A stretch of DNA of 64,000 nt from a virus. How positions within the stretch are numbered: position 1 is the first letter of the stretch; the number at the start of each line of letters is the position of its first letter. A model generated the notes under the pieces. That model worked only from the letters and a program-made list of their open reading frames with translations. It searched no databases and was not told where the DNA came from. The position numbers and the translations under genes were made by a program. The stretch lies in IMG/VR virus record IMGVR_UViG_3300045988_052780; one strand, written 5' to 3'. Below, piece after piece: positions 1 through 64,000 of this stretch.

Positions 1-15
1 AGACTTAGAGAGGGT

Positions 16-21
16 AAGGAG
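16..21 (+). promoter_or_regulatory. Shine-Dalgarno (AAGGAG) for CDS 31..1515
   Basis: AAGGAG sits 9 nt upstream of the ATG at position 31. Confidence 0.5.
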
Positions 22-30
22 CAGTGGAAG

Positions 31-1515
31 ATGGCTATAGAAGAATCTAAGAAGAATGGTTCCTATGGTGAAATGGCAGTAAGTACAGATGGTAGATACT
101 ATGTGATGGGAGAAGATGGTCCGGAATTAAAATCTACTTTAGAAAGAGGTGATAGAGTACTTACTAATGCAGATTTAGCTGAACTGAGAGCTAATAATGT
201 CCCATTTGCTAATAACATATCTACTACTATAGCTAATGGTGTTAGTATGGAGAGTATTAATAAGACTATTTGGGAACTTATTAGTAAAATTGGAAAGGAT
301 AGTACTTCAAAAGAATTCTTTAGAACCAAGAAAGGCCAGGATATAAAAGACGGTATTGATGAATTATTAGCTGCTGGAGAAGATGGTGTTTATAAAATCA
401 CAGAGAAGAATACAGATCAATCTAGGAAAGCTGTAACTGCTTTAAATTATTTAATCTCTGTAATGCCTACTAATGTTAAGGCATTATTAAGAGGTAAAGC
501 TGCATTAGCCGGATTAGACCCTAATAAAGGTGCTTATAAATTAGTGGCTGATATGGTTGCATCTGGAATTGACAATACTAGTGAAATTGGAATTGATTTT
601 GATAAAGCTGCTACCACTGGAGCTAATACCGATAGTAATGGTAATAAGAAGACTTTGAGTATGAAACCCATAATGTCTTATTATGCTGGAGAGAATGGAG
701 TAGAATCCACTTACATAGTAAATCCGGGTCAAGGATATCAAATGCATACTGATGCAGTTATTTATGGGATGCCATTAGACCAGAAAGGTGACGTAGTTCC
801 GCAAGGGTCATTACAATCTTTATTAAATTCAGGAATTGGAGGTATAGTTGATACTACTTCTATTTCTCTAGGAAATCAGAGAGTAGATTCTTCCAATCTT
901 GGGCAGGTACTATATGATGGCACACAATTAGCTAGGGCTATACTACCATACACATATGATGCTAATGGTAAGATTGTCCCAGATTTTGAATTAATGCCGG
1001 AATTTATAGAGGCTCAGAAAGAAATCAAGGAGCGAGGCAATAATATAACTGCCGTTGAGCTATCACAGATATTGAATACTCACAATTTAGGAGATTATAT
1101 GTATCAAAATAAAGATGGGGAACTTATATGGAATCCTTCTAAGTTCCGACCATTCCTAATGACTAATGTAATAGCTGGAGGTAGTGATAGCTGGATTGGT
1201 GGAAAGAGTGGAGTAATTGATGTAGATAAAGCAGGGGAAGGGTATATGACTAATATCAGAAGTATGCCTGAAGTAGACCCTGATAATATTAAGAATTTGT
1301 TTAAAGGTAAGTTAGGTATTACTCCAGAAAGTGAACTGTTTAGAACTGTAGCTTACATGCCTATACTTGAAAGTGCTGGTTTAGCTCTTAATGTAGCAGG
1401 TGAAGATCCAACAATTCCTGCGGATTGGGGAGATATGAGAATTATAAAAGGTAAAGCTGCTCAAGCTAAGAAGTTATCAACATTTACTGGAGCTAGTACA
1501 TCTAAATTAGACTAA
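31..1515 (+). CDS. hypothetical protein (494 aa), possibly virion-associated; first gene of the plus-strand giant-gene block
   Basis: Long ORF with a strong SD. Its stop is 2 nt before the ATG of the 2927 aa gene, which suggests translational coupling. No recognisable motifs. Confidence 0.5.
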   Translation: MAIEESKKNGSYGEMAVSTDGRYYVMGEDGPELKSTLERGDRVLTNADLAELRANNVPFANNISTTIANGVSMESINKTIWELISKIGKDSTSKEFFRTKKGQDIKDGIDELLAAGEDGVYKITEKNTDQSRKAVTALNYLISVMPTNVKALLRGKAALAGLDPNKGAYKLVADMVASGIDNTSEIGIDFDKAATTGANTDSNGNKKTLSMKPIMSYYAGENGVESTYIVNPGQGYQMHTDAVIYGMPLDQKGDVVPQGSLQSLLNSGIGGIVDTTSISLGNQRVDSSNLGQVLYDGTQLARAILPYTYDANGKIVPDFELMPEFIEAQKEIKERGNNITAVELSQILNTHNLGDYMYQNKDGELIWNPSKFRPFLMTNVIAGGSDSWIGGKSGVIDVDKAGEGYMTNIRSMPEVDPDNIKNLFKGKLGITPESELFRTVAYMPILESAGLALNVAGEDPTIPADWGDMRIIKGKAAQAKKLSTFTGASTSKLD

Positions 1516-1517
1516 AT

Positions 1518-4500
1518 ATGAATAACGTAAAGAAACCTAATGATTGGTTCATAGCGCAGATAGATAATCCTTCGTTTACTCCTGGAAATTTTAGAGATGT
1601 AGGATTAACTGCCGACAATACTGGATTATTAGATAGAAATACCTATAAGAATAGTAAATATGTCCAAGATAAATTTAAGGATGATGAAGGTAAGTTTGAT
1701 GAAGTATCCTTTAATAAAGTGTATGATGCTGCCGCTCAAACTTATCAAAAGTTTGCTAATGATGAGTTTGAGGAAAGTATTATGGATGATGCTGATTGGG
1801 ATCCTTATTCTCAGTTAAGACCAGAGGATGGTAAAGTTAGGGACATTAATTTTAATGTAACTAAAGTACTTAATCCAGATAGATTAAAGACTGGTGTATC
1901 TCAAATAGGAAGGACTGACAATAGAGAATGGACTGCCTCTGAACTAGCTCAAACTCAAAAGGTATACGACTATAAAACTGGGAAGTATAAGGAATATACA
2001 CCTAATGATAATATACTATTTGGTAATCCAGTAGGTTTCTTAGCGTCATTAGGTGAACCTTTAGTTCTTGCACAGTGGGATGAAGATGGAGAACATACAG
2101 ATCCATTTACTGGAAGAGTTGTTAAGCATAATAAGGGAGACTTAAAATATAACGATGAAGGTACTTACTACTACGAGACCCTAGGAGGAAGAGAAGCATA
2201 CGGACGTAAATTTAAATCGGCATTTGATTCATTTACTGTAGATGGTTCGGCTGCTAATAAATATGATTTCTTCGATTCTGACGGACTTGATAAATCAGTT
2301 ACTGGTACTGTAATGAAGACAGTAGCTGCAATAGCTCCTCTATTTGTTCCCTACGTTAATACTGTATATGGAGGTGCCATGATTGGTGCTCAATTAATGG
2401 ATATTCTTCCTACAATCTATAAATCCACTATAGGATTAAATCAAGACACTCCTACTGCCAACTTATTACAGGGTATAGGCAGAACATTTAAAGGTTCTAA
2501 ATCTGAATATTCTCAGCAGAACTTAATTTCAACTGAGAACTTCTTTGATTTAGTGACGGATGTAGCTTTGCAGTGGGCACAGCAGAGAACTATATTCCAA
2601 GGTATTCATAAATTACTTGGAACAGAGGCTAAACAAAGAGCTGCTTTAGCCAAAGCAGGAGAAGAAGCTGCCGAAATATTACTTAAGAATCCAGAGAAGT
2701 ATAAGAACGTAGCTGGCAGTGTCATAGAAATGAATCAGCTAAAGGCTGCTAAAGCGTTTGAAACCATTCTTAAGAGAAATAATAGAATGGCAGCAAATAC
2801 TGCACTTGGTTATATGGCAATGATGCAGGGTTTAGAAACCTTTGAGGATGCTATCGGCCAAGGAGCTACTAGAGCTGAAGCAGCTGCTATTGCATGGGGT
2901 GCTGTTGCGGGCATGTATGCAGTTGATAGAACTGGTCTTGGCGAAATATTCTTCCCAGAACTTAAGACTTCCGTACCTGCTTACAGACAAGCAATTAAAG
3001 AGGTTGCAGAGGAAGTTAATAAGGGATTCCAGACATTAGCTAAATCTAATATACCACAACCTAAGAAGCTAGCTAAATTCTTTGATACAGCTAAAAAGAA
3101 GTCTTCCGACTATTGGTCTGATGTTAGAAATCATACTACTGGGTTTGCTCAGAAGATGCTTACTGAAGGTCTAGAGGAAATGTCCGAAGAAGCTGTAGTT
3201 GACTTAGCTAAAGCTACATTTAACTGGGCCCAAGAAATGGGCTTTACTGAGAGCAAGAATAAGTTAAATGCTGGAGAGAATGCATTTGAAAGATACGGAA
3301 TGAGTTTCTTCGGAGGAGCTATTGGTGGCGCTATATTTCATGGTGTAGATGTGGTTAATAATCATAGAGCTACTAATGAGCAAACTAATCAAGAGCTTAT
3401 ATATCTAATCAGAAATGGGCGTACTAATGAACTAATAGAAGAGCTTAATAATCTTAAGAAGAAGGGTAAATTAGGTAACAAGAATCTATCTGCTACTAAG
3501 ACTGAGGATACAAAGGAAGGTACTGTATGGACATCTCCTACTAGTGGAGCAGACAATCAAAATGAAGCAGTGTACAATCTCACTAAGAGCTACTTTCAAC
3601 ATCTAGATGCTGTTATTAACCAAGAAGGTATGGGACTATCCGACGAACAGCTATTAGACAAGATGGTAATGAGTGATGTTAGAATGAAGGCTTTAGCTAG
3701 CATTGAGGTATCCGATGGTCAGAAATTCGGTAAGGCTATTCTTAATGGCTATAATGGTAAAATGCTTCAAGATTTTAATACCCTTACTTCTAAAATAGTT
3801 GAGAAACGCAACGAAATAGCAGATCTGGAGCATAAGACAAATGACACAGACAAGAAAGGGTCAGTTTATCAAGCTGATTTACAAAGACTACAGCAAGAAT
3901 ATTCTGATTTACAACTTCAAAAGCAGAAATTCTTGGACGGTTCATTCTCTGAGTATTATACAGATCAAATGTTGTTTGCTATAGATAATTTAGCCAATCA
4001 TCAGTATTACGCAGCTACATTTAAGGATTTTGCTGAATTTGATACTAAACAGAACTTCCAGGATTTATCAGAAGAACAAATAGAATCTCTGAAACCTAAA
4101 TACGAAGCATATCTGAAGCAAGATAAGATGGAAGCTCTAGATGCTGCTTATGGTATATATAAGAAGGTTAATAAAGAGTTCTCTAACAAGCTTCAAGAAG
4201 GTAGTATCTCAGTTGATGAATATTACAAATTTAGAAAGGAAGTATTCTCAACTATGATTGATTTAAAGGCTACTATAGATAGACTTAATCTGGAGGATGT
4301 TACTGAGCAAGAACTCCAATCTAGATTTGGAGTAGACCGTAACATTGACTGGGTTCTTAATAAGAAGTTTACTAGACAAGTATTTGACAGAAAGGACAAC
4401 GAATCTGATGAAGAGGCTGAAGCTAGGTTACAACAAACTGAACTGTACAACCAAGAAGTGTTAGGAAGAGTTCAAGGAGTAATTCAAATGGCACAAGGCT

Positions 4501-7500
4501 ATGGATTTATGGATGCCGAGACTAAAGACTTACTACTTAGTGTTCTTGGTGATAAAATCTCTAACGAACGAGCAGTTATGACTGTTTTAGGTAATATGTT
4601 CGCTAATGGGATTATTAGTAGAAACGTCGATGCTAGTGGTAACTTACTTCCTGATCCATTGATGGATAAACTAATAGAAACATTAGAGAAAGTTAATGGA
4701 GAGAACTTAGAAGACATAAACAAAGAAATCCATGATGTTATTAATTCTGAAGAGTACAAGAAACAGCTTGTTAATGCAACTTTAGATTACTTTGATGCTA
4801 TAGGAGAATACTATGAGTCTGAAGATGCAGATAATGTTATGAAGTACACTGAAGAGCGTATTAATAACATGGAGAAGATATATCAGGATGCTGCTAAAGA
4901 AATAAATAACGAAGTACTAGCCAACCCGTACAATGCAACAGTATTGCAACTACGTAGTGATGTGCTTAAACTTAAAACTAGTCCAGTGTATGATTATCTT
5001 CAGGATTTTACTAGAACTGTATTCGGAAGCACTTCTAATATTATAGACCTTATAGAGAATGAGCAACGAAGATTTGAGGCAGCTCCTACTATATCTGATT
5101 ATGTTTTAGATGGCAACAAAGAGAAGGAAATAGAAGATGCTATTACAGCAATTAATATGCTTAAATCAGTAATCTATTCTAGTTCTACTGCTGATTTGGA
5201 TATTGATAGGCCATTTGGACATAATGCTCTTATGAACCACTTCTTAGAAACATACTTCCCTAAAGAAGAGAAATATGGAGTTATTAGGGACGATGTAGCA
5301 GCCATGATGAATATAGAATTGGATAAAATTATTAATCAGTTGCTGTTCTTAACTGATTTATCTATAATGAATGGGGTAAATCAGTTTAGTAAACATGCTA
5401 GAACTGGTCAAAAGATATCTAAATTGCTATACGATGTATTAAGAGGTAATGGTAAATATGGATTCCTAAAAGACTTAGAATATAACGGAACCAAGTTATT
5501 TGCAGGTCTAGATGAAATATCTACCCCAACCTTGGACAATATTGACGAAGCAGCTTATGATAATCCAGCAATATCCGTCGAATTGGCTAACTTACAGAAT
5601 AAGCTTTATGATACTTTCCATAAAATAGTATCTGAAAGTGGAGAATCAGTAAGTACAGTACTTAAAGCTATGTTCTCTAATTTAGGGGCTAAATTCAATA
5701 TGTCTAGTTTAGTAAATCAAAATAACACTAGGTTTAGCCCGGAAACGGAATATATAGAAGACTTTGATATTTATATGTGGTTGCATGCCACATTAGCATT
5801 TAAGAAGTCTGATTTTGATTACTATTTAAGAGAGACTCTTGCTGATTCAGAAGCTACCTATGCTCCCTTATTTGCCCAAGAATATGCTGCTTACATGTCT
5901 ACAGCTATGGCAGTTAACCCAGAAGTAATGAATGCTGCCATAGATAATATTGATGTTCCTAAAGGCCAACCCGGTAGTGAATTACTAAAGTACTTCAATA
6001 CTGTAATGGTTAATGGTATCGGAGGTGCTGGTAAAACAGCAGTAATTGCTAAGTTGGTACAGGGAATTGTTACTAAAATTAACCCTAATTCTACTGTGTG
6101 GAAGGTAGGTCCGTCTGAGCAACAAGTTAATAATTTGGTAAGTTCTCTAGGAAGTGATGGAAAGTCTTTTACTGTAGAAGGTTTAATGAGACATGTCTTA
6201 GGTGATGAGACTTATGGTGAACTTAGTAAGGACATTAATAGCTCTAATACTGAATCTAAATTATATGACTTGGTAGAATTTAATGAACTTAAGCAAGGAT
6301 ACACTGTAGCAGTTGCTAAGTCTGATATAGAATATAGTGATAATGCTACTCCTAGATTGCTGTTTATTGATGAAGCTACTTGGGTTAATAGCGTTTATAT
6401 GCAATTCTTATCTGATTGGGCATCCAAGAATGGTGTTACAATAATACTATTAGGGGATTTAAATCAGAATGGATATGAGAATGTAGAAACTAGTATATAC
6501 AATGTTAAACCAACTGAAGCATTAACGGTTAGAACTCCTAAACTGGATATTAGCTTACGTATTACTAATGTTCAGAAAGACGATAATAATAAGCAGGTTA
6601 ATGCAATTCTTAGTAGGATCAACTTTAACAAGGATAATGTGACCGCTGATAATGATGCAGAAGTTAGAGATAGAATATTCAATGAAATTACTAGTAATTT
6701 AATTCTGAAACATTATCAAGACGATGACAATCCACTAAATGGAGAGAAGATAGTAAATGAAATTTCAGAGGAAGATATTAAGGCATTATTGGAAGCTGAT
6801 GGTGAAATAGGTTATGTATATGATAATGAAAACTCTCCTACATATCAGTTAATTCAGAGAATGAATGATAGTAGAATCAAGGTATACACTCCTAAATCTG
6901 TACAAGGCTCAGAAGCTGCTCACTTCATTATTGATGTAGACTTTGCTAAATACGATTCTACTGACTGGGCAGACCTTATTAATTTTGCTAAATCCTTCTA
7001 TACTATGATGTCTCGTTCTAAAGAAGGAACTTACATTATTAATAATGGATTATCTGCATATGTAAAAGAGAAGAATCTTATTAAGGAAGATAGAACTTCT
7101 GTAACTCCTAGTCAGGAACGTATTATTAACACCTTCAAAGAAATCAGAATGGCTGCTTTGGATTCAGAATTGGAAGGGTATACTCCTTCTCCAATAAATT
7201 CTGAAGAGACATCTCAATCTCCTGAACCAGCTGCTAAAGCTGCTCCTTATACACCTAAAAGTCCTTCCAAACCTAAAGGAGATAATCCTATAGAGAATGA
7301 GTTATTAGGTAACTTGGATGGAAAGAAGACTACTGTATTAGATTCAGAAATAGAGGGTGTTATGTCTGGAATTAGGGCTTATGGATGGTATATGAGATAT
7401 GGTATGTTAGAGAATGAGGACGGAACATTTGATAGAGTAGTTAAAGATGATATTATAGATGATTTAAACGTCTTTACTAAAAATGGAATTCATTATACTG

Positions 7501-10301
7501 CTAATCAATTGATTACTCCTAAATCATTATTGGTGGATATTAGAAACTACCTAACATTTGGTGAGAAGTTTGATGAAGATTTCTTACAGAGACTGTCTGA
7601 TAGTGGTAATGCATATTTAGCTAAGTTAGGATTAGATGTATGGAATAATGGAAGTTTCTATCTTGAAGTTCGTAAAGACGATACTAGTACCACTGGAACA
7701 GATATAGCTAGAGACAAACAAGGTTATGATAAGACTAAAGTAGAGTCTACTGCATTTAATATTGTTTACAGAGTCAGTATAGATGGAGGTAAGGATATTC
7801 AGTTTACTATGGGTAAACTTACTAATCCAGACACTTGGCAGAAATGGGATAAAGCTCATGGTAACAAGTTAGATGCTGCTATATCTAAGTATAGGAAGTG
7901 GTATAAGAACATGCAAGAATGGTCTAATTCTAATCCAACATCTTCTAAATACTTTAAAATCAATAAATCTGACATTACATTCTCTAGGGCAACTAGACTA
8001 AAAGAGGTACCAGGTCAAACTTGGAATCTTAATGAGTTACAAGAAGCCTTTCCTAATGCTCTAATAAGTCCTATGTATGGATATACTGGACAGGGTGGTG
8101 TAGCTATGATCGATAAATCAGTCAGAGGTAAAGGTATAGTATTTGCAACTACTAATAAGCATCTCAAAATAGACGGGGAGAAAGTTACTGAATCAAATCT
8201 AGCAGATATGTATATCAAAATGCAGAAGAAGAGAGCAAGAGCATTTGATGAAGCTAAATCAAGGGGTCTTTCTAATGAAGAGGCAAATGCAGAAGTTGCA
8301 GATAGAGTACCGCCAATCATTAGAGCTATAGTAGCTACCCCTAATGGTTCATTTATAAATGACTACTTTACATTATCATTCAGTGATTTAACTAGTACTG
8401 ACGATGATGGCAAGAGTAAACTTGATATACAGCAGGTTAAGGACTATATAGGTACATATGGAAGTAATACTACAGCGGCTAGAATGTTAGTAGCATTGTG
8501 GAATTATCGAGCCGGACTTAACAACTTCTTAGATGCTTATAAGACATATATGTCTACTAATAATCTGAGTGAAGTAAGGGGACAGACTGAAGTTGATAAG
8601 TTCAATGGACTGCTAGACCAATCTGTAGTTAATGGGGCTAAAAGAGTTCCTTGGAATCCTTCTACTTATAATGGATTTATGTTTAGACTTACTTATGCTG
8701 ATGCTATTAAGGCTAATGCTCCAGGTATGGTAGTTAGACCTATAAATCTTAGTGAGAATGAATGGAAAGAATTCAATGCAGGCAGTAAAGTATCTAGAAA
8801 ACTTACTTATGGAGTATATATAGATCCAGCAGTTGCTAAGGCTCAATATACTATATTAAATGAAATATTTGATGTTTTAGGTAAATACATTTCACTTCCT
8901 AAGGATACTAATTTCACAATTAGAACAGAAGGAAGAAATATGGATAATATCCTAGAGCAACTTATATCTGATAATGGAGAGATAGAATTCAGTGATGGAG
9001 TAAGAACTGTCAAACATGCAGCCTCAGCTTTAGGAAATATGGGAGGATCTTTTAAAGTTGTTAGTTTGCTATCCTCTATCTATAAGATGTACACTAAAGG
9101 TTATAAAGCAGGTGATGCTTATTCATTTACTGCAAAAGGACCGGATGGTAAACCTATAGAAACTAGACTAGAAGCAACTAATGTTCGCATAGGTGAAGCT
9201 GTCAGAGATGCAGGTAGGACCAGTGCTTTTTCTGTACTTAATAATATGTTCAATGTTATATTACATGGCACTCCAACTATTAAGGAAGGTGCTCCTACTA
9301 CAACATATGCTCCATTTATAGATGGAATATTCTATACTCCAAGATTTCAGACTTCTCATGACAGTCAACCCTCAGATTTCTATCCCACTAGAAATAACTT
9401 AGATCAGTTCCATATAGATGTAGCTATAGAAAGTCCTAATTTCGAAATTACTATAGACCCTACTGGTTTAAAAGAAGTAGAATTTAAGGATGATATATTA
9501 CATGCTAAGAGAGACGAATTTAACTCCAGAATGAATTTGTCAACTATGGGAGCTCTGTCTAATGTAAGTGGATATGAATCCTTACAGGATTTAGCTGACA
9601 GAGCTAAATCTAGATATGAGACTGAAGGGGATGCTGCTATTAATGATATCATTAAAGAGTATAGTAGCTCAGTAGCTGTCAAGCTTTCTGATGCAGTTAA
9701 TAATAGACAATTAAAGATGAATAATGACACTGTATTAAGTATTTATACTACAGTTCTTGACACTGGACTATTAACTATAAATAGTTATTCTACCCTGTTA
9801 GATGAAATAAATAAGAAGAGTCCCTCTGTACTACCTAAGAAAGTAGATGGTTCTATTGATAATTCTGCAATTCAGAATGTTGAATATAATGGTAGTAATC
9901 TAGAGGAATTTACAGTAACTTTGCAGGGAGGACAAACAATAAAAGGTTCTATTCTCGATGGTAAAGTAGAAATTGCAGATACAACTATGTATGAAATTCC
10001 ATTTGATCCAACTAGAGAACAGAAGTTAAAGATATTCGCAGATACACTTAACGATTTTGATAATCTTAGGGAATCTGAAATTGCTGACTTAATTAACACA
10101 TTAATGTCTCTATCATCAGTAACTCCAGAGCAGGCTCAGGCTATATTGGATAAAGCCAAACTAGTTGACAGCCATTTTGAAGGATTATTGACTGATGAGC
10201 AGTTAGACAATGATGATTTAATTGACGTGCAAGAATACATATCTTCTTTAGCTTCCAATAAGAACATTATTGATAGTCAAGGATGTAAATTTAATATCTA
10301 A
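1518..10301 (+). CDS. giant protein (2927 aa) with an internal SF1B helicase/ATPase domain; candidate virion-packaged or ejected protein
   Basis: Uninterrupted 8.8 kb ORF. An internal region carries Walker A GIGGAGKT, Walker B LLFIDEAT, motif III ILLGDLNQ, motif V KSVQGSEAAHFII and motif VI FYTMMSRSKEGTYII. Confidence 0.7.
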   Translation: MNNVKKPNDWFIAQIDNPSFTPGNFRDVGLTADNTGLLDRNTYKNSKYVQDKFKDDEGKFDEVSFNKVYDAAAQTYQKFANDEFEESIMDDADWDPYSQLRPEDGKVRDINFNVTKVLNPDRLKTGVSQIGRTDNREWTASELAQTQKVYDYKTGKYKEYTPNDNILFGNPVGFLASLGEPLVLAQWDEDGEHTDPFTGRVVKHNKGDLKYNDEGTYYYETLGGREAYGRKFKSAFDSFTVDGSAANKYDFFDSDGLDKSVTGTVMKTVAAIAPLFVPYVNTVYGGAMIGAQLMDILPTIYKSTIGLNQDTPTANLLQGIGRTFKGSKSEYSQQNLISTENFFDLVTDVALQWAQQRTIFQGIHKLLGTEAKQRAALAKAGEEAAEILLKNPEKYKNVAGSVIEMNQLKAAKAFETILKRNNRMAANTALGYMAMMQGLETFEDAIGQGATRAEAAAIAWGAVAGMYAVDRTGLGEIFFPELKTSVPAYRQAIKEVAEEVNKGFQTLAKSNIPQPKKLAKFFDTAKKKSSDYWSDVRNHTTGFAQKMLTEGLEEMSEEAVVDLAKATFNWAQEMGFTESKNKLNAGENAFERYGMSFFGGAIGGAIFHGVDVVNNHRATNEQTNQELIYLIRNGRTNELIEELNNLKKKGKLGNKNLSATKTEDTKEGTVWTSPTSGADNQNEAVYNLTKSYFQHLDAVINQEGMGLSDEQLLDKMVMSDVRMKALASIEVSDGQKFGKAILNGYNGKMLQDFNTLTSKIVEKRNEIADLEHKTNDTDKKGSVYQADLQRLQQEYSDLQLQKQKFLDGSFSEYYTDQMLFAIDNLANHQYYAATFKDFAEFDTKQNFQDLSEEQIESLKPKYEAYLKQDKMEALDAAYGIYKKVNKEFSNKLQEGSISVDEYYKFRKEVFSTMIDLKATIDRLNLEDVTEQELQSRFGVDRNIDWVLNKKFTRQVFDRKDNESDEEAEARLQQTELYNQEVLGRVQGVIQMAQGYGFMDAETKDLLLSVLGDKISNERAVMTVLGNMFANGIISRNVDASGNLLPDPLMDKLIETLEKVNGENLEDINKEIHDVINSEEYKKQLVNATLDYFDAIGEYYESEDADNVMKYTEERINNMEKIYQDAAKEINNEVLANPYNATVLQLRSDVLKLKTSPVYDYLQDFTRTVFGSTSNIIDLIENEQRRFEAAPTISDYVLDGNKEKEIEDAITAINMLKSVIYSSSTADLDIDRPFGHNALMNHFLETYFPKEEKYGVIRDDVAAMMNIELDKIINQLLFLTDLSIMNGVNQFSKHARTGQKISKLLYDVLRGNGKYGFLKDLEYNGTKLFAGLDEISTPTLDNIDEAAYDNPAISVELANLQNKLYDTFHKIVSESGESVSTVLKAMFSNLGAKFNMSSLVNQNNTRFSPETEYIEDFDIYMWLHATLAFKKSDFDYYLRETLADSEATYAPLFAQEYAAYMSTAMAVNPEVMNAAIDNIDVPKGQPGSELLKYFNTVMVNGIGGAGKTAVIAKLVQGIVTKINPNSTVWKVGPSEQQVNNLVSSLGSDGKSFTVEGLMRHVLGDETYGELSKDINSSNTESKLYDLVEFNELKQGYTVAVAKSDIEYSDNATPRLLFIDEATWVNSVYMQFLSDWASKNGVTIILLGDLNQNGYENVETSIYNVKPTEALTVRTPKLDISLRITNVQKDDNNKQVNAILSRINFNKDNVTADNDAEVRDRIFNEITSNLILKHYQDDDNPLNGEKIVNEISEEDIKALLEADGEIGYVYDNENSPTYQLIQRMNDSRIKVYTPKSVQGSEAAHFIIDVDFAKYDSTDWADLINFAKSFYTMMSRSKEGTYIINNGLSAYVKEKNLIKEDRTSVTPSQERIINTFKEIRMAALDSELEGYTPSPINSEETSQSPEPAAKAAPYTPKSPSKPKGDNPIENELLGNLDGKKTTVLDSEIEGVMSGIRAYGWYMRYGMLENEDGTFDRVVKDDIIDDLNVFTKNGIHYTANQLITPKSLLVDIRNYLTFGEKFDEDFLQRLSDSGNAYLAKLGLDVWNNGSFYLEVRKDDTSTTGTDIARDKQGYDKTKVESTAFNIVYRVSIDGGKDIQFTMGKLTNPDTWQKWDKAHGNKLDAAISKYRKWYKNMQEWSNSNPTSSKYFKINKSDITFSRATRLKEVPGQTWNLNELQEAFPNALISPMYGYTGQGGVAMIDKSVRGKGIVFATTNKHLKIDGEKVTESNLADMYIKMQKKRARAFDEAKSRGLSNEEANAEVADRVPPIIRAIVATPNGSFINDYFTLSFSDLTSTDDDGKSKLDIQQVKDYIGTYGSNTTAARMLVALWNYRAGLNNFLDAYKTYMSTNNLSEVRGQTEVDKFNGLLDQSVVNGAKRVPWNPSTYNGFMFRLTYADAIKANAPGMVVRPINLSENEWKEFNAGSKVSRKLTYGVYIDPAVAKAQYTILNEIFDVLGKYISLPKDTNFTIRTEGRNMDNILEQLISDNGEIEFSDGVRTVKHAASALGNMGGSFKVVSLLSSIYKMYTKGYKAGDAYSFTAKGPDGKPIETRLEATNVRIGEAVRDAGRTSAFSVLNNMFNVILHGTPTIKEGAPTTTYAPFIDGIFYTPRFQTSHDSQPSDFYPTRNNLDQFHIDVAIESPNFEITIDPTGLKEVEFKDDILHAKRDEFNSRMNLSTMGALSNVSGYESLQDLADRAKSRYETEGDAAINDIIKEYSSSVAVKLSDAVNNRQLKMNNDTVLSIYTTVLDTGLLTINSYSTLLDEINKKSPSVLPKKVDGSIDNSAIQNVEYNGSNLEEFTVTLQGGQTIKGSILDGKVEIADTTMYEIPFDPTREQKLKIFADTLNDFDNLRESEIADLINTLMSLSSVTPEQAQAILDKAKLVDSHFEGLLTDEQLDNDDLIDVQEYISSLASNKNIIDSQGCKFNI
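6000..7045 (+). other. embedded Dda/RecD-like SF1B helicase domain within the 2927 aa protein (approx. aa 1495-1840)
   Basis: The full ordered set of SF1 helicase motifs is read directly from the translation. The same motif order is seen in the stand-alone Dda helicase at 54444..55808. Confidence 0.7.
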
Positions 10302-10307
10302 TAAGAA

Positions 10308-13300
10308 ATGGCATGTACTAACTTTGACATAGGGCAACACAGACTTGATGCTGAGGTTGCTCTAAGAAGTACAGTATTAAAGTTTAGGAAAGAGCCAGTA
10401 ATATCTACTGCTAATTTCATAGACGACTTCTACAACAGTTTGAAGAATACTGGACTATTTAACCTGGAGAGCGAGGCAGAATATGTCTCGCTTTCTGAGG
10501 TTCTAGAAGATTTTGTTAAAACATCCAGAAGATTAACAGATGCACAGAAGGAACAATTATTAGCTGAATATGCTGTACCGTTAAGTTCCAAATTCAGTAT
10601 TAATCCGGAAACCTCTACAGTAGAGGAAGTTGACAAGAGTCTTGTCATTAAAGACGAACCTGAGGACATTCAAGTAATTGAAGAACCATTGGAGAGAAGA
10701 GTTGCAACTCCATCCATTAGTGATATTTACGGTTCTGCTTCTGTAGTTAAGGAGTATATGCTGAATCAGTTTAGGTATAATATTATAGAAGCATCATTAG
10801 TTAATTTTGCCGACGGTAGACTTATTAAGAGCAATGATGATTTAAATGTTTATATTGCTAAATACAAGAATACCTTATTTAAGAAATTAGTCGACTATAT
10901 TAAATTAGCTAATTCTGAAGAAGGTATAGAAACTGATGCATCTATACTAGATACTATTTACCTAGATGGAATTCCTAATGTAGAGAATATGCAGAAGGTT
11001 CTGGATGCCGCTTCTAGTATATTTGAAAACATATCTAAATCTGCGTTAGACAGTGCATTCGTATCTAAGAAGAGAAACATAGAAGGATTCTATAAGAATC
11101 AGATGTTAGTGGATGGATTCAATGCATGGGCTGTTCTATCTAACGGTAACTTCGATACTATTCTTAAAAGCTTATTCGGAAAGAATATGGAAATTAGGAA
11201 TAGGGGATATGTAGGAATAGAACTACCTGTGAGCACTAATAAATACCAATTTAGATCTGGTTCTAATATGGTTAAAACATGGAGAACTAATGAGAATGTA
11301 GATGCATTATCTGAAATAGGTAATGTGTCTAGATTACTTATTGAACAAACTCCTGTAATTAATCATGTTACTGGAGAGCAGATAGGTGACAAGTATTTAA
11401 ATTTGAAACAATTCGTTCACTCTTTTAGCAAGATTAAAGACGAATACAACTTTATGTTCTTTGGGGAGAGACTACAGGATTTAGTTTTAAATTTACATTC
11501 CGCCCCTAATTATTACTTAGGAGAAATTCTTAAGGAAATATTAAATAGTGATACTAGGTCTAAGGTATTCCAAGTAAACGATCTTAACGTATTTAAATCT
11601 ATCTATGATAAGTTCTATAACAAAGATAAATTCAACTCTTTATATAATATTGCAAATAGAGACTATCTTACTTCTAAAGCTATCACTACTTACGATTTGT
11701 TAGATTCTATATCTGGAGTTGTAGATAGAACTAACAATGCCAGATATGTAGAATATGCTCTTAATAGTGATACTAGAGATTTGGATAGTTCTGAAATTAA
11801 GCAATCTAATGTAAATAGACGTAAAATACAGAGAGAGAATGATATTGATATTGCTAACGAACTTATGGCAGATAGAACTGGCCTATTAAATAGGTGGGGA
11901 ATATCTGTTAGTAACGCTACTACTGGCGACGTCTCTTTTACTTTACCATATAAAGGAGAAAAGGTTACTGTAATTTATAACAGCAATGCAGTTAGTAGTA
12001 AAGGACAAAGAAAGCTTGAATTATCAAACTCTGATATCGTTAAATTTGGAAGGCTAAATACTATATTAGAAGAACCTTCATTTACTAAGTTAAAAGCTAT
12101 ATATGAAGAGAACAATCCACAGGTACTTACTGATGGAGAAAGATTATATGTATCTTTAATAGAATTTATAGATGACTTTGCTAATACAGGATTCTTAAGA
12201 GGTAATGTAGATTTACTAGCTGCATTTAGAAATGTAAATGAAGCTAATAATCTTGATTATCTTGATAAATTAGTAGCTGTTGCAAGCAGTTCTGCATTTG
12301 TTAATACAGTATATGATGGATATGAAAATAATCCTGAGAATTTATCATTACGTTCGTATATAGAAACTCTGAACTATTACAATGAGAAGTTAGGAGATAA
12401 TAATGAAAGGTTCTACTACGATAAAGCCTCAAACTCATTAAAGGCTATTAGACCTAATTTAATTAATATACTTAATGATATTGTAGCAGCTGAACAGGTA
12501 GTAACTGGAGAAATATATAAGTCAGTTATTAAGAATGCTGAAGGTAATAATATACCTAACAGCAGGATTGCTAACTTAGCTGGACTGACTAGGAGCTACG
12601 TTAAAAAGCATATACTTGATAATCCTAGTTCTGCTTTAAAGAATACGCTATTTGGACGAAATCCTAATATGCTAATGGGAACTTCCATAAAAACTGATGT
12701 AGTTAGTAGAAATGGAATAAAGAAGAGTGCTACTAAGTTCTCGGTTGCAGAAATAGGATATTCTTCGTTAGTATATGACTTCTATGGAAACTTATTAAGA
12801 CCAAAGAATGGCAATGCACCTGTAACTATCAATGTACAACCTACTGTATATTCCGATAAGGGAACATTTGTAATGTGGAAGCTTGGTGTAGATAAGATAG
12901 ATGTACTTGATGAGAATGGTAAGCCATTACTTATTAATTTACTTACTTCACCTACTAAAGACATTATTAGTGCTATCAAAGGAACTGTAGGAACTTACTA
13001 TAAGGAAGTATTCAATAATGTATTGGGTGACTATAAAGAAGTATACAGACAATCTTTAGAGACATACTTACAAAGATTGCAGGCTATTAATCCTGAGGCT
13101 GCAAACAGAATACTATCTAAACAGAGTAAAGTAGATGCTGAGAATGCTAAAATAGCTAAACATAATGAATCTCTAGATTCAGAAAGAAACAGACTGTTAC
13201 AAGCATTAGATGCAGCACAAGCAGCTGGTGATTTTATGGATGCTAGTAGCATAGTAGATGCTTTAGACTCTCTTGATATTAAAGAACCAGTTTCATTAGT

Positions 13301-16300
13301 AGATGTACTTGACTACCAAGACTTTACTAATTTATTAGCAGTTACTACATCAGGTGAGTACACTAATATGTCTTATGCTGCTGGAGTCCCTAATATTGAT
13401 AACGTTCACACTAATACAGGAGGGTCATTTGAACTCAATGGCAAAACTAAGAAAGGCCTGATTCCTAATAAACTTTTAAACTTCCTTGCTACAGAAATGT
13501 ATGCTAAAGAGGATGTGTTTAACAAAGCTATGCTTAGAGAACGTAAGAAGTTTGTTAAGGACATGATTGACAATAATATGTCATTCCCTTTAGTATATGC
13601 CAACGGACGTAGTAATACAGTTCTTAGAAAGGCTGCGGATAAGTTATTAGGAGCTGATAAAAGACTATGGGTAAATGAGAATACTCAAGAACTTATATTA
13701 GCTAAACAGGGTAATACTAATATTACTAGACTATCTGATTTAGATAGTAATTGGTTAAGAGATGATGTAGAAATTACTCTAAATCCTCTAATTGAAAGGT
13801 ACTTTGTAGCTGATTTCTTAACATCAGAGAACCTTAGACTAGTAACTACTGGTAGTAGCATTGCACATCCAAATAAAGCTAAATATGGTAGTTTAGATCC
13901 TGACTCATTTAACGGAATAGAAATGGAACACTCTTCTAGAGAACTTGCTGAGTTAAAACGTAATGTGATTGTACCAGCTACATTACAGTATCTACATCAG
14001 AATAGTTTGACTGGAGTACCACCCTGGTATAGAATAGCTGTAATGAGTGATGTCGGAGCTCCTGTATATAACTTTAAAGGTGAAATTGCAGAAGTGGATG
14101 CACATGACGGTTCTGCATGGTGTAATCCTATTATGTCTTATTTGGAGAACTTATCATTACAAGATTCATCTGTAGGAGAAGATAAGAAACCTATTGGACA
14201 TGATTATAATGGAAGATATGGTACAGCAGCTTTATTAAAGTTTGCTACCTTCTCTGCTTACAATGAAAGGCTTCGTCAATCATTAACATCAGACATTAAA
14301 TTATATAATTTATTCAAGAAGATGTCTGATTTTAAATGGAGTGAATCAACAGCTGATTGGGATGTTCCTGCTAATGTAGACCTTACTGTAAATTTATTTG
14401 GTCAGCCAATGACTCTAAGAGATGTCACTGGAGGTGATAGAATATTTTACAGAGACGGTAACAATCATTATGAGATACTAGGACTAGACAAAGTAGGAAA
14501 TGGACTGTATAATATTAGTAAGCAGTTGGTAGATATAAATGGAAATCCAATACAAGCAGTAGGTGCCGCTAATGTATTAATTGATACTAACGTTCCAATT
14601 AATTCTTTATTTGAATTACATGCTGCTTTAGGAGGAGTTTATAGTGAATCACTTAGAGATGGAGAACTTGCATATAGCGATGCTTCATTAGCCGTAACTG
14701 CTACTTATGTTAATAATATAGGACAGTATAAAGCCAATGGAGACATACCTACTCAACGCAATACCAACCAGCCACTCAAATATAAAATGATTGCTTACTT
14801 AGTTAATAAGTCTGCAATCAAAGTGGGAGCTCAAAATATAAATCCAGATAGCTCTTGGTATGATGATTCTCCATTAATGACAATGCACTTTAATACTGAT
14901 GGCTTAGGTATGCAGATGGATGCTGACCACGTAGTTACCGACCCAGAACATCAGTCAACAATGACCGAGTTCTCTCAGGTAATTTCAGCTCTTGAATCTA
15001 TGGGATTTACTCATGATATGGCTAAGAATGCATATAAAAGCTTAGGTAAAGTTGCATTAGCTTCTATAGGTAATATTAAAGAAGCTGTATATGTTCTTAC
15101 TGGAATAAAACCTACTGATAATCCTGATGTTAAATCAGACTTGTATGAGATATTTGGTAAAGCTATTATTAAGGAATTAAATAAGAACAGCGATGAATTA
15201 GGAACTGCCAAAACTATCATTCAGAAAGCTAAGGAGGAGTTTGCTTTAGATAGGAAACGTAGAACTTCACATGGAGCTGACGCTTATAAGATTCCTTATA
15301 GTGATCCTTCTATATTTGCTAAGGCTTTATCTACATTTACGTCCAACATCAATAAGACTGCTATTAAAAGAAAGTTCCCAGGTATGGGTGCTGTTATGGC
15401 TCCTGGATATAATATCATACAGGTACATAGAATTGGAGGGCAGAATTATAGATATGACGATTTATATCGAATTGCAGCTGATGAAGGAATATCAGTAGAT
15501 GAATACTTACAAAGAGAGCAGGCTAAAATTGAATCTGAACCAGCTAATTCTATTGATAGATTACTACCTGGAGATAGAATTAAAATACCTATCCAAGAAG
15601 TGGCTAGTGTAGTTGCCAAGATTAATAGTGACGCTACTAGAAATAAAAAGTTTGCCGAATTAGAAGTTGGCAAGTATACTAGACTAGTAGATCAAGCTAA
15701 TAGAGGAGACGGTGAAGGGGTTGAACTATCTAAGGCTCAAGATAACCTTAATAAGGCACTGTCTAAGTTAGAGAGACTAAATAGAGATATAGCATTAACT
15801 GTACCTCAGTTCTTGGAAGATAATGGATGGAAACTCGAAGGAGAGTATATGTTAGTATATGTAAACGATTATGATTCTTATAATTTCGTCAAGAAGAATT
15901 TCTCTACATTTTATACTGACATTACTAGACCTACAGACTTGAAACCTGCCGAAATATACTGGGATGATGCAACTGGCAAGAGACATAGTATATTCGATAT
16001 GCCAGCAATACAAGCATCGTTTACTGAACGTAAGAAGTATAAGAAGCTTCCTAAAGAAATAGGAGCTAAATTACAGGCTGATGTTCAGAATACATTCATG
16101 TTGCTAGATAAAGGGTATATGACTGCTACTGAAGATATGTTATTGGAATATAATCAAGATCCAGTAGCATTTAGCAAGAAATACGTTCCGGAAGGTAGAT
16201 ACTTAATGGAACTGCCTAATGGTAATATAGCTATTCCAATTCAAAATCTAGTTAATAATCCTGCTGAATTAGTAATTAGTAAGTTATATGTTAATCAATT

Positions 16301-17078
16301 TAATTTAGGTCCTAATGATAGTATTAATGATGTACTTACACAAGGATACCAATTCTTCGTTAATAAGTATGATAAATATCATACTCCTAAAACTAAATTA
16401 TTTGATATAGCATTTACTAGAGGAAGTGGTAAACACGTATATATTGCATTTAATACATCTACTACTATCATAGATAAGCTATCAGCTAATAAAACTCTTA
16501 CTGACGATGACTTCATGAGAGTTGGAGATAGTATCTTTAGAATAGATAAAGATGGCAATAAATTATATGAAAGCGGATATTACGATGCTGAAGGTAATTA
16601 TCATGAGTTGGTAACATCCTATAATGCGATTGATGGTAATTCTGTTGAAGAAGTTTTAGTTGTTAGTACTCCCGATAATGTAATGGATATTTATAAAACT
16701 GACGATTTTGATTCCATTAAAATTAGTCAATATATTAAAGACAAGGCAACATTACAAGGAGTTATAGAACAGGGTAAGGACAGAAGTGACAGATTATTGA
16801 AAGGATTATATGACACATATACTAAAGCATTAGTTAAAGATGATTTTAGCGTATCTAAAATAGCTTATGAACTAGAGGCTTTAGAGAAATCTAGAAAGAT
16901 TACTGCTGCTAAGAAGAAGTTTGTATCATTCCAGAAATCTCTTGAATTTACTGTAGCTCGTATTCCGGCACAGACTATGCAATCATTTATGAAGATGAAA
17001 GCAGTAGCATTTAATGATTCTGATAAGAATGTGGTACATGTATCTCACTGGCAAACTTGGCTACAGGGAAGTGACTAT
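10308..17078 (+). CDS. giant protein, exon 1 (2257 codons); continues in exon 2 after a group I intron
   Basis: The ORF runs to TGA at 17079-81. The last exon nucleotides GACTAT (17073-78) can pair with intron guide sequence GTAGTC (17121-26), giving a U.G wobble at the splice site. No motifs recognised. Confidence 0.6.
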
Positions 17079-18152
17079 TGACCTAATTTTAACTGTTTAG
17101 TTAGGTGACATATTAATATTGTAGTCACTATAATAAATCTCGTGAATTGACGGGGAACTCCTTAGAGCTTAACCTACTAAACTAGAGTAGTAATACATCT
17201 AGTGGCGGCAATTAACTATTGTTGGTAAAGTAAAAAAGGTTAAGATTGGACAATCCGCAGCTAAGCATCCTAGATAAATATTTGGATAATAAGACTAGTT
17301 AATTGACAAAAGTTTTAATATCTTTGTGTTTATAAGGATGAAAGTTCATCGACTATCCCGTAAGGGAGTAGGAACTTTTATCTAATGTTTAACTCAAAAT
17401 ATTAGGTAAATGGCTAGAAGAATAACAAAGAAACTTAGTAAAGAACAAAAGAGCCTACTTATAGGCCTTCTTTTAGGAGATGGAACAATATCTAGTAATT
17501 ATGTATTCAAGCTAAGTCATTCTGAAGCTCAAAGAGAGTTTCTAGAATGGAAGATAGACTTATTAAACAAGTTTGGGTTTAAGAACAATGGTGTTAAGGA
17601 GTATATATCAACATGTGGATATAATAAAGGAAACAAAGTTTTATACTCTCAGATGTCACTTAACCCAACTATAAAAGCCTTAAGGAGAACAGTCTATACT
17701 CCTAAGAAACATATTACTAGAAGATTATTGAATTGGCTTACCCCTATCGGGTTAGCTATATGGTATATGGATGATGGTTGTATAAACGTAAATACTTCAA
17801 AACAGCGTAGCTCAATACAACATACAATCAAAATAGCTACGTGTGTTGATTTAGATACAGCTCAAGTAGTAATTGATTATTTCAAAGAAGTTTGGGATGT
17901 GCAATTTAGACCTTTTAAAGAAGGAAAGGGAACTTATTCTATTGCTAGTTCCACTGAATCTGATTGTGCAGCGTTCATACAAATTATACGTCCATATATA
18001 GAACAGGTTCCATCATTACTCTATAAAATTAGAGATAACTTTACTAAAGAAGAATTTATAGCACAGCAGAAAGCTGGTTCCGAAGTGCGAGACACTCTAG
18101 AGATAGAGTGATGATATAGTCAGTCTCATATTGAAAGGTATGAGGTTAAACG
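17079..18152 (+). mobile_element. group I self-splicing intron (T4 td/nrdB-like core) carrying a LAGLIDADG endonuclease ORF in the P8 region
   Basis: Conserved core elements are present. P is GAATTGACGGGGAACTCC (17144-61). Q is AATCCGCAGC (17252-61). R is GTTCATCGACTATCCC (17344-59). S is GATATAGTC (18113-21). A P9 hairpin CTCATA/TATGAG follows, then terminal G at 18152. P1/P10 pairing is consistent with splicing 17078|18153. Confidence 0.7.
17410..18111 (+). CDS. LAGLIDADG homing endonuclease (intron-encoded)
   Basis: Two LAGLIDADG motifs are present: LLIGLLLGDGTIS and LAIWYMDDGCINV. The ORF lies between the R and S core elements of the intron. Confidence 0.85.
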   Translation: MARRITKKLSKEQKSLLIGLLLGDGTISSNYVFKLSHSEAQREFLEWKIDLLNKFGFKNNGVKEYISTCGYNKGNKVLYSQMSLNPTIKALRRTVYTPKKHITRRLLNWLTPIGLAIWYMDDGCINVNTSKQRSSIQHTIKIATCVDLDTAQVVIDYFKEVWDVQFRPFKEGKGTYSIASSTESDCAAFIQIIRPYIEQVPSLLYKIRDNFTKEEFIAQQKAGSEVRDTLEIE

Positions 18153-21104
18153 GATATTGATAAAGCCTACGTAATGGGTTATGACTTTGATACTAATGGT
18201 AATTATATAGGATGGTCTCCATACTTCAATTTCAATTCTATAGAAGCTCTTAGAATGTCTGAAAGACTACCTACTCCTAATGGTAAACTATATGCATATA
18301 GTCATGCTCCTGGAGCTGTAGATATTACTAATTACGTGGAAATGCTTAATGAGGAGAATTTCTATAACCCAGAATCTCTACCAATCATAGCTGAGTTACT
18401 TACTGTAATTGATGATACTAACTTAGTAAGTTATACTGGGTCGGACACTAAGAATGCTGATTTTATTCTAAGCAGAATAAATAACCATTCTATGTACATG
18501 ACTGAAGAACGTGATGAGAACGGTAGAAGAGTAAAGAATGGTCGTCAGAAGATAAGAGCTATTAATACTTTGCCTGCATTTAGAAACTCTGTATCGGCTA
18601 GTATTAGTAACATTATTCAAGACCTAAAGAATATGACTCAGGCATATTCTCCAATTGAAATGGGAGATCCTCAAGCTGCTGCTGAGAATTCTACTTCTGG
18701 TAAGGAAGCTAACAAAATTACTCTTATGTCTCCTTCTGCTAAATGGGTAATGCAGATGCAGAATATGGATGGTAAACAGGTAATTGGTATTGCAGCTGTT
18801 GGTGAGAAAGTATTCTTTGCTAACTGTTATTATTTTAATGAAGGCATTAGAAGTGGAGATTCTAAGTGGATGAACAACATGTTCTTCTCTAATGTTTATA
18901 AAGGTATTCAGAGCAAGGTGTCAGAGGATGGCAAAATAATTACTGTAGATACCCTCAGAAACATAATGGCCAACATTAACTTTACTGATTTAGCTCCAGA
19001 GAAGAATTATTGGGAGAACCTAATTAGGACTGCTACTGAGCAACAATTAACTCAAGAAGATGTTTCTAGAGTTATTCAAGAGCAATTAGGAGTACAACCT
19101 GACCAATCATTGGTTATCTCAGCTTTACTATCTGCTGCAACCGATAATGCCAAGGAGTTGATTCTATCTAAAATTAATGCTGGTCCTAATCTAGCTGGTA
19201 TGTATTTACATATGATTATGTTAGGATTCAGTTTTAATGATATAGCAAAGAATCTAATGACTACACCTACAGTGCAGACGGTTAATGACTTGATGAAGGT
19301 TAACGTATTTGATGAATATCACGAAACAGCATCTGTTAACTCAGTAATTAGGTCATTAGAAGAAGGTCCTAATATTAGAAACTATTTAAATAATGACGGA
19401 CTGAAGGGATTATATGCTAGAGTGTCTGTTGATAATCCTGGAATGTTTGCCAAGAGAGGTGAGTGGATTCAAGAAATTAAAGATAGATTTGCTAATAATG
19501 GTAGCATCGAAGACATATTCCCTGCTAAGAACTTTAGAGAATTTAGATTCCTAGAGGAATATGAATACTTGTTGAAGATGAAGAGAAGGATAGATCCGGA
19601 CAAATTCACTGAATTTAAGAATATTAATTTTGATGCAAGAGAGACTGAACTTCTTGGTAGATTCTACGGGTTAAATCAAGGTATGCCAACTGATATTGCA
19701 GGTAAAATGGCAATGTTGAATACTTATGAATCAGCTATTACTAATAGGGAGCGTAAGTATCTAACTAGCAGTAATGGGTTTAATGTTGATGAACTAATTG
19801 TTAATGTATTGAAAGAGAAGCCATATTTAGAAGAAACTGCGGTCAGAAATATAGTTAAAGATGCGGTGTCTCAGAATATAGTAAATGGAGGTTTTAGTAT
19901 TAGAAAGTTCTTAGATCCAGTCAATAATGGCTACAGACAGACTACAATTGATTACTATAATATTATTAAGGGAACTTGGAACATATTTGACATGATTACT
20001 AAAATTCCTCATTTCAAAGCACTGTTTGATATTTATAATCTTACTGATACTTCTGACATAAATATAAGCACTAAGTTTAATCTGGTAAATTCCTACAGAG
20101 AAGCCCTTATTAAAGAGAATCCAGTTTACGGTAGAGCTGTTAAAAAGGAGCAATTAGCCGCATTAGCATCTCATACTGATAACGTTCTAATTAATAATTG
20201 GCTTACACGTAGAAACGTAGTATTTAGATTGGAAGAAGGGCAGGAATACATAGGATCCGACATGACTATACACTCAGCTGGTCCTGGTGGAGAAGTATTT
20301 AATTTGTCTACTAATGAGGGAATTGCTAACTTTAAAATGTGGATGGAAAGAGAGGTAATTCCTGCATTAAAGAACGGAGTTGTAGGTAATAAAAGAGTAA
20401 GATCCTTACTTATTAATAGCTTCATACAGGGATTAAGTAGAAACAGAAGATTAGATCCATTTACTAGATCTAATGTAACTTATATGAAGTTGCCAATTAA
20501 TATGTTAAGTACTGAAACAGATCCAGTATTTAGTAGATACCAAAGAGACTTTGCTGCTCTTAAGAAGATAGAACTTCAAGGAGTATCTTTAACAGATTGG
20601 TTCTTTTTGTATAATCTAGTAGTTAATAAGAATCAGTACGGTGCTGACAGATTAACTTCCCTATTTAATACAATAGATGGAGTTGATGTTAGTGATATGT
20701 TAACTGACTTTCATAATTATGTAGGTAACGCTGACTACTGGCTTGATGTTAACATGGACTCATTCTCACTGGAGGATGCCCTTATTAGGATGGCACCTAT
20801 AGTAAGTGAGAGTTCTAAAGGTAGAGCTAGGGATAAATACATTAGAATTAAAGACGATGATACAGGTAGATTATTTCTATATATGAGAAGCGGAGATGAC
20901 TACTATATGGTAGATGAAGTACCAAATATGGAAGATGAGGATTCATTAAGGTTACGTGACAATTACTTCGTAATAAATACTCCTAACCAGAGTAACAGAA
21001 TGAAGGAATTAGTAATTAACTTTTCCGAATCACTTAATACCTTAATAGGTAAGATCAAAAGTCTAATGAGACGTAATACTATACAAATGAGAATCAAGTG
21101 TTAA
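18153..21104 (+). CDS. giant protein, exon 2 (983 codons); spliced product about 3240 aa
   Basis: The frame is open from 18150. Exon 2 begins GATATT directly after G18152, which matches the P10 pairing with TATT upstream of the guide sequence. The predicted junction is ...QGSDY|DIDKAYVMGYDFD.... The ATG at 18174 in the ORF track is probably not a real start. Confidence 0.6.
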   Translation, partial: DIDKAYVMGYDFDTNGNYIGWSPYFNFNSIEALRMSERLPTPNGKLYAYSHAPGAVDITNYVEMLNEENFYNPESLPIIAELLTVIDDTNLVSYTGSDTKNADFILSRINNHSMYMTEERDENGRRVKNGRQKIRAINTLPAFRNSVSASISNIIQDLKNMTQAYSPIEMGDPQAAAENSTSGKEANKITLMSPSAKWVMQMQNMDGKQVIGIAAVGEKVFFANCYYFNEGIRSGDSKWMNNMFFSNVYKGIQSKVSEDGKIITVDTLRNIMANINFTDLAPEKNYWENLIRTATEQQLTQEDVSRVIQEQLGVQPDQSLVISALLSAATDNAKELILSKINAGPNLAGMYLHMIMLGFSFNDIAKNLMTTPTVQTVNDLMKVNVFDEYHETASVNSVIRSLEEGPNIRNYLNNDGLKGLYARVSVDNPGMFAKRGEWIQEIKDRFANNGSIEDIFPAKNFREFRFLEEYEYLLKMKRRIDPDKFTEFKNINFDARETELLGRFYGLNQGMPTDIAGKMAMLNTYESAITNRERKYLTSSNGFNVDELIVNVLKEKPYLEETAVRNIVKDAVSQNIVNGGFSIRKFLDPVNNGYRQTTIDYYNIIKGTWNIFDMITKIPHFKALFDIYNLTDTSDINISTKFNLVNSYREALIKENPVYGRAVKKEQLAALASHTDNVLINNWLTRRNVVFRLEEGQEYIGSDMTIHSAGPGGEVFNLSTNEGIANFKMWMEREVIPALKNGVVGNKRVRSLLINSFIQGLSRNRRLDPFTRSNVTYMKLPINMLSTETDPVFSRYQRDFAALKKIELQGVSLTDWFFLYNLVVNKNQYGADRLTSLFNTIDGVDVSDMLTDFHNYVGNADYWLDVNMDSFSLEDALIRMAPIVSESSKGRARDKYIRIKDDDTGRLFLYMRSGDDYYMVDEVPNMEDEDSLRLRDNYFVINTPNQSNRMKELVINFSESLNTLIGKIKSLMRRNTIQMRIKC

Positions 21105-21105
21105 T

Positions 21106-23535
21106 ATGAGTTGCTCAGTTGAAATTATAATAAATTCTAACAAAGGGGCTTCCAGCGTAATCAAGCTGGAGGTTCCCGATGCTAGTGAAATGTCTTTAGA
21201 GGATGCAGTAGGTGCTCTAATGGGTAATAAAGAAGCATATGATGAGTTTATTGCTGCCGTTAACTCTGGAGGATTTCCTCTAGCTAACTTTAATATTAAT
21301 AGTAATAGACAAGGATTTACATTACCTTCTGGTAATTACAATCTAAATACTATTAGAAATGAGTTTGACACACCTAATATAAGATATCTTGTAGATGCTT
21401 TACAGAAAGAAGGAGTTGATTTAAACGCCTATAACATCTTACTTACTGATGCTAAATTCAGTGTAAATTGGAATAGTAATTACGGAATATTTAATTATCA
21501 AGGTAATTCATTAGCAGTGATTAAACCTACTCCAGATCATATAGAGACACATTTAAAACAATTATATGTATCATCTTTAATGGATAAAGCTCCCAAAGAA
21601 GTTGTAGATGGATTATACTCTAATATAGCTACAGCAGCTAAAATACTAGCCACTGACCCCACTACATCTAGAAGAGCTATGATTACGTTAAGTAAAATAG
21701 GCTATTCAGATGGTAAATTTGTCGCCAGTAAGTCTAATGTTGTCTCTGCATTTACTCATTATTTCTATTCTAGTGCTTCATTAAGTGACGCTTTATATAA
21801 GACAGGATTAATTGGAACCTTTAATAAAATATTTAATGATTTAATAGGTGCTCCAGAGCAAGAGTCCATCAGTTATGATAACCCATCTGCTCAGGCCTTA
21901 ATAGATAGAGCTAAAATATCTGGAAAGTATCTCAAAATATCTAGACAAGATATAGAGTCCTTTATGGAGAATCACGGTTATGGTGAGGCAACTGAAGATA
22001 ATATAGTGTCTGCTATTCAAGACATTAATAACAATATACATAATGGTAAGTTTATAGACATAGCATATATTAGTGATAGTGGATTGTTATTAAGAAACAC
22101 TGTCAAGAAACCTGTATTTGATAAATCTATTGTTAATACAGAATACACTGGAGATATCGTAGATTATATAGAGAACTATAATGGGTATAATATAATCAGA
22201 TATAATAATAAGTACTATATTAGTGATAAATTAATAACTACTGCTGATAATATACATACCTCTGGTGTAGACAATTTAAAACATGCTAAAAACCTGATTA
22301 CACTACAGCTAAATAGACCTATTAACTTTGAATCAGTAGCAACTAGTATTAAGAAGAAATCTGGAGACAAAGTTAACATATCTTCTAGTTCTAAGTTGGA
22401 AATAGGAGATAGATTTAGTGTATTAGATATTACATTAGATGATAAAATAAATCTATATAATGACAAGAAGCTTATTAAGTCTATAACATTTAATAACTTC
22501 GTGTCTGAAATGATGAAGAAGCCACAATACAATAAAATATTAACATCACTAAATGAACAAGGAATTAACATTCAATCTATATTAGATACTCCGGAGAAAG
22601 TAGCGACGTTCTTCTTACTTAAGAACCAACTTAGAGATCCAGAGACCCATAATGCCTTATATAATAATAAGGTTCCTAGTATGCTTACCCCGGACAAATT
22701 AAATTATGAAACTGAGCTTATTACTAAGGCGTTAAATATAATCGAAAATGCTAGTGAATCAGTGTATGAAGTAGTTGCAGCAGCTGGGGATAAATATAAC
22801 TTACAGAAGCTTCAAATGAGCACTAACGTTCCAGTTCATAAGAAGGTGCCAAGGTCATTTAAAAGTGAAATGGTAGAAATAGCCAATCATCTTGGAAAGA
22901 ATTATGGTATTAAAATTAATGTAGTTACAGCCAGAGAATTAGCAGATTCTTTTAAGGGTGTAATACCCAATGTAGGTAGAACTAATGCATTTATTTATAA
23001 TGGAGAAATATATTTAAATGTAGACAGAGCAACAACTGCTGATTCATTACATGAATTTGCACATCTTATTATGGGTTCCATTAAGAGGACTAATTCAGAT
23101 TTATATTACGGATTAGTAAACCAAGTGGAGCAACTTTCTGATTATGATGATAAAGTACAAGCATTTAGGAATATAGGAGACAGTAGAGCAGTTACAGACT
23201 TAAATGAAGAAATATTTGTTACAGAGTTTGGTAATTACTTTAGTAAGATTGCAGACACGTGGTTTGAAGGTAAGGAAACTGACTTGGATGCCCTGGGAGA
23301 ACTATTTAAAGCCAAAACTCAAAACACATTCCAAACTTCGGAAGACATTAAAGATGAGAAATTAGGTAAATTACTTAACATGAGCATAGATGATATAATG
23401 TCAGAATTTGGTAGTGCTTTAGTTAATAAGGACTTTAGAGAAGGTTTTGATATGGATATGGCATCTGAATCTCGTGTAATTACTAATCTAATAGAAAGAA
23501 TGATTAAAAGTGGTAATTTAAAGGAGGATTGTTAA
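21106..23535 (+). CDS. large protein (809 aa) with an HExxH zincin-like motif (HEFAHLIMG ... E); possible virion or ejected metallopeptidase
   Basis: The start overlaps the upstream stop. An HEFAH motif has a glutamate about 25 residues downstream. Otherwise no recognisable domains. Confidence 0.5.
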   Translation: MSCSVEIIINSNKGASSVIKLEVPDASEMSLEDAVGALMGNKEAYDEFIAAVNSGGFPLANFNINSNRQGFTLPSGNYNLNTIRNEFDTPNIRYLVDALQKEGVDLNAYNILLTDAKFSVNWNSNYGIFNYQGNSLAVIKPTPDHIETHLKQLYVSSLMDKAPKEVVDGLYSNIATAAKILATDPTTSRRAMITLSKIGYSDGKFVASKSNVVSAFTHYFYSSASLSDALYKTGLIGTFNKIFNDLIGAPEQESISYDNPSAQALIDRAKISGKYLKISRQDIESFMENHGYGEATEDNIVSAIQDINNNIHNGKFIDIAYISDSGLLLRNTVKKPVFDKSIVNTEYTGDIVDYIENYNGYNIIRYNNKYYISDKLITTADNIHTSGVDNLKHAKNLITLQLNRPINFESVATSIKKKSGDKVNISSSSKLEIGDRFSVLDITLDDKINLYNDKKLIKSITFNNFVSEMMKKPQYNKILTSLNEQGINIQSILDTPEKVATFFLLKNQLRDPETHNALYNNKVPSMLTPDKLNYETELITKALNIIENASESVYEVVAAAGDKYNLQKLQMSTNVPVHKKVPRSFKSEMVEIANHLGKNYGIKINVVTARELADSFKGVIPNVGRTNAFIYNGEIYLNVDRATTADSLHEFAHLIMGSIKRTNSDLYYGLVNQVEQLSDYDDKVQAFRNIGDSRAVTDLNEEIFVTEFGNYFSKIADTWFEGKETDLDALGELFKAKTQNTFQTSEDIKDEKLGKLLNMSIDDIMSEFGSALVNKDFREGFDMDMASESRVITNLIERMIKSGNLKEDC

Positions 23536-26500
23536 TGGCTTGTACATACAGTTTAAATATAAATGGTCAAATACAGCAATTTAACGATTATGCTGAATTG
23601 TTTGACTTCTTAATAGGACATAAGAACCAAATTGAAATGGGACTTATATCAGATATTGTGTTTAGCCAAGACACTAAGCAGTCCGAAATGGTAGCTAAGT
23701 TAAGATCTATTAAAGCTACCGCTAAACTCAACAGCAACGGAGTAGACCCTGTATCTGGTGATATTGTGTACAAAGCAGAAGGTTCTAACATGTCAGTTAC
23801 AGATTTCTTAGAAACTGCTACTATTACCAAAGATTCTAAAGAAACTTTCTTAGGACAGCCGTTCAGTATTAAGAATTGGAGAAATAATACTATAAATGAA
23901 TTGGTATCCAAGGGTATGACTCATGCTGAAGCTGAAGAGCAGGTTAATAATATTATGGAAATGTGGGAGAGGATAGCAGATACTGGCGCTGAATTACATG
24001 CTGTTTTAGGTGATTACTTTGCCGGTCATATGTCATTAGAAGAGCTTATAGATAAGTATGCTGGAGTATTTAGTGAACAAGCTGTCAGGAGTATATACAA
24101 GAATATGGCATCTTTTAAAGATGAAATCTATAAGGCACATGGACAGGACGCTAAACTACTGCCTCAATTTACTATAGATTCTAAAACATTGGATGGAGTT
24201 AATATAATAGGTTCTATAGATTTGGTAGTGATAGGTGAGGATGGTCAACCGCATTTATATGTCTTCAAAAGTTCTGCAAAGTTGTCTGATAGGTGGGATG
24301 CTGCTAAGCAAACTAAGTATGATTACCAGTTAGCTTTCTATAGACAAATGTTAGCTTCCAAAGGTATTCCTGCTGCTAATATGGAACTGAATATAGTACC
24401 TATGCATCTGGAAGGGCTAGAGGATGGGGAATTAACTGGAGTTAGCTTCGAAGGAGTGCAAGACAGAACTAAAGATTCTGGAGGCACCATTAATAGACTA
24501 GCTTGGGGAGTAGGTGAATTTTATAATAATGTGAGTTATGCAATTCCAGTAAGACTTACCGATGAAACTATAGGGGAATCTATTAGAGATAATGTACTAG
24601 ATACTCTTAGTAAGTTTATACCTAATCCTAAGATTAAATCAATTAGAGAGCAAATTGATGTAGATGCTTTTATTGCAAATCATGTTTATGATTCTCCGAA
24701 TCCCTCTGAGGGCAGATGGTATTTTAAAGATTTCTACAGTAAAGGAAAGCCTATCTATATCAAAGAAGATTCACCTAAAGAGAAGAATGCGGAACTTAGA
24801 GTAGAAGTAGAGAAATACCTAAATAAGATGGTTAAGAATCATAGACTTAAGACTAACAAATTTATCTATGATCTTAAAAGAGCCATTGATGGTAAAATTC
24901 CGTTGGAGGATGTGAGTCCTACTACTGGATATACTACTAATGCCTTTGTAGTAACTACATTCCAGAAATATGTTAACGATCCAGGATGGGAATTAGTAAA
25001 TATAGAAGCACTAAAACAATTAGGAATTGTAGCTATTAGTAATACTATTACCAAACAAATTGATTTTATTGCATTAAGCCATCATGATTTACATACTGAA
25101 CTTAAGCTATCTTTAGGAACTACAATGTTAGGAGAACATGAAAAGGACGCATATGCTCTTAATAACAAAATGATATTATTGGCAACTAATGGCAATATTG
25201 AGTTAATGAAGATAATGGCTGCCATTAATGAGATTCCTAATGCATTAACTGATGTATTTAAAATAGGAGACATTAAGGTAATTAATACAGAAGACTCTAA
25301 AGCTACCACTGCTACTTCAAGACAGATAAAGGAAACATTTAATCTGTTAGCCAAAGCAGCTAAAGTTAATAATAATATTAACAAATTGTCCTTTATGGAT
25401 GAATTGGATGTTATTAAGAATGAGTTCCTAGCTTTGATGAACAGACCTAATGGTAAACTTACTAATAGTTTGTCTAGAGATATAGAGGCTTTATCTAAGG
25501 AATTATTCAACATTAATACCGTAAATAAGAATGAGATAGCCAATAGACTAATAGCCCTAGCTAGAAGGATGGAGAATGGAGAACGTCTTGGTAAGATAGT
25601 TGGAGGTTCTCTAGAATCTATAGCTAATGAATCTTCTAACACTGGAATAGAAAGACTATACAAGTCAATATTACAGGCTATAGCTTATTATAAAGGATTA
25701 GACTTCCTTCAACCTAAAGAGATTTCTAGATATACACAGAAAGGAACTCCTTTATCTGGAGGTATGATAACTAATCCGGATTTATTTCCAGAGGATAACT
25801 TACGCCAAATTACTCTTGCTGTGAGAGGTGCATTTGATAACGTTACTAGAGAAATGACTCCTTATCATGAGAAATTCCTTACCGGATATGTAAAACCCTT
25901 ATGGAAAGATAAAGGTTACAGTAATGCCAGAAACATTGTTATAGGAGATCAGGTTAAGCTGTATAATAATTTCTTTAGAAGGAATTCTGACGGAAGTCTT
26001 AATAATAAGATGTTATTTGTAGATCCTTATGATAGCAGTACTCCACTTACTTCAGAGGAAAGACGATTCTTAAAGCAAGCACTGTGGCTTATAAACCAAG
26101 AAAGATTCCCTAATATCAGAAGCTTGTCTGAAGATAGCGAGACGGTAAAGCAACTTAAGAAGACCGAGAAGTGGTTCTGGGTTCCTCTTATGGAAGCCAA
26201 TAATCAGATTCTACAAATGGGAATTAGTAAGTGGATTAACCAAGAAGTAAAGGACGTAACTGGAAGATTTAAGGATTATTGGAATAGATCCCAAAACGAT
26301 GCTTATAGTGATAGGGAGTATAGTGACAAACAGAAAGTAATTACTAGGTACGAAATGTACAATAGATTTAATTTATCAGAAGCCAGTGAGGAAGCTAGAG
26401 ACGCCTTATTAGCTGAATATAAACCAGATTTCTGGGAACGTAACATAGAGACCCTAGTAACTACTTATAAGTTTGCATCAGCTAGAAAGGAACAATTGGA

Positions 26501-28109
26501 TATTATATTACCTGCAATTAAGGGAATAAAGATGTCATTATTAGGATATGCTAAGTCTACGGATACAGATTTATCAGTCCTTAATGAGACTTTGGACAAC
26601 TATTTAAAGGTAGCAGTATTTAACCAATCTATTATTAGTGAAGAAGGCCGTCAAGCTTTTGAATATCTTAACCCTATTAAAAGACTAGCATCTTTTGGAC
26701 TACTTGCATTTAACGTTACTGGGGGTGTTCGTGATATGATTAATGGTATGTGGAAGCAGTCATCTCTAGCCTTTAGTAAAATGTACTATACTGATGAGAA
26801 GTTCACTAGAAAGGATTTGGCCCAAGCTATGGCATTAGTAACCAAAGAAGGGCCAGATATGCTTAGTAGGACTACTAAGATTGAGGCTATTAATAATATG
26901 ATTAGACTAGCTAATATAGATATGCAAGTTCTAAATAAACGGCTTATTAGTAACAAATCTGGATTAGCTAATATGTCTAGGCATGCTTATCAGTTAACTA
27001 CTGCCCCGGATTATTTCCATCGTATGACCATATTTGTAGCTCAATGCTTACATGATGGTACATGGGATGCATTAGAAATGACTGATGAGGGCATTAAATA
27101 TAATTGGAAGAAAGATAAGCGTCTAGCAGTATATGCTTCTGGTAATAAGAGTAATCCTGAATACAATAAGCAAAGAGGACTTTATTTATCTATAATGGAA
27201 GCCTATAATAGAGACAATGGATTAAATCTAAAAGAAGGAGATGATTTACCATTTGCCTATACTAAAGATGAAGTATTGGCTGCTAAAACCTTGTCAGATC
27301 TTATTTATGGACACTATGACCAGGAAAGTAGAGCTTTGGCTGAGAAGACATTTATGGGAGCATTATTCGGACAGTTTAAAACCTATTTATCTGCAACTAG
27401 AAATGCCTATTTACTTAAACCCAAGAATTATAATTTAGCTGGAAGAGTTCAAGCTAAGAATGACAATGGTGATTTATTATGGTATAAAGATGAGGTGGAC
27501 GAGAACGGTAATTCTATAGTAATAGTCACTACTGAGAACACTGGAGTTCCTGCTACTATTAATGAGGACAGATATCTAGAAGGTATTTATTATACTATTA
27601 AAGACTGCTTTAGGGCTTTACATGAAGGTGGATTCTCAGAATTTAGAGATAGTATCTGGAATGAAGAGACCGGTGTAAAGAAAGCAAATTTAAAGAGATT
27701 AGCTCATGATATGTTCTTATGGATGATACTTGGAACTATAGGTAAATACCTTATTGAACTATGGGGAGAGACTAGAGAGGAAGATAGAGATCCTTTAAAT
27801 CCTAACATGTCTCAAGCCATGAGAGATACTGTATTTAGCCTATTTGAAAGAGGTTACAACAGTTCATACGGAGATATAGCTCCCTGGAGTGTGTTGCTAG
27901 GACTTATTAAAAATTCAGAACCTGTATCTATAGGATACTTAAGTACATTCTTTAATAATACTTATGAGTTTGCATTTGGTGATAAATCTCTATCATCTTA
28001 TCTCACAGGAACTACTGGACTTGGTAGAACATTTAAAGGAATGACTACAGAACTTAATAATATGTCCAAACTTGCAGCAGATGCAATAGAGGAAGATACA
28101 GCACAGTAA
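23535..28109 (+). CDS. large protein (about 1524 aa); possible N-terminal RecB-like PD-(D/E)xK nuclease fold (weak)
   Basis: The ORF track start (23529) is a TTG. An ATG at 23535 overlaps the upstream stop as TAATG, 7 nt after AAGGAGG. Near residues 230-270 the pattern IDLVV ... YVFKSS ... QLAFY resembles RecB-family nuclease motifs II, III and QhxxY. Confidence 0.55.
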   Translation: MACTYSLNINGQIQQFNDYAELFDFLIGHKNQIEMGLISDIVFSQDTKQSEMVAKLRSIKATAKLNSNGVDPVSGDIVYKAEGSNMSVTDFLETATITKDSKETFLGQPFSIKNWRNNTINELVSKGMTHAEAEEQVNNIMEMWERIADTGAELHAVLGDYFAGHMSLEELIDKYAGVFSEQAVRSIYKNMASFKDEIYKAHGQDAKLLPQFTIDSKTLDGVNIIGSIDLVVIGEDGQPHLYVFKSSAKLSDRWDAAKQTKYDYQLAFYRQMLASKGIPAANMELNIVPMHLEGLEDGELTGVSFEGVQDRTKDSGGTINRLAWGVGEFYNNVSYAIPVRLTDETIGESIRDNVLDTLSKFIPNPKIKSIREQIDVDAFIANHVYDSPNPSEGRWYFKDFYSKGKPIYIKEDSPKEKNAELRVEVEKYLNKMVKNHRLKTNKFIYDLKRAIDGKIPLEDVSPTTGYTTNAFVVTTFQKYVNDPGWELVNIEALKQLGIVAISNTITKQIDFIALSHHDLHTELKLSLGTTMLGEHEKDAYALNNKMILLATNGNIELMKIMAAINEIPNALTDVFKIGDIKVINTEDSKATTATSRQIKETFNLLAKAAKVNNNINKLSFMDELDVIKNEFLALMNRPNGKLTNSLSRDIEALSKELFNINTVNKNEIANRLIALARRMENGERLGKIVGGSLESIANESSNTGIERLYKSILQAIAYYKGLDFLQPKEISRYTQKGTPLSGGMITNPDLFPEDNLRQITLAVRGAFDNVTREMTPYHEKFLTGYVKPLWKDKGYSNARNIVIGDQVKLYNNFFRRNSDGSLNNKMLFVDPYDSSTPLTSEERRFLKQALWLINQERFPNIRSLSEDSETVKQLKKTEKWFWVPLMEANNQILQMGISKWINQEVKDVTGRFKDYWNRSQNDAYSDREYSDKQKVITRYEMYNRFNLSEASEEARDALLAEYKPDFWERNIETLVTTYKFASARKEQLDIILPAIKGIKMSLLGYAKSTDTDLSVLNETLDNYLKVAVFNQSIISEEGRQAFEYLNPIKRLASFGLLAFNVTGGVRDMINGMWKQSSLAFSKMYYTDEKFTRKDLAQAMALVTKEGPDMLSRTTKIEAINNMIRLANIDMQVLNKRLISNKSGLANMSRHAYQLTTAPDYFHRMTIFVAQCLHDGTWDALEMTDEGIKYNWKKDKRLAVYASGNKSNPEYNKQRGLYLSIMEAYNRDNGLNLKEGDDLPFAYTKDEVLAAKTLSDLIYGHYDQESRALAEKTFMGALFGQFKTYLSATRNAYLLKPKNYNLAGRVQAKNDNGDLLWYKDEVDENGNSIVIVTTENTGVPATINEDRYLEGIYYTIKDCFRALHEGGFSEFRDSIWNEETGVKKANLKRLAHDMFLWMILGTIGKYLIELWGETREEDRDPLNPNMSQAMRDTVFSLFERGYNSSYGDIAPWSVLLGLIKNSEPVSIGYLSTFFNNTYEFAFGDKSLSSYLTGTTGLGRTFKGMTTELNNMSKLAADAIEEDTAQ

Positions 28110-28117
28110 TAAAAAAA

Positions 28118-28160
28118 ATGGCCTATACAAGTAGAGTTTAACTCCACCTGCATAGGCCAT
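28118..28160. terminator. bidirectional intrinsic terminator hairpin between the convergent gene blocks
   Basis: Inverted repeat ATGGCCTAT (28118-26) pairs with ATAGGCCAT (28152-60). It has an A8 run on one side and a T-rich tract on the other. It sits exactly between the plus-strand stop at 28109 and the minus-strand stop at 28166. Confidence 0.55.
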
Positions 28161-28165
28161 TATTA

Positions 28166-28813
28166 TTAAATATAGTCACCAAGGCATGCTTTGACTTTAT
28201 CAATCAATGCATCGATGGTACCATTATTCTTTATTACATAACTAAAATGCTCGTAATCATCTAGAGCATGTTCAGAAATATGCTGGTCATCTAAACCAGT
28301 ATCTCTTTCTACTTTAATTACTATTCCTCCATGAGAGATTATAGCATCAGCTTCGTTAGGAAACCTTACGTCAGTAATAATCCACTTAGAATCAGGGTTA
28401 GACTCATAGATTTGCATTAGATGCAAAACCCATAAATCTGGATGAATGTTTCTACCAATTTCAGTTCCTAGCTTTTGTAAGAACTCTCTATTGGTCATTC
28501 CAAGGTTTAAGGTAGTAGGAGATTCCTTAAAGTCTTCAGTTTCAAAGCAACACATGTCAACACCTAATATAAGAGAACTACATGCTTTTAATGCATCGGC
28601 AAAGGCATGCTTCTCCCACTCAGAGAATTTAATTAGATCGTCTCCATAATCACTAAACATATTGTTAAAATGTGCAGCGGAGGGCTCTAAACCTTTAAAG
28701 ATCTGGTTATACTTTAAGTAATTTAAGTATCTAATAATATTACAAATGGTGTCTTTACCACATTGTTTACGTCCAGCTATTCCGATTATCATTCTTCGAA
28801 GAGGGTTATACAA
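28166..28813 (-). CDS. P-loop nucleotide kinase, probably deoxynucleoside monophosphate kinase (T4 gp1-like)
   Basis: N-terminal GIAGRKQCGKDT P-loop resembles T4 Dnk GVKRSGKDT. The size (215 aa) fits. Confidence 0.55.
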   Translation of the reverse strand: MYNPLRRMIIGIAGRKQCGKDTICNIIRYLNYLKYNQIFKGLEPSAAHFNNMFSDYGDDLIKFSEWEKHAFADALKACSSLILGVDMCCFETEDFKESPTTLNLGMTNREFLQKLGTEIGRNIHPDLWVLHLMQIYESNPDSKWIITDVRFPNEADAIISHGGIVIKVERDTGLDDQHISEHALDDYEHFSYVIKNNGTIDALIDKVKACLGDYI

Positions 28814-28971
28814 TCATCACTATATTCACAATCTCTTACGTCTAAATCTCCGTAATCTACTGTGTCCATAGCTTTCTCCCAAGCTTCGTCTTTGCTGTCA
28901 GCTTCTACTTCCATGTCAAAATATAAACGACATCTAAGCTCTCTATCAATACTTACGTTATACCTCGGCAT
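28789..28971 (-). CDS. hypothetical small acidic protein
   Basis: Tiled minus-strand ORF with no motifs. Confidence 0.3.
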   Translation of the reverse strand: MPRYNVSIDRELRCRLYFDMEVEADSKDEAWEKAMDTVDYGDLDVRDCEYSDDCITLFEE

Positions 28972-29212
28972 CGCACATAGTAATAGTTACTAGCTCTCCA
29001 CTATCTATAGCTTTACGAATATATCTCATTAAAGTAATGGGTTTGGGATATTCTGCCACAAATGTAGCAGTCCCTACATCCTCTTTATCATTCATATCCA
29101 CCGGGAACATAATTCTCTGGTTCTCAGTTTCTATCTGATAATAAAGCACTCCAGCTATAGCATGTGTGAATCTGGCCGGATAAGGTAAAGTTACAATTTC
29201 TTTTAATGTCAT
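28958..29212 (-). CDS. hypothetical protein
   Basis: Tiled minus-strand ORF that overlaps its neighbours by a few nt. Confidence 0.35.
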   Translation of the reverse strand: MTLKEIVTLPYPARFTHAIAGVLYYQIETENQRIMFPVDMNDKEDVGTATFVAEYPKPITLMRYIRKAIDSGELVTITMCDAEV

Positions 29213-30144
29213 TAATTACATAAATTAGCTTTAACTAAGTCTGCAATCTTCTTCCCATCAGCAGCTGGATATTTAGCTTTCAATTCTTTGACAGCTATCC
29301 CCATCTGATTCTTAGGGATTTGTACTGGATGAATATCATGTTCTTCATTATCGTCATACCATCCTTTATCTAATGCAAGTTTAAGTAATGCAGCATTCAA
29401 TTCTTCTTTAGTAGGTTCTTTAGGAAGCAACTCCTCTAGTATCTCAGCCTCATCAGCCTCAACTGCCGATAAGTCCATACGCCCTGCTGTTTGATAGGTT
29501 TCTGCATTAGCCCATCTTTCATCCCTCATCTTCTTAATAATAGAGATTTCCGCAGCTTCATCCAAAGGTTTAGCATTCTTAGCCGCTGCATAATTAGTAA
29601 ATGCAGTCTTAATAGCTCTATACACATTAGTACGTGTAGTGTCATGCTTCTTCATAGAATCAGCAATCATTACATTCAATTTATCATTCCACATATCATT
29701 CCTATTTAAAATATTAATTATATGTCTAACATCCTCATCAGTAATGCCTATAACTGTATTAGTTTTTATAAAGTACTTCCTCTGATGAGATAGCATATCT
29801 CTATCGTCGTCTACTATAGCGTAGACATAAGGTTCTGTTTGAGAATCAAGCCATTCCTGTATTTCACAACCTCTATGGCTTCCGAACGGAGTAATACTAT
29901 GTATTTTGAATTTTAAACCAGCTTTGTCGAAGATTGATTGTAAGTTGGATTCAGTTCTCCAGGAAGAACTTACAACTACCTTACAACCAGTCTCTTCAAC
30001 TATTCTGTTTACAAGTTCAACACATTTTGGATCAAAGTCTCCTTGAGGATATACATGGTTTTTATTCCATTCCTCCCGATACCATGAAACACTATTAAGT
30101 ACTCCATCTACGTCCAAGAATAAATATTTATTAATTCCTCTCAT
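29212..30144 (-). CDS. HAD-superfamily phosphatase domain protein with an unknown C-terminal domain
   Basis: N-terminal motif I LFLDVDGVL (DxDG[VT]) is present, with an SSSW motif II-like segment. This resembles the HAD phosphatase domains of RNA-repair enzymes. Confidence 0.65.
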   Translation of the reverse strand: MRGINKYLFLDVDGVLNSVSWYREEWNKNHVYPQGDFDPKCVELVNRIVEETGCKVVVSSSWRTESNLQSIFDKAGLKFKIHSITPFGSHRGCEIQEWLDSQTEPYVYAIVDDDRDMLSHQRKYFIKTNTVIGITDEDVRHIINILNRNDMWNDKLNVMIADSMKKHDTTRTNVYRAIKTAFTNYAAAKNAKPLDEAAEISIIKKMRDERWANAETYQTAGRMDLSAVEADEAEILEELLPKEPTKEELNAALLKLALDKGWYDDNEEHDIHPVQIPKNQMGIAVKELKAKYPAADGKKIADLVKANLCN

Positions 30145-30187
30145 AAAATGTTACTTCTCAATAAGTTCAACTTCTAGTTTATAAGTT

Positions 30188-30709
30188 CTAATTAGAACTC
30201 ATATTGTGTCTACGGAGAATGTTCTCAGCTGTACCAGATTTCCATTTAGACTTACCTCTTAAGAATGCTATATCCACATCAGAGAAGGTTGTCATTGCTG
30301 AGTCTCTATCAGTATCACATTCGTAGCCTCCGACATAATGTACTTGAGGACAATCCTCTAGTGTTACCAGATCGGATTCATCTTCTACACCTTCATTGAA
30401 GCGTTCTCTAACGTCTATATAATAGTTGCCATCGTCAGCCTTAGTTCCAACTCTAAATCTAGGCTCAGAGAACATGTGATGAATGGTAAGTGTACAAGGA
30501 ACACAGTCCCACTCATCCATATTCTCTTCAATATACTTTGCTATATATTCAGCTGCCATTTGATCGCAGCCCTTACAATCACCAACTATGAATTCACAAT
30601 CTTCCCAAGTGGTTTGTCCATTATCTATAGCATCTTCTATAGCTGGTGCATAGTTAGCATCAAACTCTTCTTGAGTTAAGTCTCGGTGTCCACTAATAAA
30701 GTATATCAT
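30188..30709 (-). CDS. hypothetical protein, possibly SLOG/YpsA-like nucleotide-binding fold (weak)
   Basis: ISGHRD ... IVGDCKGCDQMAAEYI loosely resembles the YpsA/DUF1273 N-terminal pattern. Assignment is tentative. Confidence 0.35.
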   Translation of the reverse strand: MIYFISGHRDLTQEEFDANYAPAIEDAIDNGQTTWEDCEFIVGDCKGCDQMAAEYIAKYIEENMDEWDCVPCTLTIHHMFSEPRFRVGTKADDGNYYIDVRERFNEGVEDESDLVTLEDCPQVHYVGGYECDTDRDSAMTTFSDVDIAFLRGKSKWKSGTAENILRRHNMSSN

Positions 30710-31263
30710 TCCGCAAATAAATTGTCTAAGTCTTCTATTTCTTCATAATCTACATAAGTATGAAAGATGCCTTCAATAAGATGTTTGTGATTAAATGCCC
30801 ACTGATAGTTGTCAAGGTCAGACATTTTAACCCACATGATAGCTTTTACTTCATTCTCCTCTCCACCTAGCTGTCCCTTAATAGCATTAGTAGAAATACC
30901 AATATGACTCTCGTCTACTACAGCCATGAATCTCATGGTAACATTCTGTCTATTGGAATCTTTCGGGTCATCATTAATACTACACATGTAAAGAGCACTA
31001 GGTTCAACCTTAGCTCCAGTTTCCTCATAAATTTCCCTAGAGCAGGCCTCTGCTAATGTTTCATCGAAGTCCAAATAACCACAAGGACAGTTCCAATATC
31101 CTTGAAAGTCTGGTGCTCCTTCACCTCTTTGATTAGCAAGAACACACCATTCATTGTTAATCTTGCAGAATACAAACCCTACAACAGCAATACTACGATG
31201 AACCCAAACTGTTTCTCCAGCATGTTCACCTGTTTCAATTTTAATTGGATAATTCTTCATCAA
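30706..31263 (-). CDS. Nudix hydrolase
   Basis: Nudix box GYWNCPCGYLDFDETLAEACSREIYEETG matches Gx5Ex7REUxEExGU. Confidence 0.8.
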   Translation of the reverse strand: MMKNYPIKIETGEHAGETVWVHRSIAVVGFVFCKINNEWCVLANQRGEGAPDFQGYWNCPCGYLDFDETLAEACSREIYEETGAKVEPSALYMCSINDDPKDSNRQNVTMRFMAVVDESHIGISTNAIKGQLGGEENEVKAIMWVKMSDLDNYQWAFNHKHLIEGIFHTYVDYEEIEDLDNLFAE

Positions 31264-31718
31264 TAAGTATCATTAAAATTAATAAATTCTTTATCTGTAA
31301 CACATTCTTCTGAGACATTAGAACTAATCAAATTGGACTTCATTAGTTTGAATATGCTATTTCTTGCGTTAGCTATGCCACCAACAGTTATAACCCCACT
31401 AGTTAAATTCAAAGATCCAGGATATATACACATATCACTACTGCCCTTTGGACCATAAGCTATAAAGTAGGGTTTATTGCTATTTATGACTTTAATTAAT
31501 TCGCTTAAGATTCCATTAGTAAGTCTATGCAAAGGAGTACTAAAACTTACATCTGGAAGTATAAATATCACAATATCAGATGTATCCAAATATTCTGGAT
31601 GATAATCATCATGAAATTTGTTATATTTAATGCTAACGTTATAGTCTTTAAATACATCTGTGACTTTACTAAGAACTGTAGGCATATTGTATGGATAAGA
31701 TATATAAATATTATACAT
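31260..31718 (-). CDS. hypothetical protein; possibly nucleoside 2-deoxyribosyltransferase-like or flavodoxin-like fold (speculative)
   Basis: No clear motif. It sits between the Nudix gene and nadD. Confidence 0.4.
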   Translation of the reverse strand: MYNIYISYPYNMPTVLSKVTDVFKDYNVSIKYNKFHDDYHPEYLDTSDIVIFILPDVSFSTPLHRLTNGILSELIKVINSNKPYFIAYGPKGSSDMCIYPGSLNLTSGVITVGGIANARNSIFKLMKSNLISSNVSEECVTDKEFINFNDTY

Positions 31719-32289
31719 ATAGTTTATATTGCTTAATTATTTCATACACGTCGTCTCTAACAAAGGGTTTTATCCCAACCCCATCCTTAACTCTATTTCT
31801 AATGCAAGTAGAACACATTCTGATAGTTGGAACATATACTAGTGATACGTTATCTGGTAAGCCATACGGAGGTTCTTCTCCGTTAATTACCATAATAAAC
31901 TTGTAATCTTTAAGTATTGTAGATCCGTTATGCCAGTTTGGTATTTCTCTATAGGTTTCAGGAGTAGTAATTATTACCAATTCCTTGTCTGTTATTCTGG
32001 ATGATAGTTCCATCAATACATCATAGGTTGGAATGCCCTTATCATAGTCAGGATTCATCATTGACTTCTCTATGTCACTTACAAAGACATTAGGAAGGCT
32101 GTCGAATGCCATACAACACATAGCATACCTGTATGGGAATCTGGTACTACGCCCCTTCCATATATTCTGATATGCAGGAATTACTAATACTTTATCTACT
32201 AGTTTAGAATTAACAACTCCCATTACTACATTGGCATGTCCAATGTGAGGAGGATCGAATGAGCCAAAGAATAAACCTACTCTATTCAT
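31711..32289 (-). CDS. nadD: nicotinate/nicotinamide mononucleotide adenylyltransferase
   Basis: N-terminal GSFDPPHIGH matches the (H/T)xGH nucleotidyltransferase signature of NadD. Length is 192 aa. Confidence 0.85.
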   Translation of the reverse strand: MNRVGLFFGSFDPPHIGHANVVMGVVNSKLVDKVLVIPAYQNIWKGRSTRFPYRYAMCCMAFDSLPNVFVSDIEKSMMNPDYDKGIPTYDVLMELSSRITDKELVIITTPETYREIPNWHNGSTILKDYKFIMVINGEEPPYGLPDNVSLVYVPTIRMCSTCIRNRVKDGVGIKPFVRDDVYEIIKQYKLYV

Positions 32290-33271
32290 ATAACTTTCTA
32301 GATATATAAATTGGTGCTTTCTTACGTTTAAATTCAGAAGCTAAATGACGGCCCCAAACCTTATTGACTACATCTTCTCCATGTCTAGCACATAACTGTG
32401 ACCAGCAATCAGATTCTGCCATTTCATCATGTGGGTGCATGATTTGTCCAGCTGAATCATAGCTTTTTCTAAAGTCCTCGAATGGAATGAATCTACTAAG
32501 TATATCATCCACAGTAGCGTAGTCCTTAGCACCTATCTGGTCTAAGTCACTATTACTAATACCAAGACCATCAGTGGGAACTAGCTTGCAAGAATTATAT
32601 ATAGCACATGACATTGCTTTATAATTATCGCAAGTTTCTTTATAATCATTACGAAGAGCTTCTAGAGCTTTACTTTTATAATGGTCTTGCAAATAGTTTG
32701 CCAGTCCGTAAACTTCAGTCTTCCACAGGTCTTGAATCGGGTCAAAGTCACCCACATCACCATGAATAGTCCAGAACCCAAGCTGATATTCAGTTTGATT
32801 ATCTGTACTCATTACCAATCCTTTATGACGACTAGCTATATCATATAGATACATCATTCTGCACCTAGCTTGAAGATTACCATTAGCAATAGGAGTCCTA
32901 CTGGGCATTTCTTCTAGCTCATCGAGATAGTAAGAATTAGCTATATTGACATCACCTGCATCAGCACATGCGTCAAAGAGAGCTGCACGATAGGAACGTT
33001 CGGGCCTATAAACTGAGAAGTCATCACAGAAAGCTTCTCCAACTAACTTAGACACATCAAACTCGTCACTCTTATTCTTAATAGGAAGACTTCTACCTAT
33101 AAGTGGAATGCCAGTTTGTTTACTTACTTCATGACAAATGGCAGCAACAACAGTGGAGTCAATTCCTCCACTGATGCCTAATACCATTGCCTTGAGATTA
33201 TTAACTTTCACATAGTTTGCAGTCTCCTTTACTAGGACTTCAAACACTTTACTATAATCCAAGTTATTCAT
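32282..33271 (-). CDS. nadE: NAD+ synthetase (PP-loop ATP pyrophosphatase)
   Basis: The SGGxDS PP-loop appears as MVLGISGGIDSTVVAAI, which aligns to E. coli NadE LVLGISGGQDST. Confidence 0.85.
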   Translation of the reverse strand: MNNLDYSKVFEVLVKETANYVKVNNLKAMVLGISGGIDSTVVAAICHEVSKQTGIPLIGRSLPIKNKSDEFDVSKLVGEAFCDDFSVYRPERSYRAALFDACADAGDVNIANSYYLDELEEMPSRTPIANGNLQARCRMMYLYDIASRHKGLVMSTDNQTEYQLGFWTIHGDVGDFDPIQDLWKTEVYGLANYLQDHYKSKALEALRNDYKETCDNYKAMSCAIYNSCKLVPTDGLGISNSDLDQIGAKDYATVDDILSRFIPFEDFRKSYDSAGQIMHPHDEMAESDCWSQLCARHGEDVVNKVWGRHLASEFKRKKAPIYISRKLYE

Positions 33272-33453
33272 TTCAATTCACGTTTAAATGTGTATATAAG
33301 TCTTGAAATCTTAGTAGAAATAGAAATGTCTACACGTTTAGAATATTCATGAGATACCATTCCTACTAATTCCCAGCCTAAAGACCCTAGAGCGTCTAAT
33401 TCACTCTCTGATACTGGATAGACTCTTTCTAACATTTTATATTCAAACTTCAT
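33268..33453 (-). CDS. hypothetical small protein
   Basis: Tiled ORF between nadE and pncB. Confidence 0.3.
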   Translation of the reverse strand: MKFEYKMLERVYPVSESELDALGSLGWELVGMVSHEYSKRVDISISTKISRLIYTFKRELK

Positions 33454-33584
33454 ATTAACTGTGTTTATAAAACAGATAGTTATATTGAGCTTCGGTCATT
33501 TTAACAGCAGCACAGAGAATCCATCCCTGTGCTCCCAGCTCATTTAATTCTTCCACGCTCATTACTGAACCATATACAGTCTTT

Positions 33585-34763
33585 CTAAGGTACTCTATAT
33601 GCATATCCCAAATCAGTTAAACACCTTTGAACATCCTCAATCTTACCGGTGTGTTTACCGGCATCATCTGATAATTTAACACAACCAAATATTGGTTGGT
33701 TAGAATTCATTTGGCAGCTAGTAAGTTTCATTACAATGTTAGCTGGCTTAAAACCAGTATCGTTAGTAAGATTAGTACCAATACCAAATGAACATCTAAT
33801 CCTACCTCTACAGTATTCCATAATATCTTGACATTTGTCAAAATCTAGGGCATTACTAAAGACAATGGTCTTAGTCGTGGGATCAACACCAAGTTCTTTA
33901 TAACGACTAATCATATCGTTTATAAACTTGTATTCATCCCCAGAATCACATCGTACTCCGTCAAACAGTTTAGCTTGCTTACGAGACAGATTCTTCATAA
34001 ACGTATACGAGGTATATGTATCAGACAATGCTATACCTAGATCGCCATCATACACATTTACCCAGTTCTCAAGAGCCATATAGTTAGCCTGCCTATAACC
34101 ATACATAGCACCATGGAACATGAACCATTCATGTGGGTGAGTTCCCATCATAGGCATATCATACTTCATTGCTAAATGGCAATTAGAAGTACCAGTACAA
34201 TAAATAGATCCTTCCTTGATTGTAGATACTACTATGTCTTGCACATTATAACTAAATCGTCTTCTAGTACCAAATTCAGAGAATTTAATCCCGGCAACAT
34301 TAGAAAGCTTAATTTTAGGTGATAGCCTCTTAATAACGTCAGCCAAATCACAGTTGTTATCAAATATTCTGCTGCGCAATTCTGATACTATTGCAAGAAT
34401 AGGTACTTCATATAAAGTAACCTTATAAAGATAGTCAGTTACTTTAATGTGTAAGTGGCCGTTTTCATCTAAGGATGCTTGTATTTTGCCAGAATTGAAT
34501 TTAAATGAAGATAGCCATTCCCAATAGACTGGAGGAATGAATCTACAATTATTATTCATATATTCTTGTTCATCCTTAGCAAGATGTAACATTCCTAGGG
34601 AACCAAGCTCCAAGTATAGTCTCTCTATGAAGTCTTCTGGATACTCAGTATTATCACGATCAATAAATTCAAAAGTTCCTCTAGCTTGAGGAAATAATTT
34701 CATATAAGCATACGAAGTTGTAAACTTATATAAATCTGTATCTAATATAGATTTAATTATCAT
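33585..34763 (-). CDS. pncB: nicotinate phosphoribosyltransferase
   Basis: Several blocks match E. coli PncB. ILDTDLYKF aligns to LLDTDAYKL. FGTRRRFS and GTSN are shared. GIALSD aligns to GIALTD. RCDSGD aligns to RHDSGD. SFGIGT is shared. KLSDDAGK aligns to KLSDSPGK. Confidence 0.9.
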   Translation of the reverse strand: MIIKSILDTDLYKFTTSYAYMKLFPQARGTFEFIDRDNTEYPEDFIERLYLELGSLGMLHLAKDEQEYMNNNCRFIPPVYWEWLSSFKFNSGKIQASLDENGHLHIKVTDYLYKVTLYEVPILAIVSELRSRIFDNNCDLADVIKRLSPKIKLSNVAGIKFSEFGTRRRFSYNVQDIVVSTIKEGSIYCTGTSNCHLAMKYDMPMMGTHPHEWFMFHGAMYGYRQANYMALENWVNVYDGDLGIALSDTYTSYTFMKNLSRKQAKLFDGVRCDSGDEYKFINDMISRYKELGVDPTTKTIVFSNALDFDKCQDIMEYCRGRIRCSFGIGTNLTNDTGFKPANIVMKLTSCQMNSNQPIFGCVKLSDDAGKHTGKIEDVQRCLTDLGYAYRVP

Positions 34764-35055
34764 CTCGTTTAAACATTTCTATAATTCTACACACTACTGA
34801 ATCGATAGTTTGTAATGATTCTATTATTCTACTATCTCTATATTCCTTAGACCAGGTACTATACTCTTTATGGTTAGTTATTCTCTGCACTATAGAGCCT
34901 ATTACTAGAATAGCATTGACATAAGGAATCAAGCCTACTATGCCCGTAAACACTACTACTTTAGTAGTAAGATAAGGCCTAGTAACTTCATTAGAATAAA
35001 CACTAGCAATTACACATACAAACACCAGTACTGAAATAGCATAAATTAATCCCAT
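34753..35055 (-). CDS. small membrane protein (2 predicted TM helices)
   Basis: Hydrophobic segments VLVFVCVIASV and GIVGLIPYVNAILVIGSIV. Confidence 0.4.
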   Translation of the reverse strand: MGLIYAISVLVFVCVIASVYSNEVTRPYLTTKVVVFTGIVGLIPYVNAILVIGSIVQRITNHKEYSTWSKEYRDSRIIESLQTIDSVVCRIIEMFKRDDN

Positions 35056-35624
35056 TTTAAGTTATATTCTTTAATTAGTTCAACTAGTTTATCTCCTCCG
35101 TCTATAGAGGCTATATACTTAGTATCTACTATTATGTTGTCTGCATACCCCATAGCTATTAAACTACAAATGGTTTCATACACACAATAATCACCAGCTA
35201 TACCGACTACTCGAATTTCGTTATCTGGGTCAGATTCAAAATCAAGTAATATGTCTGATATAACAGAAAGACTTTCTAGATTATCAAAGATACTATATTC
35301 TTCTTTGTCAGTACTATCTCCTTTAATAAAGATGTCTGTATCCTTACGATAAGCATAGTTGTTTATTACACTCCACAGTGGAGCATACACACAACTACCA
35401 GCAGTACCTTTAACACAATGTGGAGGCCATTGACCTCCGTTCTCTTTAAAGGAGCAGTGATTAGATGGGTGAAAGTCCTTAGTAATCATTACATAGTCAC
35501 AGTCAATTTCACCGTTCTGTAATGCACTAGCAAGAGCATCCATCTTCTCTTTAGCTCCTTCTACAGCTAAGGACCCACTGATAAAATCTACCTGTGGGTC
35601 TACAATTAATAAGATCTTGTCCAT
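35046..35624 (-). CDS. pncA: nicotinamidase (isochorismatase family)
   Basis: Several blocks match E. coli PncA. LLIVDPQVDF aligns to LLLVDLQNDF. DFHPSNHCSF aligns to DWHPANHGSF. WPPHCV aligns to WPDHCV. GIAGDYCV aligns to GLATDYCV. Confidence 0.9.
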   Translation of the reverse strand: MDKILLIVDPQVDFISGSLAVEGAKEKMDALASALQNGEIDCDYVMITKDFHPSNHCSFKENGGQWPPHCVKGTAGSCVYAPLWSVINNYAYRKDTDIFIKGDSTDKEEYSIFDNLESLSVISDILLDFESDPDNEIRVVGIAGDYCVYETICSLIAMGYADNIIVDTKYIASIDGGDKLVELIKEYNLKWD

Positions 35625-35625
35625 T

Positions 35626-35859
35626 CTACTTACTATATGCTGCTATAGCAGCCCCAATTACTATAATTATTAGAGCAATTATTAAAATTCCGAATACAAG
35701 GGCAACTGGTATCCATAATGGAGCCAGCACCCACCACCAAGACCAAGTAGCTACAGCAGAAACTCCTAATAGCTTAAGAGTTATAAATACAATTGCTAAA
35801 AGTGTACACAAACTGGGTCCTCTATATATTACTTCAGGAGTGTTAACTGTATACTTCAT
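35626..35859 (-). CDS. small membrane protein
   Basis: 77 aa, almost entirely hydrophobic, with two TM helices. Confidence 0.4.
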   Translation of the reverse strand: MKYTVNTPEVIYRGPSLCTLLAIVFITLKLLGVSAVATWSWWWVLAPLWIPVALVFGILIIALIIIVIGAAIAAYSK

Positions 35860-35860
35860 T

Positions 35861-36580
35861 TTAGATATTTAAGTATAAGGGTTCATAATGAATATTATAA
35901 TCTTCTCCCACTAAGCTTACATTGGCTAAATGAATACCTGTAATTTCCTGTAATTCATGATTACCACTGTGAATGTGTCCACAAAAGCAATAATCTGGTT
36001 GCTTACGCATTATTTCGTCTGCTAGCCAAGGATTGCCTGCATCTTTACCTGCCCATGCTCCAGTATGTATCTCTCCTAAACCTAACATCTTAGGGGCATC
36101 ATGAGAAAGTAGAATATTGCAATCTATAGGAATATCGGAATATCTATCCTGTAATGTCTCCGATTCTCGCATAAATGCCCAATTACCGAAGATCTTACAG
36201 TATGGAGTTCCAAAGATTCTAAGTTTAACAAAGACTCCAGGCTTTACTTCGTAATCATAATCCCACATTTTATGATGGAGATATACTAGCTTACCATCCG
36301 TAGGTTTATTAAATGTTTCATATATTTCAGGTTCCATACCTCCATTTCTTTCAAACCAGAAGTCATGATTACCTGCTATAAATATAACATGTTTACACGG
36401 AAGATTGTTAGCCCACGGAATAAACTCAGTCTTTAACCATTCTAGAGAAGCAGGCATATTTAACTGAACAGACAGTGGCATTATATCTCCACATATGAAG
36501 AATAACTCACAGGGTTCTATTTCTGGAAGTATTCCATGTAAATCAGATGTTGCTCCTATTCGCATTTCTCGGCTGTACAT
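35861..36580 (-). CDS. calcineurin-like metallophosphoesterase
   Basis: Motifs SDLHG, GDIM, GNHDFW and GHIH are present in canonical order. Confidence 0.75.
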   Translation of the reverse strand: MYSREMRIGATSDLHGILPEIEPCELFFICGDIMPLSVQLNMPASLEWLKTEFIPWANNLPCKHVIFIAGNHDFWFERNGGMEPEIYETFNKPTDGKLVYLHHKMWDYDYEVKPGVFVKLRIFGTPYCKIFGNWAFMRESETLQDRYSDIPIDCNILLSHDAPKMLGLGEIHTGAWAGKDAGNPWLADEIMRKQPDYCFCGHIHSGNHELQEITGIHLANVSLVGEDYNIHYEPLYLNI

Positions 36581-36798
36581 TTAATCCGTATTTCAACCAT
36601 CTCTCCATCGTCAATGTTAGGAAGTGATTCCATAAAGTCTATACCGTAGACATCCTCAATCTCCGTTTCTGGTATCCACTCATAATCCTCTGGTTCCTCA
36701 TCAGAGTTATTCCATATATCTTCATACTTAACTGGAGCTACTGACCCTTTATAAAGCCATTTATCTCCGATGTCGTCTATACAATACCAAAACCTCAT
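36556..36798 (-). CDS. hypothetical small acidic protein (WYCxD family, paralog 1)
   Basis: Begins MRFWYCIDD and ends GEMVEIRIKC. Similar to the adjacent ORF. Confidence 0.4.
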   Translation of the reverse strand: MRFWYCIDDIGDKWLYKGSVAPVKYEDIWNNSDEEPEDYEWIPETEIEDVYGIDFMESLPNIDDGEMVEIRIKCTAEKCE

Positions 36799-36800
36799 AG

Positions 36801-37049
36801 TTACTTCATTTTAAGTTCACATACAAGTTCTATCTCCATACATTCCCCTTTATTCAGTTCAGGGAAAGCAACTGTTCCGAACAACTTATTAAGGCTGTCA
36901 TTAAAGTCTTCTTCCGACCAAAATATACCATCGTCGTCTGATTCCTCCCACTTTCCATCATTCATAGTTGGAGGATTGTATCCAACATATAAATATACAT
37001 AATCAGCAAGACTTCCTTTTAAGTCTCTACAATACCATGCTCGTTTCAT
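36801..37049 (-). CDS. hypothetical small acidic protein (WYCxD family, paralog 2)
   Basis: Begins MKRAWYCRD and ends GECMEIELVC. Tandem paralog of 36556..36798. Confidence 0.4.
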   Translation of the reverse strand: MKRAWYCRDLKGSLADYVYLYVGYNPPTMNDGKWEESDDDGIFWSEEDFNDSLNKLFGTVAFPELNKGECMEIELVCELKMK

Positions 37050-37309
37050 TCTTTATACCAAGTCGTATTTAACTGTTCGTCAATCTCAAACTGTAATGGG
37101 CCCTTATCAGGCGTAGTGGTTGGAATAAAACAATCTCTAAACACATCGTCTGTAGCCGAGGTCCAAAGAAATTTGTTATCATTTCCACGCCAGCTGCCAC
37201 CCCTTGTTGCTGTAGGCGCATCGCCATCTGTAACATATAAGTCTCCTTCCTGTACAGCTACTACCCACCATTTACCTACTGGACTAGTTATGGGGATTCT
37301 CATGTCCAA
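37046..37309 (-). CDS. hypothetical protein
   Basis: Tiled ORF. Confidence 0.35.
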   Translation of the reverse strand: MDMRIPITSPVGKWWVVAVQEGDLYVTDGDAPTATRGGSWRGNDNKFLWTSATDDVFRDCFIPTTTPDKGPLQFEIDEQLNTTWYKE

Positions 37310-37565
37310 ATTCAGATATATCTTTTAAGTAGTCAAACATTTCATCTTCATCTTTAGTAAGCTCTAAAAGTGGAATTATTGATATGGATATACCAGGTCT
37401 ATATACATAATACCACTTGTTATCAACACCAACCCAAGTAGCTAAGTCCGATGTACGCATATAAGGCTTACCTTGAGCTTCTAGTTCTCTTCTAATGCCT
37501 GGATTTGGACACGAAGGACCAAGTTCTATCTCTATACTGTGTCCATGAATTACTTTAACCGACAT
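37284..37565 (-). CDS. hypothetical protein
   Basis: Tiled ORF. Confidence 0.35.
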   Translation of the reverse strand: MSVKVIHGHSIEIELGPSCPNPGIRRELEAQGKPYMRTSDLATWVGVDNKWYYVYRPGISISIIPLLELTKDEDEMFDYLKDISEFGHENPHN

Positions 37566-37570
37566 AGGTT

Positions 37571-37807
37571 TTAGTCATTACTAAGAGTTATTGATCCTTC
37601 GAAGCGAGACCATCTAGATAATTCCTTATAAGTCTTTAAAGTTCCAGGTGGCGTTGCATTATGTTGTAAGACAACTACCATATACCCATTATCATCAGAG
37701 CGGCCAACGTAAATACCTATAACAGTTAATCCGAAGTCTCCAAATCTGATTATGGTTCCCTTCTTAGGAGTAGGAACCATTTCGGCATTGTTCATAACTA
37801 CCTTCAT
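37571..37807 (-). CDS. hypothetical protein
   Basis: Tiled ORF. Confidence 0.35.
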   Translation of the reverse strand: MKVVMNNAEMVPTPKKGTIIRFGDFGLTVIGIYVGRSDDNGYMVVVLQHNATPPGTLKTYKELSRWSRFEGSITLSND

Positions 37808-38211
37808 TCCTTCAAGTCTCCCATTACATTACGGCTAAGCCTGTCATCAATTCTCTCCTTACAAGCATCAAGATAAGCTTCAAGTGCAGCTACCTGTTTG
37901 GCATTCTGTTCACAAGGGAACTTCTCATTGAGCTTCTTTACTCTATCGAGTAAGATAAGTACCAGTTGTTCTGATTGCCAGCCTGGAGTTATTGTGCCAT
38001 CTTCATGTTTATGGACAAACTGAATAGTATCAGTAGCATCCACATACTTAGTTTTACCATTAACAAAGCCAGCACACATTTGGGCACGGTAACGATGAGC
38101 TCCATTGAATCCATCATCGGGAATTACTTCAATAGTTTCCTTATTACTAGGATACACCTTTAAGTCCTTAACTGGAACATACTTCTTTCTACTACTAATA
38201 ATTCTTGCCAT
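37804..38211 (-). CDS. hypothetical protein
   Basis: Tiled ORF, 135 aa. Confidence 0.4.
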   Translation of the reverse strand: MARIISSRKKYVPVKDLKVYPSNKETIEVIPDDGFNGAHRYRAQMCAGFVNGKTKYVDATDTIQFVHKHEDGTITPGWQSEQLVLILLDRVKKLNEKFPCEQNAKQVAALEAYLDACKERIDDRLSRNVMGDLKE

Positions 38212-38216
38212 AATAC

Positions 38217-38429
38217 TTATTCTTTATAAATGTTAAATGTTTCACCTATTTCATTAAGAGTATCGCATAGATGTTCTACACATCTTATAAGTGCCTCTTT
38301 CTCCAATCCTTCTAGCCATTTAAGTCTAGTCTCTGGAGTACAATCTTCAATACAAGTAGGAATGGGTTTCTCCTCTCCTTCTAGTTTATCGAAGATAAAT
38401 ATACCACTAAGATTTCTCCGCAATTTCAT
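38217..38429 (-). CDS. hypothetical protein
   Basis: Tiled ORF. Confidence 0.35.
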   Translation of the reverse strand: MKLRRNLSGIFIFDKLEGEEKPIPTCIEDCTPETRLKWLEGLEKEALIRCVEHLCDTLNEIGETFNIYKE

Positions 38430-38628
38430 ACTTCATTTCAAACTCTATCGGTGTATCATACCAAGTAATGTTTGGAGTTTCTACACCATTAAACAATTCA
38501 CTTGTAGCGGAATATGCTTCTCCATCGCAGTTCCACATTTCACTGTCAACATCTCTGTAAGGTGCTTCTGTATAGAAGTATCCTTCTCCATCTCTGTCAA
38601 CAGCATACCAGACTCTAATTGCTTTCAT
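38407..38628 (-). CDS. hypothetical small acidic protein (distant WY(A/C)xD-family member?)
   Basis: Begins [19 protein letters not shown], which resembles the 36.5-37.0 kb paralogs. Confidence 0.35.
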   Translation of the reverse strand: MKAIRVWYAVDRDGEGYFYTEAPYRDVDSEMWNCDGEAYSATSELFNGVETPNITWYDTPIEFEMKYEIAEKS

Positions 38629-39205
38629 TTACTTGTTTCTCAATTATATGTTTTACTTGTATATATGACACAGGAATATAATTGTTATTATCAACTCCTA
38701 CATCGTATTGAGTCGGGAATAAATATTTTAATCTATCAATATCAATTCCCGTACCATTTGGACCTGAATGCACATGCCCAAATAATTGCCATACAGTAGC
38801 CTCTGGTTTGCGGTATGTTCCGCCATAACACAAGAAAGGATAGTGATTCAAGTAAATACTACGATTCTCTATCCTTATTTGCATTTGTGGAACTACTGCC
38901 TCAAACTTATCCATGTAACCTTGACGTATGTTCTTGTGGTCGTGATTCCCGAGTATTAGGTATATTTTACCATTAAGTCGGGATAAAACCTTATTCCATA
39001 CATCACTGCCACCCAAAGCAAAATCTCCCAAATGGAAGACTGTATCATCGTCTGTGACCACATTATTCCAGTTCTCTACCAACATATCGTTCATATGATT
39101 AACATCTCTGAATGGACGCCTACACAGATTAATAATGTTAGCATGGTTCCAGTGGGTATCTGACGTAAAGAAAGTATGCTCCGGGTCAAATTCAAACTGC
39201 TTCAT
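38615..39205 (-). CDS. calcineurin-like metallophosphoesterase
   Basis: Motifs SDTHWNH, GDFA and GNHD are present. Confidence 0.75.
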
Positions 39206-39534
39206 TTACCACAACAATATTTATACTTCTTACCACTGCCACATGGACACGTTTCATTCCTTCCAATCTTAGGAGCTTCACGTACATATGGAGTTCTACT
39301 TAGATATTTACTAATCATGTTTCTTAATTTAACCTCTTCCTCTGGAGATAGTTCCTTATCAAGGTCTAAGGCTGCTTTAGCTTCTTGCATTCTAAATGTG
39401 AATAAATATTTAACAAATAATATTAATCTACATATCCTATTAATCTGCATATCGAAGATTCTTTGATCAGCTCTGTGCTGTTCACGTTTAGTTCTTCTGA
39501 TATCAGTTCTAAACTTGTATACTCCCTGGATCAT
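39202..39534 (-). CDS. SEC-C motif (zinc-binding) protein
   Basis: C-terminal [15 protein letters not shown] matches the SecA C-terminal metal-binding motif. Confidence 0.5.
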
Positions 39535-40432
39535 AAGTATTAATATAACCTGCTAATATCATCCTATCCCTCAGCTCAATTGCTAACTCCCTAGCTTGAG
39601 GATGAGCATCACGTGCACATCTTAAATTGAAGAATCCTGCCCACTGTTCATCAGTACCAGTCATTATTAATTCTGTCTTTAATGCTAAAGGTAATACATT
39701 TCTAGCTTGTTGAGCAGGCTCACCCTCTGTCAACAATCCGAAATATGTACTTTCTGCCTCACACATAGCTTGTATCCATGCGGCTTCAGTTCGAGACAAT
39801 CCTTCAGATATAGTTAAATCATAAGTATGACATAATTCTATATTATATGAATTACCCTCGAACATATTCTTATACCAGCACGGTATTATACAATTTAATT
39901 CCTTACCAAACTTAGCCTTAGAGTAATTACAATACCTAGTACTCTCTTGAGCAAAACTAAATACTCTATGTCTACAGAACTCTCTGGCAACTCCCATATC
40001 ACATATAAACCTTACAGTTATTCGTCTAACATGATACTCTGTAGGTTCACATAAATATTGCAAATCATCAAGCCAGCCATTCTGAAGTAGTACTCTATAG
40101 TTACTAGTCACACACCAATAATCATAAATTTGACTGTTTTGCACTATAGAATATGGATTATCAATATATTTAGTAGCTATAGCTTCATTAGAGAAATACC
40201 CTGTATCATACATAATTCCATAAGGAATCTTAAGATATACAGTGCCATGCTCTAACATAGCAGTATGACCTCTAGCTACAATAACATTATCAATAAACTT
40301 TCTGGCACTATCTTCAGTAATCTTATCTTCAGACTTGTAACAAGTCCTTGCACACAGTTCCATGTGTTTGAAGAGACCTTCAACACCTGGTTTCTGGTTA
40401 ATAATTTCTACTTTCGGTTTGATTAAACGCAC
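39509..40432 (-). CDS. thyX: flavin-dependent thymidylate synthase
   Basis: ThyX signature RHRxxxxxxxSxR appears as [16 protein letters not shown]. Length is 307 aa. Confidence 0.9.
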
Positions 40433-40851
40433 TAATAAAATGTTACTTCTTTAGAACCAAATTCATCTAATTCTTTAATTGTTTCATCTTGTACTATATC
40501 ATCTATAGGTTCTGGAGCATTTCTAGACCATATAGACTGTAGGTATTTGGGGTCTTTAAGATACCAAAGTCCACAAGGAGCAGTGTGGGGAAATTCCTTC
40601 CTCTTCTCCTCAACATCAGTATAAACCCTTTTATATACTTCCATTATGTCCCATTCTGAGTTGGTACTACCTTTCACAGTCATATCTGGAGCATAACTAG
40701 AAATATCCATATAACCATTATCAGCTGCAAATATGGTGGTAACTTTATCAACAATCTTATCACAAAAGATCCTAACGTCAGTAAGTACTACATACAGTCC
40801 ACCATTCCTTAGCTTAACAACCATTGTATTCTCTAGATCATTCAGAGTCAT
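40432..40851 (-). CDS. hypothetical protein
   Basis: Tiled ORF. Confidence 0.4.
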   Translation of the reverse strand: MTLNDLENTMVVKLRNGGLYVVLTDVRIFCDKIVDKVTTIFAADNGYMDISSYAPDMTVKGSTNSEWDIMEVYKRVYTDVEEKRKEFPHTAPCGLWYLKDPKYLQSIWSRNAPEPIDDIVQDETIKELDEFGSKEVTFY

Positions 40852-41323
40852 CGTCCCAATTCAAATAAGGATTAGATGCAAGGTTATAGTTATAATACCT
40901 TGTATCTTCTGTGACTTCGTCTCCAACAAAATCAGGCAATTCTGGATTCAAAGTTGCCTGAGTTAATTCACACTCAGCAATTGTCAATCCTTCATTGTCT
41001 CCCAAGAACTCATCAATTTCCCATTTGTTACCTTTATGGTAAACTATATAACGTACTTTACGTATAACGTTCGGGCAAAGTTTTAACAATTCTAATGCCT
41101 CATACTTTGGAATTTCCTGCCGCCATTCAAACCTACTAAGAGTTCCCTTAGCTTTTATAAATAGCCAGCCTTTATTCTCCCTAATAGCTATTCTAGTCTC
41201 AGATAGAGGATTATCTCCAAGATATCCTTGAATTATTAATCCTGCTTTCTGAGCCTGTACTTTATAGCTATTATTCTTTACTAAATACTTTCTTTCAATT
41301 TCTGTCATAATTAATGTACCCAA
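40838..41323 (-). CDS. CYTH-domain (triphosphate tunnel metalloenzyme) protein
   Basis: N-terminal ExExK motif (EIERKYLV) is followed by a beta-rich region typical of CyaB/ThTPase-like proteins. Confidence 0.7.
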   Translation of the reverse strand: MGTLIMTEIERKYLVKNNSYKVQAQKAGLIIQGYLGDNPLSETRIAIRENKGWLFIKAKGTLSRFEWRQEIPKYEALELLKLCPNVIRKVRYIVYHKGNKWEIDEFLGDNEGLTIAECELTQATLNPELPDFVGDEVTEDTRYYNYNLASNPYLNWDDDSE

Positions 41324-43452
41324 TAGTCTTCAATAGATATATCTGCACCCAAATGTGCTCTAGTACAGAATGGCTCACCTCCACTTTCCATACACTTCAC
41401 AAGTATCTTGCCTACCTCTTCAGCAATATTTTCAGGTGCTTCGACATTGTGCTCGTCATGAACAGGTACACAGTATCTAACTGTGAATAACAAATTGTTC
41501 TTCCTTAGCCAATTAAAGAATTTAATGGCAGATAATTTGAAACACATAGAACCAGCATGTTGAATAGGATAATTTATTGACTGTTTCATTGAATCAGATA
41601 ACCTTCTCCTCAAATGCTGAGAGCTTGTTTTGTAATAATTATCACCGTTAGATCCTAACATATATTTAGCTTCTGGAGAACCCAATTCGCTGTCTATCTT
41701 ACAAAGATTATCCCAATCATATATGAATGCTTTATGTTTAGTAATAGGATTAAGAAGGATATATCCCTTATCTAGAACGTCTTCCCTCCTAAATTCCTGA
41801 TATTTCTTTAATCCAGAGAAACCAGACATATAATTATCATATACTTCTTGAGCCCTTCTCTTAGTAAGACCATAGTTCTTCATTAAAGTGTTCCAATCTC
41901 CTCCATAGTTGAAACAGAACTCATACCCTTTAGCAGCATCTCTAAGAGGTTTATATTTAGCCTTAACTTCAGATAATGGAGTATCATCAGGAATATCAGT
42001 GAATACTATTCTAGCAGTTAGACTATGTAAATCTCCACTTCCATTTACTAATTCGTCCAACATGGCCACATCATTAGCAATAGACGCCATTAAGAAGGAT
42101 TCCTGTCCTTTATAATCACAACTGATCCATTTATATCCAGAATCTGCTATAAAACAACTTCTAGTAAATGGATCATGTGGAAGATTCATTAGGGACGGGT
42201 TGGTTGCAGACAATCGACCAGTATCGGCTCCTAATTGGAAATAATCTGGATGAATACGTCCACTAACTGGATTAATCTTATCTATAAACTTCTGCCCAAA
42301 AGTATCAACAAGTATTTTAGCCTTCTTATACTCTACATATAATGGAACTATAGTACACTTATTGGCTTGTGGCTTAATAAGCTTTATATCAACAGATTTC
42401 TTCTTAACTTTAGTCTTTGGGTCTATAGTAGTACAGTTAAGACCTAGATGTTCAAATAAAGGCACTACTTGTTGGCTACTAGACCAGTTTACATTACATT
42501 TAGCACAAGTATCAAATCCAGAGAACAAATCTCCCTGTAGATTACGTGTTACATATGGAAATGCTTTATCATACTCATAATGAATAAGTCCAGTTTGAGG
42601 ATTCTGAACTCTCTTTACATTACTCATATTATTGTTTAGGGAATCAAATAGTTTAAACTCTTCCATAATGGGAACTTCTTCGGTAGATACTCTAATATAT
42701 CCCTCAGTAGAAGATTTATGTTCTTCATAATAATCCTCTACCCACTTATTAAGAGCAGCTTCTGCTTTATTAACTTCTTCTTTATCCCTCGACATCTTTT
42801 GCTTCCATTTGATTGGATCAAGTTTAGCTCCACAATATTCCATATAAGCAATTACTGGAGTAAACTTCATTTCAAATTCAGCAGCCTTAGTTAATTCTTT
42901 CTTCTCTAGCTCTGCATCTTGCTTCTCTTTAATCTTAGTAAGATACATAACATCACCAGCAGCATATTGTACTACTGGTATTGTTAAACCTTGTGTGATA
43001 ATTTGTCCTCGAACTGTTTTATCAATATCTATACCAAGATAGAAGTCAGCGGCAGCTTTTAAAGCAAGACTATGAAACTGAGGAGGATACCCTAGATAGA
43101 GTATCTTCTCAGCAATCATTCCATCCCATACATTATAAGGAACTATTCTATGATGATATAGAAACCTTAAATCAAACGCAATATTCCAACCTAGAAATGT
43201 TTTAGTAGGATCTTCAAGCACACATCTAAGCTTTTCAATTGGAATGGTTACATTATCAATAACTATCTGATCCTCTCCTAAACCATATTGAGTACATAAT
43301 AGAGGTTTTGTATATGGATCAAGACCAGCAGTTTCACTATCATATTCTATCCAACTATGAGGCATTATCATGTCTATAGCGTCAGACAGAGACAGTTCTT
43401 TATAAGCATCAGTTTCAAATAGTGATTTCTGATTACTTACTAGATATATCAT
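41311..43452 (-). CDS. family A DNA polymerase with 3'-5' exonuclease domain
   Basis: Exo I motif is YDSETAGLD. Pol motif A is DYKGQESFLMA. Motif B-like is RDAAKGYEFCFNYGG. Motif C is VPVHDEHNV. Confidence 0.9.
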   Translation of the reverse strand: MIYLVSNQKSLFETDAYKELSLSDAIDMIMPHSWIEYDSETAGLDPYTKPLLCTQYGLGEDQIVIDNVTIPIEKLRCVLEDPTKTFLGWNIAFDLRFLYHHRIVPYNVWDGMIAEKILYLGYPPQFHSLALKAAADFYLGIDIDKTVRGQIITQGLTIPVVQYAAGDVMYLTKIKEKQDAELEKKELTKAAEFEMKFTPVIAYMEYCGAKLDPIKWKQKMSRDKEEVNKAEAALNKWVEDYYEEHKSSTEGYIRVSTEEVPIMEEFKLFDSLNNNMSNVKRVQNPQTGLIHYEYDKAFPYVTRNLQGDLFSGFDTCAKCNVNWSSSQQVVPLFEHLGLNCTTIDPKTKVKKKSVDIKLIKPQANKCTIVPLYVEYKKAKILVDTFGQKFIDKINPVSGRIHPDYFQLGADTGRLSATNPSLMNLPHDPFTRSCFIADSGYKWISCDYKGQESFLMASIANDVAMLDELVNGSGDLHSLTARIVFTDIPDDTPLSEVKAKYKPLRDAAKGYEFCFNYGGDWNTLMKNYGLTKRRAQEVYDNYMSGFSGLKKYQEFRREDVLDKGYILLNPITKHKAFIYDWDNLCKIDSELGSPEAKYMLGSNGDNYYKTSSQHLRRRLSDSMKQSINYPIQHAGSMCFKLSAIKFFNWLRKNNLLFTVRYCVPVHDEHNVEAPENIAEEVGKILVKCMESGGEPFCTRAHLGADISIEDYWVH

Positions 43453-43673
43453 GAAACCTCTATGTCAATATTACTAATATCAACATCTCCTAAACTACTA
43501 AGTGCGGCTTGTATTCTACTCTTAATAGCTTCTACAGCTTCATCTACATCTAGATGTCCATAATATTCATACCATGCTAATCCTTTAGCGTTAATATCAA
43601 TCTTAAAGACTTTCTCTTCTACATTATATGGAGCAAATGGATCCACGTCTGCCCCTAAAGGTAAATTACTCAT
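43449..43673 (-). CDS. hypothetical protein
   Basis: Tiled ORF that overlaps the polymerase start. Confidence 0.35.
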   Translation of the reverse strand: MSNLPLGADVDPFAPYNVEEKVFKIDINAKGLAWYEYYGHLDVDEAVEAIKSRIQAALSSLGDVDISNIDIEVS

Positions 43674-43731
43674 TAATTAATGATTATAAATTAATAATAA
43701 GTAATCTATTAACAGATCTCGTTACCGAGTC

Positions 43732-44355
43732 TTAATTTCCGGTATCAAAGTATAATAATGTGGGATTATCCTTTTGAATATCAATAGAATCTAAGTTCCT
43801 AATAGCAAGCTGTTGAGCAAACTGATTAGTATCAAATCCTATTGTTATAAGATGGTATCCGTGGACTGTAGGAATAATATGCTTTACTTTTACGTCTTGA
43901 GAACCTCTACAATTATTAACTATGTTAATAATATTGTTAAGATAATTTTCATTCTTACTGTCAACATCAACAATCCAAAGAGGTTTATAACCTCTAGCTC
44001 TAGTATGTCCACATGAAGAATCCCAAATCCTATATCCTTGATAACAATTGCCTTCCTGAATTAATTTAGCATATTCTTGAATTGCAGTACAAGCAACTTG
44101 CTCAGCATTACGCTTATTCAAAGTTATATATGCTCTTGCATGATTACTCTGACATAATTCTGTAATCTTTGCTCTTTTACGTTCTAGCTGCTCTTTACTA
44201 AATATATAGTAAGTTTTAATGGTTCTATAGCCATTATTACCTGTGTCAGTTACACAACCGTCCTTCTTACGCTGGATAATTTGTAAGAAGTAGAATTCAT
44301 TAGGGTCATTAAACTCTAATATATCTAATATCTGATCAAAATTATCTACTATCAT
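43732..44355 (-). CDS. hypothetical protein
   Basis: 207 aa with no motif. Confidence 0.4.
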   Translation of the reverse strand: MIVDNFDQILDILEFNDPNEFYFLQIIQRKKDGCVTDTGNNGYRTIKTYYIFSKEQLERKRAKITELCQSNHARAYITLNKRNAEQVACTAIQEYAKLIQEGNCYQGYRIWDSSCGHTRARGYKPLWIVDVDSKNENYLNNIINIVNNCRGSQDVKVKHIIPTVHGYHLITIGFDTNQFAQQLAIRNLDSIDIQKDNPTLLYFDTGN

Positions 44356-44687
44356 CCTCTTGTTATTTTAAGTTTAGGTGTCCATACTTCTCCTAATGCT
44401 CCTTTGTTACATCCTAGACCTATCCACTTAATAGTTGGAAAGAAGTCAAATAAATAAGAGAATACACTAGCATTTACATTAGGAATTTCAAAATCATTCC
44501 AGTACAGCATTATATACTCATCCTCTATATAATAACCTCTGACTGTGTGTACAAACGGGTAACCAATCTCACTAAACCATTTAGCATGTGAGCAATCCAT
44601 ATGCTTACTAGTTGGAAACTTAACTAGTAGTGTGTCAGACTCCAAATAAAATGGTTTACGCTTCTTGTGAAATTCTTCTTCGCTCAT
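44352..44687 (-). CDS. hypothetical protein
   Basis: Tiled ORF. Confidence 0.4.
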   Translation of the reverse strand: MSEEEFHKKRKPFYLESDTLLVKFPTSKHMDCSHAKWFSEIGYPFVHTVRGYYIEDEYIMLYWNDFEIPNVNASVFSYLFDFFPTIKWIGLGCNKGALGEVWTPKLKITRG

Positions 44688-44871
44688 TATTATACTTATT
44701 TACTTCAATTAGTCTATCTGTAGTTACAAGGAGCAATCCAATACTAAATGCCCATAAAGGAGCAGCTGGAACTATAAATAGAGTTATGAACCCAAGTACA
44801 GCTCCTAGTATTAGCCAAGGAACTCCCCATATAAATAGATTTAGTATGCTATTATTGTCAAAATCCGTCAT
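44656..44871 (-). CDS. small membrane protein
   Basis: Two hydrophobic helices: LFIWGVPWLILGAVLGFITLFIV and LWAFSIGLLLV. Confidence 0.35.
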   Translation of the reverse strand: MTDFDNNSILNLFIWGVPWLILGAVLGFITLFIVPAAPLWAFSIGLLLVTTDRLIEVNKYNNERRRISQEA

Positions 44872-45050
44872 ATTTCTTGTTTCATATCAGTCACTTGGAA
44901 TTACATCTAAATTTGTTAAATAGAATCCGTTATCATCTAGGTCTCTCTGTACGAAGTATCCGTTAACATCTACAGTCTCTCCCTTGAGAGTATGTATCAT
45001 AACTTCCCTGTCTCGATCATACCTTTGGAGAATTTCAATCAATTGACCTA

Positions 45051-45425
45051 CTAGTAATGCCATTTGTCATAATATAAAGAGAACCTGTATAATCTGTTTG
45101 CAGCCTCAACTGGAGTATGACCATCCCATTCATCAGCTTTCCATCTTTCAGGAACATTGAACAGGTTCCATTCTTCCGCCCTATAATGATTGCTCACTTG
45201 ACCCGTAGGAAGGTTAGCCATAACAATAAACCATCCTCCTCCAAAGCATAGTTCTCCATCTGCATGTCTGTAGGATTTATGGACTTCATATTTACCTTCC
45301 AAGCTGTTAAAGAATGCTGCATTGTACAGCATTCTGTAGTGATATAACTCATCAAAGGTATGAAATCCGTCTGAAACCTCACCTTCAGGTAGGAACAAGT
45401 TCTTTAGTCTTTGTAATAGTCTCAT
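45051..45425 (-). CDS. hypothetical protein
   Basis: Tiled ORF. Confidence 0.4.
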   Translation of the reverse strand: MRLLQRLKNLFLPEGEVSDGFHTFDELYHYRMLYNAAFFNSLEGKYEVHKSYRHADGELCFGGGWFIVMANLPTGQVSNHYRAEEWNLFNVPERWKADEWDGHTPVEAANRLYRFSLYYDKWHY

Positions 45426-46351
45426 TAGAATTTACCCTCATTAGGTTGTAAACAAATCAGACCTTCATTACGCCACATTTCCACACATTTGCAATTGTCT
45501 TCAAGTACGAATGGAATATAGTACTTACCTTTGATATTGTCTTCATAGAACTTCTTCTTACATATAGGACCAGCTACGAAGCTATTAGCGGGACGCATAA
45601 GAATCATATCTGGATGTAGGAAGTTATTCTCCAACCACTGTTCTGTAGCTTTACGAACTTCTGGGGTATCTTCCCTACCAGTTAGTATTATTAACTTGGC
45701 AGGATAATTATCACAGAAGTTTCTAATAAGTTCAAGAATAGGAGTAATAGGCTCATCAGTAAGCATACCTTCAGCTGCACCTTCTCCATAGAACGGACGA
45801 CCACTAGTATTCAGACACACAGTTGCATCCATATCTACTATAATTGCTGCTGGTAGGTTAGTGTCTTGAACTAATGCTTTAGCCTTAGCAGCCATAATTT
45901 CCTCATGAATTATGAAGTCTCTATAGCGTCTCCAAGTCTGTCTAATAACTTTCTCACCTATAGGATGTTCTCTTTTAGCATCACGACGAACACACTCATC
46001 TACGGGAGTCCAGAAATCTTTGTATTCAATCTCATACTTCCAATCGTAGGTATAATTCTCGTTAAAGTCCTTAACCATCTTCTCTAACTCTGCACAAGTC
46101 TTAGGATTAAGGTTCATATTATCAACTATGATGTTATAACCTTTCTCCATACTATAAGCTAGTACAGTGTTATAAGTTGCAGTGACAACATCCTCTCTAC
46201 TAGGAACCCAATAGTCTCCCAGCATGTTACGAATATCGTCATTGTTAAATCTTACTCTGTGCTCCGGGTCTTCATGACACCACTGCTTAGCAAAACTAGT
46301 TTTGCCACTTCCCTGAATTCCTCTACAGATTACTAATACTCTAGTTTCCAT
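45425..46351 (-). CDS. pnk: polynucleotide 5'-kinase/3'-phosphatase (T4 PseT-like)
   Basis: P-loop GIQGSGKTSF aligns to T4 GCPGSGKST. HAD motif AIIVDMDATV aligns to T4 AVIFDVDGTL. C-terminal VEMWRNEGLICLQ aligns to T4 VEMWRRIGVECWQ. Confidence 0.85.
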   Translation of the reverse strand: METRVLVICRGIQGSGKTSFAKQWCHEDPEHRVRFNNDDIRNMLGDYWVPSREDVVTATYNTVLAYSMEKGYNIIVDNMNLNPKTCAELEKMVKDFNENYTYDWKYEIEYKDFWTPVDECVRRDAKREHPIGEKVIRQTWRRYRDFIIHEEIMAAKAKALVQDTNLPAAIIVDMDATVCLNTSGRPFYGEGAAEGMLTDEPITPILELIRNFCDNYPAKLIILTGREDTPEVRKATEQWLENNFLHPDMILMRPANSFVAGPICKKKFYEDNIKGKYYIPFVLEDNCKCVEMWRNEGLICLQPNEGKF

Positions 46352-46749
46352 TAATCAATATTACATAAAACATCACTAAATCCGCTATAATCTAAGTCAG
46401 CTAAAATGTCTCGTATAAACGATATGTAATCTCTAGTACTTTGTAAATCCCGTATATATTCCTTAGTGGATATCATCTCCTCTATAAGTTCCGAATTGCC
46501 ATGACAGAATTTCTCGTACTCTACTCGCCTCGCTTCTGCTTTAGCAATGTCATCATCAAGGTCTCGAATTACTGATTCAACATCACTAACAGTGAGTTTA
46601 GTATACTTCTCTTCATTACCAGCATATGCTATACTAAGATTATCAAAGAATCTTTGATACACCTCATTAGACCTACTGAATGATTGAAGTAGTAGCCTCT
46701 CCTCTGGATGTGCTTTAGGCACTAAATAAAATGATAAATAACTACTCAT
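46351..46749 (-). CDS. hypothetical protein
   Basis: Tiled ORF. Confidence 0.4.
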   Translation of the reverse strand: MSSYLSFYLVPKAHPEERLLLQSFSRSNEVYQRFFDNLSIAYAGNEEKYTKLTVSDVESVIRDLDDDIAKAEARRVEYEKFCHGNSELIEEMISTKEYIRDLQSTRDYISFIRDILADLDYSGFSDVLCNID

Positions 46750-47540
46750 TTCTCGTTAGTTGGCTTAAGCCACAAGCTAGTTTTAGTAAAGATATAATCT
46801 CTCAGTTCAGTAAGTTCAGATAACCATCCCAATGCTAAAGATGAGTTACATTTAAAGCATTTTGTTAGTTCTTCCCTTATCCTCTCCTCTGATACTACTG
46901 GCATTTTATTGAAATAATCATAAGACTTCATAACTTGCCACATATCTTGAGATACTAGCAACCTTTTAGTAATAGAGAATCTTATACCTCTAAGTATTCT
47001 TAGTGGGTCATCATCGAATGTTGTTATTGGGTCTAATGGGGTTACCAGCAGCCTCCTTGCTAAATGAGTCTTGCCATTAAAGTAGTCTATAATCTCTCCA
47101 GTATCAGGGTCTTTAGCCATAGCGTTGACAGTAAAATCTCTACGAGATAAATCATCATATAGATTACCTGGTTCTACAATGGGAATCCTAGTGCCTGGGA
47201 CATATCCTACTTCCTTCCTTGCCATCACAAAGTCTGCTACACCTTGATACTTATATCCTTCTGGGAATTTAGCACGTATAGTGTAACATTCTGGAGTTAC
47301 TAAGAAGATTTCGAACTTCTGTTCTTCCAAGTAGCTTTTTAATGCTTTAAACATTAGTTGAGCTGGACTAAGCTGAGCTTCACATGGGTGAATTTTACTA
47401 TAGACTGCCTTTGTAGGCACAGCTACATAATCAACATCCTTATTAGTAAGACCTAATAGCTCATCGCGTATCTTACCACCAACTTCGTAGAATTTAAAAT
47501 CTTCCATTTTAATAAAAATATTATTCTTCCATTTTATCAA
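46746..47540 (-). CDS. minimal polymerase-beta-type nucleotidyltransferase of the CCA-adding/poly(A) polymerase family (head domain only)
   Basis: GGKIRDELLG ... DVDYV matches the GGxVRDxLLG...DxD head-domain signature. The protein is only 264 aa and appears to lack the body and tail domains. Confidence 0.65.
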   Translation of the reverse strand: MIKWKNNIFIKMEDFKFYEVGGKIRDELLGLTNKDVDYVAVPTKAVYSKIHPCEAQLSPAQLMFKALKSYLEEQKFEIFLVTPECYTIRAKFPEGYKYQGVADFVMARKEVGYVPGTRIPIVEPGNLYDDLSRRDFTVNAMAKDPDTGEIIDYFNGKTHLARRLLVTPLDPITTFDDDPLRILRGIRFSITKRLLVSQDMWQVMKSYDYFNKMPVVSEERIREELTKCFKCNSSLALGWLSELTELRDYIFTKTSLWLKPTNEK

Positions 47541-47559
47541 ATGACTGTATTAACCCTTC

Positions 47560-47946
47560 TTACCAGTCATAGACGCATCCTATTATTCTGTTCTTCTTAA
47601 CGAATCCATACAATTGATCAATGGCTTCCTCATATGTTATGCCTGGAAAGAGTGGGCAGCATAGATTTTGGCCTTCCTCAAAGTTCTCAGGGACAGTATA
47701 GTCCATATAATTAACCTTAGAATATCGTTCAAAGTATTCATAGCTATCCAGATAGGGAGGAAGACTTACATAGCCATCAGTAGGCAATAAGTTATATGTG
47801 TCTAGAATTTCTAACGCCTGTTCTTTAGTAATAATTCCTGCATCAGCTTCCTCAAACAGTTTATCAGCTATTTCGCCTTTAAGCTGTCCTACTTCTGCTA
47901 GCTTACGGGTTAATAAACTTAGCTTACTAGATACTTCTTCCGTCAT
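47560..47946 (-). CDS. hypothetical protein (start trimmed to an internal Met to limit overlap)
   Basis: The ORF track start at 48018 would overlap the upstream gene by 92 nt. An in-frame Met at codon 25 gives a 20 nt overlap. Confidence 0.35.
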   Translation of the reverse strand: MTEEVSSKLSLLTRKLAEVGQLKGEIADKLFEEADAGIITKEQALEILDTYNLLPTDGYVSLPPYLDSYEYFERYSKVNYMDYTVPENFEEGQNLCCPLFPGITYEEAIDQLYGFVKKNRIIGCVYDW

Positions 47947-48244
47947 ATATAAGTGGATATTTGTTAAACTCCTCATCAGTACCTTCAAATGGAGTGATAT
48001 TATAGTTATAATATTCATCCCAATCTATGCTATTTAGTACTTTAAGGACATCTTCGTCTGTCATATACTCGTAATCATATCCTTCTGCTGTTACTATAAA
48101 TTCATCGTCAACTATGCTGACGGCTAATTCGTAAGCATAATCATCAGCGGCTTTAGACATGTTATCATCATACATAGAAGGTGCATAAGCGACCACAAAT
48201 TCATTCTTGCAGTCGTTTATGCACTCAATTAAATATCTATTCAT
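47927..48244 (-). CDS. hypothetical acidic protein
   Basis: Tiled ORF. Confidence 0.35.
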   Translation of the reverse strand: MNRYLIECINDCKNEFVVAYAPSMYDDNMSKAADDYAYELAVSIVDDEFIVTAEGYDYEYMTDEDVLKVLNSIDWDEYYNYNITPFEGTDEEFNKYPLIYDGRSI

Positions 48245-49632
48245 TACTGGTCTGCTTCTATATCAATTTCTCCTTTATCTAATGACTTAGACTCCTCTCC
48301 TAAGAATCTAAAGCATTTAAGTTTGTAAGCTTCAGATAAACCATTCTCAATGCGAATCACTATACCTTCATGTGGTACATCATTGTGACATGTAGGTGAA
48401 AGTTCTTCCATGTAGAACCTTTTATCATTAGCTAGCTTTTGGATAAAATTCTCATTCCAATGCTCAGTCTCATCAAGCTCCGGATATAAATCCTTAGCAT
48501 ATCCGTAATATAACTGTTCTACCGGAGTAAGTCCTTTATCTTTACACCACCGTTGTACTTGTCTAGCAGAGAATTCAAATACCACACCATCTGGATTTGT
48601 ATAAGTAATACGGTAAATTTGGATACCGAAATTCTTACCATATTCATACGGTGTAGTCTGAGTAGTAGGATCCCATATAGGTCTCTCATAACCATAGTCA
48701 TAAGCTTTACCATTCATTGCTTGAATAGCCTGACCTGTAGGCAGCCATCCTATGATTTCATAATAAAGAGTAAGTCCTTTAGTAAGATACGGAGACAATT
48801 TAGAATGAGCTTCACCCCAAATATCACAACCATAATATCCTGCACTTGCTTCTTTATTGTAATACTGATTTTTAACTACCTTTCTAGAAGACCATAAGTA
48901 GTCATACTTAGTGTCTGGAACATCTGTGAACCAGCTAGCCACCTTGTCTTTCCATCTTAATGGTCTTTTACATAGTACATCGGCAGAAATACCTGATGTT
49001 CCATGTACTTTGGAAGTAATACTAATAATATCATTAGGTTTAATAACCCAAGGACATTTCTTAATGAGAACAGTATCATAATGAAATCTAAACTGATTCT
49101 CTACTAATTTACTAATGCCTTTAGGCTGCTTAGCTTGCCTAGAAGAATTTCCAGAAGTTTTAGGAGGATTCACTACATACTTCTTACAAAGTATATGTTT
49201 ATCCAAACTATCAAATTCTGTTCCTTCTTTCAAATTGGTAACTACTTCATGAGATTCTCCTATAAAATCCAGCCATTTATATAACGAATCTATAGGCATT
49301 ATAAATCCCTCTGAAGGAACTCCCTGCAACTTAATAGGCTTTACCCTACCATTATCCTCAAAGAAACCTGGAGAAGCTTCCTTGTTAGCATTGAATTCAT
49401 TGTGTCTAAATAGATTATTAGCTGCCAAATATTTATTAGCAATCTGACATCCTACAGGGAAATATATATATTGCCCTGGTTGAGTATCCTTAGATACGGA
49501 TATCATATAACCATCTACATGAACACATTTCATCCTTTCACATTTAGGATTAGGGTGTGGTGTGAAATCTTTTACTTGAATTATCTTAGCTGCATAATTA
49601 ACATTAAACTTAGAAGATTGATTTATACGCAT
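48244..49632 (-). CDS. ATP-dependent RNA ligase-like nucleotidyltransferase (Rnl2-type motif I) with a 200 aa N-terminal extension
   Basis: Motif I KVHGTSG resembles T4 Rnl2 KIHGTN. Motif IV is HEGIVIRI and motif V is YKLKC. The gene lies next to pnk. Confidence 0.6.
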   Translation of the reverse strand: MRINQSSKFNVNYAAKIIQVKDFTPHPNPKCERMKCVHVDGYMISVSKDTQPGQYIYFPVGCQIANKYLAANNLFRHNEFNANKEASPGFFEDNGRVKPIKLQGVPSEGFIMPIDSLYKWLDFIGESHEVVTNLKEGTEFDSLDKHILCKKYVVNPPKTSGNSSRQAKQPKGISKLVENQFRFHYDTVLIKKCPWVIKPNDIISITSKVHGTSGISADVLCKRPLRWKDKVASWFTDVPDTKYDYLWSSRKVVKNQYYNKEASAGYYGCDIWGEAHSKLSPYLTKGLTLYYEIIGWLPTGQAIQAMNGKAYDYGYERPIWDPTTQTTPYEYGKNFGIQIYRITYTNPDGVVFEFSARQVQRWCKDKGLTPVEQLYYGYAKDLYPELDETEHWNENFIQKLANDKRFYMEELSPTCHNDVPHEGIVIRIENGLSEAYKLKCFRFLGEESKSLDKGEIDIEADQ

Positions 49633-49667
49633 GTATTACGGATAATTTCCGTCTGTAAATAGATAAT

Positions 49668-49868
49668 CTATACAAGTGTCCAATCAGTACGCTCTACAGC
49701 ATCAGGGAACCACTTAGTTACCTTGTAATACTGATTAGAGTTAGGCTTTGGATAACATACTATACTGCCCTTAAGCATAGTATACCTTCTACCAGAAGGA
49801 TTAGTAACTGTCTCGCCTATATGCATCATAGATAATGCTTCTCCAAAGTCAAATACTTGTTTCTCCAT
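49668..49868 (-). CDS. hypothetical protein
   Basis: Tiled ORF. Confidence 0.35.
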   Translation of the reverse strand: MEKQVFDFGEALSMMHIGETVTNPSGRRYTMLKGSIVCYPKPNSNQYYKVTKWFPDAVERTDWTLV

Positions 49869-49880
49869 AATCTTAAAAAT

Positions 49881-50183
49881 TTATTTGGTTTTACAATTAG
49901 CTTCTAAATAATCATAGAGTTCATCTATGTTCTTTAGAATCTCATTACCTTGCTCGTCTGTAGCAACTATATGTGGATTTTCTGATTTCTCATACACCCA
50001 CCATTGAATCCAGTCCATACCTTCTTCGTTATAATACTCAGACAGAAGTAACATTGCTAAATCCTCAGCATTGGTTACTAGTGGACTTTCCATTATATCA
50101 ATGCCCATATTGTAAAGCTTTCTCATTTGCTCTACAATATTAGTAAGAGAGTGAATTGCATGTAGGAATGTAGTCTTTACCAT
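49881..50183 (-). CDS. hypothetical protein
   Basis: Tiled ORF. Confidence 0.35.
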   Translation of the reverse strand: MVKTTFLHAIHSLTNIVEQMRKLYNMGIDIMESPLVTNAEDLAMLLLSEYYNEEGMDWIQWWVYEKSENPHIVATDEQGNEILKNIDELYDYLEANCKTK

Positions 50184-50374
50184 ACTATTTTATCGAAGTT
50201 ATCGCTCATAGTTTGAATTGTAGCCGAATCATAGTGTTTTAATAAAGCAAGATAATAATCAAATATAGATTGGTACAAATCATCCTTTTCAGCATCAGTA
50301 AGGGAGTTGCCAGCAAGGGACACCATTAAATCAGCTATATTAGAGCTTAATAATACAGATGTTTTATTTATCAT
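50177..50374 (-). CDS. hypothetical protein
   Basis: Tiled ORF. Confidence 0.3.
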   Translation of the reverse strand: MINKTSVLLSSNIADLMVSLAGNSLTDAEKDDLYQSIFDYYLALLKHYDSATIQTMSDNFDKIVW

Positions 50375-50618
50375 CTAACGTTACAAATAAAGTAGCCAGT
50401 ATGTCCAGTATCTTTTTATCACTCATATCATTGATAGTTAGTAATGTTTCTCGAATTGAGAACACATCATTATCTGGGCGATAATGAGTTCTCATAACTC
50501 TAATGACATCATCTACATCTCTGATTAAAGTATCTTCATCATAAGCTATATCGTCCCTGTATTTAAAGAACTGGATTTTGGGCTTACCTTCCCTTCTATA
50601 TGCTACTATATAATTCAT
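50364..50618 (-). CDS. hypothetical protein
   Basis: Tiled ORF. Confidence 0.35.
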   Translation of the reverse strand: MNYIVAYRREGKPKIQFFKYRDDIAYDEDTLIRDVDDVIRVMRTHYRPDNDVFSIRETLLTINDMSDKKILDILATLFVTLDDK

Positions 50619-50923
50619 TCTCGTGTAAGTTCAAATTCACGCATAAAGTTAGCAAATACTTGTGCCAACGATTCATCTTGTTTGTTGTTATAGTAATAGT
50701 TGAATGCATGAAACACTTCATGCCAGAAAGAATTCTTAATCTGTTCTTCAGTCAGATTAATTACCTTTCCATCATCAGTCTTCATGCATTCTGCTACCTT
50801 TATTTCTAATGTTAGATTACAATGAGAACCAAAGGTATCACCATCATCTATAAAATCGCACAAAGTGACTTTATACCAATGATTGGCTATTCTAACCTTA
50901 CTAGGGATGTCATATTTATTCAT
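50615..50923 (-). CDS. hypothetical protein with an HExxH motif (WHEVFHAF); possible minimal zinc-metallopeptidase-like protein
   Basis: HEVFH is seen in the translation. No third zinc ligand was identified with confidence. Confidence 0.35.
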   Translation of the reverse strand: MNKYDIPSKVRIANHWYKVTLCDFIDDGDTFGSHCNLTLEIKVAECMKTDDGKVINLTEEQIKNSFWHEVFHAFNYYYNNKQDESLAQVFANFMREFELTRE

Positions 50924-52118
50924 AATCCCTAATACATTTTAGAACTGGCTGTAGAGGACAACCTTCATCGCTAAGATAGAAGTACTTCACAGTAGCCATC
51001 TTACCAATAATTTCATCCATTCTGTCAAGATATTCCCATTTTAACTCACGAGGACCCATAGGTTTGGCTTCAAACTCTTTACCCTCTTTAGTTTTACATA
51101 CAAATACCATGTCTTCGGGACGTAATCCTTCACTATAACCAACAATTTCAAATTCTGCGTCCTTATACATTTTGACTTTAATCATAGCATTAGTTCTTCC
51201 TCCAAAGTTATATACCTTAGAAGGATCACGAATAACTATTCCCTCAAAGCCTTCACCTACATACTTGTCATGTAGTTTCTGTATATTAGCCCAACCAACA
51301 ACTGTTTCTTGAGGAACTATTTGGAACTTCAATTCTCCATCATCCCATTCTCTTTCTGGATTGAAACCTAAATTCAATTCATCAGTAATGTCATGAAGAA
51401 TATCTAGTCGTTCCTCAAATGTTTTGGTACTATCCATTACATCATAAATATAATATTCAAGCCAATCCATTCCAGCTGTATCTTTCTCCAATCTTGCCGC
51501 ACCACTGATCTGCTGTAGAGATTTACCATGTTTATATAGTTCACCATCTAATACAATATCAGGATGCTCTTCAAAGAATTGAATAAGTTTTGGATTATGA
51601 CGCATGAAGGAAGTTGAAGCATCGTAATCACCACCTCCTCTAGAGGCAGTTCTTACTTCCCCATCCTTCCAATAGAAGGAGCATCTAACTCCATCTATCT
51701 TTCTGCTACCGTACCAATATTTGATTTTATCAAATACACTAGTAGCAACTTTGTCAGCTTGTTTAGCTAACATATGCTTCTTAAATCCATTTGAATCAGT
51801 AACACCATTACCTAAGTGTTCCTCAACAAATGCCTCAACTGCTACAGCATTATCAATTTTAATTGAAGATGGTAGCAGTTTATACCCTTTATCTGTGTAT
51901 TTCTTTAAATGAGAGTTATACTCTAATCGAGCCTGTTCAGATACGGTTCTTTTAACCTTACCTTTATAAATCCATATCTCTGGCTGTACAGTTACTTTAC
52001 CACCATATTGATATGTCTTTCTTCTAATAACAAACCCATGTTGAGCATCATCCCATTCGTAACTAATCTCAACTACTCTAGTTTTACCCTTGTTGTCTTT
52101 AGTTACTAATATGTCCAT
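50916..52118 (-). CDS. ATP-dependent DNA ligase
   Basis: Motif I is KIDGVR. Motif III is DIVLDGELY. Motif IV is EGIVIRD. Motif V is IKVKMYKD. The C-terminal OB domain has motif VI-like PLQPVLKCIRD. Confidence 0.8.
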   Translation of the reverse strand: MDILVTKDNKGKTRVVEISYEWDDAQHGFVIRRKTYQYGGKVTVQPEIWIYKGKVKRTVSEQARLEYNSHLKKYTDKGYKLLPSSIKIDNAVAVEAFVEEHLGNGVTDSNGFKKHMLAKQADKVATSVFDKIKYWYGSRKIDGVRCSFYWKDGEVRTASRGGGDYDASTSFMRHNPKLIQFFEEHPDIVLDGELYKHGKSLQQISGAARLEKDTAGMDWLEYYIYDVMDSTKTFEERLDILHDITDELNLGFNPEREWDDGELKFQIVPQETVVGWANIQKLHDKYVGEGFEGIVIRDPSKVYNFGGRTNAMIKVKMYKDAEFEIVGYSEGLRPEDMVFVCKTKEGKEFEAKPMGPRELKWEYLDRMDEIIGKMATVKYFYLSDEGCPLQPVLKCIRDYE

Positions 52119-52140
52119 ATTAATTTACACTCTTATGCAA

Positions 52141-52353
52141 TTAATCAAGATCGTCAATAGTTACAGATTCATTACAATCTTTAATGAGCGAGTTTACTAA
52201 TTCAGCACGCTCTGTAGTTAACTTCTTAGCTATCTCCTCTGCTTCCTCCGCCTTTGCACGATATTCAAATTGCATCGCATAGGCTTTCTGGATTTCTACA
52301 CCTAATTCTGTAATTTGCTTACTTCTAGTTATTACTTCTTCTGCGTTTATCAT
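52141..52353 (-). CDS. hypothetical coiled-coil protein
   Basis: Tiled ORF. Confidence 0.3.
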   Translation of the reverse strand: MINAEEVITRSKQITELGVEIQKAYAMQFEYRAKAEEAEEIAKKLTTERAELVNSLIKDCNESVTIDDLD

Positions 52354-52565
52354 ATAGATTTAACAGACTTATATTTAGAACCTTTATGCTTAGATACATA
52401 GTCCATAGCCTCGGCCCTACTAGAAGTCCACTTAGTAGGGCCACTTCTATCCGTATATATCACATATATGGATTCCGGCATAGAAGTAGGTTCATCTATT
52501 ATTTCATAACAAGCATCTTCAACAACTATATTTATATGTTGTCTTAATTTATCTTCTAACCCCAT
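52350..52565 (-). CDS. hypothetical protein
   Basis: Tiled ORF. Confidence 0.3.
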   Translation of the reverse strand: MGLEDKLRQHINIVVEDACYEIIDEPTSMPESIYVIYTDRSGPTKWTSSRAEAMDYVSKHKGSKYKSVKSI

Positions 52566-52984
52566 ATGTAATTATCTAATTGACGTGATTCCATAAATTC
52601 TCCTCTTAAATCTTTAACACATTTCATATCCCAGCGAGTTCCAGCATGTCTAAGAGCTACAGCTAGGTTATTATTGTATTCGAGATTGCTAGAGGGTATA
52701 AATAAATCTTTAGACTCCCATACTGTAGACAGATTAGTCTCCTCGTACTTTATAATGCACCATAAATGATTTCTATGGTCATACTTAGACTCTACTGTCT
52801 CAAATACAATCTTCTTAGTCTCTGGATTAACTGCGACTATTCTTGCATTTGTAATACCCTTTATCTTAAAGCATTTACCTATTACCTGACTTGCTAAGTC
52901 ATTCTGTACAGATACAAGAGCATCCTTCAGTTTAGAAGTAGCCGCAATCAATCCCTCAATCTCAGAAGGTATATAGTTATCCAT
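52556..52984 (-). CDS. hypothetical protein
   Basis: Tiled ORF, 142 aa. Confidence 0.4.
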   Translation of the reverse strand: MDNYIPSEIEGLIAATSKLKDALVSVQNDLASQVIGKCFKIKGITNARIVAVNPETKKIVFETVESKYDHRNHLWCIIKYEETNLSTVWESKDLFIPSSNLEYNNNLAVALRHAGTRWDMKCVKDLRGEFMESRQLDNYIWG

Positions 52985-52995
52985 TTAAGCAATAA

Positions 52996-53526
52996 TTAAT
53001 TAGTTCCAGTGTGTCCAAATCCACCTTTACGTTCTGTTTCATCTAATCTAGCGACTTCCTTCCACTCACAAGTCTCAACTTTAGTAAAGACTAATTGAGC
53101 TATACGTTCCTTGTCTTCAATCCATACTGCTTCATGCCCTAAGTTAATAAGAACTATGTGTATTTCATCCCTGTAATCAGCATCTACAGTACCAGGCGTG
53201 TTAAGTACAGTAATTCCTTTTTTCAGAGCTAGTCCACTCCTAGGTCTTACTTGACATTCTGCCACAAATCCATCTGTAGGCTCTGGAAGAGCAATTCTCA
53301 GTCCAGTCGGAATAAGTGCTCTAGCTCCTGGATCCAATCTTAGCATAGTTACTTTATTACCGTCCATTTTAGGTGATGCGAATACGACCTCGCAGTCACC
53401 AAAAGCTTTAATAGGATTATCAACTGTCACTCTACTAAAGTCTGCACGTACATCCATGCCTGCTGACATGGGAGTTTCGTACTGAGGAAGCTTGTTGTTG
53501 GATAAATTAATTACTTGTACTTTCAT
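52996..53526 (-). CDS. dut: dUTP pyrophosphatase
   Basis: dUTPase motifs are present. Motif 1 is SAGMD. Motif 3 is [16 protein letters not shown]. Motif 5 is RKGGFGHTG. Confidence 0.9.
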
Positions 53527-54028
53527 TGAGTGTAAACGAATAAATTGAATTCTTAGTTTTAAATATCTTTTTATTCCAATCTATAGACATTATATTAGAA
53601 GTAGTATACCACCTATCAGTATTATCAAGGACTAATGGTAGACCTTCTGTAAAGGCGGGAGTCACACCTGATTCTGTAAACCCTACCTTTTGTCTAGCAT
53701 TATTAATTCCCTTAATCTTAGTGATAGTCATATATCCTTTTTTAGCATGTTCCAAAGAGTAATCTTTGAACCACTTAATAATGACTTCAAATTTACATTC
53801 ATCAGCTTCGGTATAAAATGCTTTCACCAATAAATCATTATCATAGACTGCTAGGAATGGATTCTCTCTGGCACTACAACTCCCTTTAATCTTAAATGCC
53901 TTCTTACGCTCCTTATAATGGTTTATATCGAAGGTTTCTAAATTGAAGCAATACCCAGCCATTTCTGTTAATTGATCTCTCAACTTAGTGGAAGACTGGC
54001 TATCGTAAACATATTTAAACGTTAGCAT
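53507..54028 (-). CDS. hypothetical protein
   Basis: Tiled ORF, 173 aa. Confidence 0.4.
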
Positions 54029-54438
54029 TCAACTATATAATATTTAGGAAATATAATTCCATCTATTTCTAGTTCTACTTCCTGAACAGTATCAAACACA
54101 TCAAATATACTGTCATAGTAAGCATCAGCCATCTCTTTACATGTCACTACAGATGGTTGATTAGACTGACCCTCCATTGTTTGTTTAAGTGAGTCTCTAT
54201 AGTTGTTAACTACCCTATTAGCATCGCCATCATCTAGAATAAGAATAACTTTACCGTTAATTCTGTATTCATAGATGCCATTCCATATACTTTCTTCTTC
54301 GGAACATGTATTTAGAAATGGTTCTAACTCTGCTTCAGTGGCAGTATTGAGTCCTAAATGATAAGCAGTCATATATAACTGCCCTGGATTTTCAAATCCC
54401 TTTAATCTTGCTAATTTAATAAAATCTGTGTAGTGCAT
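54022..54438 (-). CDS. hypothetical protein
   Basis: Tiled ORF, 138 aa. Confidence 0.4.
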   Translation of the reverse strand: MHYTDFIKLARLKGFENPGQLYMTAYHLGLNTATEAELEPFLNTCSEEESIWNGIYEYRINGKVILILDDGDANRVVNNYRDSLKQTMEGQSNQPSVVTCKEMADAYYDSIFDVFDTVQEVELEIDGIIFPKYYIVEC

Positions 54439-54443
54439 AGTAA

Positions 54444-55808
54444 TTAACTTAATATATAAGCATTAGTTTTGGTTCTTGATAAAGATACATATTGAAGCTG
54501 TCTAAGTTCATTAATATCTCTATCCAACTTTAGATTACCCATGTCTACGAACACATTGTTATAGGAACTCCCTTGACTTCTGTGTGCAGTTATGGCATAA
54601 CCATAGTCGAACGTCTGTGGCTTAATAACTCTATTATCAAATAACAGAGGAACTGGAGTAGCAAACGATTTTACCATATCGAAATATATACCCCATAAAT
54701 ACTTAGATTTAGTCCTATTACTCCACTTTTTAGCTTGTATTGCATCAAGCCTTACAGATTCTATCTTCTGAGCAAGTGTATGTAAATAGTCAGGATTTAT
54801 ATTATCTGGGTCTATTATGAATACGTTCATTAATCTCTTATCAACGCTATCATATAGGCCCAGCTCGAACCCCGAAAGTCTCATAAAATGAGGAATGTTT
54901 CTAGAGGTTCTGCGTATGTTAATAATAATATAGTCAGAAGAATTAAAGAACATGTCGCCATCGTATTCAAAGTTCTCACACCCAGTTAGAAACTCTGATT
55001 TATGATATGGCTCATTGTCTGTAAATAATAATCTTCTGACACAATCATTAAAACCTTTTACGCGCTTATTAGTATATGCTATAAGTTTAGTATGGTTTAC
55101 ATTATTATGTGTCATACCATACTTAATTTCTGGTAAGGCATCTAGCATAAACTCTTTAGCATTATTATAGCAAAAGAGAGAACCCTTCTCTCCGATTCGT
55201 GTTTCAAATCTAGCTATAGGATTCTCTCTTAATGTTAATAATATGGGTGCTAGGGCAGTGTCTTCATCTTGTCTGAATATCTTAGTAAGACGTATTACAT
55301 TCTCATGTTCGAACACCTTACTAAGACCTCCATTATTCACTGGAGCTATTTGGGCAATGTCCCCTATAAACAGAATCTTACACTGATAAAATTCACAATA
55401 GTCTACAAGTAGATCGTAAAGTTCATCACTAACCATAGAGGCTTCATCTATGATAATTAATCCCTTATTAGGAATGTTACCCATACCTTCAGAATAGAAC
55501 TTCAAATCCTTGTAGTCTAAGTTAAATATATCTAGCTTGGGAGATAATGCTAATAGTTTATGTAATGTAGTAGCTGTATAGCCTGTAGCCATCTCTAGGA
55601 CTGCTTTAGCTTTGTGAGTAGGAGCACACAACTTAAAGAATTCTGTTCCTTTGGTACTATCTAAATACTGTACGAACTCATTCATAACTGCTGTTTTACC
55701 TACTCCAGCATATCCAGTAAGAACTAATATTCTTTCCGGACTATCTAAGAACTTAATCATCTTATCAATAGCATACAACTGCTCATCTGACCAAGCTATC
55801 TTATTCAT
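54444..55808 (-). CDS. dda: Dda-like SF1B DNA helicase
   Basis: Four blocks align to T4 Dda. TGYAGVGKT aligns to NGPAGTGKT. FIGDIAQIAPV aligns to IGDNKQIRPV. TAHRSQGSSYNNVFV aligns to TFHKAQGMSVDRAFI. YVSLSRTKTNAYIL aligns to YVGVTRGRYDVFYV. Confidence 0.9.
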   Translation of the reverse strand: MNKIAWSDEQLYAIDKMIKFLDSPERILVLTGYAGVGKTAVMNEFVQYLDSTKGTEFFKLCAPTHKAKAVLEMATGYTATTLHKLLALSPKLDIFNLDYKDLKFYSEGMGNIPNKGLIIIDEASMVSDELYDLLVDYCEFYQCKILFIGDIAQIAPVNNGGLSKVFEHENVIRLTKIFRQDEDTALAPILLTLRENPIARFETRIGEKGSLFCYNNAKEFMLDALPEIKYGMTHNNVNHTKLIAYTNKRVKGFNDCVRRLLFTDNEPYHKSEFLTGCENFEYDGDMFFNSSDYIIINIRRTSRNIPHFMRLSGFELGLYDSVDKRLMNVFIIDPDNINPDYLHTLAQKIESVRLDAIQAKKWSNRTKSKYLWGIYFDMVKSFATPVPLLFDNRVIKPQTFDYGYAITAHRSQGSSYNNVFVDMGNLKLDRDINELRQLQYVSLSRTKTNAYILS

Positions 55809-55810
55809 AA

Positions 55811-56386
55811 CTATTTATCCCAAAATTTATAAGTTATGTTTGTTAACTTGTACTCTCCATCCTCAACTATAACCTTATAAAGCCTTTGGTTGGTGTTTGG
55901 ATTATTAAGTGGTCCACATTCTTCAATGTAAGGGCCGAGCTTAACGTAATTAAAGTTCTTCAGATCAATTTCCTCTGCTAATGTAGCTCTACCACTATAC
56001 CACCCAATCTTTATGTTAAGTGGTACTGTCTCCTGCCATTGCATCTCAGTTTCAGCCGGAATTGTTACCTTAGGAAACTTTACCTCTTTATGAATAGTAA
56101 AGGAATCTACTATCTTAGTAGTAGTTAATGCCCTTACTAAACCAGCATAGTGATTAATGAGTTTAGGGTCATTATCGCCACCCATAAAACAGATAGCAGT
56201 AATACCTTTATTCTCATTAATGAGTTTCTCTATTCTAGTAATTGTTAGAGGTTCTCCAATATCCTCTGCCAAGTAAGAGCTATGACAGCCTGGACAATGG
56301 CAGGGACAATTGGATATATTAATGGCAAGAGTGGTTTCATCAGGAATTTCCCTAAATACTATGTCATATCCTACATATTTAAGCAT
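55811..56386 (-). CDS. nrdG: anaerobic ribonucleotide reductase activating protein (radical SAM)
   Basis: YVGYDIVF...NISNCPCHCPGCHSSY aligns to the E. coli NrdG N-terminus (YYPVDIVNGPG...GCVHECPGCYN). The start was moved to the ATG at 56384-86; the ORF track begins earlier. This ATG overlaps the nrdD stop as ATGCTTAA. Confidence 0.8.
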   Translation of the reverse strand: MLKYVGYDIVFREIPDETTLAINISNCPCHCPGCHSSYLAEDIGEPLTITRIEKLINENKGITAICFMGGDNDPKLINHYAGLVRALTTTKIVDSFTIHKEVKFPKVTIPAETEMQWQETVPLNIKIGWYSGRATLAEEIDLKNFNYVKLGPYIEECGPLNNPNTNQRLYKVIVEDGEYKLTNITYKFWDK

Positions 56387-56651
56387 GTGCGTAGAATCTT
56401 CTGCTAGCTTCTTCTTGTCTTGCTTGACTGAAGTTACTAACACGTTTTAAATAACCGATAACTCTAGTAGCATAATCAATGTTCTTACTACCACACTTAG
56501 GACATTCTTTGAGATATCTTTTATCAATATGTCCACAATCATTACAAATAGTATTTGGAATATTAAATGTGAAATAGTTAGTACCATTGACAGCTGCAAC
56601 CTTTAATAGGTTACGATACTGTTCTTTGCTAAGATGTTCATCTAGATTCAT
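56379..56651 (-). CDS. nrdD: anaerobic ribonucleotide reductase NrdD, exon 3 (C-terminal zinc-ribbon and glycyl-radical segment)
   Basis: The zinc ribbon is CNDCGH ... CPKCGS. The glycyl radical motif ATRVIGYL matches RVCGY. The true exon start lies a few codons upstream of the Met shown in the ORF track. Confidence 0.8.
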   Translation of the reverse strand: MNLDEHLSKEQYRNLLKVAAVNGTNYFTFNIPNTICNDCGHIDKRYLKECPKCGSKNIDYATRVIGYLKRVSNFSQARQEEASRRFYAHA

Positions 56652-56659
56652 GTGGAGGG

Positions 56660-57720
56660 CGCTACCCGTGTTTATCTAATGTTTCCATTAGCACTGACTA
56701 TATCTTAACGGAAGTACTTCCGCAATATCCATTTCAAGCAGCGTACCAATAGCTGCCTTACTCCTCCGATCCGAGGATAGTCGATACAGGATTATAATTA
56801 TCAATGTTTATCTCCTGACCATTAAGTAGCCAGGCAGATTTAACTTTACTGTAGATTGGAAGATGTTTATATGAATTAGCAATTAAACCTCTAAAGCTAT
56901 CTTTAGATTTACTTCTGCTACCATACTTCTCATATGTTTCTGTTAAGGTATGATTAGTATAATACTTACGTATCTCTAAGACTTCTTCGTCAGAGTATAT
57001 TGCATTACCATTCAAACTTCCTGGATTACTCTTTTGAGAACTATGATGTACTTTATTAGATTCAGTATAAACTTCCGGCATAACAGATTGCCAAGTAATT
57101 CCTTCCCAAATCTTCTGAAATGCTGAGTAGGAGATTCTATCCTTAAACATCTCCCAACATTCCTTACATCTCAAGTCTCCATAAGAGTAAATCTCTCGAA
57201 TTTGAATTACATCTTCCACTTTAAGTTTAGCTCTAGGGTTTCCGTCTAACTGGTTAGATTCACCTCCCCCAGTAATATTATATCCTTTATCAGGATTCCT
57301 GGAATCAAAGGTCTTTATATAGTACCTCTCTAATTCCCCAAGCTTCTTAAAGTCGTCAGTATTATCTATCTCTTCTATAGTAAAGTTCTCAAGACCGTAT
57401 TTACGCATAGACCTATATAAGTGTCTATCACACACTCTACTGTCTCTTATGTGACCTCTCCATCTTGCTTCTAGTGTAACTGTAGTTAAACCTATATACA
57501 CCTTGCCGTTAATACTGTTAGTAATTTTATAGATGATCATTATATTAATAATTTCTACAAATTTACTAATTTAAATGGAGATGTGCAACTCATACATCAT
57601 AATTAATTTCCCACGGGATTACCATACATCTAGTCTCACGACTCAAGCTTCAGGCTTCCCCGTTAGCATAGTTAATTACTATACCCGTCTGGTTAAACGC
57701 AAAGATATAACAGGCGATTG
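56660..57720 (-). mobile_element. group I intron (approximate bounds) in nrdD carrying a GIY-YIG endonuclease
   Basis: On the minus strand an R-like element GTGAGACTAGATG (57627-42) lies upstream of the endonuclease ORF. An S element AAGATATAGTC and a P9 hairpin CTAATG/CATTAG lie downstream (56675-56705). Splice sites are not resolved by eye. Confidence 0.5.
56758..57540 (-). CDS. GIY-YIG homing endonuclease (I-TevI/Seg-like)
   Basis: IYKITNSINGKVYIGLT ... RWRGH ... NITGGGE matches the GIY-YIG catalytic domain. A C-terminal basic DNA-binding region follows. Confidence 0.85.
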   Translation of the reverse strand: MIIYKITNSINGKVYIGLTTVTLEARWRGHIRDSRVCDRHLYRSMRKYGLENFTIEEIDNTDDFKKLGELERYYIKTFDSRNPDKGYNITGGGESNQLDGNPRAKLKVEDVIQIREIYSYGDLRCKECWEMFKDRISYSAFQKIWEGITWQSVMPEVYTESNKVHHSSQKSNPGSLNGNAIYSDEEVLEIRKYYTNHTLTETYEKYGSRSKSKDSFRGLIANSYKHLPIYSKVKSAWLLNGQEINIDNYNPVSTILGSEE

Positions 57721-58488
57721 TTCACCATCAAGATACTTGATATAATCTTTACCATGTAGTTTAAATTTATCAAGTATAGTCAAGGAAGTATCTTCTACAG
57801 CATAGAAGTAACTATTATAGCAATCTCTTGGTACAAAGTAACCTGCCTTCCTGTCCCACATAGCATGTTTAACTCCCAGGTTCTCCGCTGGGACAAACTC
57901 ACAGTTAAACATCAACTCCTTAGTTCTAGCTTTACGATTTTCATCGCTAATAGTCTTAAGGATAGATTGCATAAATTCTCTGTAAGTAGGATTGTCATTA
58001 ACTGGAATTCCTAAGAACTCAGCAGCTTCGATAACTCCATTAACACCTACAGTTAAATACTGTTTCTTCATATGAATGAATCCAGCAGAATAGACAGTTA
58101 GTAAACCATCATTTAAATAGTCTTTGAGTAATTCATTATATGCAGTTTGATATTTATGAACTTTCTGAACGTTTTCACGTAAATACTCAATCATATCGTA
58201 TCCGTTATTAACTGCATCTTGAACTAATCTATTAATATTTAAAGTCATTACAGATTTGCTACCAGTAGCAATACCACCAGCTCCAAGAGAATAACTAAAT
58301 TGATTATCAGTTACTTCATTGCGAAGTCTACAACAACTTGACAGACTATCTGCTGAATCAGACATATAAGTAAAGAATGAGTGTCCCTTACTATACATCT
58401 CTGCTGTAAAGTCTGCCCATTCTTTATCTACTACATCCTCTCCATCAGTAAGAAGTGCTACAGTTTCGACCATTCTGTTACACCTCAC
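57679..58488 (-). CDS. nrdD: anaerobic ribonucleotide reductase NrdD, exon 2 (middle segment)
   Basis: The segment contains SSCCRLRN and lies collinear with exons 1 and 3. Its first codon in the ORF track is GTG, so it is not an initiator. The 3' tail probably reads through into the intron. Confidence 0.75.
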   Translation of the reverse strand: MRCNRMVETVALLTDGEDVVDKEWADFTAEMYSKGHSFFTYMSDSADSLSSCCRLRNEVTDNQFSYSLGAGGIATGSKSVMTLNINRLVQDAVNNGYDMIEYLRENVQKVHKYQTAYNELLKDYLNDGLLTVYSAGFIHMKKQYLTVGVNGVIEAAEFLGIPVNDNPTYREFMQSILKTISDENRKARTKELMFNCEFVPAENLGVKHAMWDRKAGYFVPRDCYNSYFYAVEDTSLTILDKFKLHGKDYIKYLDGEQSPVISLRLTRRV

Positions 58489-59550
58489 CCTCGGTAGGTG
58501 AGTGATTTATTAAGTATTCGTATTTCTTGTTCTCACTACTAACTATCTTGCCATAGATTTCTATTTCGTGTAATAGTCTATTCTTGATAGCCTCTTCTTC
58601 CGTGTCATACCATTCGATTAAGGATTCTCCATCCTTCTTTATATAGCATCTCCAGCATTTACCATCTCGTCTATTAGAGTGATAACTAACACCTACTACT
58701 TTACCGTAGTGTCTGTTAACTACATTTATTGCTTGAGATACTACTCTAAGATTCTCCATTCTATTGTCTAGTCTAATTCCATTAATATGGTCCACTACAG
58801 TCTTAGCATCGTAACCCTCTGTTTCAGTCAGAATCTTATGAATTAGCCGCGTCTTACCATCAGTTTTAGTTACTGCGTAACCTTCACTATTAATATAAAT
58901 CTTAAACTGTTGTAAGAACTCTTTCTTATCTAAATCGAATATTACTTCACCAGTGATTTCACCATGTACTCCTCTACATACACAGACATTATCTCTCCAC
59001 TCATTAGCATCCTTCTGGGTGAATTGAGATATCTCTCCATGTCTATACATTTGTAAATAGTGCTTTCTACAATAATACTGTCCATCTCCCTTAAACTTAC
59101 TTACTCTACCAGTGCCATTACCGACACTAGCTCCACATATACAGCAAATTCTTTCGTTAGTCTCCATATTTATAAAGTTGTTACTTGTTTCACTTAATGA
59201 GACAAAGATACAACTTATTCCCAATAGAAACTAACTTTAATGGACATACTTAATAAACGGGAGAATACTTCAATTCTCCTCTATATGTTACCATATAGTT
59301 CCGACTATCGCATACCTTAATACATTATATTCACACATAACGTATTAAAGTCCTCTATATTTAGTCTGTCAGGCTGCACACTTAACGTTGCTTGCCCCCT
59401 GTTGTCCTAATATTAGGAGTTCCAAGTCAATTAATAGAGGTTTTAATTCCCCATCGAAATTCCAAGGGAATGTAAGAATACACTTAGTGCGTTCATTATT
59501 AAACCAAGTCATAAACTTCTTCTGTAACCAGTTCAAAGAATCCCATATGG
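58450..59550 (-). mobile_element. group I intron (approximate bounds) in nrdD carrying an HNH-AP2 endonuclease
   Basis: On the minus strand a P-like GGAATTTCGATGGGGAA lies near 59445-69. A Q-like GTGTGCAGCC and an R GACAGACTAAAT lie at 59356-82. An S GCGATAGTCGG lies at 59301-11. The endonuclease ORF is in the 3' (P9) region. The exon 1 ORF tail overlaps these core elements, so it reads through into the intron. Confidence 0.5.
58478..59167 (-). CDS. HNH homing endonuclease with AP2-like DNA-binding domain
   Basis: HNH motif is DHINGIRLDNRMENLRVVSQAIN. The AP2-like segment is GVSYHSNRRDGKCWRCYIKKDGE. The N-terminal CCICG...CRKHY resembles a zinc finger. The ORF track start is a TTG; the first ATG is at 59165-67. 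Confidence 0.85.
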   Translation of the reverse strand: METNERICCICGASVGNGTGRVSKFKGDGQYYCRKHYLQMYRHGEISQFTQKDANEWRDNVCVCRGVHGEITGEVIFDLDKKEFLQQFKIYINSEGYAVTKTDGKTRLIHKILTETEGYDAKTVVDHINGIRLDNRMENLRVVSQAINVVNRHYGKVVGVSYHSNRRDGKCWRCYIKKDGESLIEWYDTEEEAIKNRLLHEIEIYGKIVSSENKKYEYLINHSPTEGEV

Positions 59551-60496
59551 GCTTAGTTCCATCTGGGAATACAAACTCACCAAATAAACCTTCAAAGTAA
59601 TTCTTATCAAAATAACTGATATTCCAGAATACTGATTGGAAGTTACGAGCAGCTGCTGGTTGATTGATTGAATATACAATCTGTTGGAACTTCTGTTCAA
59701 TAGTCTTATCAATATTTCTATGTTTATCAACCATCTCTTCTGGACGTTTCCAATAATCATCACCCCATTCTTTACGAGCGAAGTAATCGAAATACATTAG
59801 GAACTCACCAGTAGCTACTGCTCCAGCGAATTGTGAGCTGATAGCAAATACCAGATTAACAAACATACCGCAGAAGGAGTCCAGATTCTTAGGCTTGGCA
59901 GACAAACCTCCAATTGGCTGTAGCCCTTCAAGTAGGAACGGATACATAGTGATAGCCACGCAGTAGGGCATAATTGATGTTTCATCATGCTTGTAAAGTT
60001 CATGAGATTCCAGTTGTCTAATATACTCCTTAGCTAAATCTTCACCATATAACTGCCTAATTTTATCTGTAAGGATTGCTCTATTAACTTTAATTACATC
60101 ACCCTTAAACAACTCTCCATTTAAAGTTACTATATTCTTCTCAGTAACATTGGCATTAGCATCATATTTACTACCTGTAGCAGCATTAGATGCTTTGGCA
60201 TAATCTTTAATAAACTGCTTCTTCCCAGCTAATGCTCTGAGTTCAGCTTGTTTATGTCGATACAAAATGAATGCTTTAGCGACATCATAGTAATCACAAG
60301 CCATCAAAGCCTTTTCAATTTGATCTTGAAGCTCTTCTACTGATACTATGTTGTTAATATACAATTCATCTTTAATATCATCCAAAATATCGGAATCAAT
60401 TGGTTCGTTAACAGCATTGAACGCCTTAGTAATAGCCGCGTCAATCTTATTAATATCGAAAGGTTCTACTCTCTTATTTCTTTTAATTACTAACAT
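59369..60496 (-). CDS. nrdD: anaerobic ribonucleotide reductase NrdD, exon 1 (ATP-cone and N-terminal half; 3' end includes intron read-through)
   Basis: The N-terminal ATP cone is MLVIKRNKRVEPFDINKI. The gene is collinear with exons 2 and 3 and with nrdG downstream. Confidence 0.8.
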   Translation of the reverse strand: MLVIKRNKRVEPFDINKIDAAITKAFNAVNEPIDSDILDDIKDELYINNIVSVEELQDQIEKALMACDYYDVAKAFILYRHKQAELRALAGKKQFIKDYAKASNAATGSKYDANANVTEKNIVTLNGELFKGDVIKVNRAILTDKIRQLYGEDLAKEYIRQLESHELYKHDETSIMPYCVAITMYPFLLEGLQPIGGLSAKPKNLDSFCGMFVNLVFAISSQFAGAVATGEFLMYFDYFARKEWGDDYWKRPEEMVDKHRNIDKTIEQKFQQIVYSINQPAAARNFQSVFWNISYFDKNYFEGLFGEFVFPDGTKPIWDSLNWLQKKFMTWFNNERTKCILTFPWNFDGELKPLLIDLELLILGQQGASNVKCAA

Positions 60497-60501
60497 TCAA
60501 T

Positions 60502-61281
60502 TTAGAAGTTTAATATGTTTCTTAGTAATAGAGTCTTCTCTGCTCTATTCATCAAATCTTTGCCCTTGTCATTACTAATTAACTGAGTAAATGCATTATA
60601 CACAGTAAACATATCCACCTCATTACCCTCTCCTATATAATAGCTAGAATCAGGGTCTTCAAACATAGAACCATAAGCCTTAACAACAAGGTCTGTTCCT
60701 ATCTTTACGTCTCCATACCCACCATTATAGGTCATAGATATAGCGTTTCTAACCCATCTACCTAGATTAGAGTCTATATTACTTGGAGTTCCTTCCCATG
60801 TAGTATTATGTAAGGTGTCCAACATCAATTTAATATCACTGGTTTGTGATAAAAGGTGTTCAACAGCTTTATAATTGATGGGCTTCTCAGACTCTAAGTT
60901 CTGAACTTGCAAGAACTCTGGGTCAAAGACACATAAGTTTGTACATGCTCTATTAAGAGCGCCTCTATAAATCTTAGCTACTGGTTTACGGACATCTAAT
61001 CCATATACCATACCAATAACTTCATCGTGATTATCTATTCTGCAATTCTCTGGCATTACAGCTTGAATAAGTACACGATTATAAGTGATATCATCTGCAT
61101 TAACCTCTCCATCTGCTGTTCTAGTAACTTGCTTAGGAAGTTCTGCTTCCACTATAAAGTTACTAGTAAACTTATACATTCTTTCTAGAAAGGGTTCTAC
61201 ATAAGCAGCCGTAGGGAAGTAATTACGCTTCCCTATTCTGGTTGCTTTACCATTTAACAGTTGATCAATCGTCAGTTGCAT
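60502..61281 (-). CDS. hypothetical protein
   Basis: 259 aa with no motif. Confidence 0.4.
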   Translation of the reverse strand: MQLTIDQLLNGKATRIGKRNYFPTAAYVEPFLERMYKFTSNFIVEAELPKQVTRTADGEVNADDITYNRVLIQAVMPENCRIDNHDEVIGMVYGLDVRKPVAKIYRGALNRACTNLCVFDPEFLQVQNLESEKPINYKAVEHLLSQTSDIKLMLDTLHNTTWEGTPSNIDSNLGRWVRNAISMTYNGGYGDVKIGTDLVVKAYGSMFEDPDSSYYIGEGNEVDMFTVYNAFTQLISNDKGKDLMNRAEKTLLLRNILNF

Positions 61282-61934
61282 TATACACAGTACAATATCG
61301 GCTTTGGTAATTCTAGTAATCTAGCAGCATAATATACAGCTCTTAATGGATTCGCATTGTTGCCATCAAAAGGCATAGTATTATAATTAAAATAACCAAC
61401 GCCACATTTCTTAGCAATTGTATATAGTCTTACTAACAACTTAGTAGATTGCTTTTCTATTGGCTCGATATCCTTTAACAAAAGCTGATTTATCAAATAC
61501 TTTAGGGCTTCCGTGCAAGTAGCTCTGGTATCACCACCGCTAAATGTATGATTGTCTATCATAATTGCTCGCACAGTAACTCCACAAAATGCATCCTCAG
61601 CATACTTTACTTCACCACTCATCATTTCAATAGGAGTTCCCACCAATCCCTGTACAGGATGGACAGGTTTCTCTACATCTCTGTCATTAATGGTTATCTT
61701 ACTAGAATCTAGTTGCTTTGAGGCTTTAGAAATCATACTATCTTTAACAATAGTAGGAAAATCATCTATGTTAGTTTGGCCAGTTACTCTAAATCCAACA
61801 GCTGGCAAATTACTCATAAGATTATCCTCGGCTCGTTGAAAGTCTAGTTTACTTTGTTCTAACGCCTTAAAAGCATTTACATAGTCATCACAATTAGCTC
61901 TAAGAGCTATTACATCATCAATAGTTAAAGTCAT
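61281..61934 (-). CDS. hypothetical protein
   Basis: 217 aa with no motif. Confidence 0.4.
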   Translation of the reverse strand: MTLTIDDVIALRANCDDYVNAFKALEQSKLDFQRAEDNLMSNLPAVGFRVTGQTNIDDFPTIVKDSMISKASKQLDSSKITINDRDVEKPVHPVQGLVGTPIEMMSGEVKYAEDAFCGVTVRAIMIDNHTFSGGDTRATCTEALKYLINQLLLKDIEPIEKQSTKLLVRLYTIAKKCGVGYFNYNTMPFDGNNANPLRAVYYAARLLELPKPILYCV

Positions 61935-61942
61935 TGTTTACA

Positions 61943-63505
61943 TTATTGTAAGATAATTCGTCCATCTAACGTGTTCTTACCATCTACAATACTATAATCA
62001 CAGGATGCAAGAGTATTACCGAAGTTCTTGTGTATCCACTCAGAACTTCCAAATAATGAGCCTACAGACTTATAAGTAAATCTTCTACCATAGGTAGTAG
62101 CGGACTGATGCAAGTCTCCTTTTACAAAGACTACATTACCGGAGATTCCCCTATTATCTAGATACTCATTAATAAAATTCTCAGTCTTTACATCTAAGGT
62201 TAGCGGTAAATTCTTGAACATATCCTTGTTATCTTTACCATGACACATTACATAAGTAACGTCACCAAGTTTGAACTCTCCGATAAATTTATCAAATACT
62301 TGACACTTAATATCGAACTGTTCAAGTATAGCAGCCAATGCTATATTAGCAGCATATCCAAAATCACCGTCATGGTTGGATTCCCCAACGCAGTAATAAT
62401 ATAAATTGGAATGCTTAATCTCTTCCTGTATAGACTTAATAAAACTAGTCATTAGTTTTATATAAGTATGCAGTTGTTCCTTATTGCTCATATTTTGAGC
62501 TAGGTCATGTCCACCTCTAGTAGTCTGGCCATTATATCCATCTAGAGAGTCTCCAAGATTACAGATAACAATATTCTCAAATCCTCCACCTATATGATAG
62601 GCTTCTGTATATACTCTTTTAAGAATCATATCAAATCTTCTCTTCATCTCTTCCTCATTATAAGGATTTTGATAAATAGATTGTGGAGATACAGCTGCTC
62701 CAGTATGAATATCAGATAGCCAAATGATTAAGTCTTTACCATTGGTTATCATAGGTGCTTTGCCCCAATCATACAAATTATTAATGTCTAAACCTTCTAG
62801 AATATGTTTACCATCTTCAATCTTAGACTTTAATTCTGCATTCTCTAATGCATATTTCTTTAATAAGGATTCATTCTGTTTTATCCTTTGAGTTTCTATG
62901 CCTCTAAGAAAGTCATTCTCCTTCTCTCTTAGTTGCATAACTTGAAGCTGTTCAGGAGTATTCTCCTCTATGATATGAGGAGCAAATGGAGCTGAAGCCT
63001 TAGTAATATTAAACACTCTCAGAATCTTCTTGAAATCTTCCAATGAATATTCTGGGAAGCTACGGCTAACTTCTCTTTGCGTGATAGAAGAGCCATAATA
63101 TGAATACAATCTATAAATCATATTCATTTCATCACGTGTAAGTCTTCCGGCTAAAGGAGCTTTATCACGCAAAGGCACAGTAAATTCATAGGCAATAATC
63201 CTACCTTCTGTGTCTCTTATATACTGAATGGTTCCAGTACTAGTCTTTTCAGAGGTATTCTTGGCTTTGGATTTAGTAGTTCCAACATAACCTCGTTCTT
63301 TAATCTGTTTAAACAAATCCATGACAGTAGAATACTGTTCATTAGATACTTTGTTAGCCTCATAGTCAAACTCCAGTTGCTTACGCTTATTGCAGAAATA
63401 ATTCTGAGGAAGACCTGTCTTCTCAGCATAAGCATTCATACTGACGTTATCTTTAATTACGTTATGTAAGTGACTGATCAATTTGACTAGAGTTTCGTTT
63501 CTCAT
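61943..63505 (-). CDS. two-domain protein with a C-terminal calcineurin-like metallophosphoesterase domain (SbcD/Mre11-like?)
   Basis: The C-terminal half carries WLSDIHTG, NLGDSLDGY, GESNHDGDF, CHGKDN and GDLHQ. The N-terminal 250 aa are unassigned. Confidence 0.55.
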   Translation of the reverse strand: MRNETLVKLISHLHNVIKDNVSMNAYAEKTGLPQNYFCNKRKQLEFDYEANKVSNEQYSTVMDLFKQIKERGYVGTTKSKAKNTSEKTSTGTIQYIRDTEGRIIAYEFTVPLRDKAPLAGRLTRDEMNMIYRLYSYYGSSITQREVSRSFPEYSLEDFKKILRVFNITKASAPFAPHIIEENTPEQLQVMQLREKENDFLRGIETQRIKQNESLLKKYALENAELKSKIEDGKHILEGLDINNLYDWGKAPMITNGKDLIIWLSDIHTGAAVSPQSIYQNPYNEEEMKRRFDMILKRVYTEAYHIGGGFENIVICNLGDSLDGYNGQTTRGGHDLAQNMSNKEQLHTYIKLMTSFIKSIQEEIKHSNLYYYCVGESNHDGDFGYAANIALAAILEQFDIKCQVFDKFIGEFKLGDVTYVMCHGKDNKDMFKNLPLTLDVKTENFINEYLDNRGISGNVVFVKGDLHQSATTYGRRFTYKSVGSLFGSSEWIHKNFGNTLASCDYSIVDGKNTLDGRIILQ

Positions 63506-63650
63506 ATTACTGATGTAAATTAGATAGCCTTTCGGCCTTAATATAAAATTTCTAATCTCTTTGTTACTAAGTATCTATAAAGAATAAGGGGACTACCTTA
63601 TTAAACATAAGATAATCCCCTTGATATTTAAGGTCAATAGAAGTTATAAC

Positions 63651-63932
63651 TTATCCTTCAACCCCAAAGCAGATATATGTACCCATCTTAGCTGACTTAG
63701 ACGGAGTGTACTTAACTTCAAAAGCACCATCCTCACCTTCAACTACTGCCTTAATATACTTGCAATATACGTCACCAGTGTAGTCTTTCTTAGTGTACAG
63801 CTCCTTAGCTACTTCTTTAGCCTTAGTCTTAGTCTCGAAATTGATAAACAGTACTTCACCAGTTGCAGGATTAATACCTTGATAACCAGTCTTATACTTT
63901 CTCTTACCCTTCTCATTCTTAATGTCAATCAT
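63651..63932 (-). CDS. hypothetical small basic protein
   Basis: 93 aa. Another minus-strand ORF appears to end just upstream of this gene and runs off the window edge. Confidence 0.4.
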   Translation of the reverse strand: MIDIKNEKGKRKYKTGYQGINPATGEVLFINFETKTKAKEVAKELYTKKDYTGDVYCKYIKAVVEGEDGAFEVKYTPSKSAKMGTYICFGVEG

Positions 63933-64000
63933 AGTGTACGGACGCTCGCGAGTGTCAGCAGAACCTGCCTCAAACGTAATGGAACATCCAACACCAGCAG

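Follow-up and report, generated by a model that had tools for sequence, protein, structure and literature searches.

The crAss-like phages rank among the most abundant human gut viruses. Annotating their giant virion RNA polymerase genes is difficult. In the Delta- and Zeta-groups of these phages, group I introns that carry homing endonucleases are dense (Yutin et al. 2021, PMC7886860); a transcription gene block with giant ORFs has been described there, as has a LAGLIDADG 'intron-encoded endonuclease maturase' within that block. The crAss-like virion RNA polymerases are extremely divergent, and their DxDxD motif has been called essential (PMC7886860); the Zeta-group polymerase ORFs are broken even inside DxDxD, for which unknown expression mechanisms were suggested (PMC7886860, PMC10136315). 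In the phage PhiPA3, the competitive advantage provided by an intron endonuclease has been demonstrated by experiment (PMC12908238). Given the density already reported for the Delta- and Zeta-groups (PMC7886860) and the PhiPA3 precedent (PMC12908238), the claim of an earlier, sequence-only reading of the DNA studied here, that introns in phage structural or cargo genes are uncommon, was overstated.

Here we analyzed a stretch of 64,000 nucleotides of viral DNA (IMG/VR record IMGVR_UViG_3300045988_052780; hereafter the window), in which all features described below lie on the plus strand. Based on anatomy, covariation, an exact junction, presence/absence polymorphism, lateral transfer and purifying selection on the internal ORF, each worked out directly, we conclude that positions 17079–18152 are very probably a mobile group I intron that carries a LAGLIDADG gene and lies inside the DxDxD codons of a giant RNA-polymerase-like gene. 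The ORFs as called occupy 10308–17081 (2257 aa), 17410–18111 (233 aa) and 18174–21104 (976 aa), and this list, together with the 1074-nt length of the insert, agrees with the claim that the 2257- and 976-codon ORFs are 1074 nt apart. Exon 1 (10308–17078, 2257 codons) ends with W-L-Q-G-S-D-Y, the intron starts with an in-frame UGA codon and finishes with a terminal G (omega-G, 18152), and exon 2 (18153–21104, 983 codons and a stop) begins with D-I-D-K-A-Y. The exon-2 frame is open from 18150, 3 nt ahead of the predicted 3' splice site, and is the same as that of exon 1. Translation of the frame ligated at 17078/18153 gives 3240 aa (2257 + 983) with zero internal stops, as expected from the claim that one continuous protein of about 3240 aa arises after splicing. 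The only DxDxD in this protein is DYDID (residues 2256–2260), which the intron splits as D-Y/D-I-D: exon 1 ends with GSDY and therefore holds the first Asp, and exon 2 starts with DIDKAY and therefore completes the motif. The sequence GSDYDIDK is nearly invariant across homologues, reading GADFDIDK in P0013. The predicted ligated-RNA junction is CAGGGAAGTGACTAT/GATATTGATAAAGCCTACG, and the corresponding peptide of the spliced protein is ...TWLQGSDYDIDK....

Homologous proteins, and related loci gathered using a single 278-aa query, pin the insertion point down to the nucleotide. Nine uninterrupted homologous proteins read LQGSDYDIDKAY across the predicted junction (with the variant LDGADFDIDKAY in P0013), 13 intron-less IMG/VR alleles carry contiguous GACTAT/GATATTGAT, and 17 intron-bearing IMG/VR alleles have the insert at the identical nucleotide, all in agreement with the splice sites proposed from the sequence alone. 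Five further, more distant intron-less DNA alleles, including the Zeta-group cMAG OLGM01000006, are continuous at the same position. Two homologues (P0015 and P0016) likewise terminate at GSDY, another (P0011) restarts at DIDKAY, and P0012, whose intron (L003) is placed 6 nt upstream, for that reason restarts two residues earlier (DYDIDKAY). The equivalent of G18152 is the final intron base in 20 of 20 intron copies. A scan for the ligated-junction pattern among possible cDNA matched only intron-less DNA alleles, the more distant ones, and the same scan found that the AGT serine codon beside the junction also occurs in alleles that lack the intron. When the junction region was compared with annotated phages by tblastn, only two unannotated 'Bacteriophage sp.' records were found.

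The host gene belongs to a series of giant ORFs, and a neighbour in this series has a PD-(D/E)XK domain; the PolA encoded by the same phage is 40–47% identical to crAss-like PolA. [quoted passage not shown] Its host protein is most likely a virion RNA polymerase of the crAss type (phi14:2 gp66 type), which would be expected to be packaged in virions and to transcribe early genes. For the fold, that of gp66 being a double-psi beta-barrel polymerase, there is a modest structural match to a model with a mean pLDDT of 64, and Foldseek gave no significant match. Searches of Pfam and PHROGs returned nothing for either exon or for the giant ORFs next to them, and single-sequence and profile searches of the PDB gave no relevant match, the one match to a designed protein being due to chance.

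All four conserved core elements of a group I intron occur in canonical order, P at 17144–61 (GAAUUGACGGGGAACUCC), Q at 17252–61 (AAUCCGCAGC), R at 17344–59 (GUUCAUCGACUAUCCC) and S at 18113–21 (GAUAUAGUC), where the sequence-only reading had placed them, and each fits the group I consensus in Rfam alignments to Intron_gpI. P1 (17070–17129) pairs exon AGUGACUAU (17070–78) with the internal guide sequence GUAGUCACU (17121–29) in nine of nine base pairs, extending the proposed pairing of GACUAU with GUAGUC; its U17078.G17121 wobble at the 5' splice site is invariant in 12 intron variants, and its loop holds a variable hairpin (17081–86 with 17101–06). In three of the 12 variants an exon C-to-U change is matched by a G-to-A change in the guide, converting C-G into U-A, and in each of four other introns at this site the guide matches its own exon. 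P10, earlier proposed as TATT with GATA at 18153, likewise extends, to six of six base pairs between AAUAUU (17115–17120) and the GAUAUU that opens exon 2 (18153–58). It is 98.6% paired and almost invariant in the 12 variants, and therefore allows no covariation test.

The P3 5' strand (17138–17144, UCUCGUG) pairs in seven of seven positions with UGCGAGA (18086–18092), downstream of most of the ORF; it shows G.U to G-C variation among variants and covaries across five introns at this site. The P4–P6 domain (17148–17345), which a partial Rfam match aligns to model positions 56–151, comprises P4 (17148–54 with 17254–59), P5 (17159–61 with 17248–50), P5a (17168–74 with 17238–44), P5b (17181–89 with 17194–203), P5c (17206–12 with 17218–24), P6 (17260–61 with 17344–45), P6a (17266–70 with 17336–40) and P6b (17274–88 with 17319–33), with compensatory changes in 10 pairs across P5a, P5b and P5c. 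The P7 5' strand (17351–17355, GACUA, in R) pairs with UAGUC (18117–18121, in S) in five of five positions, forming the P3–P7 pseudoknot; it is invariant in all introns examined and therefore uninformative for covariation. Next to it are the P7.1 hairpin (17356–59 with 17364–67), with a GNRA loop of GUAA or GUGA, and P7.2 (17371–75 with 18077–81), which encloses the ORF and whose GGAAC/GUUCC becomes GAGC/GCUC in L002. The 3' part of the core (18086–18144), in which a partial Rfam match covers S and P9, consists of P3' (18086–92), the P8 hairpin (18093–98 with 18105–10), J8/7, P7' (18117–21) and P9 (18125–32 with 18137–44, GAAA loop), with compensatory changes in both P8 and P9. An initial assignment of P8 to 17376–83 with 18101–08, which put the ORF in the P8 loop, was rejected because two of its pairs are broken in L001. 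The P3 5' strand pairs with the conserved GCGAGA (18087–92), and CACUCU/AGAGUG forms a covarying hairpin. The ORF is located not in the P8 loop but in a P7.1/P7.2 extension, which separates the 5' strand of P7 from the 3' strand of P3, and the architecture of the intron is IA-like, with P7.1/P7.2 present and P2 not evident.

Across 12 intron variants, the 102 proposed pairs are 97.8% paired, and 16 show double-sided, compensatory changes, compared with 0–2 in slid-partner controls; none of 500 shuffles reached the observed value. In each of five introns found at this site, P1, P3, P4, P8 and P9 are self-complementary yet have sequences of their own, and P3, P4, P8 and P9 covary across the five. 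P3, P4, P6, P7 and P7.1 are unvarying among the 12 same-site variants; these helices are supported by their fit to the consensus and by a manual alignment with more remote introns. The minimum-free-energy fold of an ORF-deleted construct recovered 62 of 91 nested pairs and missed P3, P4 and P6; we discounted this fold as evidence because the long-range core helices were not recovered.

Neither a search of the whole window with Rfam at the gathering score nor a whole-window E-value search gave a match. In a 1.4-kb search, Intron_gpI (RF00028) gave two partial matches whose order is correct, one at 17144–17375 (22.1 bits, E = 0.0049), the other at 17925–18143 (28.5 bits, E = 6.2e-5). Their sum is about 50 bits, and neither reaches the gathering threshold of 50 bits. 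The sub-threshold score is likely due to the roughly 730 nt, ORF included, that separate P7 from P3', where the model expects few bases. The proposal that failure of a covariance model to score the region would refute the intron was overstated: the Rfam model does fail at its gathering score, but probably only on account of this insertion inside the core. Related introns without that insertion, ORF-less or differently arranged, score 80.0, 80.9 and 66.7 bits against the Rfam threshold of 50. For the split nrdD region, Rfam returned no match.

The ORF at 17410–18111 (233 aa; PHROG 11023) was recognised by Pfam as LAGLIDADG_2 with 91.5 bits (cut-off 25; E = 7.6e-26), bearing out the claim of a LAGLIDADG ORF between R and S. 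It has two LAGLIDADG motifs, LLIGLLLGDG (LLLGDG at residue 23, Asp 24) and LAIWYMDDG (Asp 121/122), each ending in an acidic residue. Its last eight codons overlap P3' and P8, and its UGA stop (18109–11) overlaps the end of the P8 3' strand (18105–10) and the first base of J8/7. The ORF is intact in the 12 variants with dN/dS of 0.05–0.15, and is under purifying selection. At the predicted endonuclease target, the intron-less allele reads ...GGTTCTGACTATGATATTGATAAGGC....

The intron is mobile, as seen from its presence/absence polymorphism among close relatives (17 sites occupied, 13 empty), from discordant intron and exon identity and from short co-converted flanks. Between the window and L031, the exons are about 75% identical and the intron 99.9% identical, and the L031 flanks are window-like over about 10 nt on the 5' side and 21–32 nt on the 3' side; the intron has recently spread into a diverged lineage (L031).

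From these data we infer the self-splicing chemistry, the activity and target of the endonuclease and the polymerase function of the host gene. In the mechanism we propose, the pre-mRNA would fold so that the guide (17121–29) pairs with the end of exon 1 in P1, where U17078.G17121 marks the splice site. A free guanosine docked in P7 would attack after U17078. P10 (17115–20 with 18153–58) and the terminal G18152 would then position exon 2, and in-frame ligation of the exons would yield a single 3240-aa protein with an intact DYDID. During co-infection, the LAGLIDADG enzyme, whose gene lies in the P7.2 loop, would cut intron-less alleles (...GGTTCTGACTAT/GATATTGATAAGGC...), and recombinational repair would then transfer the intron, along with a few adjoining bases of exon, to the broken allele (homing).

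Other explanations of the interrupted gene have to be weighed against splicing. Multisubunit split polymerases exist in other phages, and the gene could be truly split, with 2257-aa and 976-aa subunits assembling after translation and the insert representing a free-standing homing-endonuclease gene with non-coding flanks. GenBank records of relatives (cr108_1 and cr131_1) do list the halves as separate proteins. However, separate translation of the downstream ORF from its first ATG (18174) would drop D-I-D-K-A-Y-V and destroy DxDxD, and the exon-2 frame opens only 3 nt before the predicted 3' splice site. Further, the supposedly non-coding flanks hold covariation-supported group I helices, exon-guide pairing included, and intron-less relatives are continuous at the exact nucleotide, so we consider a split gene highly improbable. 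An intein, or a recoding bypass through stop-codon reassignment, frameshifting or ribosome hopping, could be suggested by the fact that the relatives L002 and L003 recode TAG as Gln and by the unknown mechanisms proposed for breaks in DxDxD (PMC7886860). We give this a vanishingly small chance: within the insert the exon frame is interrupted by all three stop codons, 43 times in total, the endonuclease is read in another frame, a Pfam search found no Hint or intein domain, and the insert has the full group I architecture.

A group I intron that is decayed or splicing-defective, leaving the gene a pseudogene, or one wholly dependent for splicing on a protein cofactor such as a LAGLIDADG maturase, would be compatible with the sub-threshold Rfam score, with the core helices missed by thermodynamic folding and with the absence of P2, for which no helix was found in the intron. 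LAGLIDADG proteins are maturases in some organellar introns. Moreover, a legend (Fig. 3) in PMC7886860 labels the LAGLIDADG element 'endonuclease maturase'. Decay is at odds with the compensating structure and intact ORF kept in 12 distinct variants from at least 17 genomes, with the recent spread into a diverged lineage, and with the presence of all core landmarks, namely the U.G pair, the terminal G, P7, J8/7 and the P3–P7 pseudoknot; the host gene, too, carries the motif called essential for crAss-like RNA polymerases (PMC7886860). We judge a defective or wholly maturase-dependent intron to be quite unlikely, although maturase dependence is conceivable, and favor a mobile group I intron whose removal restores the host protein.

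Understood as a mobile group I intron with predicted self-splicing and a nucleotide-exact junction, the break in DxDxD receives a conventional explanation. Recognising such introns would repair the annotations of relatives such as cr108_1 and cr131_1, whose halves stand as separate hypothetical proteins, and the exact ligated sequences become usable for proteomics. A further implication of the locus is that gut phages living side by side are actively exchanging introns. Conceptually, the gain is modest, because the class of element, homing into active-site codons and occurrence in crAss-like phages were already known. In related phages, other group I introns lie 3 and 6 nt upstream of the insertion site in the window. 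It is conceivable, if rather doubtful, that the six nucleotides encoding the DxDxD centre are a homing hot spot across crAss-like phages, with at least three independent intron/endonuclease lineages at the phased sites GS/DY, GSD/Y and GSDY/D, and that the endonucleases are weapons between co-infecting gut phages, as has been shown for PhiPA3. If so, a phage with the intron would cut the essential polymerase gene of competitors that lack it, an intron at a neighbouring site would give protection because it destroys the target, and the fragmentation of Zeta-group polymerase genes would be accounted for.

Compared with known systems, the P3–P6 core of the intron (17135–17271) has 73–75% nucleotide identity to the intron cores of other phages, including SIOphi, Twort-like and crAss-like phages. 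In SIOphi, a Bacillus SPO1-like phage, the similar core splits a DNA polymerase (Intron_gpI, 66.7 bits), in a Twort-like Staphylococcus phage it lies between split endolysin ORFs, and genes of crAss-like phages are also split by introns with a 73–75% identical core. The Twort-like and SPO1-like introns share with the window intron the P7.1/P7.2-type insertions between P7 and P3', but differ in host genes and insertion sites. They carry HNH or GIY-YIG endonucleases, or none, whereas the P7.2 loop of the window intron contains a LAGLIDADG ORF, and a P2 is not evident. Among solved structures, I-SceI from the yeast mitochondrial 21S rRNA group I intron is nearest to that ORF (E about 1e-4, over ORF residues 92–217); both are single-chain, two-motif proteins with a length of about 235 aa and a gene that lies within a group I intron, although the similarity is distant only and the target sequences are unrelated. 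PhiPA3, an unrelated Pseudomonas jumbo phage whose polymerase is multisubunit, resembles the window in that a gene for a virion RNA polymerase subunit is interrupted by a group I intron encoding a homing endonuclease; the target of this endonuclease is the intron-less allele of a co-infecting relative, as we suggest for the window (review PMC12908238). Another close comparison is the work of Yutin et al. 2021 (PMC7886860) on the same phage assemblage, in which OLGM01000006, with its relative of the host gene, is listed as zeta_5. There, introns were found by protein domains, as far as the text shows, and the DxDxD breaks were left as possibly reflecting 'additional, yet unknown expression mechanisms' (PMC7886860); for the window locus, the present analysis extends this with an RNA structure, a nucleotide-exact splice junction, alleles that lack the intron and three insertion sites next to one another.

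Based on comparative sequence analysis, we conclude that window 17079-18152 is very probably a mobile group I intron that is functional and splices at 17078|18153. The 1074-nt insert lies between ORFs of 2257 aa (10308-17081) and 976 aa (18174-21104) and contains a third ORF of 233 aa (17410-18111), all on the plus strand and all as described in the sequence-only reading. The final sense codon of exon 1 is TAT (17076-17078), immediately followed by TGA, while the downstream frame is open from 18150, with GAT ATT GAT AAA starting at 18153, and both exons are in the same frame. A homologue search with a 600-aa query built from the predicted ligation returned 16 proteins, nine of which continue uninterrupted across the junction, reading ...LQGSDYDIDKAY... 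(with the variant ...LDGADFDIDKAY... in the homologue P0013); two others terminate at ...GSDY and one restarts at DIDKAY. Among 30 close loci obtained by scanning IMG/VR, 13 are continuous at the junction (...GGTTCTGACTAT|GATATTGATAAGGC...) and 17 carry an insert of 1073-1075 nt at exactly the 17078|18153 nucleotide. The junction of the in-frame ligation proposed earlier is thus borne out by nine uninterrupted homologues and by 13 intron-less alleles continuous at that very nucleotide. A pattern scan for the ligated junction as possible spliced cDNA matched DNA alleles only, with five further, more distant intron-less ones.

The possibility that the insert is an intein, or is translated by readthrough, was ruled out because its ORF is out of frame with the exons, whose own frame has 43 stops within the insert. 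Returning to the group I intron, the LAGLIDADG endonuclease expected inside it was recovered, as the 233-aa ORF matches LAGLIDADG_2 (E = 7.6e-26) as well as PHROG 11023, carries a GDG motif (residue 23) and a DDG motif (residue 121) and finds its closest solved structure in I-SceI. The ORF is intact in 12 of 12 intron variants with dN/dS of 0.05-0.15, and we infer that its product would be an active endonuclease. Its final eight codons encode the 3' strand of P3 together with P8; the stop codon spans the boundary between the P8 3' strand and J8/7, of which it takes in the first base.

All four conserved core elements, P (GAAUUGACGGGGAACUCC), Q (AAUCCGCAGC), R (GUUCAUCGACUAUCCC) and S (GAUAUAGUC), match the group I consensus and lie where they had been placed from sequence alone. 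On the plus strand, P1 is formed by 17070-17078 with 17121-17129, setting U17078.G17121 at the splice site, and encloses a variable L1 hairpin (17081-17086 with 17101-17106); P10 joins 17115-17120 to the start of exon 2 (18153-18158). The core comprises P3 (17138-17144 with 18086-18092), P4 (17148-17154 with 17254-17259), P5, P5a, P5b and P5c (within 17159-17250), P6, P6a and P6b (within 17260-17345), P7 (17351-17355 with 18117-18121), P7.1 with a GNRA loop (17356-17359 with 17364-17367), P7.2 enclosing the ORF (17371-17375 with 18077-18081), P8 (18093-18098 with 18105-18110) and P9 with a GAAA loop (18125-18132 with 18137-18144), and the intron ends in G at 18152. A P2 helix was looked for in the window intron and none was found. 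Twelve distinct introns from this site, 73-99.9% identical, were aligned; in them the 102 proposed pairs were 97.8% paired, with changes on both sides in 16 pairs vs. 0-2 after shifting partners by 1-3 columns, and none of 500 shuffles reached the observed values. Both exon pairings predicted earlier hold: P10 was found, and the U.G-bearing P1 has a pair that covaries between exon 1 and guide (exon GAC to GAU, synonymous; guide G to A). P3, P4, P6, P7 and P7.1 are invariant among the 12 introns, and in a set of five introns at the DxDxD motif (window, L002, cr108_1, cr131_1 and L003) P1, P3, P4, P8 and P9 differ in sequence with complementarity kept. Cumulatively, the original observation is confirmed and its interpretation as an intron supported, and the RNA would be expected to self-splice.

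An Rfam check had been proposed with that interpretation. At gathering score, the scan of the window gave no match; a search restricted to 16900-18300 gave two partial Intron_gpI matches in the correct order, at 17144-17375 (22.1 bits, E = 0.0049, model positions 56-151, P3' to P7) and 17925-18143 (28.5 bits, E = 6.2e-5), the latter truly containing S and P9. Comparative analysis places the P3 3' strand (18086-18092) beyond the greater part of the endonuclease ORF, overlapped by its last codons, so that about 730 nt take the place of the short J7/3 in the model and the two matches therefore stay unjoined. Relatives without this P7-P3' arrangement pass easily, namely the ORF-less cr108_1 intron (80.0 bits), the L003 intron core (80.9 bits) and the DNA polymerase intron of Bacillus phage SIOphi (66.7 bits). 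The P3-P6 core of the window intron shares 73-75% identity with intron cores located between pieces of the endolysin gene of a Twort-like Staphylococcus phage, of the DNA polymerase gene of a SPO1-like Bacillus phage, and of split genes of an Enterococcus phage and crAss-like phages.

The spliced protein contains one DxDxD motif, DYDID (residues 2256-2260), and the intron falls between Y and the second D. Searches of sequence libraries with the host protein gave no match, and its Foldseek matches were mostly bacterial beta' chains, but not significant. The gene belongs to a series of giant ORFs, among them one with a PD-(D/E)XK domain; the phage PolA is 40-47% identical to crAss-like PolA; and the crAss-like genome cMAG OLGM01000006, listed as zeta_5 by Yutin et al. 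2021 (PMC7886860), has an intron-less homologue. We therefore regard the host as a Zeta-group-related crAss-like phage, which is fairly secure, and the gene as probably its virion RNA polymerase, a function we infer. The same genome is present as a 182.5-kb IMG/VR contig (L011). The PD-(D/E)XK nuclease domain (E = 3.6e-5), in a 1526-aa ORF downstream of the polymerase gene (23529-28109, plus strand), fits that published for a large crAss-like transcription-block protein.

Neighbouring positions are occupied by other introns. L003, a contig from Logan SRR6824177, has its own, different group I intron (2780-4078) between GS and DYDID, 6 nt upstream of the window site; the P1 loop of this intron holds a 304-aa LAGLIDADG ORF, with the stop codon of the ORF overlapping the guide sequence. 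In cr108_1 (Steigviridae; L008, MT774385), a 296-nt ORF-less intron (2482-2777) separates GSD from Y, and in cr131_1 (Suoliviridae; L042, NC_055902) one with a LAGLIDADG ORF (about 2341-3251) separates GSD from F. Each of the three guide sequences fits its own exon. In GenBank, the cr108_1 and cr131_1 gene halves are separate hypothetical proteins, the upstream CDS extending into the intron. The relatives of the polymerase gene in L002 (5490-5530) and L003 (2750-2780) also read TAG in frame at positions that are CAA/CAG in the window (HW-TAG-TW; F-TAG-TWL-TAG-GS), which indicates TAG-to-Gln recoding in these phages; unlike them, the window has giant ORFs open under the standard code.

The L031 intron is 99.9% identical to that of the window, vs. 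about 75% identity over 900 nt of each exon, and its exon flanks are window-like for no more than about 10 nt before the junction and 21-32 nt after it. The L031 lineage (with L001, L009 and L015, 96-97% identical) holds three kinds of allele, an empty site, a 79%-identical intron type and the window type; the last also occurs in L035 (92%). These patterns are what recent homing with co-conversion leaves behind. In L021 (IMGVR_UViG_3300045988_022016), the intron follows the window type for the most part (97.9%) and has the P9 and 3' tail of the 79%-identical type (CUUAUAU...AUAUAAG; shorter by one base), a pattern that suggests recombination between variants of the intron.

Elsewhere in the window, nrdD, which encodes the anaerobic ribonucleotide reductase, is broken into pieces on the minus strand (55811-60496). 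An HNH endonuclease ORF (58478-59224) separates a piece with the ATP-cone and NRDD profile positions 6-165 (59369-60496) from one with NRDD 223-462 (57679-58488), and a GIY-YIG ORF (56758-57540) follows. The arrangement suggests two further insertions with endonuclease genes, which may be introns; Rfam searches returned no group I core in the split nrdD region. Accessory metabolism genes, identified by PHROG matches, are grouped at 29212-34763 (minus strand): a tRNA amidotransferase-like domain (29212-30144), NAD synthetase (32282-33271) and nicotinamide phosphoribosyl transferase (33585-34763).

The suggestion that such introns are uncommon has to be tempered. Delta- and Zeta-group phages are reported to be dense in group I introns and inteins, with a LAGLIDADG intron-encoded endonuclease named in a transcription-block figure legend (Yutin et al. 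2021, PMC7886860), an account repeated in a 2023 review (PMC10136315), and PhiPA3 gains a competitive advantage from a homing-endonuclease intron that interrupts the gene of a virion RNA polymerase subunit (PMC12908238). Given these precedents, the window intron is a well-supported example of a known sort of element; what it adds is an exact and conventional account of why the DxDxD motif is broken, along with evidence for a hot spot that several introns occupy and where transfer is ongoing.

What the first reader, a model, noticed from the sequence alone, without database searches (positions are those of the whole stretch)
31260..35624. Contiguous four-gene Preiss-Handler NAD+ salvage operon (pncA-pncB-nadE-nadD) in a phage replication module
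The four enzymes needed to rebuild NAD+ from nicotinamide are encoded back to back on the minus strand. These are nicotinamidase PncA, nicotinate phosphoribosyltransferase PncB, NaMN adenylyltransferase NadD and NAD synthetase NadE. Each has textbook catalytic motifs, and PncB and PncA align block by block with the E. coli enzymes. Phage NAD+-reconstitution pathways are known anti-defence tools against NAD+-depleting immunity such as Thoeris, DSR, SIR2 and SEFIR systems. The described phage versions use ADPR-PP/Namat or NadV/NMNAT chemistry. A complete deamidated-route (Preiss-Handler) module would be a distinct third solution. It would start from free nicotinamide, which is exactly the product released by NADase effectors.
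Basis: partly seen in the sequence, partly recalled or inferred. Interest (0 to 1): 0.85.

Follow-up and report, generated by a model that had tools for sequence, protein, structure and literature searches.

The report
Nicotinamide-to-NAD+ salvage genes in crAss-like phage
A gut crAss-like phage carries all four enzymes that rebuild NAD+ from nicotinamide by the deamidated route; the set is real and conserved across a phage clade, but similar clusters are already annotated in other large phages and no one has tested whether it defeats NAD+-depleting bacterial immunity.

Summary
On the minus strand of 31711-35624 lie a nicotinamidase (PncA-like), PncB, an NH3-type NadE and a NadD-family adenylyltransferase. 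Catalytic residues are intact and invariant in 28 distinct orthologues. Three corrections apply. Two small ORFs and a 131-bp gap interrupt the run. The 3' end of the stated range (31260-31718) is a fifth gene with a nucleoside-deoxyribosyltransferase/TIR-like fold. The conserved unit is larger than four genes: metallophosphoesterase, PncA, PncB, NadE, NadD, NDT-like protein, Nudix, SLOG-fold protein. This order recurs in nearly all of 38 IMG/VR contigs (64-190 kb).

The phage is crAss-like (Crassvirales). Its PncB is 64-69% identical to Bacteroides/Phocaeicola PncB, and pncB stands alone in those chromosomes, so the cluster was assembled in the phage.

The anti-defence reading is plausible but untested. 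The novelty claim is overstated. NARP3 (PnuC-NadR) is already the third validated pathway. pncB-nadD-nadE clusters have been annotated in gut jumbo phages of Bacteroidota, and a 735-kb phage also holds PncA, PncB and NadE close together. Near-identical relatives carry independent deletions inside the block, which marks it as accessory.

Verdict: a new variant of a known kind, directly testable. Interest 0.5.

The parts
35046..35624 (-). PncA-like nicotinamidase (192 aa), step 1: nicotinamide -> nicotinate + NH3
   Evidence: Pfam Isochorismatase 33.2 bits. NCBIfam PncA 66.8 bits, below cut-off. Best PDB matches are nicotinamidases: yeast Pnc1 2h0r, Leishmania 3r2j, M. tuberculosis PncA 3pl1, P. 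horikoshii 1ilw. In those alignments D9/K101/C147 sit at the catalytic triad and D50/H52/H69 at the metal site. All six are invariant in 28 distinct orthologues that are otherwise 30-40% identical.
34753..35055 (-). 100-aa hydrophobic small ORF between pncA and pncB; lineage-specific, function unknown
   Evidence: No family hit. Overlaps both neighbours by about 10 nt. Found only in the closest relatives L001-L003 and L036.
33585..34763 (-). PncB nicotinate phosphoribosyltransferase (392 aa), step 2: nicotinate + PRPP -> NaMN
   Evidence: NCBIfam PRK05321 444 bits and TIGR01514 413 bits, both above cut-off; Pfam NAPRTase plus NAPRTase_N. The G207-T-H-P-H211-E-W motif is invariant. It is 64-69% identical to Bacteroides, Phocaeicola and Parabacteroides PncB.
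33268..33453 (-). 61-aa DUF4177-like small ORF; a 33-aa remnant of similar sequence lies in the 131-bp gap upstream (33454-33584)
   Evidence: Pfam DUF4177 E 6e-4, below cut-off. The remnant was read from the sequence. Present in only a subset of relatives.
32282..33271 (-). NadE, NH3-type NAD+ synthetase (329 aa), step 4: NaAD + NH3 + ATP -> NAD+
   Evidence: TIGR00552 120.7 bits (cut-off 63.65); Pfam NAD_synthase 116.5 bits. PDB NH3-dependent NAD synthetases match at E 8e-21. The PP-loop S34-G-G-I-D-S39 and the C-terminal P232-T-D-G...S241-D...G247 signature are invariant. The 329-aa protein is too short to hold a glutaminase domain, and none was detected.
31711..32289 (-). NadD-family nicotinate-mononucleotide adenylyltransferase (192 aa), step 3: NaMN + ATP -> NaAD
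   Evidence: Most NCBIfam hits, and all of the strong ones, are NadD models (91.1 and 84.6 bits, below equivalog cut-offs). PDB NadD matches reach E 2e-12 over the full length. G9-x-F-D-P-x-H15-x-G-H18 is invariant. NaMN versus NMN preference was not testable.
31260..31718 (-). 152-aa protein with a nucleoside 2-deoxyribosyltransferase/TIR-like fold; conserved between nadD and the Nudix gene; function unknown
30706..31263 (-). Nudix hydrolase (185 aa), conserved downstream partner; a candidate ADP-ribose or NAD(H) pyrophosphatase
   Evidence: Pfam NUDIX 48.4 bits. The best NCBIfam hit is the Nudix half of the bifunctional NMN adenylyltransferase/Nudix enzyme, and the NtrR model also hits. PDB matches include NudJ, 3gz8/3gz5 (which I recall as NrtR) and NadM-Nudix 2qjt. 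The Nudix box G62..E68..R76-E77..E80-E81-x-G83 and P100 are invariant. The substrate is not established.
30188..30709 (-). SLOG-fold protein (173 aa), YpsA-like; conserved last member of the block; function unknown
35861..36580 (-). Metallophosphoesterase (239 aa), conserved upstream neighbour of pncA
   Evidence: Pfam Metallophos. PDB MPPED2 E 1e-8. PADLOC candidate PDC-S10 114.5 bits. Found upstream of PncA in all 38 loci and in L001. Its link to NAD metabolism is not shown.
28117..28161 (-). Strong intrinsic-terminator-like hairpin at the end of the minus-strand arm; no comparable site inside the NAD block
   Evidence: 20-bp stem followed by a T-run. The GC-skew sign changes at about 28 kb. 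Start/stop overlaps of 4-11 nt link pncA, the 100-aa ORF and pncB, and then link the 61-aa ORF through the SLOG gene.

Best explanation
The block encodes a complete, phage-borne deamidated salvage route from nicotinamide to NAD+. PncA deamidates nicotinamide to nicotinate and releases NH3. PncB condenses nicotinate with host PRPP to give NaMN. NadD adenylates NaMN to NaAD. The NH3-type NadE amidates NaAD to NAD+. The genes sit in one tightly packed run with overlapping starts and stops, at the distal end of the replication and nucleotide-metabolism arm of a crAss-like phage, most probably of Bacteroides or Phocaeicola. The run continues into a Nudix hydrolase, an NDT/TIR-like protein and a SLOG-fold protein. 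The host already has NadD and NadE, which are universal, and relatives of the likely host have PncB. The phage therefore does not fill a pathway gap. It adds infection-timed flux through every step, so NAD+ can be rebuilt quickly from the nicotinamide released when NAD+ is cleaved. The most likely selective reason is to offset NAD+ depletion during infection, in particular by SIR2-, TIR- or SEFIR-type NADase defences. Shown here: gene identities, intact active sites, conservation, phage-specific clustering and accessory status. Inferred: enzyme activities, flux, co-transcription and the anti-defence role. Speculative: that the Nudix enzyme converts ADP-ribose to AMP plus ribose-5-phosphate to feed PRPP synthesis, and that the PncA-released NH3 feeds NadE.
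For: Catalytic residues of all four enzymes and the Nudix box are invariant over 22-28 distinct orthologues, although PncA and NadD diverge to 30-45% identity, which indicates purifying selection on activity. The order MPE-PncA-PncB-NadE-NadD-NDT-like-Nudix-SLOG is kept in nearly all of 38 IMG/VR contigs. Gene overlaps of 4-11 nt and the absence of an internal terminator fit one transcription unit. The phage is crAss-like: its PolA is 40-47% identical to crAss001, IAS virus and cr111_1 of the Steigviridae. PncB is 64-69% identical to Bacteroidaceae PncB, yet none of PncA, NadE or NadD lies within 6 kb of pncB in those genomes, so the cluster was built in the phage. No NAD+-dependent enzyme was found in the window; the ligase is ATP-type and the giant ORFs carry no NAD-using Pfam domain, so supplying a phage NAD+ consumer is not an obvious reason. 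The neighbourhood is rich in repair and counter-defence-type genes: PNK, RNA ligase, a CCA-adding-like enzyme, HAD_SAK_2+YqeY and CYTH. Independent deletions inside the block in near-identical genomes mark it as conditionally useful accessory cargo, as anti-defence genes typically are. There is precedent for phage NAD+ rebuilding that defeats NADase defences: NARP1 and NARP2 (bioRxiv 10.1101/2024.02.11.579819) and NARP3 (PMC13464706).
Against: There is no experimental or expression evidence. PncA and NadD score below NCBIfam equivalog cut-offs, so substrate specificity is inferred, including NaMN versus NMN for NadD. The four-step route costs more ATP than the NadV route (PMC9316036), which is odd for an emergency pathway. 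Removing nicotinamide could also relieve product inhibition of NADases (my own knowledge). Any rebuilt NAD+ remains a substrate for an active NADase. No NADase defence of the unknown host has been linked to this phage. Frequent deletions could equally mean the block is a dispensable metabolic luxury.
Confidence: 0.6

Rival explanations
1. The block is a general auxiliary metabolic module. It raises the NAD(P) pool from gut-derived or turnover-derived nicotinamide to sustain a large replication burst, for example NADPH for ThyX and redox metabolism. Bacterial immunity plays no specific part.
For: This is the reading given for jumbo-phage NAD clusters (PMC11662467). Phage PA5oct up-regulates the host pncA-pncB1-nadE operon during an ordinary infection, which suggests a general NAD demand (PMC7318152). 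The block lies among nucleotide-metabolism genes: ThyX, dUTPase, NrdD and dNMP kinase. Deletion variants show it is dispensable.
Against: Relatives of the likely host already encode PncB, and NadD and NadE are universal, so duplicating every step suggests a need for acute flux rather than capacity. No phage NAD+ consumer was found. Linkage to Nudix, SLOG and NDT/TIR-like proteins, whose folds are typical of NAD/ADPR conflict systems, fits a conflict role better. The two readings are not mutually exclusive.
Confidence: 0.3
2. The genes do not act as one NAD+ pathway. The isochorismatase-family and HIGH-nucleotidyltransferase proteins, together with the NDT-like, SLOG and Nudix proteins, act on other nucleotides or amides, for example in nucleotide-pool remodelling or base modification.
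For: PncA and NadD fall below curated cut-offs. NDT-like and SLOG folds include nucleotide N-glycosidases unrelated to NAD. The block sits in a nucleotide-metabolism arm.
Against: PncB and NadE pass curated equivalog thresholds, and NadE has no known role other than NaAD amidation. The nicotinamidase-specific metal ligands D50/H52/H69 and the catalytic triad are invariant. The four functions form exactly one known pathway and co-occur in nearly all of 38 contigs.
Confidence: 0.07
3. The cluster is bacterial DNA in the window through mis-assembly or contamination, and is not phage-encoded.
For: PncB is 64-69% identical to Bacteroidaceae PncB.
Against: The block is embedded between phage genes on both sides. 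Composition and strand skew are uniform across it. It recurs with the same flanks in 38 viral contigs and in GenBank MT835470. Bacterial pncB loci lack the other genes.
Confidence: 0.01

Closest known systems
Preiss-Handler 'biosynthetic gene clusters' (pncB-nadD-nadE) annotated in gut jumbo phages, e.g. Kuafu_71 (Li et al. 2024, PMC11662467)
   Same: Both are phage-encoded deamidated-route genes clustered together, in gut phages with predicted Bacteroidota hosts. Both are bioinformatic predictions only, and both are proposed to raise NAD+ in the infected cell.
   Different: This phage is crAss-like, with clade contigs of 64-190 kb rather than a jumbo phage over 200 kb. pncA is part of the cluster here, so the route starts from nicotinamide and not from nicotinate. 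The block also extends to conserved Nudix, NDT-like and SLOG-fold genes. Whether the Kuafu clade is related could not be checked because no supplements are held.
NARP2 (NadV/Nampt + NMN adenylyltransferase, e.g. Vibrio phage KVP40), validated anti-defence NAD+ reconstitution
   Same: Both start from nicotinamide and PRPP and use classical salvage chemistry. A Nudix activity is associated in both: NatV has a Nudix-like module, and here a separate Nudix gene follows.
   Different: NARP2 is a two-step amidated route through NMN. Here the route has four deamidated steps through nicotinate, NaMN and NaAD, with PncB in place of NadV and with NadE required. NARP2 is validated experimentally and this block is not.
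NARP1 (Adps + Namat), its phosphatase-extended form, and NARP3 (PnuC + NadR)
   Same: All are phage operons that rebuild NAD+. The extended NARP1 shows that such operons recruit accessory enzymes that process ADPR-type products.
   Different: The block holds no Prs-like Adps, no NadV-like Namat, no PnuC, no NadR and no Macro phosphatase. The chemistry and the precursors differ.
Bacterial nicotinamide salvage pathway I (PncA, PncB, NadD, NadE), e.g. the P. aeruginosa pncA-pncB1-nadE operon
   Same: The enzyme families and reaction order are the same, and PncB is clearly derived from Bacteroidaceae.
   Different: In the closest bacterial genomes pncB is solitary. Here all four steps are fused into one phage block. 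NadE is the short NH3 type, and PncA and NadD are highly divergent.
NAD-related clusters in other huge phages: the 735-kb LR756501 and Agrobacterium phage Atu_ph07
   Same: LR756501 has PncB, a NadE-like gene and a PncA-like gene within about 8 kb. Atu_ph07 has a PncA-like ORF, an annotated ADP-ribose pyrophosphatase and PncB within about 6 kb.
   Different: These are different phage lineages with only 29-44% PncB identity. The genes are scattered, no NadD lies alongside, and nothing is conserved as a compact block.

Membership tests
Deamidated nicotinamide salvage (PncA + Preiss-Handler PncB/NadD/NadE) | Nicotinamidase: isochorismatase fold with an Asp-Lys-Cys triad and an Asp/His/His metal site | tested here: met
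   D9/K101/C147 and D50/H52/H69 align with solved nicotinamidases and are invariant in 28 orthologues. The whole-protein score is below the NCBIfam PncA cut-off.
Deamidated nicotinamide salvage (PncA + Preiss-Handler PncB/NadD/NadE) | PncB-type nicotinate phosphoribosyltransferase, not NadV/Nampt | tested here: met
   PRK05321 444 bits (cut-off 379) and TIGR01514 413 bits (cut-off 269.55). The match to the NadV-like PHROG 448 is weak, E 5.5e-12.
Deamidated nicotinamide salvage (PncA + Preiss-Handler PncB/NadD/NadE) | NadD-type NaMN adenylyltransferase with the (H/T)xGH motif | tested here: inconclusive
   The motif G9xFDPxHxGH18 is present and invariant, and the best hits are all NadD. Scores are below equivalog cut-offs, and NaMN versus NMN preference cannot be read from sequence.
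Deamidated nicotinamide salvage (PncA + Preiss-Handler PncB/NadD/NadE) | NAD+ synthetase with an SGGxDS PP-loop | tested here: met
   TIGR00552 120.7 bits (cut-off 63.65); S34GGIDS39 is invariant.
Deamidated nicotinamide salvage (PncA + Preiss-Handler PncB/NadD/NadE) | Measured conversion of nicotinamide to NAD+ | not testable with these tools
   Requires enzyme assays or isotope tracing.
Phage NAD+ reconstitution pathways that defeat NADase defence (NARP1/2/3 as a functional class) | Restores NAD+ and rescues phage replication in cells with an NAD+-depleting defence system | not testable with these tools
   This is the defining functional criterion in Osterman et al. and in the NARP3 paper. 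There are no data for this block.
NARP1 | Prs-like ADPR-PP synthetase (Adps) plus Nampt-like Namat | tested here: not met
   No Prs-like or NadV-like protein was found in the block or its flanks.
NARP2 | NadV/Nampt plus an NMN adenylyltransferase (NadM/NatV type) | tested here: not met
   The phosphoribosyltransferase is PncB. The adenylyltransferase is of NadD type; NadM and NadR models score at E of 1e-3 or worse.
NARP3 | PnuC transporter plus NadR-like kinase/adenylyltransferase | tested here: not met
   No PnuC or NadR hit. The small hydrophobic ORFs of 77 and 100 aa; the 100-aa ORF matched no family, and the 77-aa ORF was not scanned.
'NAD-jumbo phage' Preiss-Handler cluster (Li et al. 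2024) | pncB, nadD and nadE clustered on a phage genome | tested here: met
'NAD-jumbo phage' Preiss-Handler cluster (Li et al. 2024) | Genome larger than 200 kb | tested here: not met
   Related contigs are 64-190 kb. The closest GenBank record is 117 kb, and the lineage is crAss-like.
Crassvirales (crAss-like phages) | Replication proteins related to those of crAss phages, a two-arm genome and giant ORFs in the virion arm | tested here: met
   PolA is 40-47% identical to Steigviridae members over the full length. ORFs of 2927 and 2257 aa lie on the plus arm. The strand switch is at about 28 kb. Capsid and terminase were not examined, so family-level placement is open.

The most novel reading that the evidence does not exclude
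The conserved block is a fourth, deamidated-route phage NAD+ reconstitution system. Four enzymes rebuild NAD+ from the nicotinamide half of cleaved NAD+. The linked Nudix, NDT/TIR-like and SLOG-fold proteins, and perhaps the upstream metallophosphoesterase, process or sequester the ADP-ribose half or ADPR-derived immune signals such as cADPR isomers. Together they would form an integrated counter-defence island against SIR2, TIR and Thoeris-type immunity in Bacteroidaceae, carried by a clade of the most abundant order of human-gut phages.
Probability: 0.25. Interest if true: 0.75.

Novelty: new variant of a known kind. Interest (0 to 1): 0.5.

Why it matters
Depletion of NAD+ is a common end-point of bacterial antiviral immunity. 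Three phage pathways that rebuild NAD+ have been validated, and all use amidated or ADPR-based chemistry. This block would add the classical four-step deamidated route, starting from the nicotinamide that NADases release. It would do so in crAss-like phages of Bacteroidaceae, a dominant and poorly understood part of the human gut virome in which almost no counter-defence functions are known.

The block is small at 4-6 kb. It is conserved, and it exists in nature both intact and as deletion variants, so it can be tested directly by heterologous expression.

The three conserved partner genes have folds typical of NAD/ADPR conflict systems (NDT/TIR-like, Nudix, SLOG) and belong to families with no Pfam model. 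They may reveal how the ADP-ribose half of cleaved NAD+, or ADPR-derived signals, are handled.

If the block only boosts metabolism, it is still a clear case of a phage assembling a whole cofactor pathway from separately acquired genes.

Tried and rejected
- Scanning bacterial genomes with the single PncB sequence found nothing. A second scan with an alignment worked.
- A literature search for 'crAss' plus 'nicotinamide' returned Neurospora and Crassostrea papers because terms match at word starts. No paper was found that links crAss-like phages to pncA, pncB or nadE. Part of the literature is outside the library, so this is absence in the searched set only.
- Iyer et al. 2022 (PMC9503650) covers only NadV, NadM and NadR in phages.
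- Rfam found no riboswitch or other RNA in 27500-37500, and ARAGORN found no tRNAs in the window.
- The sigma-70 promoter scan gave no more sites than shuffled sequence, and crAss and Bacteroides promoters are not modelled, so it says nothing.
- Profiles of the 152-aa and 173-aa families matched nothing meaningful among PDB sequences. Only fold comparison placed them.
- The afdb50 fold library was unavailable, and no supplements of Li et al. are held.
- The idea that the phage needs NAD+ for its own ligase was rejected: the ligase is ATP-type.
- Contamination or mis-assembly was rejected.
- Wholesale capture of a host operon was rejected: host pncB is solitary.
- A transporter role for the 77-aa and 100-aa hydrophobic ORFs was considered. 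They are small and not conserved beyond the closest relatives; the 100-aa ORF matched no family.

Full report
**What is in the sequence.** The window has two arms. Plus-strand genes run to about 28.1 kb and minus-strand genes fill the rest, with the GC-skew sign changing at that point. A strong terminator-like hairpin lies at 28117-28161 on the minus strand, where the arms meet.

In transcription order the minus strand of 28-37 kb encodes:
- a metallophosphoesterase (35861-36580)
- a 77-aa hydrophobic ORF
- a 192-aa isochorismatase-family protein (35046-35624)
- a 100-aa hydrophobic ORF (34753-35055)
- a 392-aa protein (33585-34763), followed by a 131-bp gap
- a 61-aa ORF (33268-33453)
- a 329-aa protein (32282-33271)
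- a 192-aa protein (31711-32289)
- a 152-aa protein (31260-31718)
- a 185-aa Nudix protein (30706-31263)
- a 173-aa protein (30188-30709)
- a HAD_SAK_2+YqeY fusion (29212-30144), an 84-aa ORF, a 60-aa ORF and a dNMP kinase

Start and stop codons of neighbouring genes overlap by 4-11 nt from pncA to pncB, and again from the 61-aa ORF through the 173-aa gene.

**Checking the four enzymes.**
- PncB is unambiguous. NCBIfam PRK05321 gives 444 bits (cut-off 379) and TIGR01514 gives 413 bits (cut-off 269.55). Both Pfam NAPRTase domains are present.
- NadE passes TIGR00552 at 120.7 bits (cut-off 63.65). It aligns with solved NH3-dependent NAD+ synthetases, and at 329 aa it has no room for a glutaminase domain.
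- The PncA-like protein passes only the general isochorismatase model and falls below the PncA equivalog cut-off. Every strong PDB match is nonetheless a nicotinamidase. In those alignments D9, K101 and C147 sit at the catalytic triad and D50, H52 and H69 at the metal site.
- The NadD-like protein also falls below the equivalog cut-offs, but its best matches are all NadD. It carries GSFDPPHIGH.
- I extracted 22-28 distinct orthologues from related contigs. All of these residues, the NadE SGGIDS loop and the PncB GTHPHEW motif are invariant, even though PncA and NadD have diverged to 30-45% identity.

The run is interrupted by two small ORFs and a gap. The last 459 bases of the stated range are a fifth, different gene. 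Only PncB and NadE are textbook members.

**What carries it.** The replication arm holds a family-A DNA polymerase, a Dda-like helicase, an ATP-dependent DNA ligase, ThyX, dUTPase, a split NrdD with NrdG, PNK, an RNA ligase and a CCA-adding-like enzyme. The polymerase is 40-47% identical over its full length to those of crAss001, IAS virus and cr111_1, which belong to Crassvirales, Steigviridae. It is 92% identical to an unannotated 117-kb human-faecal phage record, MT835470. ORFs of 2927 and 2257 aa on the other arm fit a crAss-like phage.

**Conservation.** A scan of IMG/VR with PncB returned 38 loci on contigs of 64-190 kb. tblastn with the window proteins shows the same order in nearly all of them, at identities from 25% to 99%. 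The order is metallophosphoesterase, PncA, PncB, NadE, NadD, 152-aa protein, Nudix, 173-aa protein, HAD protein. The conserved unit is thus larger than four genes.

The block is also plastic:
- Among the closest relatives (about 88-99% DNA identity across the aligned segments), L002 lacks window 30160-33025, which covers most of NadE through the 173-aa gene.
- L036 lacks 32348-34170, which covers half of PncB through NadE.
- L003 lacks 31309-31811.
- MT835470 lacks the 152-aa gene.
- The protein database holds many chimeric products, such as the NAPRTase N-domain or the NAD-synthase domain fused to the 152-aa or 173-aa sequences. These are what such deletions would produce.
- Other subclades carry extra genes inside the block: an AAA ATPase, an ABC/SMC-like ATPase, and a protein of about 190 aa with SGGAxGSD and GGTGWAVQMA motifs between NadE and NadD.

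**Origin.** The closest bacterial PncB proteins are from Bacteroides, Phocaeicola and Parabacteroides, at 64-69% identity. This fits the hosts of crAss-like phages. In those genomes no PncA, NadE or NadD lies within 6 kb of pncB. The phage assembled the pathway and did not capture an operon.

**The partner genes.**
- Neither family has a Pfam model or a sequence-level PDB relative.
- The Nudix protein has an invariant Nudix box. Its best curated hits are the Nudix half of NadM-type enzymes and NtrR, which are ADPR-related, but its substrate is not established.
- I regard these three as functionally linked to the NAD genes because of conserved position and translational coupling. What they do is unknown.

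**Mechanism.** The best-supported reading is a complete deamidated route: nicotinamide to nicotinate (PncA), to NaMN (PncB, using host PRPP), to NaAD (NadD), to NAD+ (NadE, using NH3).

Every host has NadD and NadE, and relatives of the likely host have PncB. The phage copies therefore add flux at every step and do not fill a gap. That fits rapid rebuilding of a collapsing NAD+ pool. No phage NAD+ consumer was found; the ligase is ATP-type and the giant ORFs have no NAD-using domains.

Three things favour a counter-defence role: the surrounding repair and conflict-type genes, the NAD/ADPR-type folds of the partner genes, and the accessory, deletion-prone nature of the block. None of them proves it.

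The main rival is a general NAD+ boost for replication. It is supported by the jumbo-phage literature and by PA5oct inducing the host pncA-pncB1-nadE operon in an ordinary infection. The four-step route is also costly in ATP.

**Comparison with what is known.** Validated phage pathways are NARP1 (Adps+Namat), NARP2 (NadV+NMNAT), NARP3 (PnuC+NadR) and a phosphatase-extended NARP1. This block meets the defining gene content of none of them.

The deamidated route in phages is not new as an annotation:
- Li et al. 2024 describe pncB-nadD-nadE clusters in gut jumbo phages predicted to infect Bacteroidota, and mention phage pncA.
- Xanthomonas phage X1 is reported with pncB, nadD and nadE and the same anti-depletion idea.
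- I found PncA-like, PncB and NadE-like genes within 8 kb in the 735-kb phage LR756501, and a PncA-like ORF, an ADPR pyrophosphatase and PncB within 6 kb in Atu_ph07.

Complete sets remain rare. Among 50,697 phage records, PncB occurs in 16, NadE in 39 and a PncA-like protein in 8. All three occur together only in this lineage and in the 735-kb phage.

**Verdict.** The feature is real, conserved and assembled in the phage. What is new is the lineage (crAss-like, under 200 kb), the compact four-step set that includes pncA, and the conserved Nudix, NDT-like and SLOG partners. This is a new variant of a known kind. The anti-defence function is the more likely of two live readings and can be tested directly. 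Interest 0.5.

Noticed in passing
It belongs to a family of 178 proteins with no Pfam model, has a nucleoside-deoxyribosyltransferase/TIR-like fold and a conserved Glu (E73), and is conserved between nadD and the Nudix gene.
   Followed up: yes
window 30188-30709 (-): A 173-aa SLOG-fold protein is the conserved last gene of the block. Its nearest folds are YpsA, and more distantly the ThsA SLOG domain and TRPM2. It has no sequence-level relatives in the PDB, and its ligand or activity is unknown.
   Followed up: yes
L002, L003, L036, L001 versus window 30160-34170: Near-identical phage genomes carry independent deletions of 0.5-2.9 kb inside the NAD block. The protein database holds matching chimeric products, such as the NAPRTase N-domain fused to the 152-aa protein. 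The block is a deletion hot spot and is dispensable in some populations. An assembly artefact was not excluded.
   Followed up: partly
L007 8282-8884, L022 8653-9213, L001 6903-8006 (-), L014 7155-7847: Other subclades have extra genes inserted within the block. One is a protein of about 190-200 aa with SGGAxGSD and GGTGWAVQMA motifs, which looks SLOG- or NDT-like (Pfam Nuc_deoxyrib_tr at E 0.07 only). The others are an AAA ATPase and an ABC/SMC-like ATPase.
   Followed up: partly
window 35861-36580 (-) and 30706-31263 (-): The conserved upstream metallophosphoesterase is MPPED2-like and matches PADLOC defence candidate PDC-S10 at 114.5 bits. The Nudix protein matches candidate PDC-S07. Families listed as candidate defence genes are therefore carried by phages here.
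   Followed up: no
window 55811-60496 (-): The anaerobic ribonucleotide reductase gene nrdD is split. The ATP-cone and N-terminal part is at 59369-60496, an HNH endonuclease ORF at 58478-59224, the C-terminal part at 57679-58488, a GIY-YIG endonuclease at 56758-57540 and an NrdG-like activase at 55811-56443. This looks like homing-endonuclease or intron invasion.
   Followed up: no
window 29212-30144, 40838-41323, 45051-49632 (-): The same arm holds an RNA-repair-type gene set: a HAD_SAK_2+YqeY fusion, a CYTH protein, a WDGH-domain protein, polynucleotide kinase, a CCA-adding/poly(A)-polymerase head-domain protein and an RNA ligase. Together these suggest countering tRNA-cleaving defences.
   Followed up: no
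window 33454-33584 (-): The 131-bp gap after pncB holds a 33-aa reading frame (VEELNELGAQGWILCAAVKMTEAQYNYLFYKHS) that resembles the neighbouring 61-aa DUF4177-like ORF. It is probably a decayed tandem duplicate.
   Followed up: no
L085 (ONIZ01000001.1, 410-kb scaffold binned as 'uncultured Firmicutes bacterium RUG343'): This is the only entry in the bacterial genome set with PncA-like, PncB (53% identity) and NadE-like genes near one another. A 410-kb rumen scaffold could be a mis-binned megaphage.
   Followed up: no
MT835544.1 12567-13827 (35-kb human faecal phage record): A PncA-like ORF lies directly beside a NadE-like ORF in a different, smaller gut phage contig. Parts of the deamidated route may therefore occur in other gut phage lineages.
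   Followed up: no
window 1518-17081 (+): Two giant ORFs of 2927 and 2257 aa have almost no Pfam signal; only an SF1-helicase-like P-loop region in the first. This is typical of crAss-like virion-arm proteins. A 1526-aa ORF at 23529-28109 has a PD-(D/E)XK nuclease domain.
   Followed up: no

Follow-up and report, generated by a model that had tools for sequence, protein, structure and literature searches.

Two group I introns with different homing endonuclease genes interrupt nrdD in a crAss-like phage

In the crAss-like gut phage represented by IMG/VR record IMGVR_UViG_3300045988_052780, the nrdD gene lies in three pieces, with an endonuclease ORF in each of the two spacers. Are these pieces the exons of one gene, separately translated fragments, or the remains of a gene in decay? 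We addressed this question in a stretch of 64,000 nt of this record (hereafter the window; Table 1). On sequence comparison, it is very probable that nrdD is expressed as one pre-mRNA, that both spacers are self-splicing group I introns with a homing endonuclease gene apiece, and that their removal would yield a 688-aa NrdD.

Table 1. Features of the nrdD-nrdG locus (window coordinates)
Feature	Position	Strand	Description and basis
nrdG (activase)	55811..56386	-	Directly downstream of nrdD; weak Pfam Fer4_12 match
nrdD exon 3	56379..56666	-	95 codons + stop; zinc ribbon and RVIGY glycyl-radical motif
Intron 2, group I	56667..57723	-	1057 nt; T4 td/sunY-like (IA2-like); excision restores ORF; covariation
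Intron 2 ribozyme, 3′ half	56667..56801	-	Comparison with T4 td, nrdB and sunY; covariation
Intron 2 ORF	56758..57540	-	260 aa; GIY-YIG homing endonuclease; Pfam GIY-YIG E 5.6e-9 (above cut-off)
Intron 2 ribozyme, 5′ half	57599..57723	-	Comparison and covariation (alignment A1)
nrdD exon 2	57724..58470	-	249 codons, including SSCCRL; gapless MT835470.1 alignment
Intron 1, group I	58471..59464	-	994 nt; exact excision restores ORF; Rfam; covariation; MFE
Intron 1 ORF	58478..59167	-	229 aa; HNH homing endonuclease; Pfam HNH_3 E 2.5e-9 (above cut-off)
Intron 1 catalytic core	59260..59440	-	P3, P4, P5, P6, P7, P8, P9, P9.1; Rfam alignment, covariation
Intron 1 internal guide sequence	59446..59459	-	Read from sequence
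nrdD exon 1	59465..60496	-	344 codons; ATP-cone and N-terminal half; Pfam ATP-cone, NRDD

The nrdD reading frame and its junctions

Three collinear minus-strand ORFs had been proposed to encode NrdD, and the exons indeed carry the domains and motifs that the proposal had placed in each of them. Because MT835470.1 encodes an uninterrupted 688-aa NrdD, the junctions could be fixed to the base. Cutting out 994 and 1057 nt leaves a 688-aa protein, within the roughly 650-700 aa anticipated for the concatenated exons, which aligns over its full length and without gaps with that of MT835470.1 (639 of 688 residues identical, 92.9%). Both junctions fall between codons (phase 0), after aa 344 and aa 593. 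Exon 1 ends in ...ACATTCCCT, its last T being the U in the U.G pair of P1, and exon 2 ends in ...CTTGATGGT; the predicted junctions read ACATTCCCT^GTCGAAACT (...TTCCCT^GTCGAA...) and CTTGATGGT^GGTAGCGCC (...GATGGT^GGTAGC...). Three of the four boundary intervals of the original prediction contain the true site; the remaining one, 59480-59600, misses the 5′ end of intron 1 (59465/59464) by 15 nt.

The spliced protein matches Pfam NRDD in one stretch (positions 6-560 of 562, E 5e-105), in addition to the ATP-cone, with SSCCRL at aa 388 and RVIGY at aa 661. The features expected of a class III ribonucleotide reductase (RNR) are all found: a full-length NRDD domain, the thiyl cysteine region, the zinc ribbon, the glycyl-radical motif and an adjacent activase. 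NrdD segments that failed to assemble would have spoken for a pseudogene; instead, together they form a class III RNR of full length that is under constraint. It is true that nrdD is interrupted twice, and that the relatives L076 and L080 carry N-terminally truncated HNH ORFs, as might be expected of a pseudogene in decay into which dead mobile elements had inserted. Against this, the exon frame is intact, with zero frameshifts or stops across 2064 nt and a gapless alignment, and the dN/dS of the joined gene relative to MT835470.1 is 0.043 (dS ~1.2), the three exons being alike. SSCCRL, the zinc ribbon and RVIGY are all present, and nrdG, whose start codon overlaps the nrdD stop within ATGCTTAA, is itself intact and translationally coupled. 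With a dN/dS of 0.04 we do not regard nrdD as a pseudogene, a reading that we find scarcely credible.

Two ribozymes of different layout

That group I introns occupy both spacers had also been predicted, and Rfam comparison, the P1 and P10 pairings and covariation bear this out for each of them. In both introns the exon-terminal U faces a G of the guide sequence, the intron ends in G, and P1 covaries within the family. Intron 1 begins with TGGAAT and ends with CAGAATG. Its P1 joins GGGGAAT (59452-59446) to the exon-1 end ATTCCCT by 7 bp, with the U.G at the splice site, and its P10 joins TTTCGAT (59459-59453) to the exon-2 start GTCGAAA, likewise by 7 bp; each of the six intron 1 family members that we tested has a 7-bp P1 with U.G, and this helix covaries with the exon sequence. 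The core is compact, lacking P2 and P7.1/P7.2, and displays the conserved P3-P8 and P4-P6 domains with the P3/P7 pseudoknot. It aligns with Rfam Intron_gpI (RF00028) over positions 1-253 of 253 at 59484-59281 (44.9 bits, E 1.8e-10), a score below the gathering cut-off of 50 bits and obtained only with the ORF left out; at the gathering threshold, Rfam gave no match across the whole window or the 5-kb region. In alignment A2, 99% of the cells are paired, against 37-47% in slid controls, and double changes affect 9 of 28 pairs. Furthermore, an unconstrained MFE fold recovers P1, P3-P6, P8, P9 and P9.1 (z = -4.9).

Intron 2 runs from GAACAATCGCC to ATAAACACG. Its 5′ half comprises P1, the P10 guide AATC, the P3 5′ strand ATATCT and two hairpins, X and Y, followed by P4, P5/P5b and the 5′ strands of P6 and P6a; its 3′ half comprises P6a′, P6′, the P7 5′ strand, P7.1, P7.2, P3′, P8, P7′, P9 (GAAA loop) and a tail. 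P1 pairs GGT of the exon plus GA with TCGCC and thus has only three exon base pairs; P10 is weak, with about 3 bp (ATC with GGT), relatives having 3-4 bp of other sequences. Rfam Intron_gpI matches the 3′ part at model positions 188-253 (E 0.019), and a search of the 5′ half gave no match. In alignment A1, 99.4% of the cells are paired, against 38-44% in slid controls, with double changes in 26 of 59 pairs. Compensatory changes fall in P7.1 (2 of 4 pairs) and P7.2 (6 of 7), P3 has two covarying pairs, and hairpins X and Y covary as well. The group I cores glimpsed in the original prediction are thus real, but its R-like motif for intron 2, GAGACTAGA, was misassigned. As a candidate P7 it was rejected, since it lies in the P5b hairpin; the true P7 5′ strand is GACTAT (56782-56777), within the 3′ end of the GIY-YIG ORF.

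As in td, nrdB and sunY, and as expected of subgroup IA2, P7.1 and then P7.2 lie between the P7 5′ strand and P3′. The canonical P1-(P2)-P3-J3/4-P4 order is not found, the P3 5′ strand following directly upon the guide sequence, and because hairpins X and Y, absent from canonical models, sit between this strand and P4 we call the intron IA2-like rather than typical IA2.

Could the gene nevertheless be truly split, the insertions being unspliced endonuclease cassettes and the NrdD fragments being translated separately before they assemble? The fragments of the mobE-split NrdA of Aeromonas phage Aeh1 are reportedly assembled in this way. In the window, an in-frame ATG stands directly before exon 2 (CAGAATG|GTC), and an ORF scan shows that each fragment has start codons close to its beginning. 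However, both insertions hold complete group I cores kept by compensatory substitutions, and their P1 and P10 pairings specify exactly those junctions that restore the ORF. The ATG before exon 2 is moreover taken as incidental because introns of the same ribozyme family at another site of related alleles (site B, see below) end in AGG, and at the junction with exon 3 there is no start codon, the first ATG of this exon lying five codons downstream. We therefore hold a truly split nrdD to be very improbable.

If, as we think, both insertions are self-splicing introns, nrdD would be transcribed as a single pre-mRNA that holds them both. Each would fold as a ribozyme and remove itself by two-step guanosine-initiated transesterification, and the joined mRNA would be translated into the 688-aa class III RNR, with NrdG encoded immediately downstream.

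The T4 introns provide the closest comparison. T4 nrdD (sunY, I-TevII) is the same host gene and likewise has a group I intron with a homing endonuclease, but a single one, located after codon 179 in phase 1 (window aa 274), whereas those of the window follow aa 344 and 593 in phase 0. Intron 1 shares the sunY layout, in which the core comes first, the ORF lies downstream of P9/P9.1 and the 3′ splice site is about 800 nt from the core; unlike sunY, it encodes an HNH rather than a GIY-YIG enzyme and has no P7.1/P7.2. Intron 2 shares with sunY the GIY-YIG family and the sequence and order of P7, P7.1, P7.2, P3′, P8 and P9, and from P7 to P9 it aligns helix by helix with both td and sunY. With td (I-TevI) it has in common P7.1/P7.2, the P4-P6 sequence block ACGGGGAA...AATCCCGTG, the GCCTG guide sequence and a GIY-YIG ORF located in the loop of the P6 extension. 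However, td resides in another host gene, with a P2 hairpin before P3 and a J3/4 of 3-4 nt, whereas intron 2 lacks a P2 ahead of P3, carries two hairpins between the P3 5′ strand and P4, and has an ORF whose 3′ end overlaps the core.

Endonucleases and intron mobility

The original prediction assigned an HNH-AP2 endonuclease to intron 1 and a GIY-YIG endonuclease to intron 2, and both catalytic families are confirmed. The intron 1 ORF, downstream of P9.1 with its stop codon 7 nt before the 3′ splice site, matches the HNH endonucleases of PHROG 99 (E 8e-27), and its residues D126, H127, N129, N135, N139 and N148 (DH-N-N motif) are invariant in alignment A3. The AP2 part was not detected in the window copy: Pfam AP2 gave no match even at E up to 5, and BLASTP against a plant AP2 sequence (an approximate query) was not significant. 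Of 13 aligned homologues, however, four match Pfam AP2 (PF00847; best E 1.8e-10), at a place that corresponds to window residues ~159-208, and the ORF thus probably carries a C-terminal AP2-like DNA-binding domain, as judged by its homologues. The intron 2 ORF matches the homing endonucleases of PHROG 7168 (E 1e-32), with an N-terminal catalytic domain whose GIY-YIG motif residues are readable. It occupies the P6a loop, its last ~15 codons overlapping P6a′, P6′, J6/7, the P7 5′ strand and P7.1. The LAGLIDADG ORF reported upstream is equally real (17410-18111; Pfam LAGLIDADG_2, E 7.6e-26).

During co-infection, the HNH (probably HNH-AP2) or the GIY-YIG endonuclease would cut an intron-less nrdD near the insertion site, and repair off the intron-bearing copy would transfer the intron and part of the exon sequence on its flanks. 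The splicing of introns 1 and 2, the activity of these endonuclease copies and their cleavage positions are what we infer from the sequences. A survey of alleles in 79 related IMG/VR loci, the window and MT835470.1 is consistent with this scheme. Forty-five of them are intron-free; in the others, introns of four types occupy three or four sites (A, A′, B and C), with most combinations represented. Intron-plus and intron-minus nrdD alleles occur in near-identical backbones. Locus L034, with the site C intron only, and locus L004, which is intron-less, show 55 differences over 2067 nt; 46 of these lie in CDS nt 1561-1800, and this 240-nt tract stops ~20 nt past site C. The same tract differs between the window and L069, which is without intron C. 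A divergent tract of ~220 nt immediately upstream of site C is found solely in intron-bearing alleles. Between the window and L073, intron 1 shows 8 nt differences, and the exons are only ~84% identical. Presence/absence polymorphism at a fixed site and co-conversion of the flanking exon, as expected of mobile introns, are both found, and the tracts in these related contigs point to recent homing.

It is conceivable that the introns splice, but that one or both endonuclease copies are inactive and the introns are now immobile passengers, a situation known from T4 nrdB, whose intron has a defective I-TevIII. The C-terminal domain of the window HNH protein has diverged to the point where Pfam AP2 no longer recognises it, close relatives carry truncated HNH ORFs, and the T4 annotation records such decay. 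However, both ORFs are full length, the HNH residues are invariant in the family alignment and the GIY-YIG motif can be read. Intron copies that are nearly the same although their backbones have diverged, together with fresh co-conversion tracts, speak for activity in recent times. We regard immobile passengers as unlikely.

Going further, we tentatively suggest, as a possibility that we would not yet favour, that nrdD in this crAss-like lineage is a currently active homing arena of the human gut and that intron 2 is an undescribed structural variant of the td type. Four introns may segregate almost independently at positions 344, 344 plus 2 nt, 538 and 593. They may represent at least two ribozyme families, among which the ribozyme of the fourth intron is not counted, and HNH-AP2, NUMOD4-HNH and GIY-YIG endonucleases; two unrelated introns may compete for positions 2 nt apart. 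In the intron 2 variant, P2-type peripheral hairpins may have been shifted from a position ahead of P3 into the interval that separates it from P4; a gyrase/topoisomerase-like gene and other phage genes would carry this variant too.

Precedents and significance

The doubly interrupted nrdD had been put forward as notable. This was overstated: multi-intron phage RNR genes have already been described, and the window nrdD is a fresh example of a known phenomenon. According to PMC3984707, which cites Landthaler et al. 2002, the nrdE gene of Staphylococcus phage Twort has two group I introns. As presented there, it is also a phage RNR large-subunit gene with three exons and two self-splicing group I introns, but of class I rather than class III and in another phage group and host. 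Among 104 genomes of Jug (jumbo gut) phages of Bacteroides/Phocaeicola, 95 have a fragmented nrdD; group I introns and endonuclease genes divide it into as many as four pieces, and metatranscriptome reads confirmed splicing (PMC12880540). These are jumbo phages of 360-402 kb, whereas the window phage is crAss-like. For crAss-like phages, the virus order to which the window phage belongs, passages of Yutin et al. 2021 (PMC7886860) describe core genes that contain group I introns and their endonuclease ORFs; one of these is a LAGLIDADG intron located in the transcription gene block, a feature that the window shares. The paper stresses the Delta and Zeta groups and names MCP, PolB, primase and TerL as host genes; nrdD is not named as an intron host in these passages. 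The nearest named relatives of the window phage are Steigviridae (PolA 40-47% identity), and in the named crAss-like phages that we found (cr116_1, IAS virus, cr111_1 and cr85_1) nrdD is in a single uninterrupted piece. The GenBank phages Lak-C1 and SRB7757 have a three-piece nrdD that is unannotated.

Unless the introns are recognised, nrdD in the window, Lak-C1, SRB7757 and MT835492 is liable to be miscalled as three fragments or a pseudogene, and the exact junctions correct its annotation for the window. The known workings of group I introns and homing endonucleases are left unchanged. Among the related contigs, from an abundant and mostly uncultured gut phage group, near-isogenic alleles with and without introns form a natural series in which co-conversion tracts are visible. 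This series could serve to follow the gain and loss cycle of homing endonucleases and the competition of introns for one site.

The interrupted nrdD gene and its reading frames

Our analysis confirms the original observation and supports its reading, an nrdD gene split into three exons by two group I introns with homing endonuclease genes of different families; exon assembly, covariation and Pfam matches bear on this. The encoded NrdD is complete and constrained. From the sequence we infer that both introns splice and that their endonucleases are active. An ORF scan of 55000-62000 gave three collinear minus-strand NrdD-like ORFs with two endonuclease-like ORFs in between. When the region was compared by megablast with GenBank phages, a single relative emerged, MT835470.1 (labelled "Bacteriophage sp.", unverified, human faeces), which covers only 51% of the query, within 2.2 kb. 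Its NrdD (688 aa) is uninterrupted, and aligning the window's NrdD fragments to this protein fixed the junctions to the base.

Coordinates of the features discussed (window positions, codons of the spliced nrdD or GenBank records)
Feature	Position	Strand	Basis or remark
Large ORF	10308-17081
Probable group I intron	17082-18173	+
LAGLIDADG_2 ORF	17410-18111	+	Pfam E 7.6e-26
Large ORF	18174-21104
nrdD exon 1	60496-59465	-	alignment to MT835470.1 NrdD
Intron 1	59464-58471 (994 nt)	-	alignment to MT835470.1 NrdD
Intron 1 ORF, HNH, 229 aa	59167-58478	-	Pfam HNH_3 E 2.5e-9; PHROG 99
nrdD exon 2	58470-57724	-	alignment to MT835470.1 NrdD
Intron 2	57723-56667 (1057 nt)	-	alignment to MT835470.1 NrdD
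Intron 2 ORF, GIY-YIG, 260 aa	57540-56758	-	Pfam GIY-YIG E 5.6e-9; homing-endonuclease PHROGs down to E 1e-32
nrdD exon 3	56666-56379	-	alignment to MT835470.1 NrdD
nrdG	56386-55811	-	directly downstream of nrdD
Insertion site A	after codon 344		window intron 1 type, 994-1006 nt
Insertion site A'	2 nt downstream of A		unrelated 856-nt intron, NUMOD4-HNH ORF
Insertion site B	after codon 538		ribozyme family of intron 1
Insertion site C	after codon 593		window intron 2 type
Split nrdD (Lak-C1)	MK250029.1 420685-425035		unannotated, two or three pieces
Split nrdD	PV062637.1 / OR395405.1 80139-83848		unannotated, two or three pieces
Split nrdD	MT835492.1 38271-41450		unannotated, two or three pieces

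The joined coding sequence yields 688 aa, of which 639/688 are identical to the MT835470.1 protein, without gaps, and both introns are inserted between codons. The predicted junctions are ACATTCCCT^GTCGAAACTG (exons 1 and 2) and CTTGATGGT^GGTAGCGCCC (exons 2 and 3). At the latter, a boundary shifted by 1 nt would leave the product unchanged, and we retained the only choice that gives an exon-final U and an intron-final G. As anticipated, the segments assemble into a full-length class III reductase: the spliced protein matches positions 6-560 of 562 of Pfam NRDD in a single stretch (E 5e-105), in addition to an ATP-cone. The alternative foreseen at the outset, a pseudogenised nrdD, is ruled out. 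Indeed, besides the gapless alignment, the comparison with MT835470.1 (dS ~1.2) gives a dN/dS of 0.043, alike across the three exons, so strong purifying selection has acted on the interrupted gene. Inteins are ruled out as well, the insertions being out of frame with stop codons inside.

The nrdG ATG overlaps the nrdD stop codon (ATGCTTAA, 56379-56386, minus strand), implying that translation of the activase and the reductase would be coupled. The final three bases of intron 1 (58471-58473, minus strand) read ATG in frame with exon 2, so translation of exon 2 without splicing is conceivable in principle. This ATG is probably incidental, since the introns of the same ribozyme family found at site B of nrdD end in AGG.

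The intron 1 ORF had been described as an HNH-AP2 endonuclease. The HNH part stands, with motif residues invariant in an alignment with 12 homologues. AP2 was undetected by Pfam in the window copy even at E values up to 5, and a BLASTP comparison of the C-terminus with an approximate plant AP2 domain sequence was not significant. PF00847 is matched, at best E 1.8e-10, by 4 of the 13 aligned family members, over a region aligned to residues ~159-208, and HNH-AP2 is therefore a reasonable reading by homology. In two related IMG/VR loci, L076 and L080, the HNH ORF at site A is shortened to 190 aa (internal Met start) in otherwise near-identical introns, which suggests endonuclease decay in some copies. 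The intron 2 ORF matches the GIY-YIG family, and a third family, LAGLIDADG, is also present in the window, both as predicted.

The LAGLIDADG_2 ORF lies between two large collinear ORFs and is flanked by weak Rfam Intron_gpI matches (17144-17375, E 0.005; 17925-18143, 28.5 bits, E 6e-5). The interval between the large ORFs is probably a third group I intron, and the ORFs on either side look like parts of a single split gene belonging to the crAss transcription block. The window also encodes giant ORFs of 2927 aa and 2257 aa, and its PolA is 40-47% identical to those of the crAss-like phages cr111_1 (Crassvirales, Steigviridae), IAS virus and crAss001.

The two ribozymes

Rfam gave no match in the whole window at the gathering threshold, and no group I match in 56000-61000 in E-value mode; matches appeared only in ORF-free sub-stretches, as the ORF insertions defeat the model. 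In an ORF-free search of 59150-59500, RF00028 (Intron_gpI) was matched end to end (model 1-253 of 253) at 59484-59281, with a score of 44.9 bits (E 1.8e-10), below the gathering cut-off of 50. The P1 of intron 1 has 7 bp, formed by the exon end ATTCCCT and GGGGAAT (intron nt 13-19), with a U.G wobble at the splice site. P10 pairs TTTCGAT (nt 6-12) with GTCGAAA, the initial seven bases of exon 2, and the terminal intron base is G. The core (nt 25-205) comprises P3, P4, P5, P6, P7, P8, P9 and P9.1 and is followed by the HNH ORF (nt 298-987), whose stop codon lies 7 nt 5' of the 3' splice site; the T4 sunY/nrdD intron has this same succession of core, ORF and distant 3' splice site. Furthermore, an unconstrained minimum free energy fold of 59473-59255 recovers P1, P3-P6, P8, P9 and P9.1, with a z-score of -4.9 against 200 shuffles.

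By blastn against the phage collection, intron 1 retrieved only short patches of Staphylococcus, Bacillus and Lak phage introns. When IMG/VR was scanned for the pattern CCTGACAGACTAAAT, divergent ribozymes of this family turned up in another gene (L180, L192, L195, L205), as did variants within nrdD. In a seven-sequence alignment, standard pairs occupy 99% of cells over 28 pairs, 9 of which are changed on both sides; slid controls are 37-47% paired. P1, P9 and P9.1 were misregistered by MAFFT and stand outside these counts. A register-aware script showed P1 to be 7 bp with its U.G in every member, covarying with the exon sequence, while P9 and P9.1, read by eye because of the misregistration, display compensatory changes such as CTATATG/CATATAG versus CTGTATG/CATACAG.

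For intron 2, the 3' 90 nt gave a weak match to the 3' end of RF00028 (positions 188-253, E 0.019) and the 5' half no Rfam match, and the ORF-deleted intron retrieved nothing by blastn from the phage collection. We modelled intron 2 on the T4 td, nrdB and sunY introns (NC_000866), to which it corresponds helix by helix from P7 on: P7 (GACTAT), P7.1 (CCTC...GAGG), P7.2 (AGGCAGC...GCTGCTT), GAAA and then P3' (GGATAT), P8 (CGGAA...TTCCG), J8/7 with P7' (AAGATATAGTC) and P9 (CTAATG-GAAA-CATTAG). The P4-P6 block, ACGGGGAA...AATCCCGTG, is almost identical to that of T4 td. Again as in td, the P6a loop holds the ORF, the final codons of which overlap P6a', P6', J6/7, the P7 5' strand and P7.1. P1 consists of three exon pairs (GGT/GCC, U.G included) and two intron pairs (GA/TC), and P10 of about 3 bp. 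No longer exon-only P1 was found; three exon and 2-3 intron pairs are what covariation supports. The R-like motif GAGACTAGA, initially read as the R core element of intron 2, was rejected as P7 because of its place between P4 and P4', where it belongs to a covarying P5b hairpin.

A AATCCCGTGGGAAAT scan found diverse relatives of intron 2, at the identical site in more distant NrdDs (L154, L168), in a gyrase/topoisomerase-like gene (L167, L108) and in another gene (L097). Over nine aligned ORF-deleted introns, 99.4% of cells are standard-paired across 59 pairs, with both sides changed in 26 of them, and slid controls are 38-44% paired. None of 500 shuffles equalled the observed values, whether for percent paired, for pairs or cells with changes on both sides, or for the covariation score. 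Apart from P4, P6 and P7, which are invariant, all helices show compensatory changes, P3 and the intron part of P1 included.

Our main by-products are two, and the first is the non-canonical position of two hairpins in this family. In the window (57666-57708, minus strand) and in L097, L154, L167, L168 and L108, the guide sequence leads directly into the P3 5' strand, and two covarying hairpins, X and Y, stand between that strand and P4. Y was scored in the formal count; X, misregistered by MAFFT, was kept out of it and read by eye. In T4 td and nrdB, in contrast, P2 precedes P3 and J3/4 has 3-5 nt. An alternative P3' partner near P4, which would have restored the canonical order, was sought and none fitted. 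We accordingly describe intron 2 as IA2-like, not as a typical member of IA2. To our knowledge, this order has not been described for a group I subgroup.

Segregating introns and conversion tracts

The second by-product is the segregation of four introns in one gene, with co-conversion tracts visible. An IMG/VR scan with the spliced NrdD returned 79 loci, whose exons were mapped by tblastn. Counting these loci, the window and MT835470.1, 45 alleles have no intron, six each have an intron at A, B or C only, three (the window among them) combine A and C, and A' + C, A + B, A' + B and B + C are represented once each; no allele is occupied at all three sites. Ten further loci are incomplete at one site at least, or have a one-codon indel at a site.

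The A' intron occurs in L067 and L079 (locus nt 5035-5890, NUMOD4-HNH_3 ORF, exon ...TTCCCTGT ^ GGAAACT...). Since the L067 nrdD is near-isogenic with that of the window and carries an identical intron 2, two different introns alternate at almost one position. Site B (FVP^AENLG) is occupied in L039-L043, L045, L065, L076 and L079 by an intron of ~961 nt, with a TAATTGACTTGGAAC core, the P1 GTGCCT/GGGCAC and the end GTAACAGAAGG. SRB7757, an unrelated Nitratidesulfovibrio phage, has an interruption at this protein position too.

L034, with an intron at C only, differs from the intron-less L004 at 55 of 2067 nt, and 46 of these 55 mismatches fall in CDS nt 1561-1800, a stretch made up essentially of the 220 nt that precede site C (nt 1779), with almost none downstream. 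Likewise, 43 of the 74 mismatches between the window and L069, which lacks intron C, lie in CDS nt 1561-1800. This divergent tract of ~220 nt, abutting site C upstream (window ~57943-57724 + 56666-56646), is found only in intron-C alleles. Such a one-sided co-conversion footprint suggests cleavage upstream of site C by the GIY-YIG enzyme. The window and L067 nrdD genes differ at 28 of 2067 nt, clustered at site A, where L067 has the other intron, and their C introns show 0 differences in 1057 nt. Intron 1 of the window differs by 2 nt from that of L076 and by 8 nt from that of L073, though the L073 exons are only ~84% identical to the window's. Patterns of this kind are expected from transfer driven by an endonuclease and accompanied by co-conversion.

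Among loci L004-L082, the last exon base (position -1) before site A, B or C is T in all intron-bearing alleles (CCT^ or GGT^). In most intron-less alleles the codon is instead a synonymous CCA or GGA, with which P1 would lose its U.G pair.

Comparison with known split nrdD genes

The notability first attached to a doubly interrupted nrdD was overstated, since multi-intron nrdD is already published: 95 of 104 Jug phage genomes have the gene broken into pieces, as many as four, with group I splicing confirmed by metatranscriptome reads (PMC12880540). Two group I introns are also reported in Twort nrdE (Landthaler et al. 2002, as cited in PMC3984707). In PMC7886860, Delta and Zeta crAss-like phages are described as dense in group I introns and inteins, and their transcription gene block is depicted with a LAGLIDADG intron. 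The phenomenon is thus textbook, and what is new is the combination, the sites and the phage group.

In the named crAss-like phages found by tblastn (cr116_1, IAS virus, cr111_1 and cr85_1), nrdD is matched as a single uninterrupted piece. The same search of GenBank phages with the spliced NrdD uncovered unannotated multi-piece genes, with insertions near aa 290 and at SSCC^RL in Prevotella phage Lak-C1, at SSCC^RL and site B in SRB7757, and at SSCC^RL in MT835492. Several insertions hit this catalytic motif exactly, at a site unused in the window's lineage. Across phages, nrdD is thus targeted repeatedly, at no fewer than seven insertion sites. The T4 nrdD intron follows codon 179 (phase 1). 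Its position is equivalent to window aa 274 and distinct from sites A, B and C, whose T4 equivalents are aa 257, 444 and 502.
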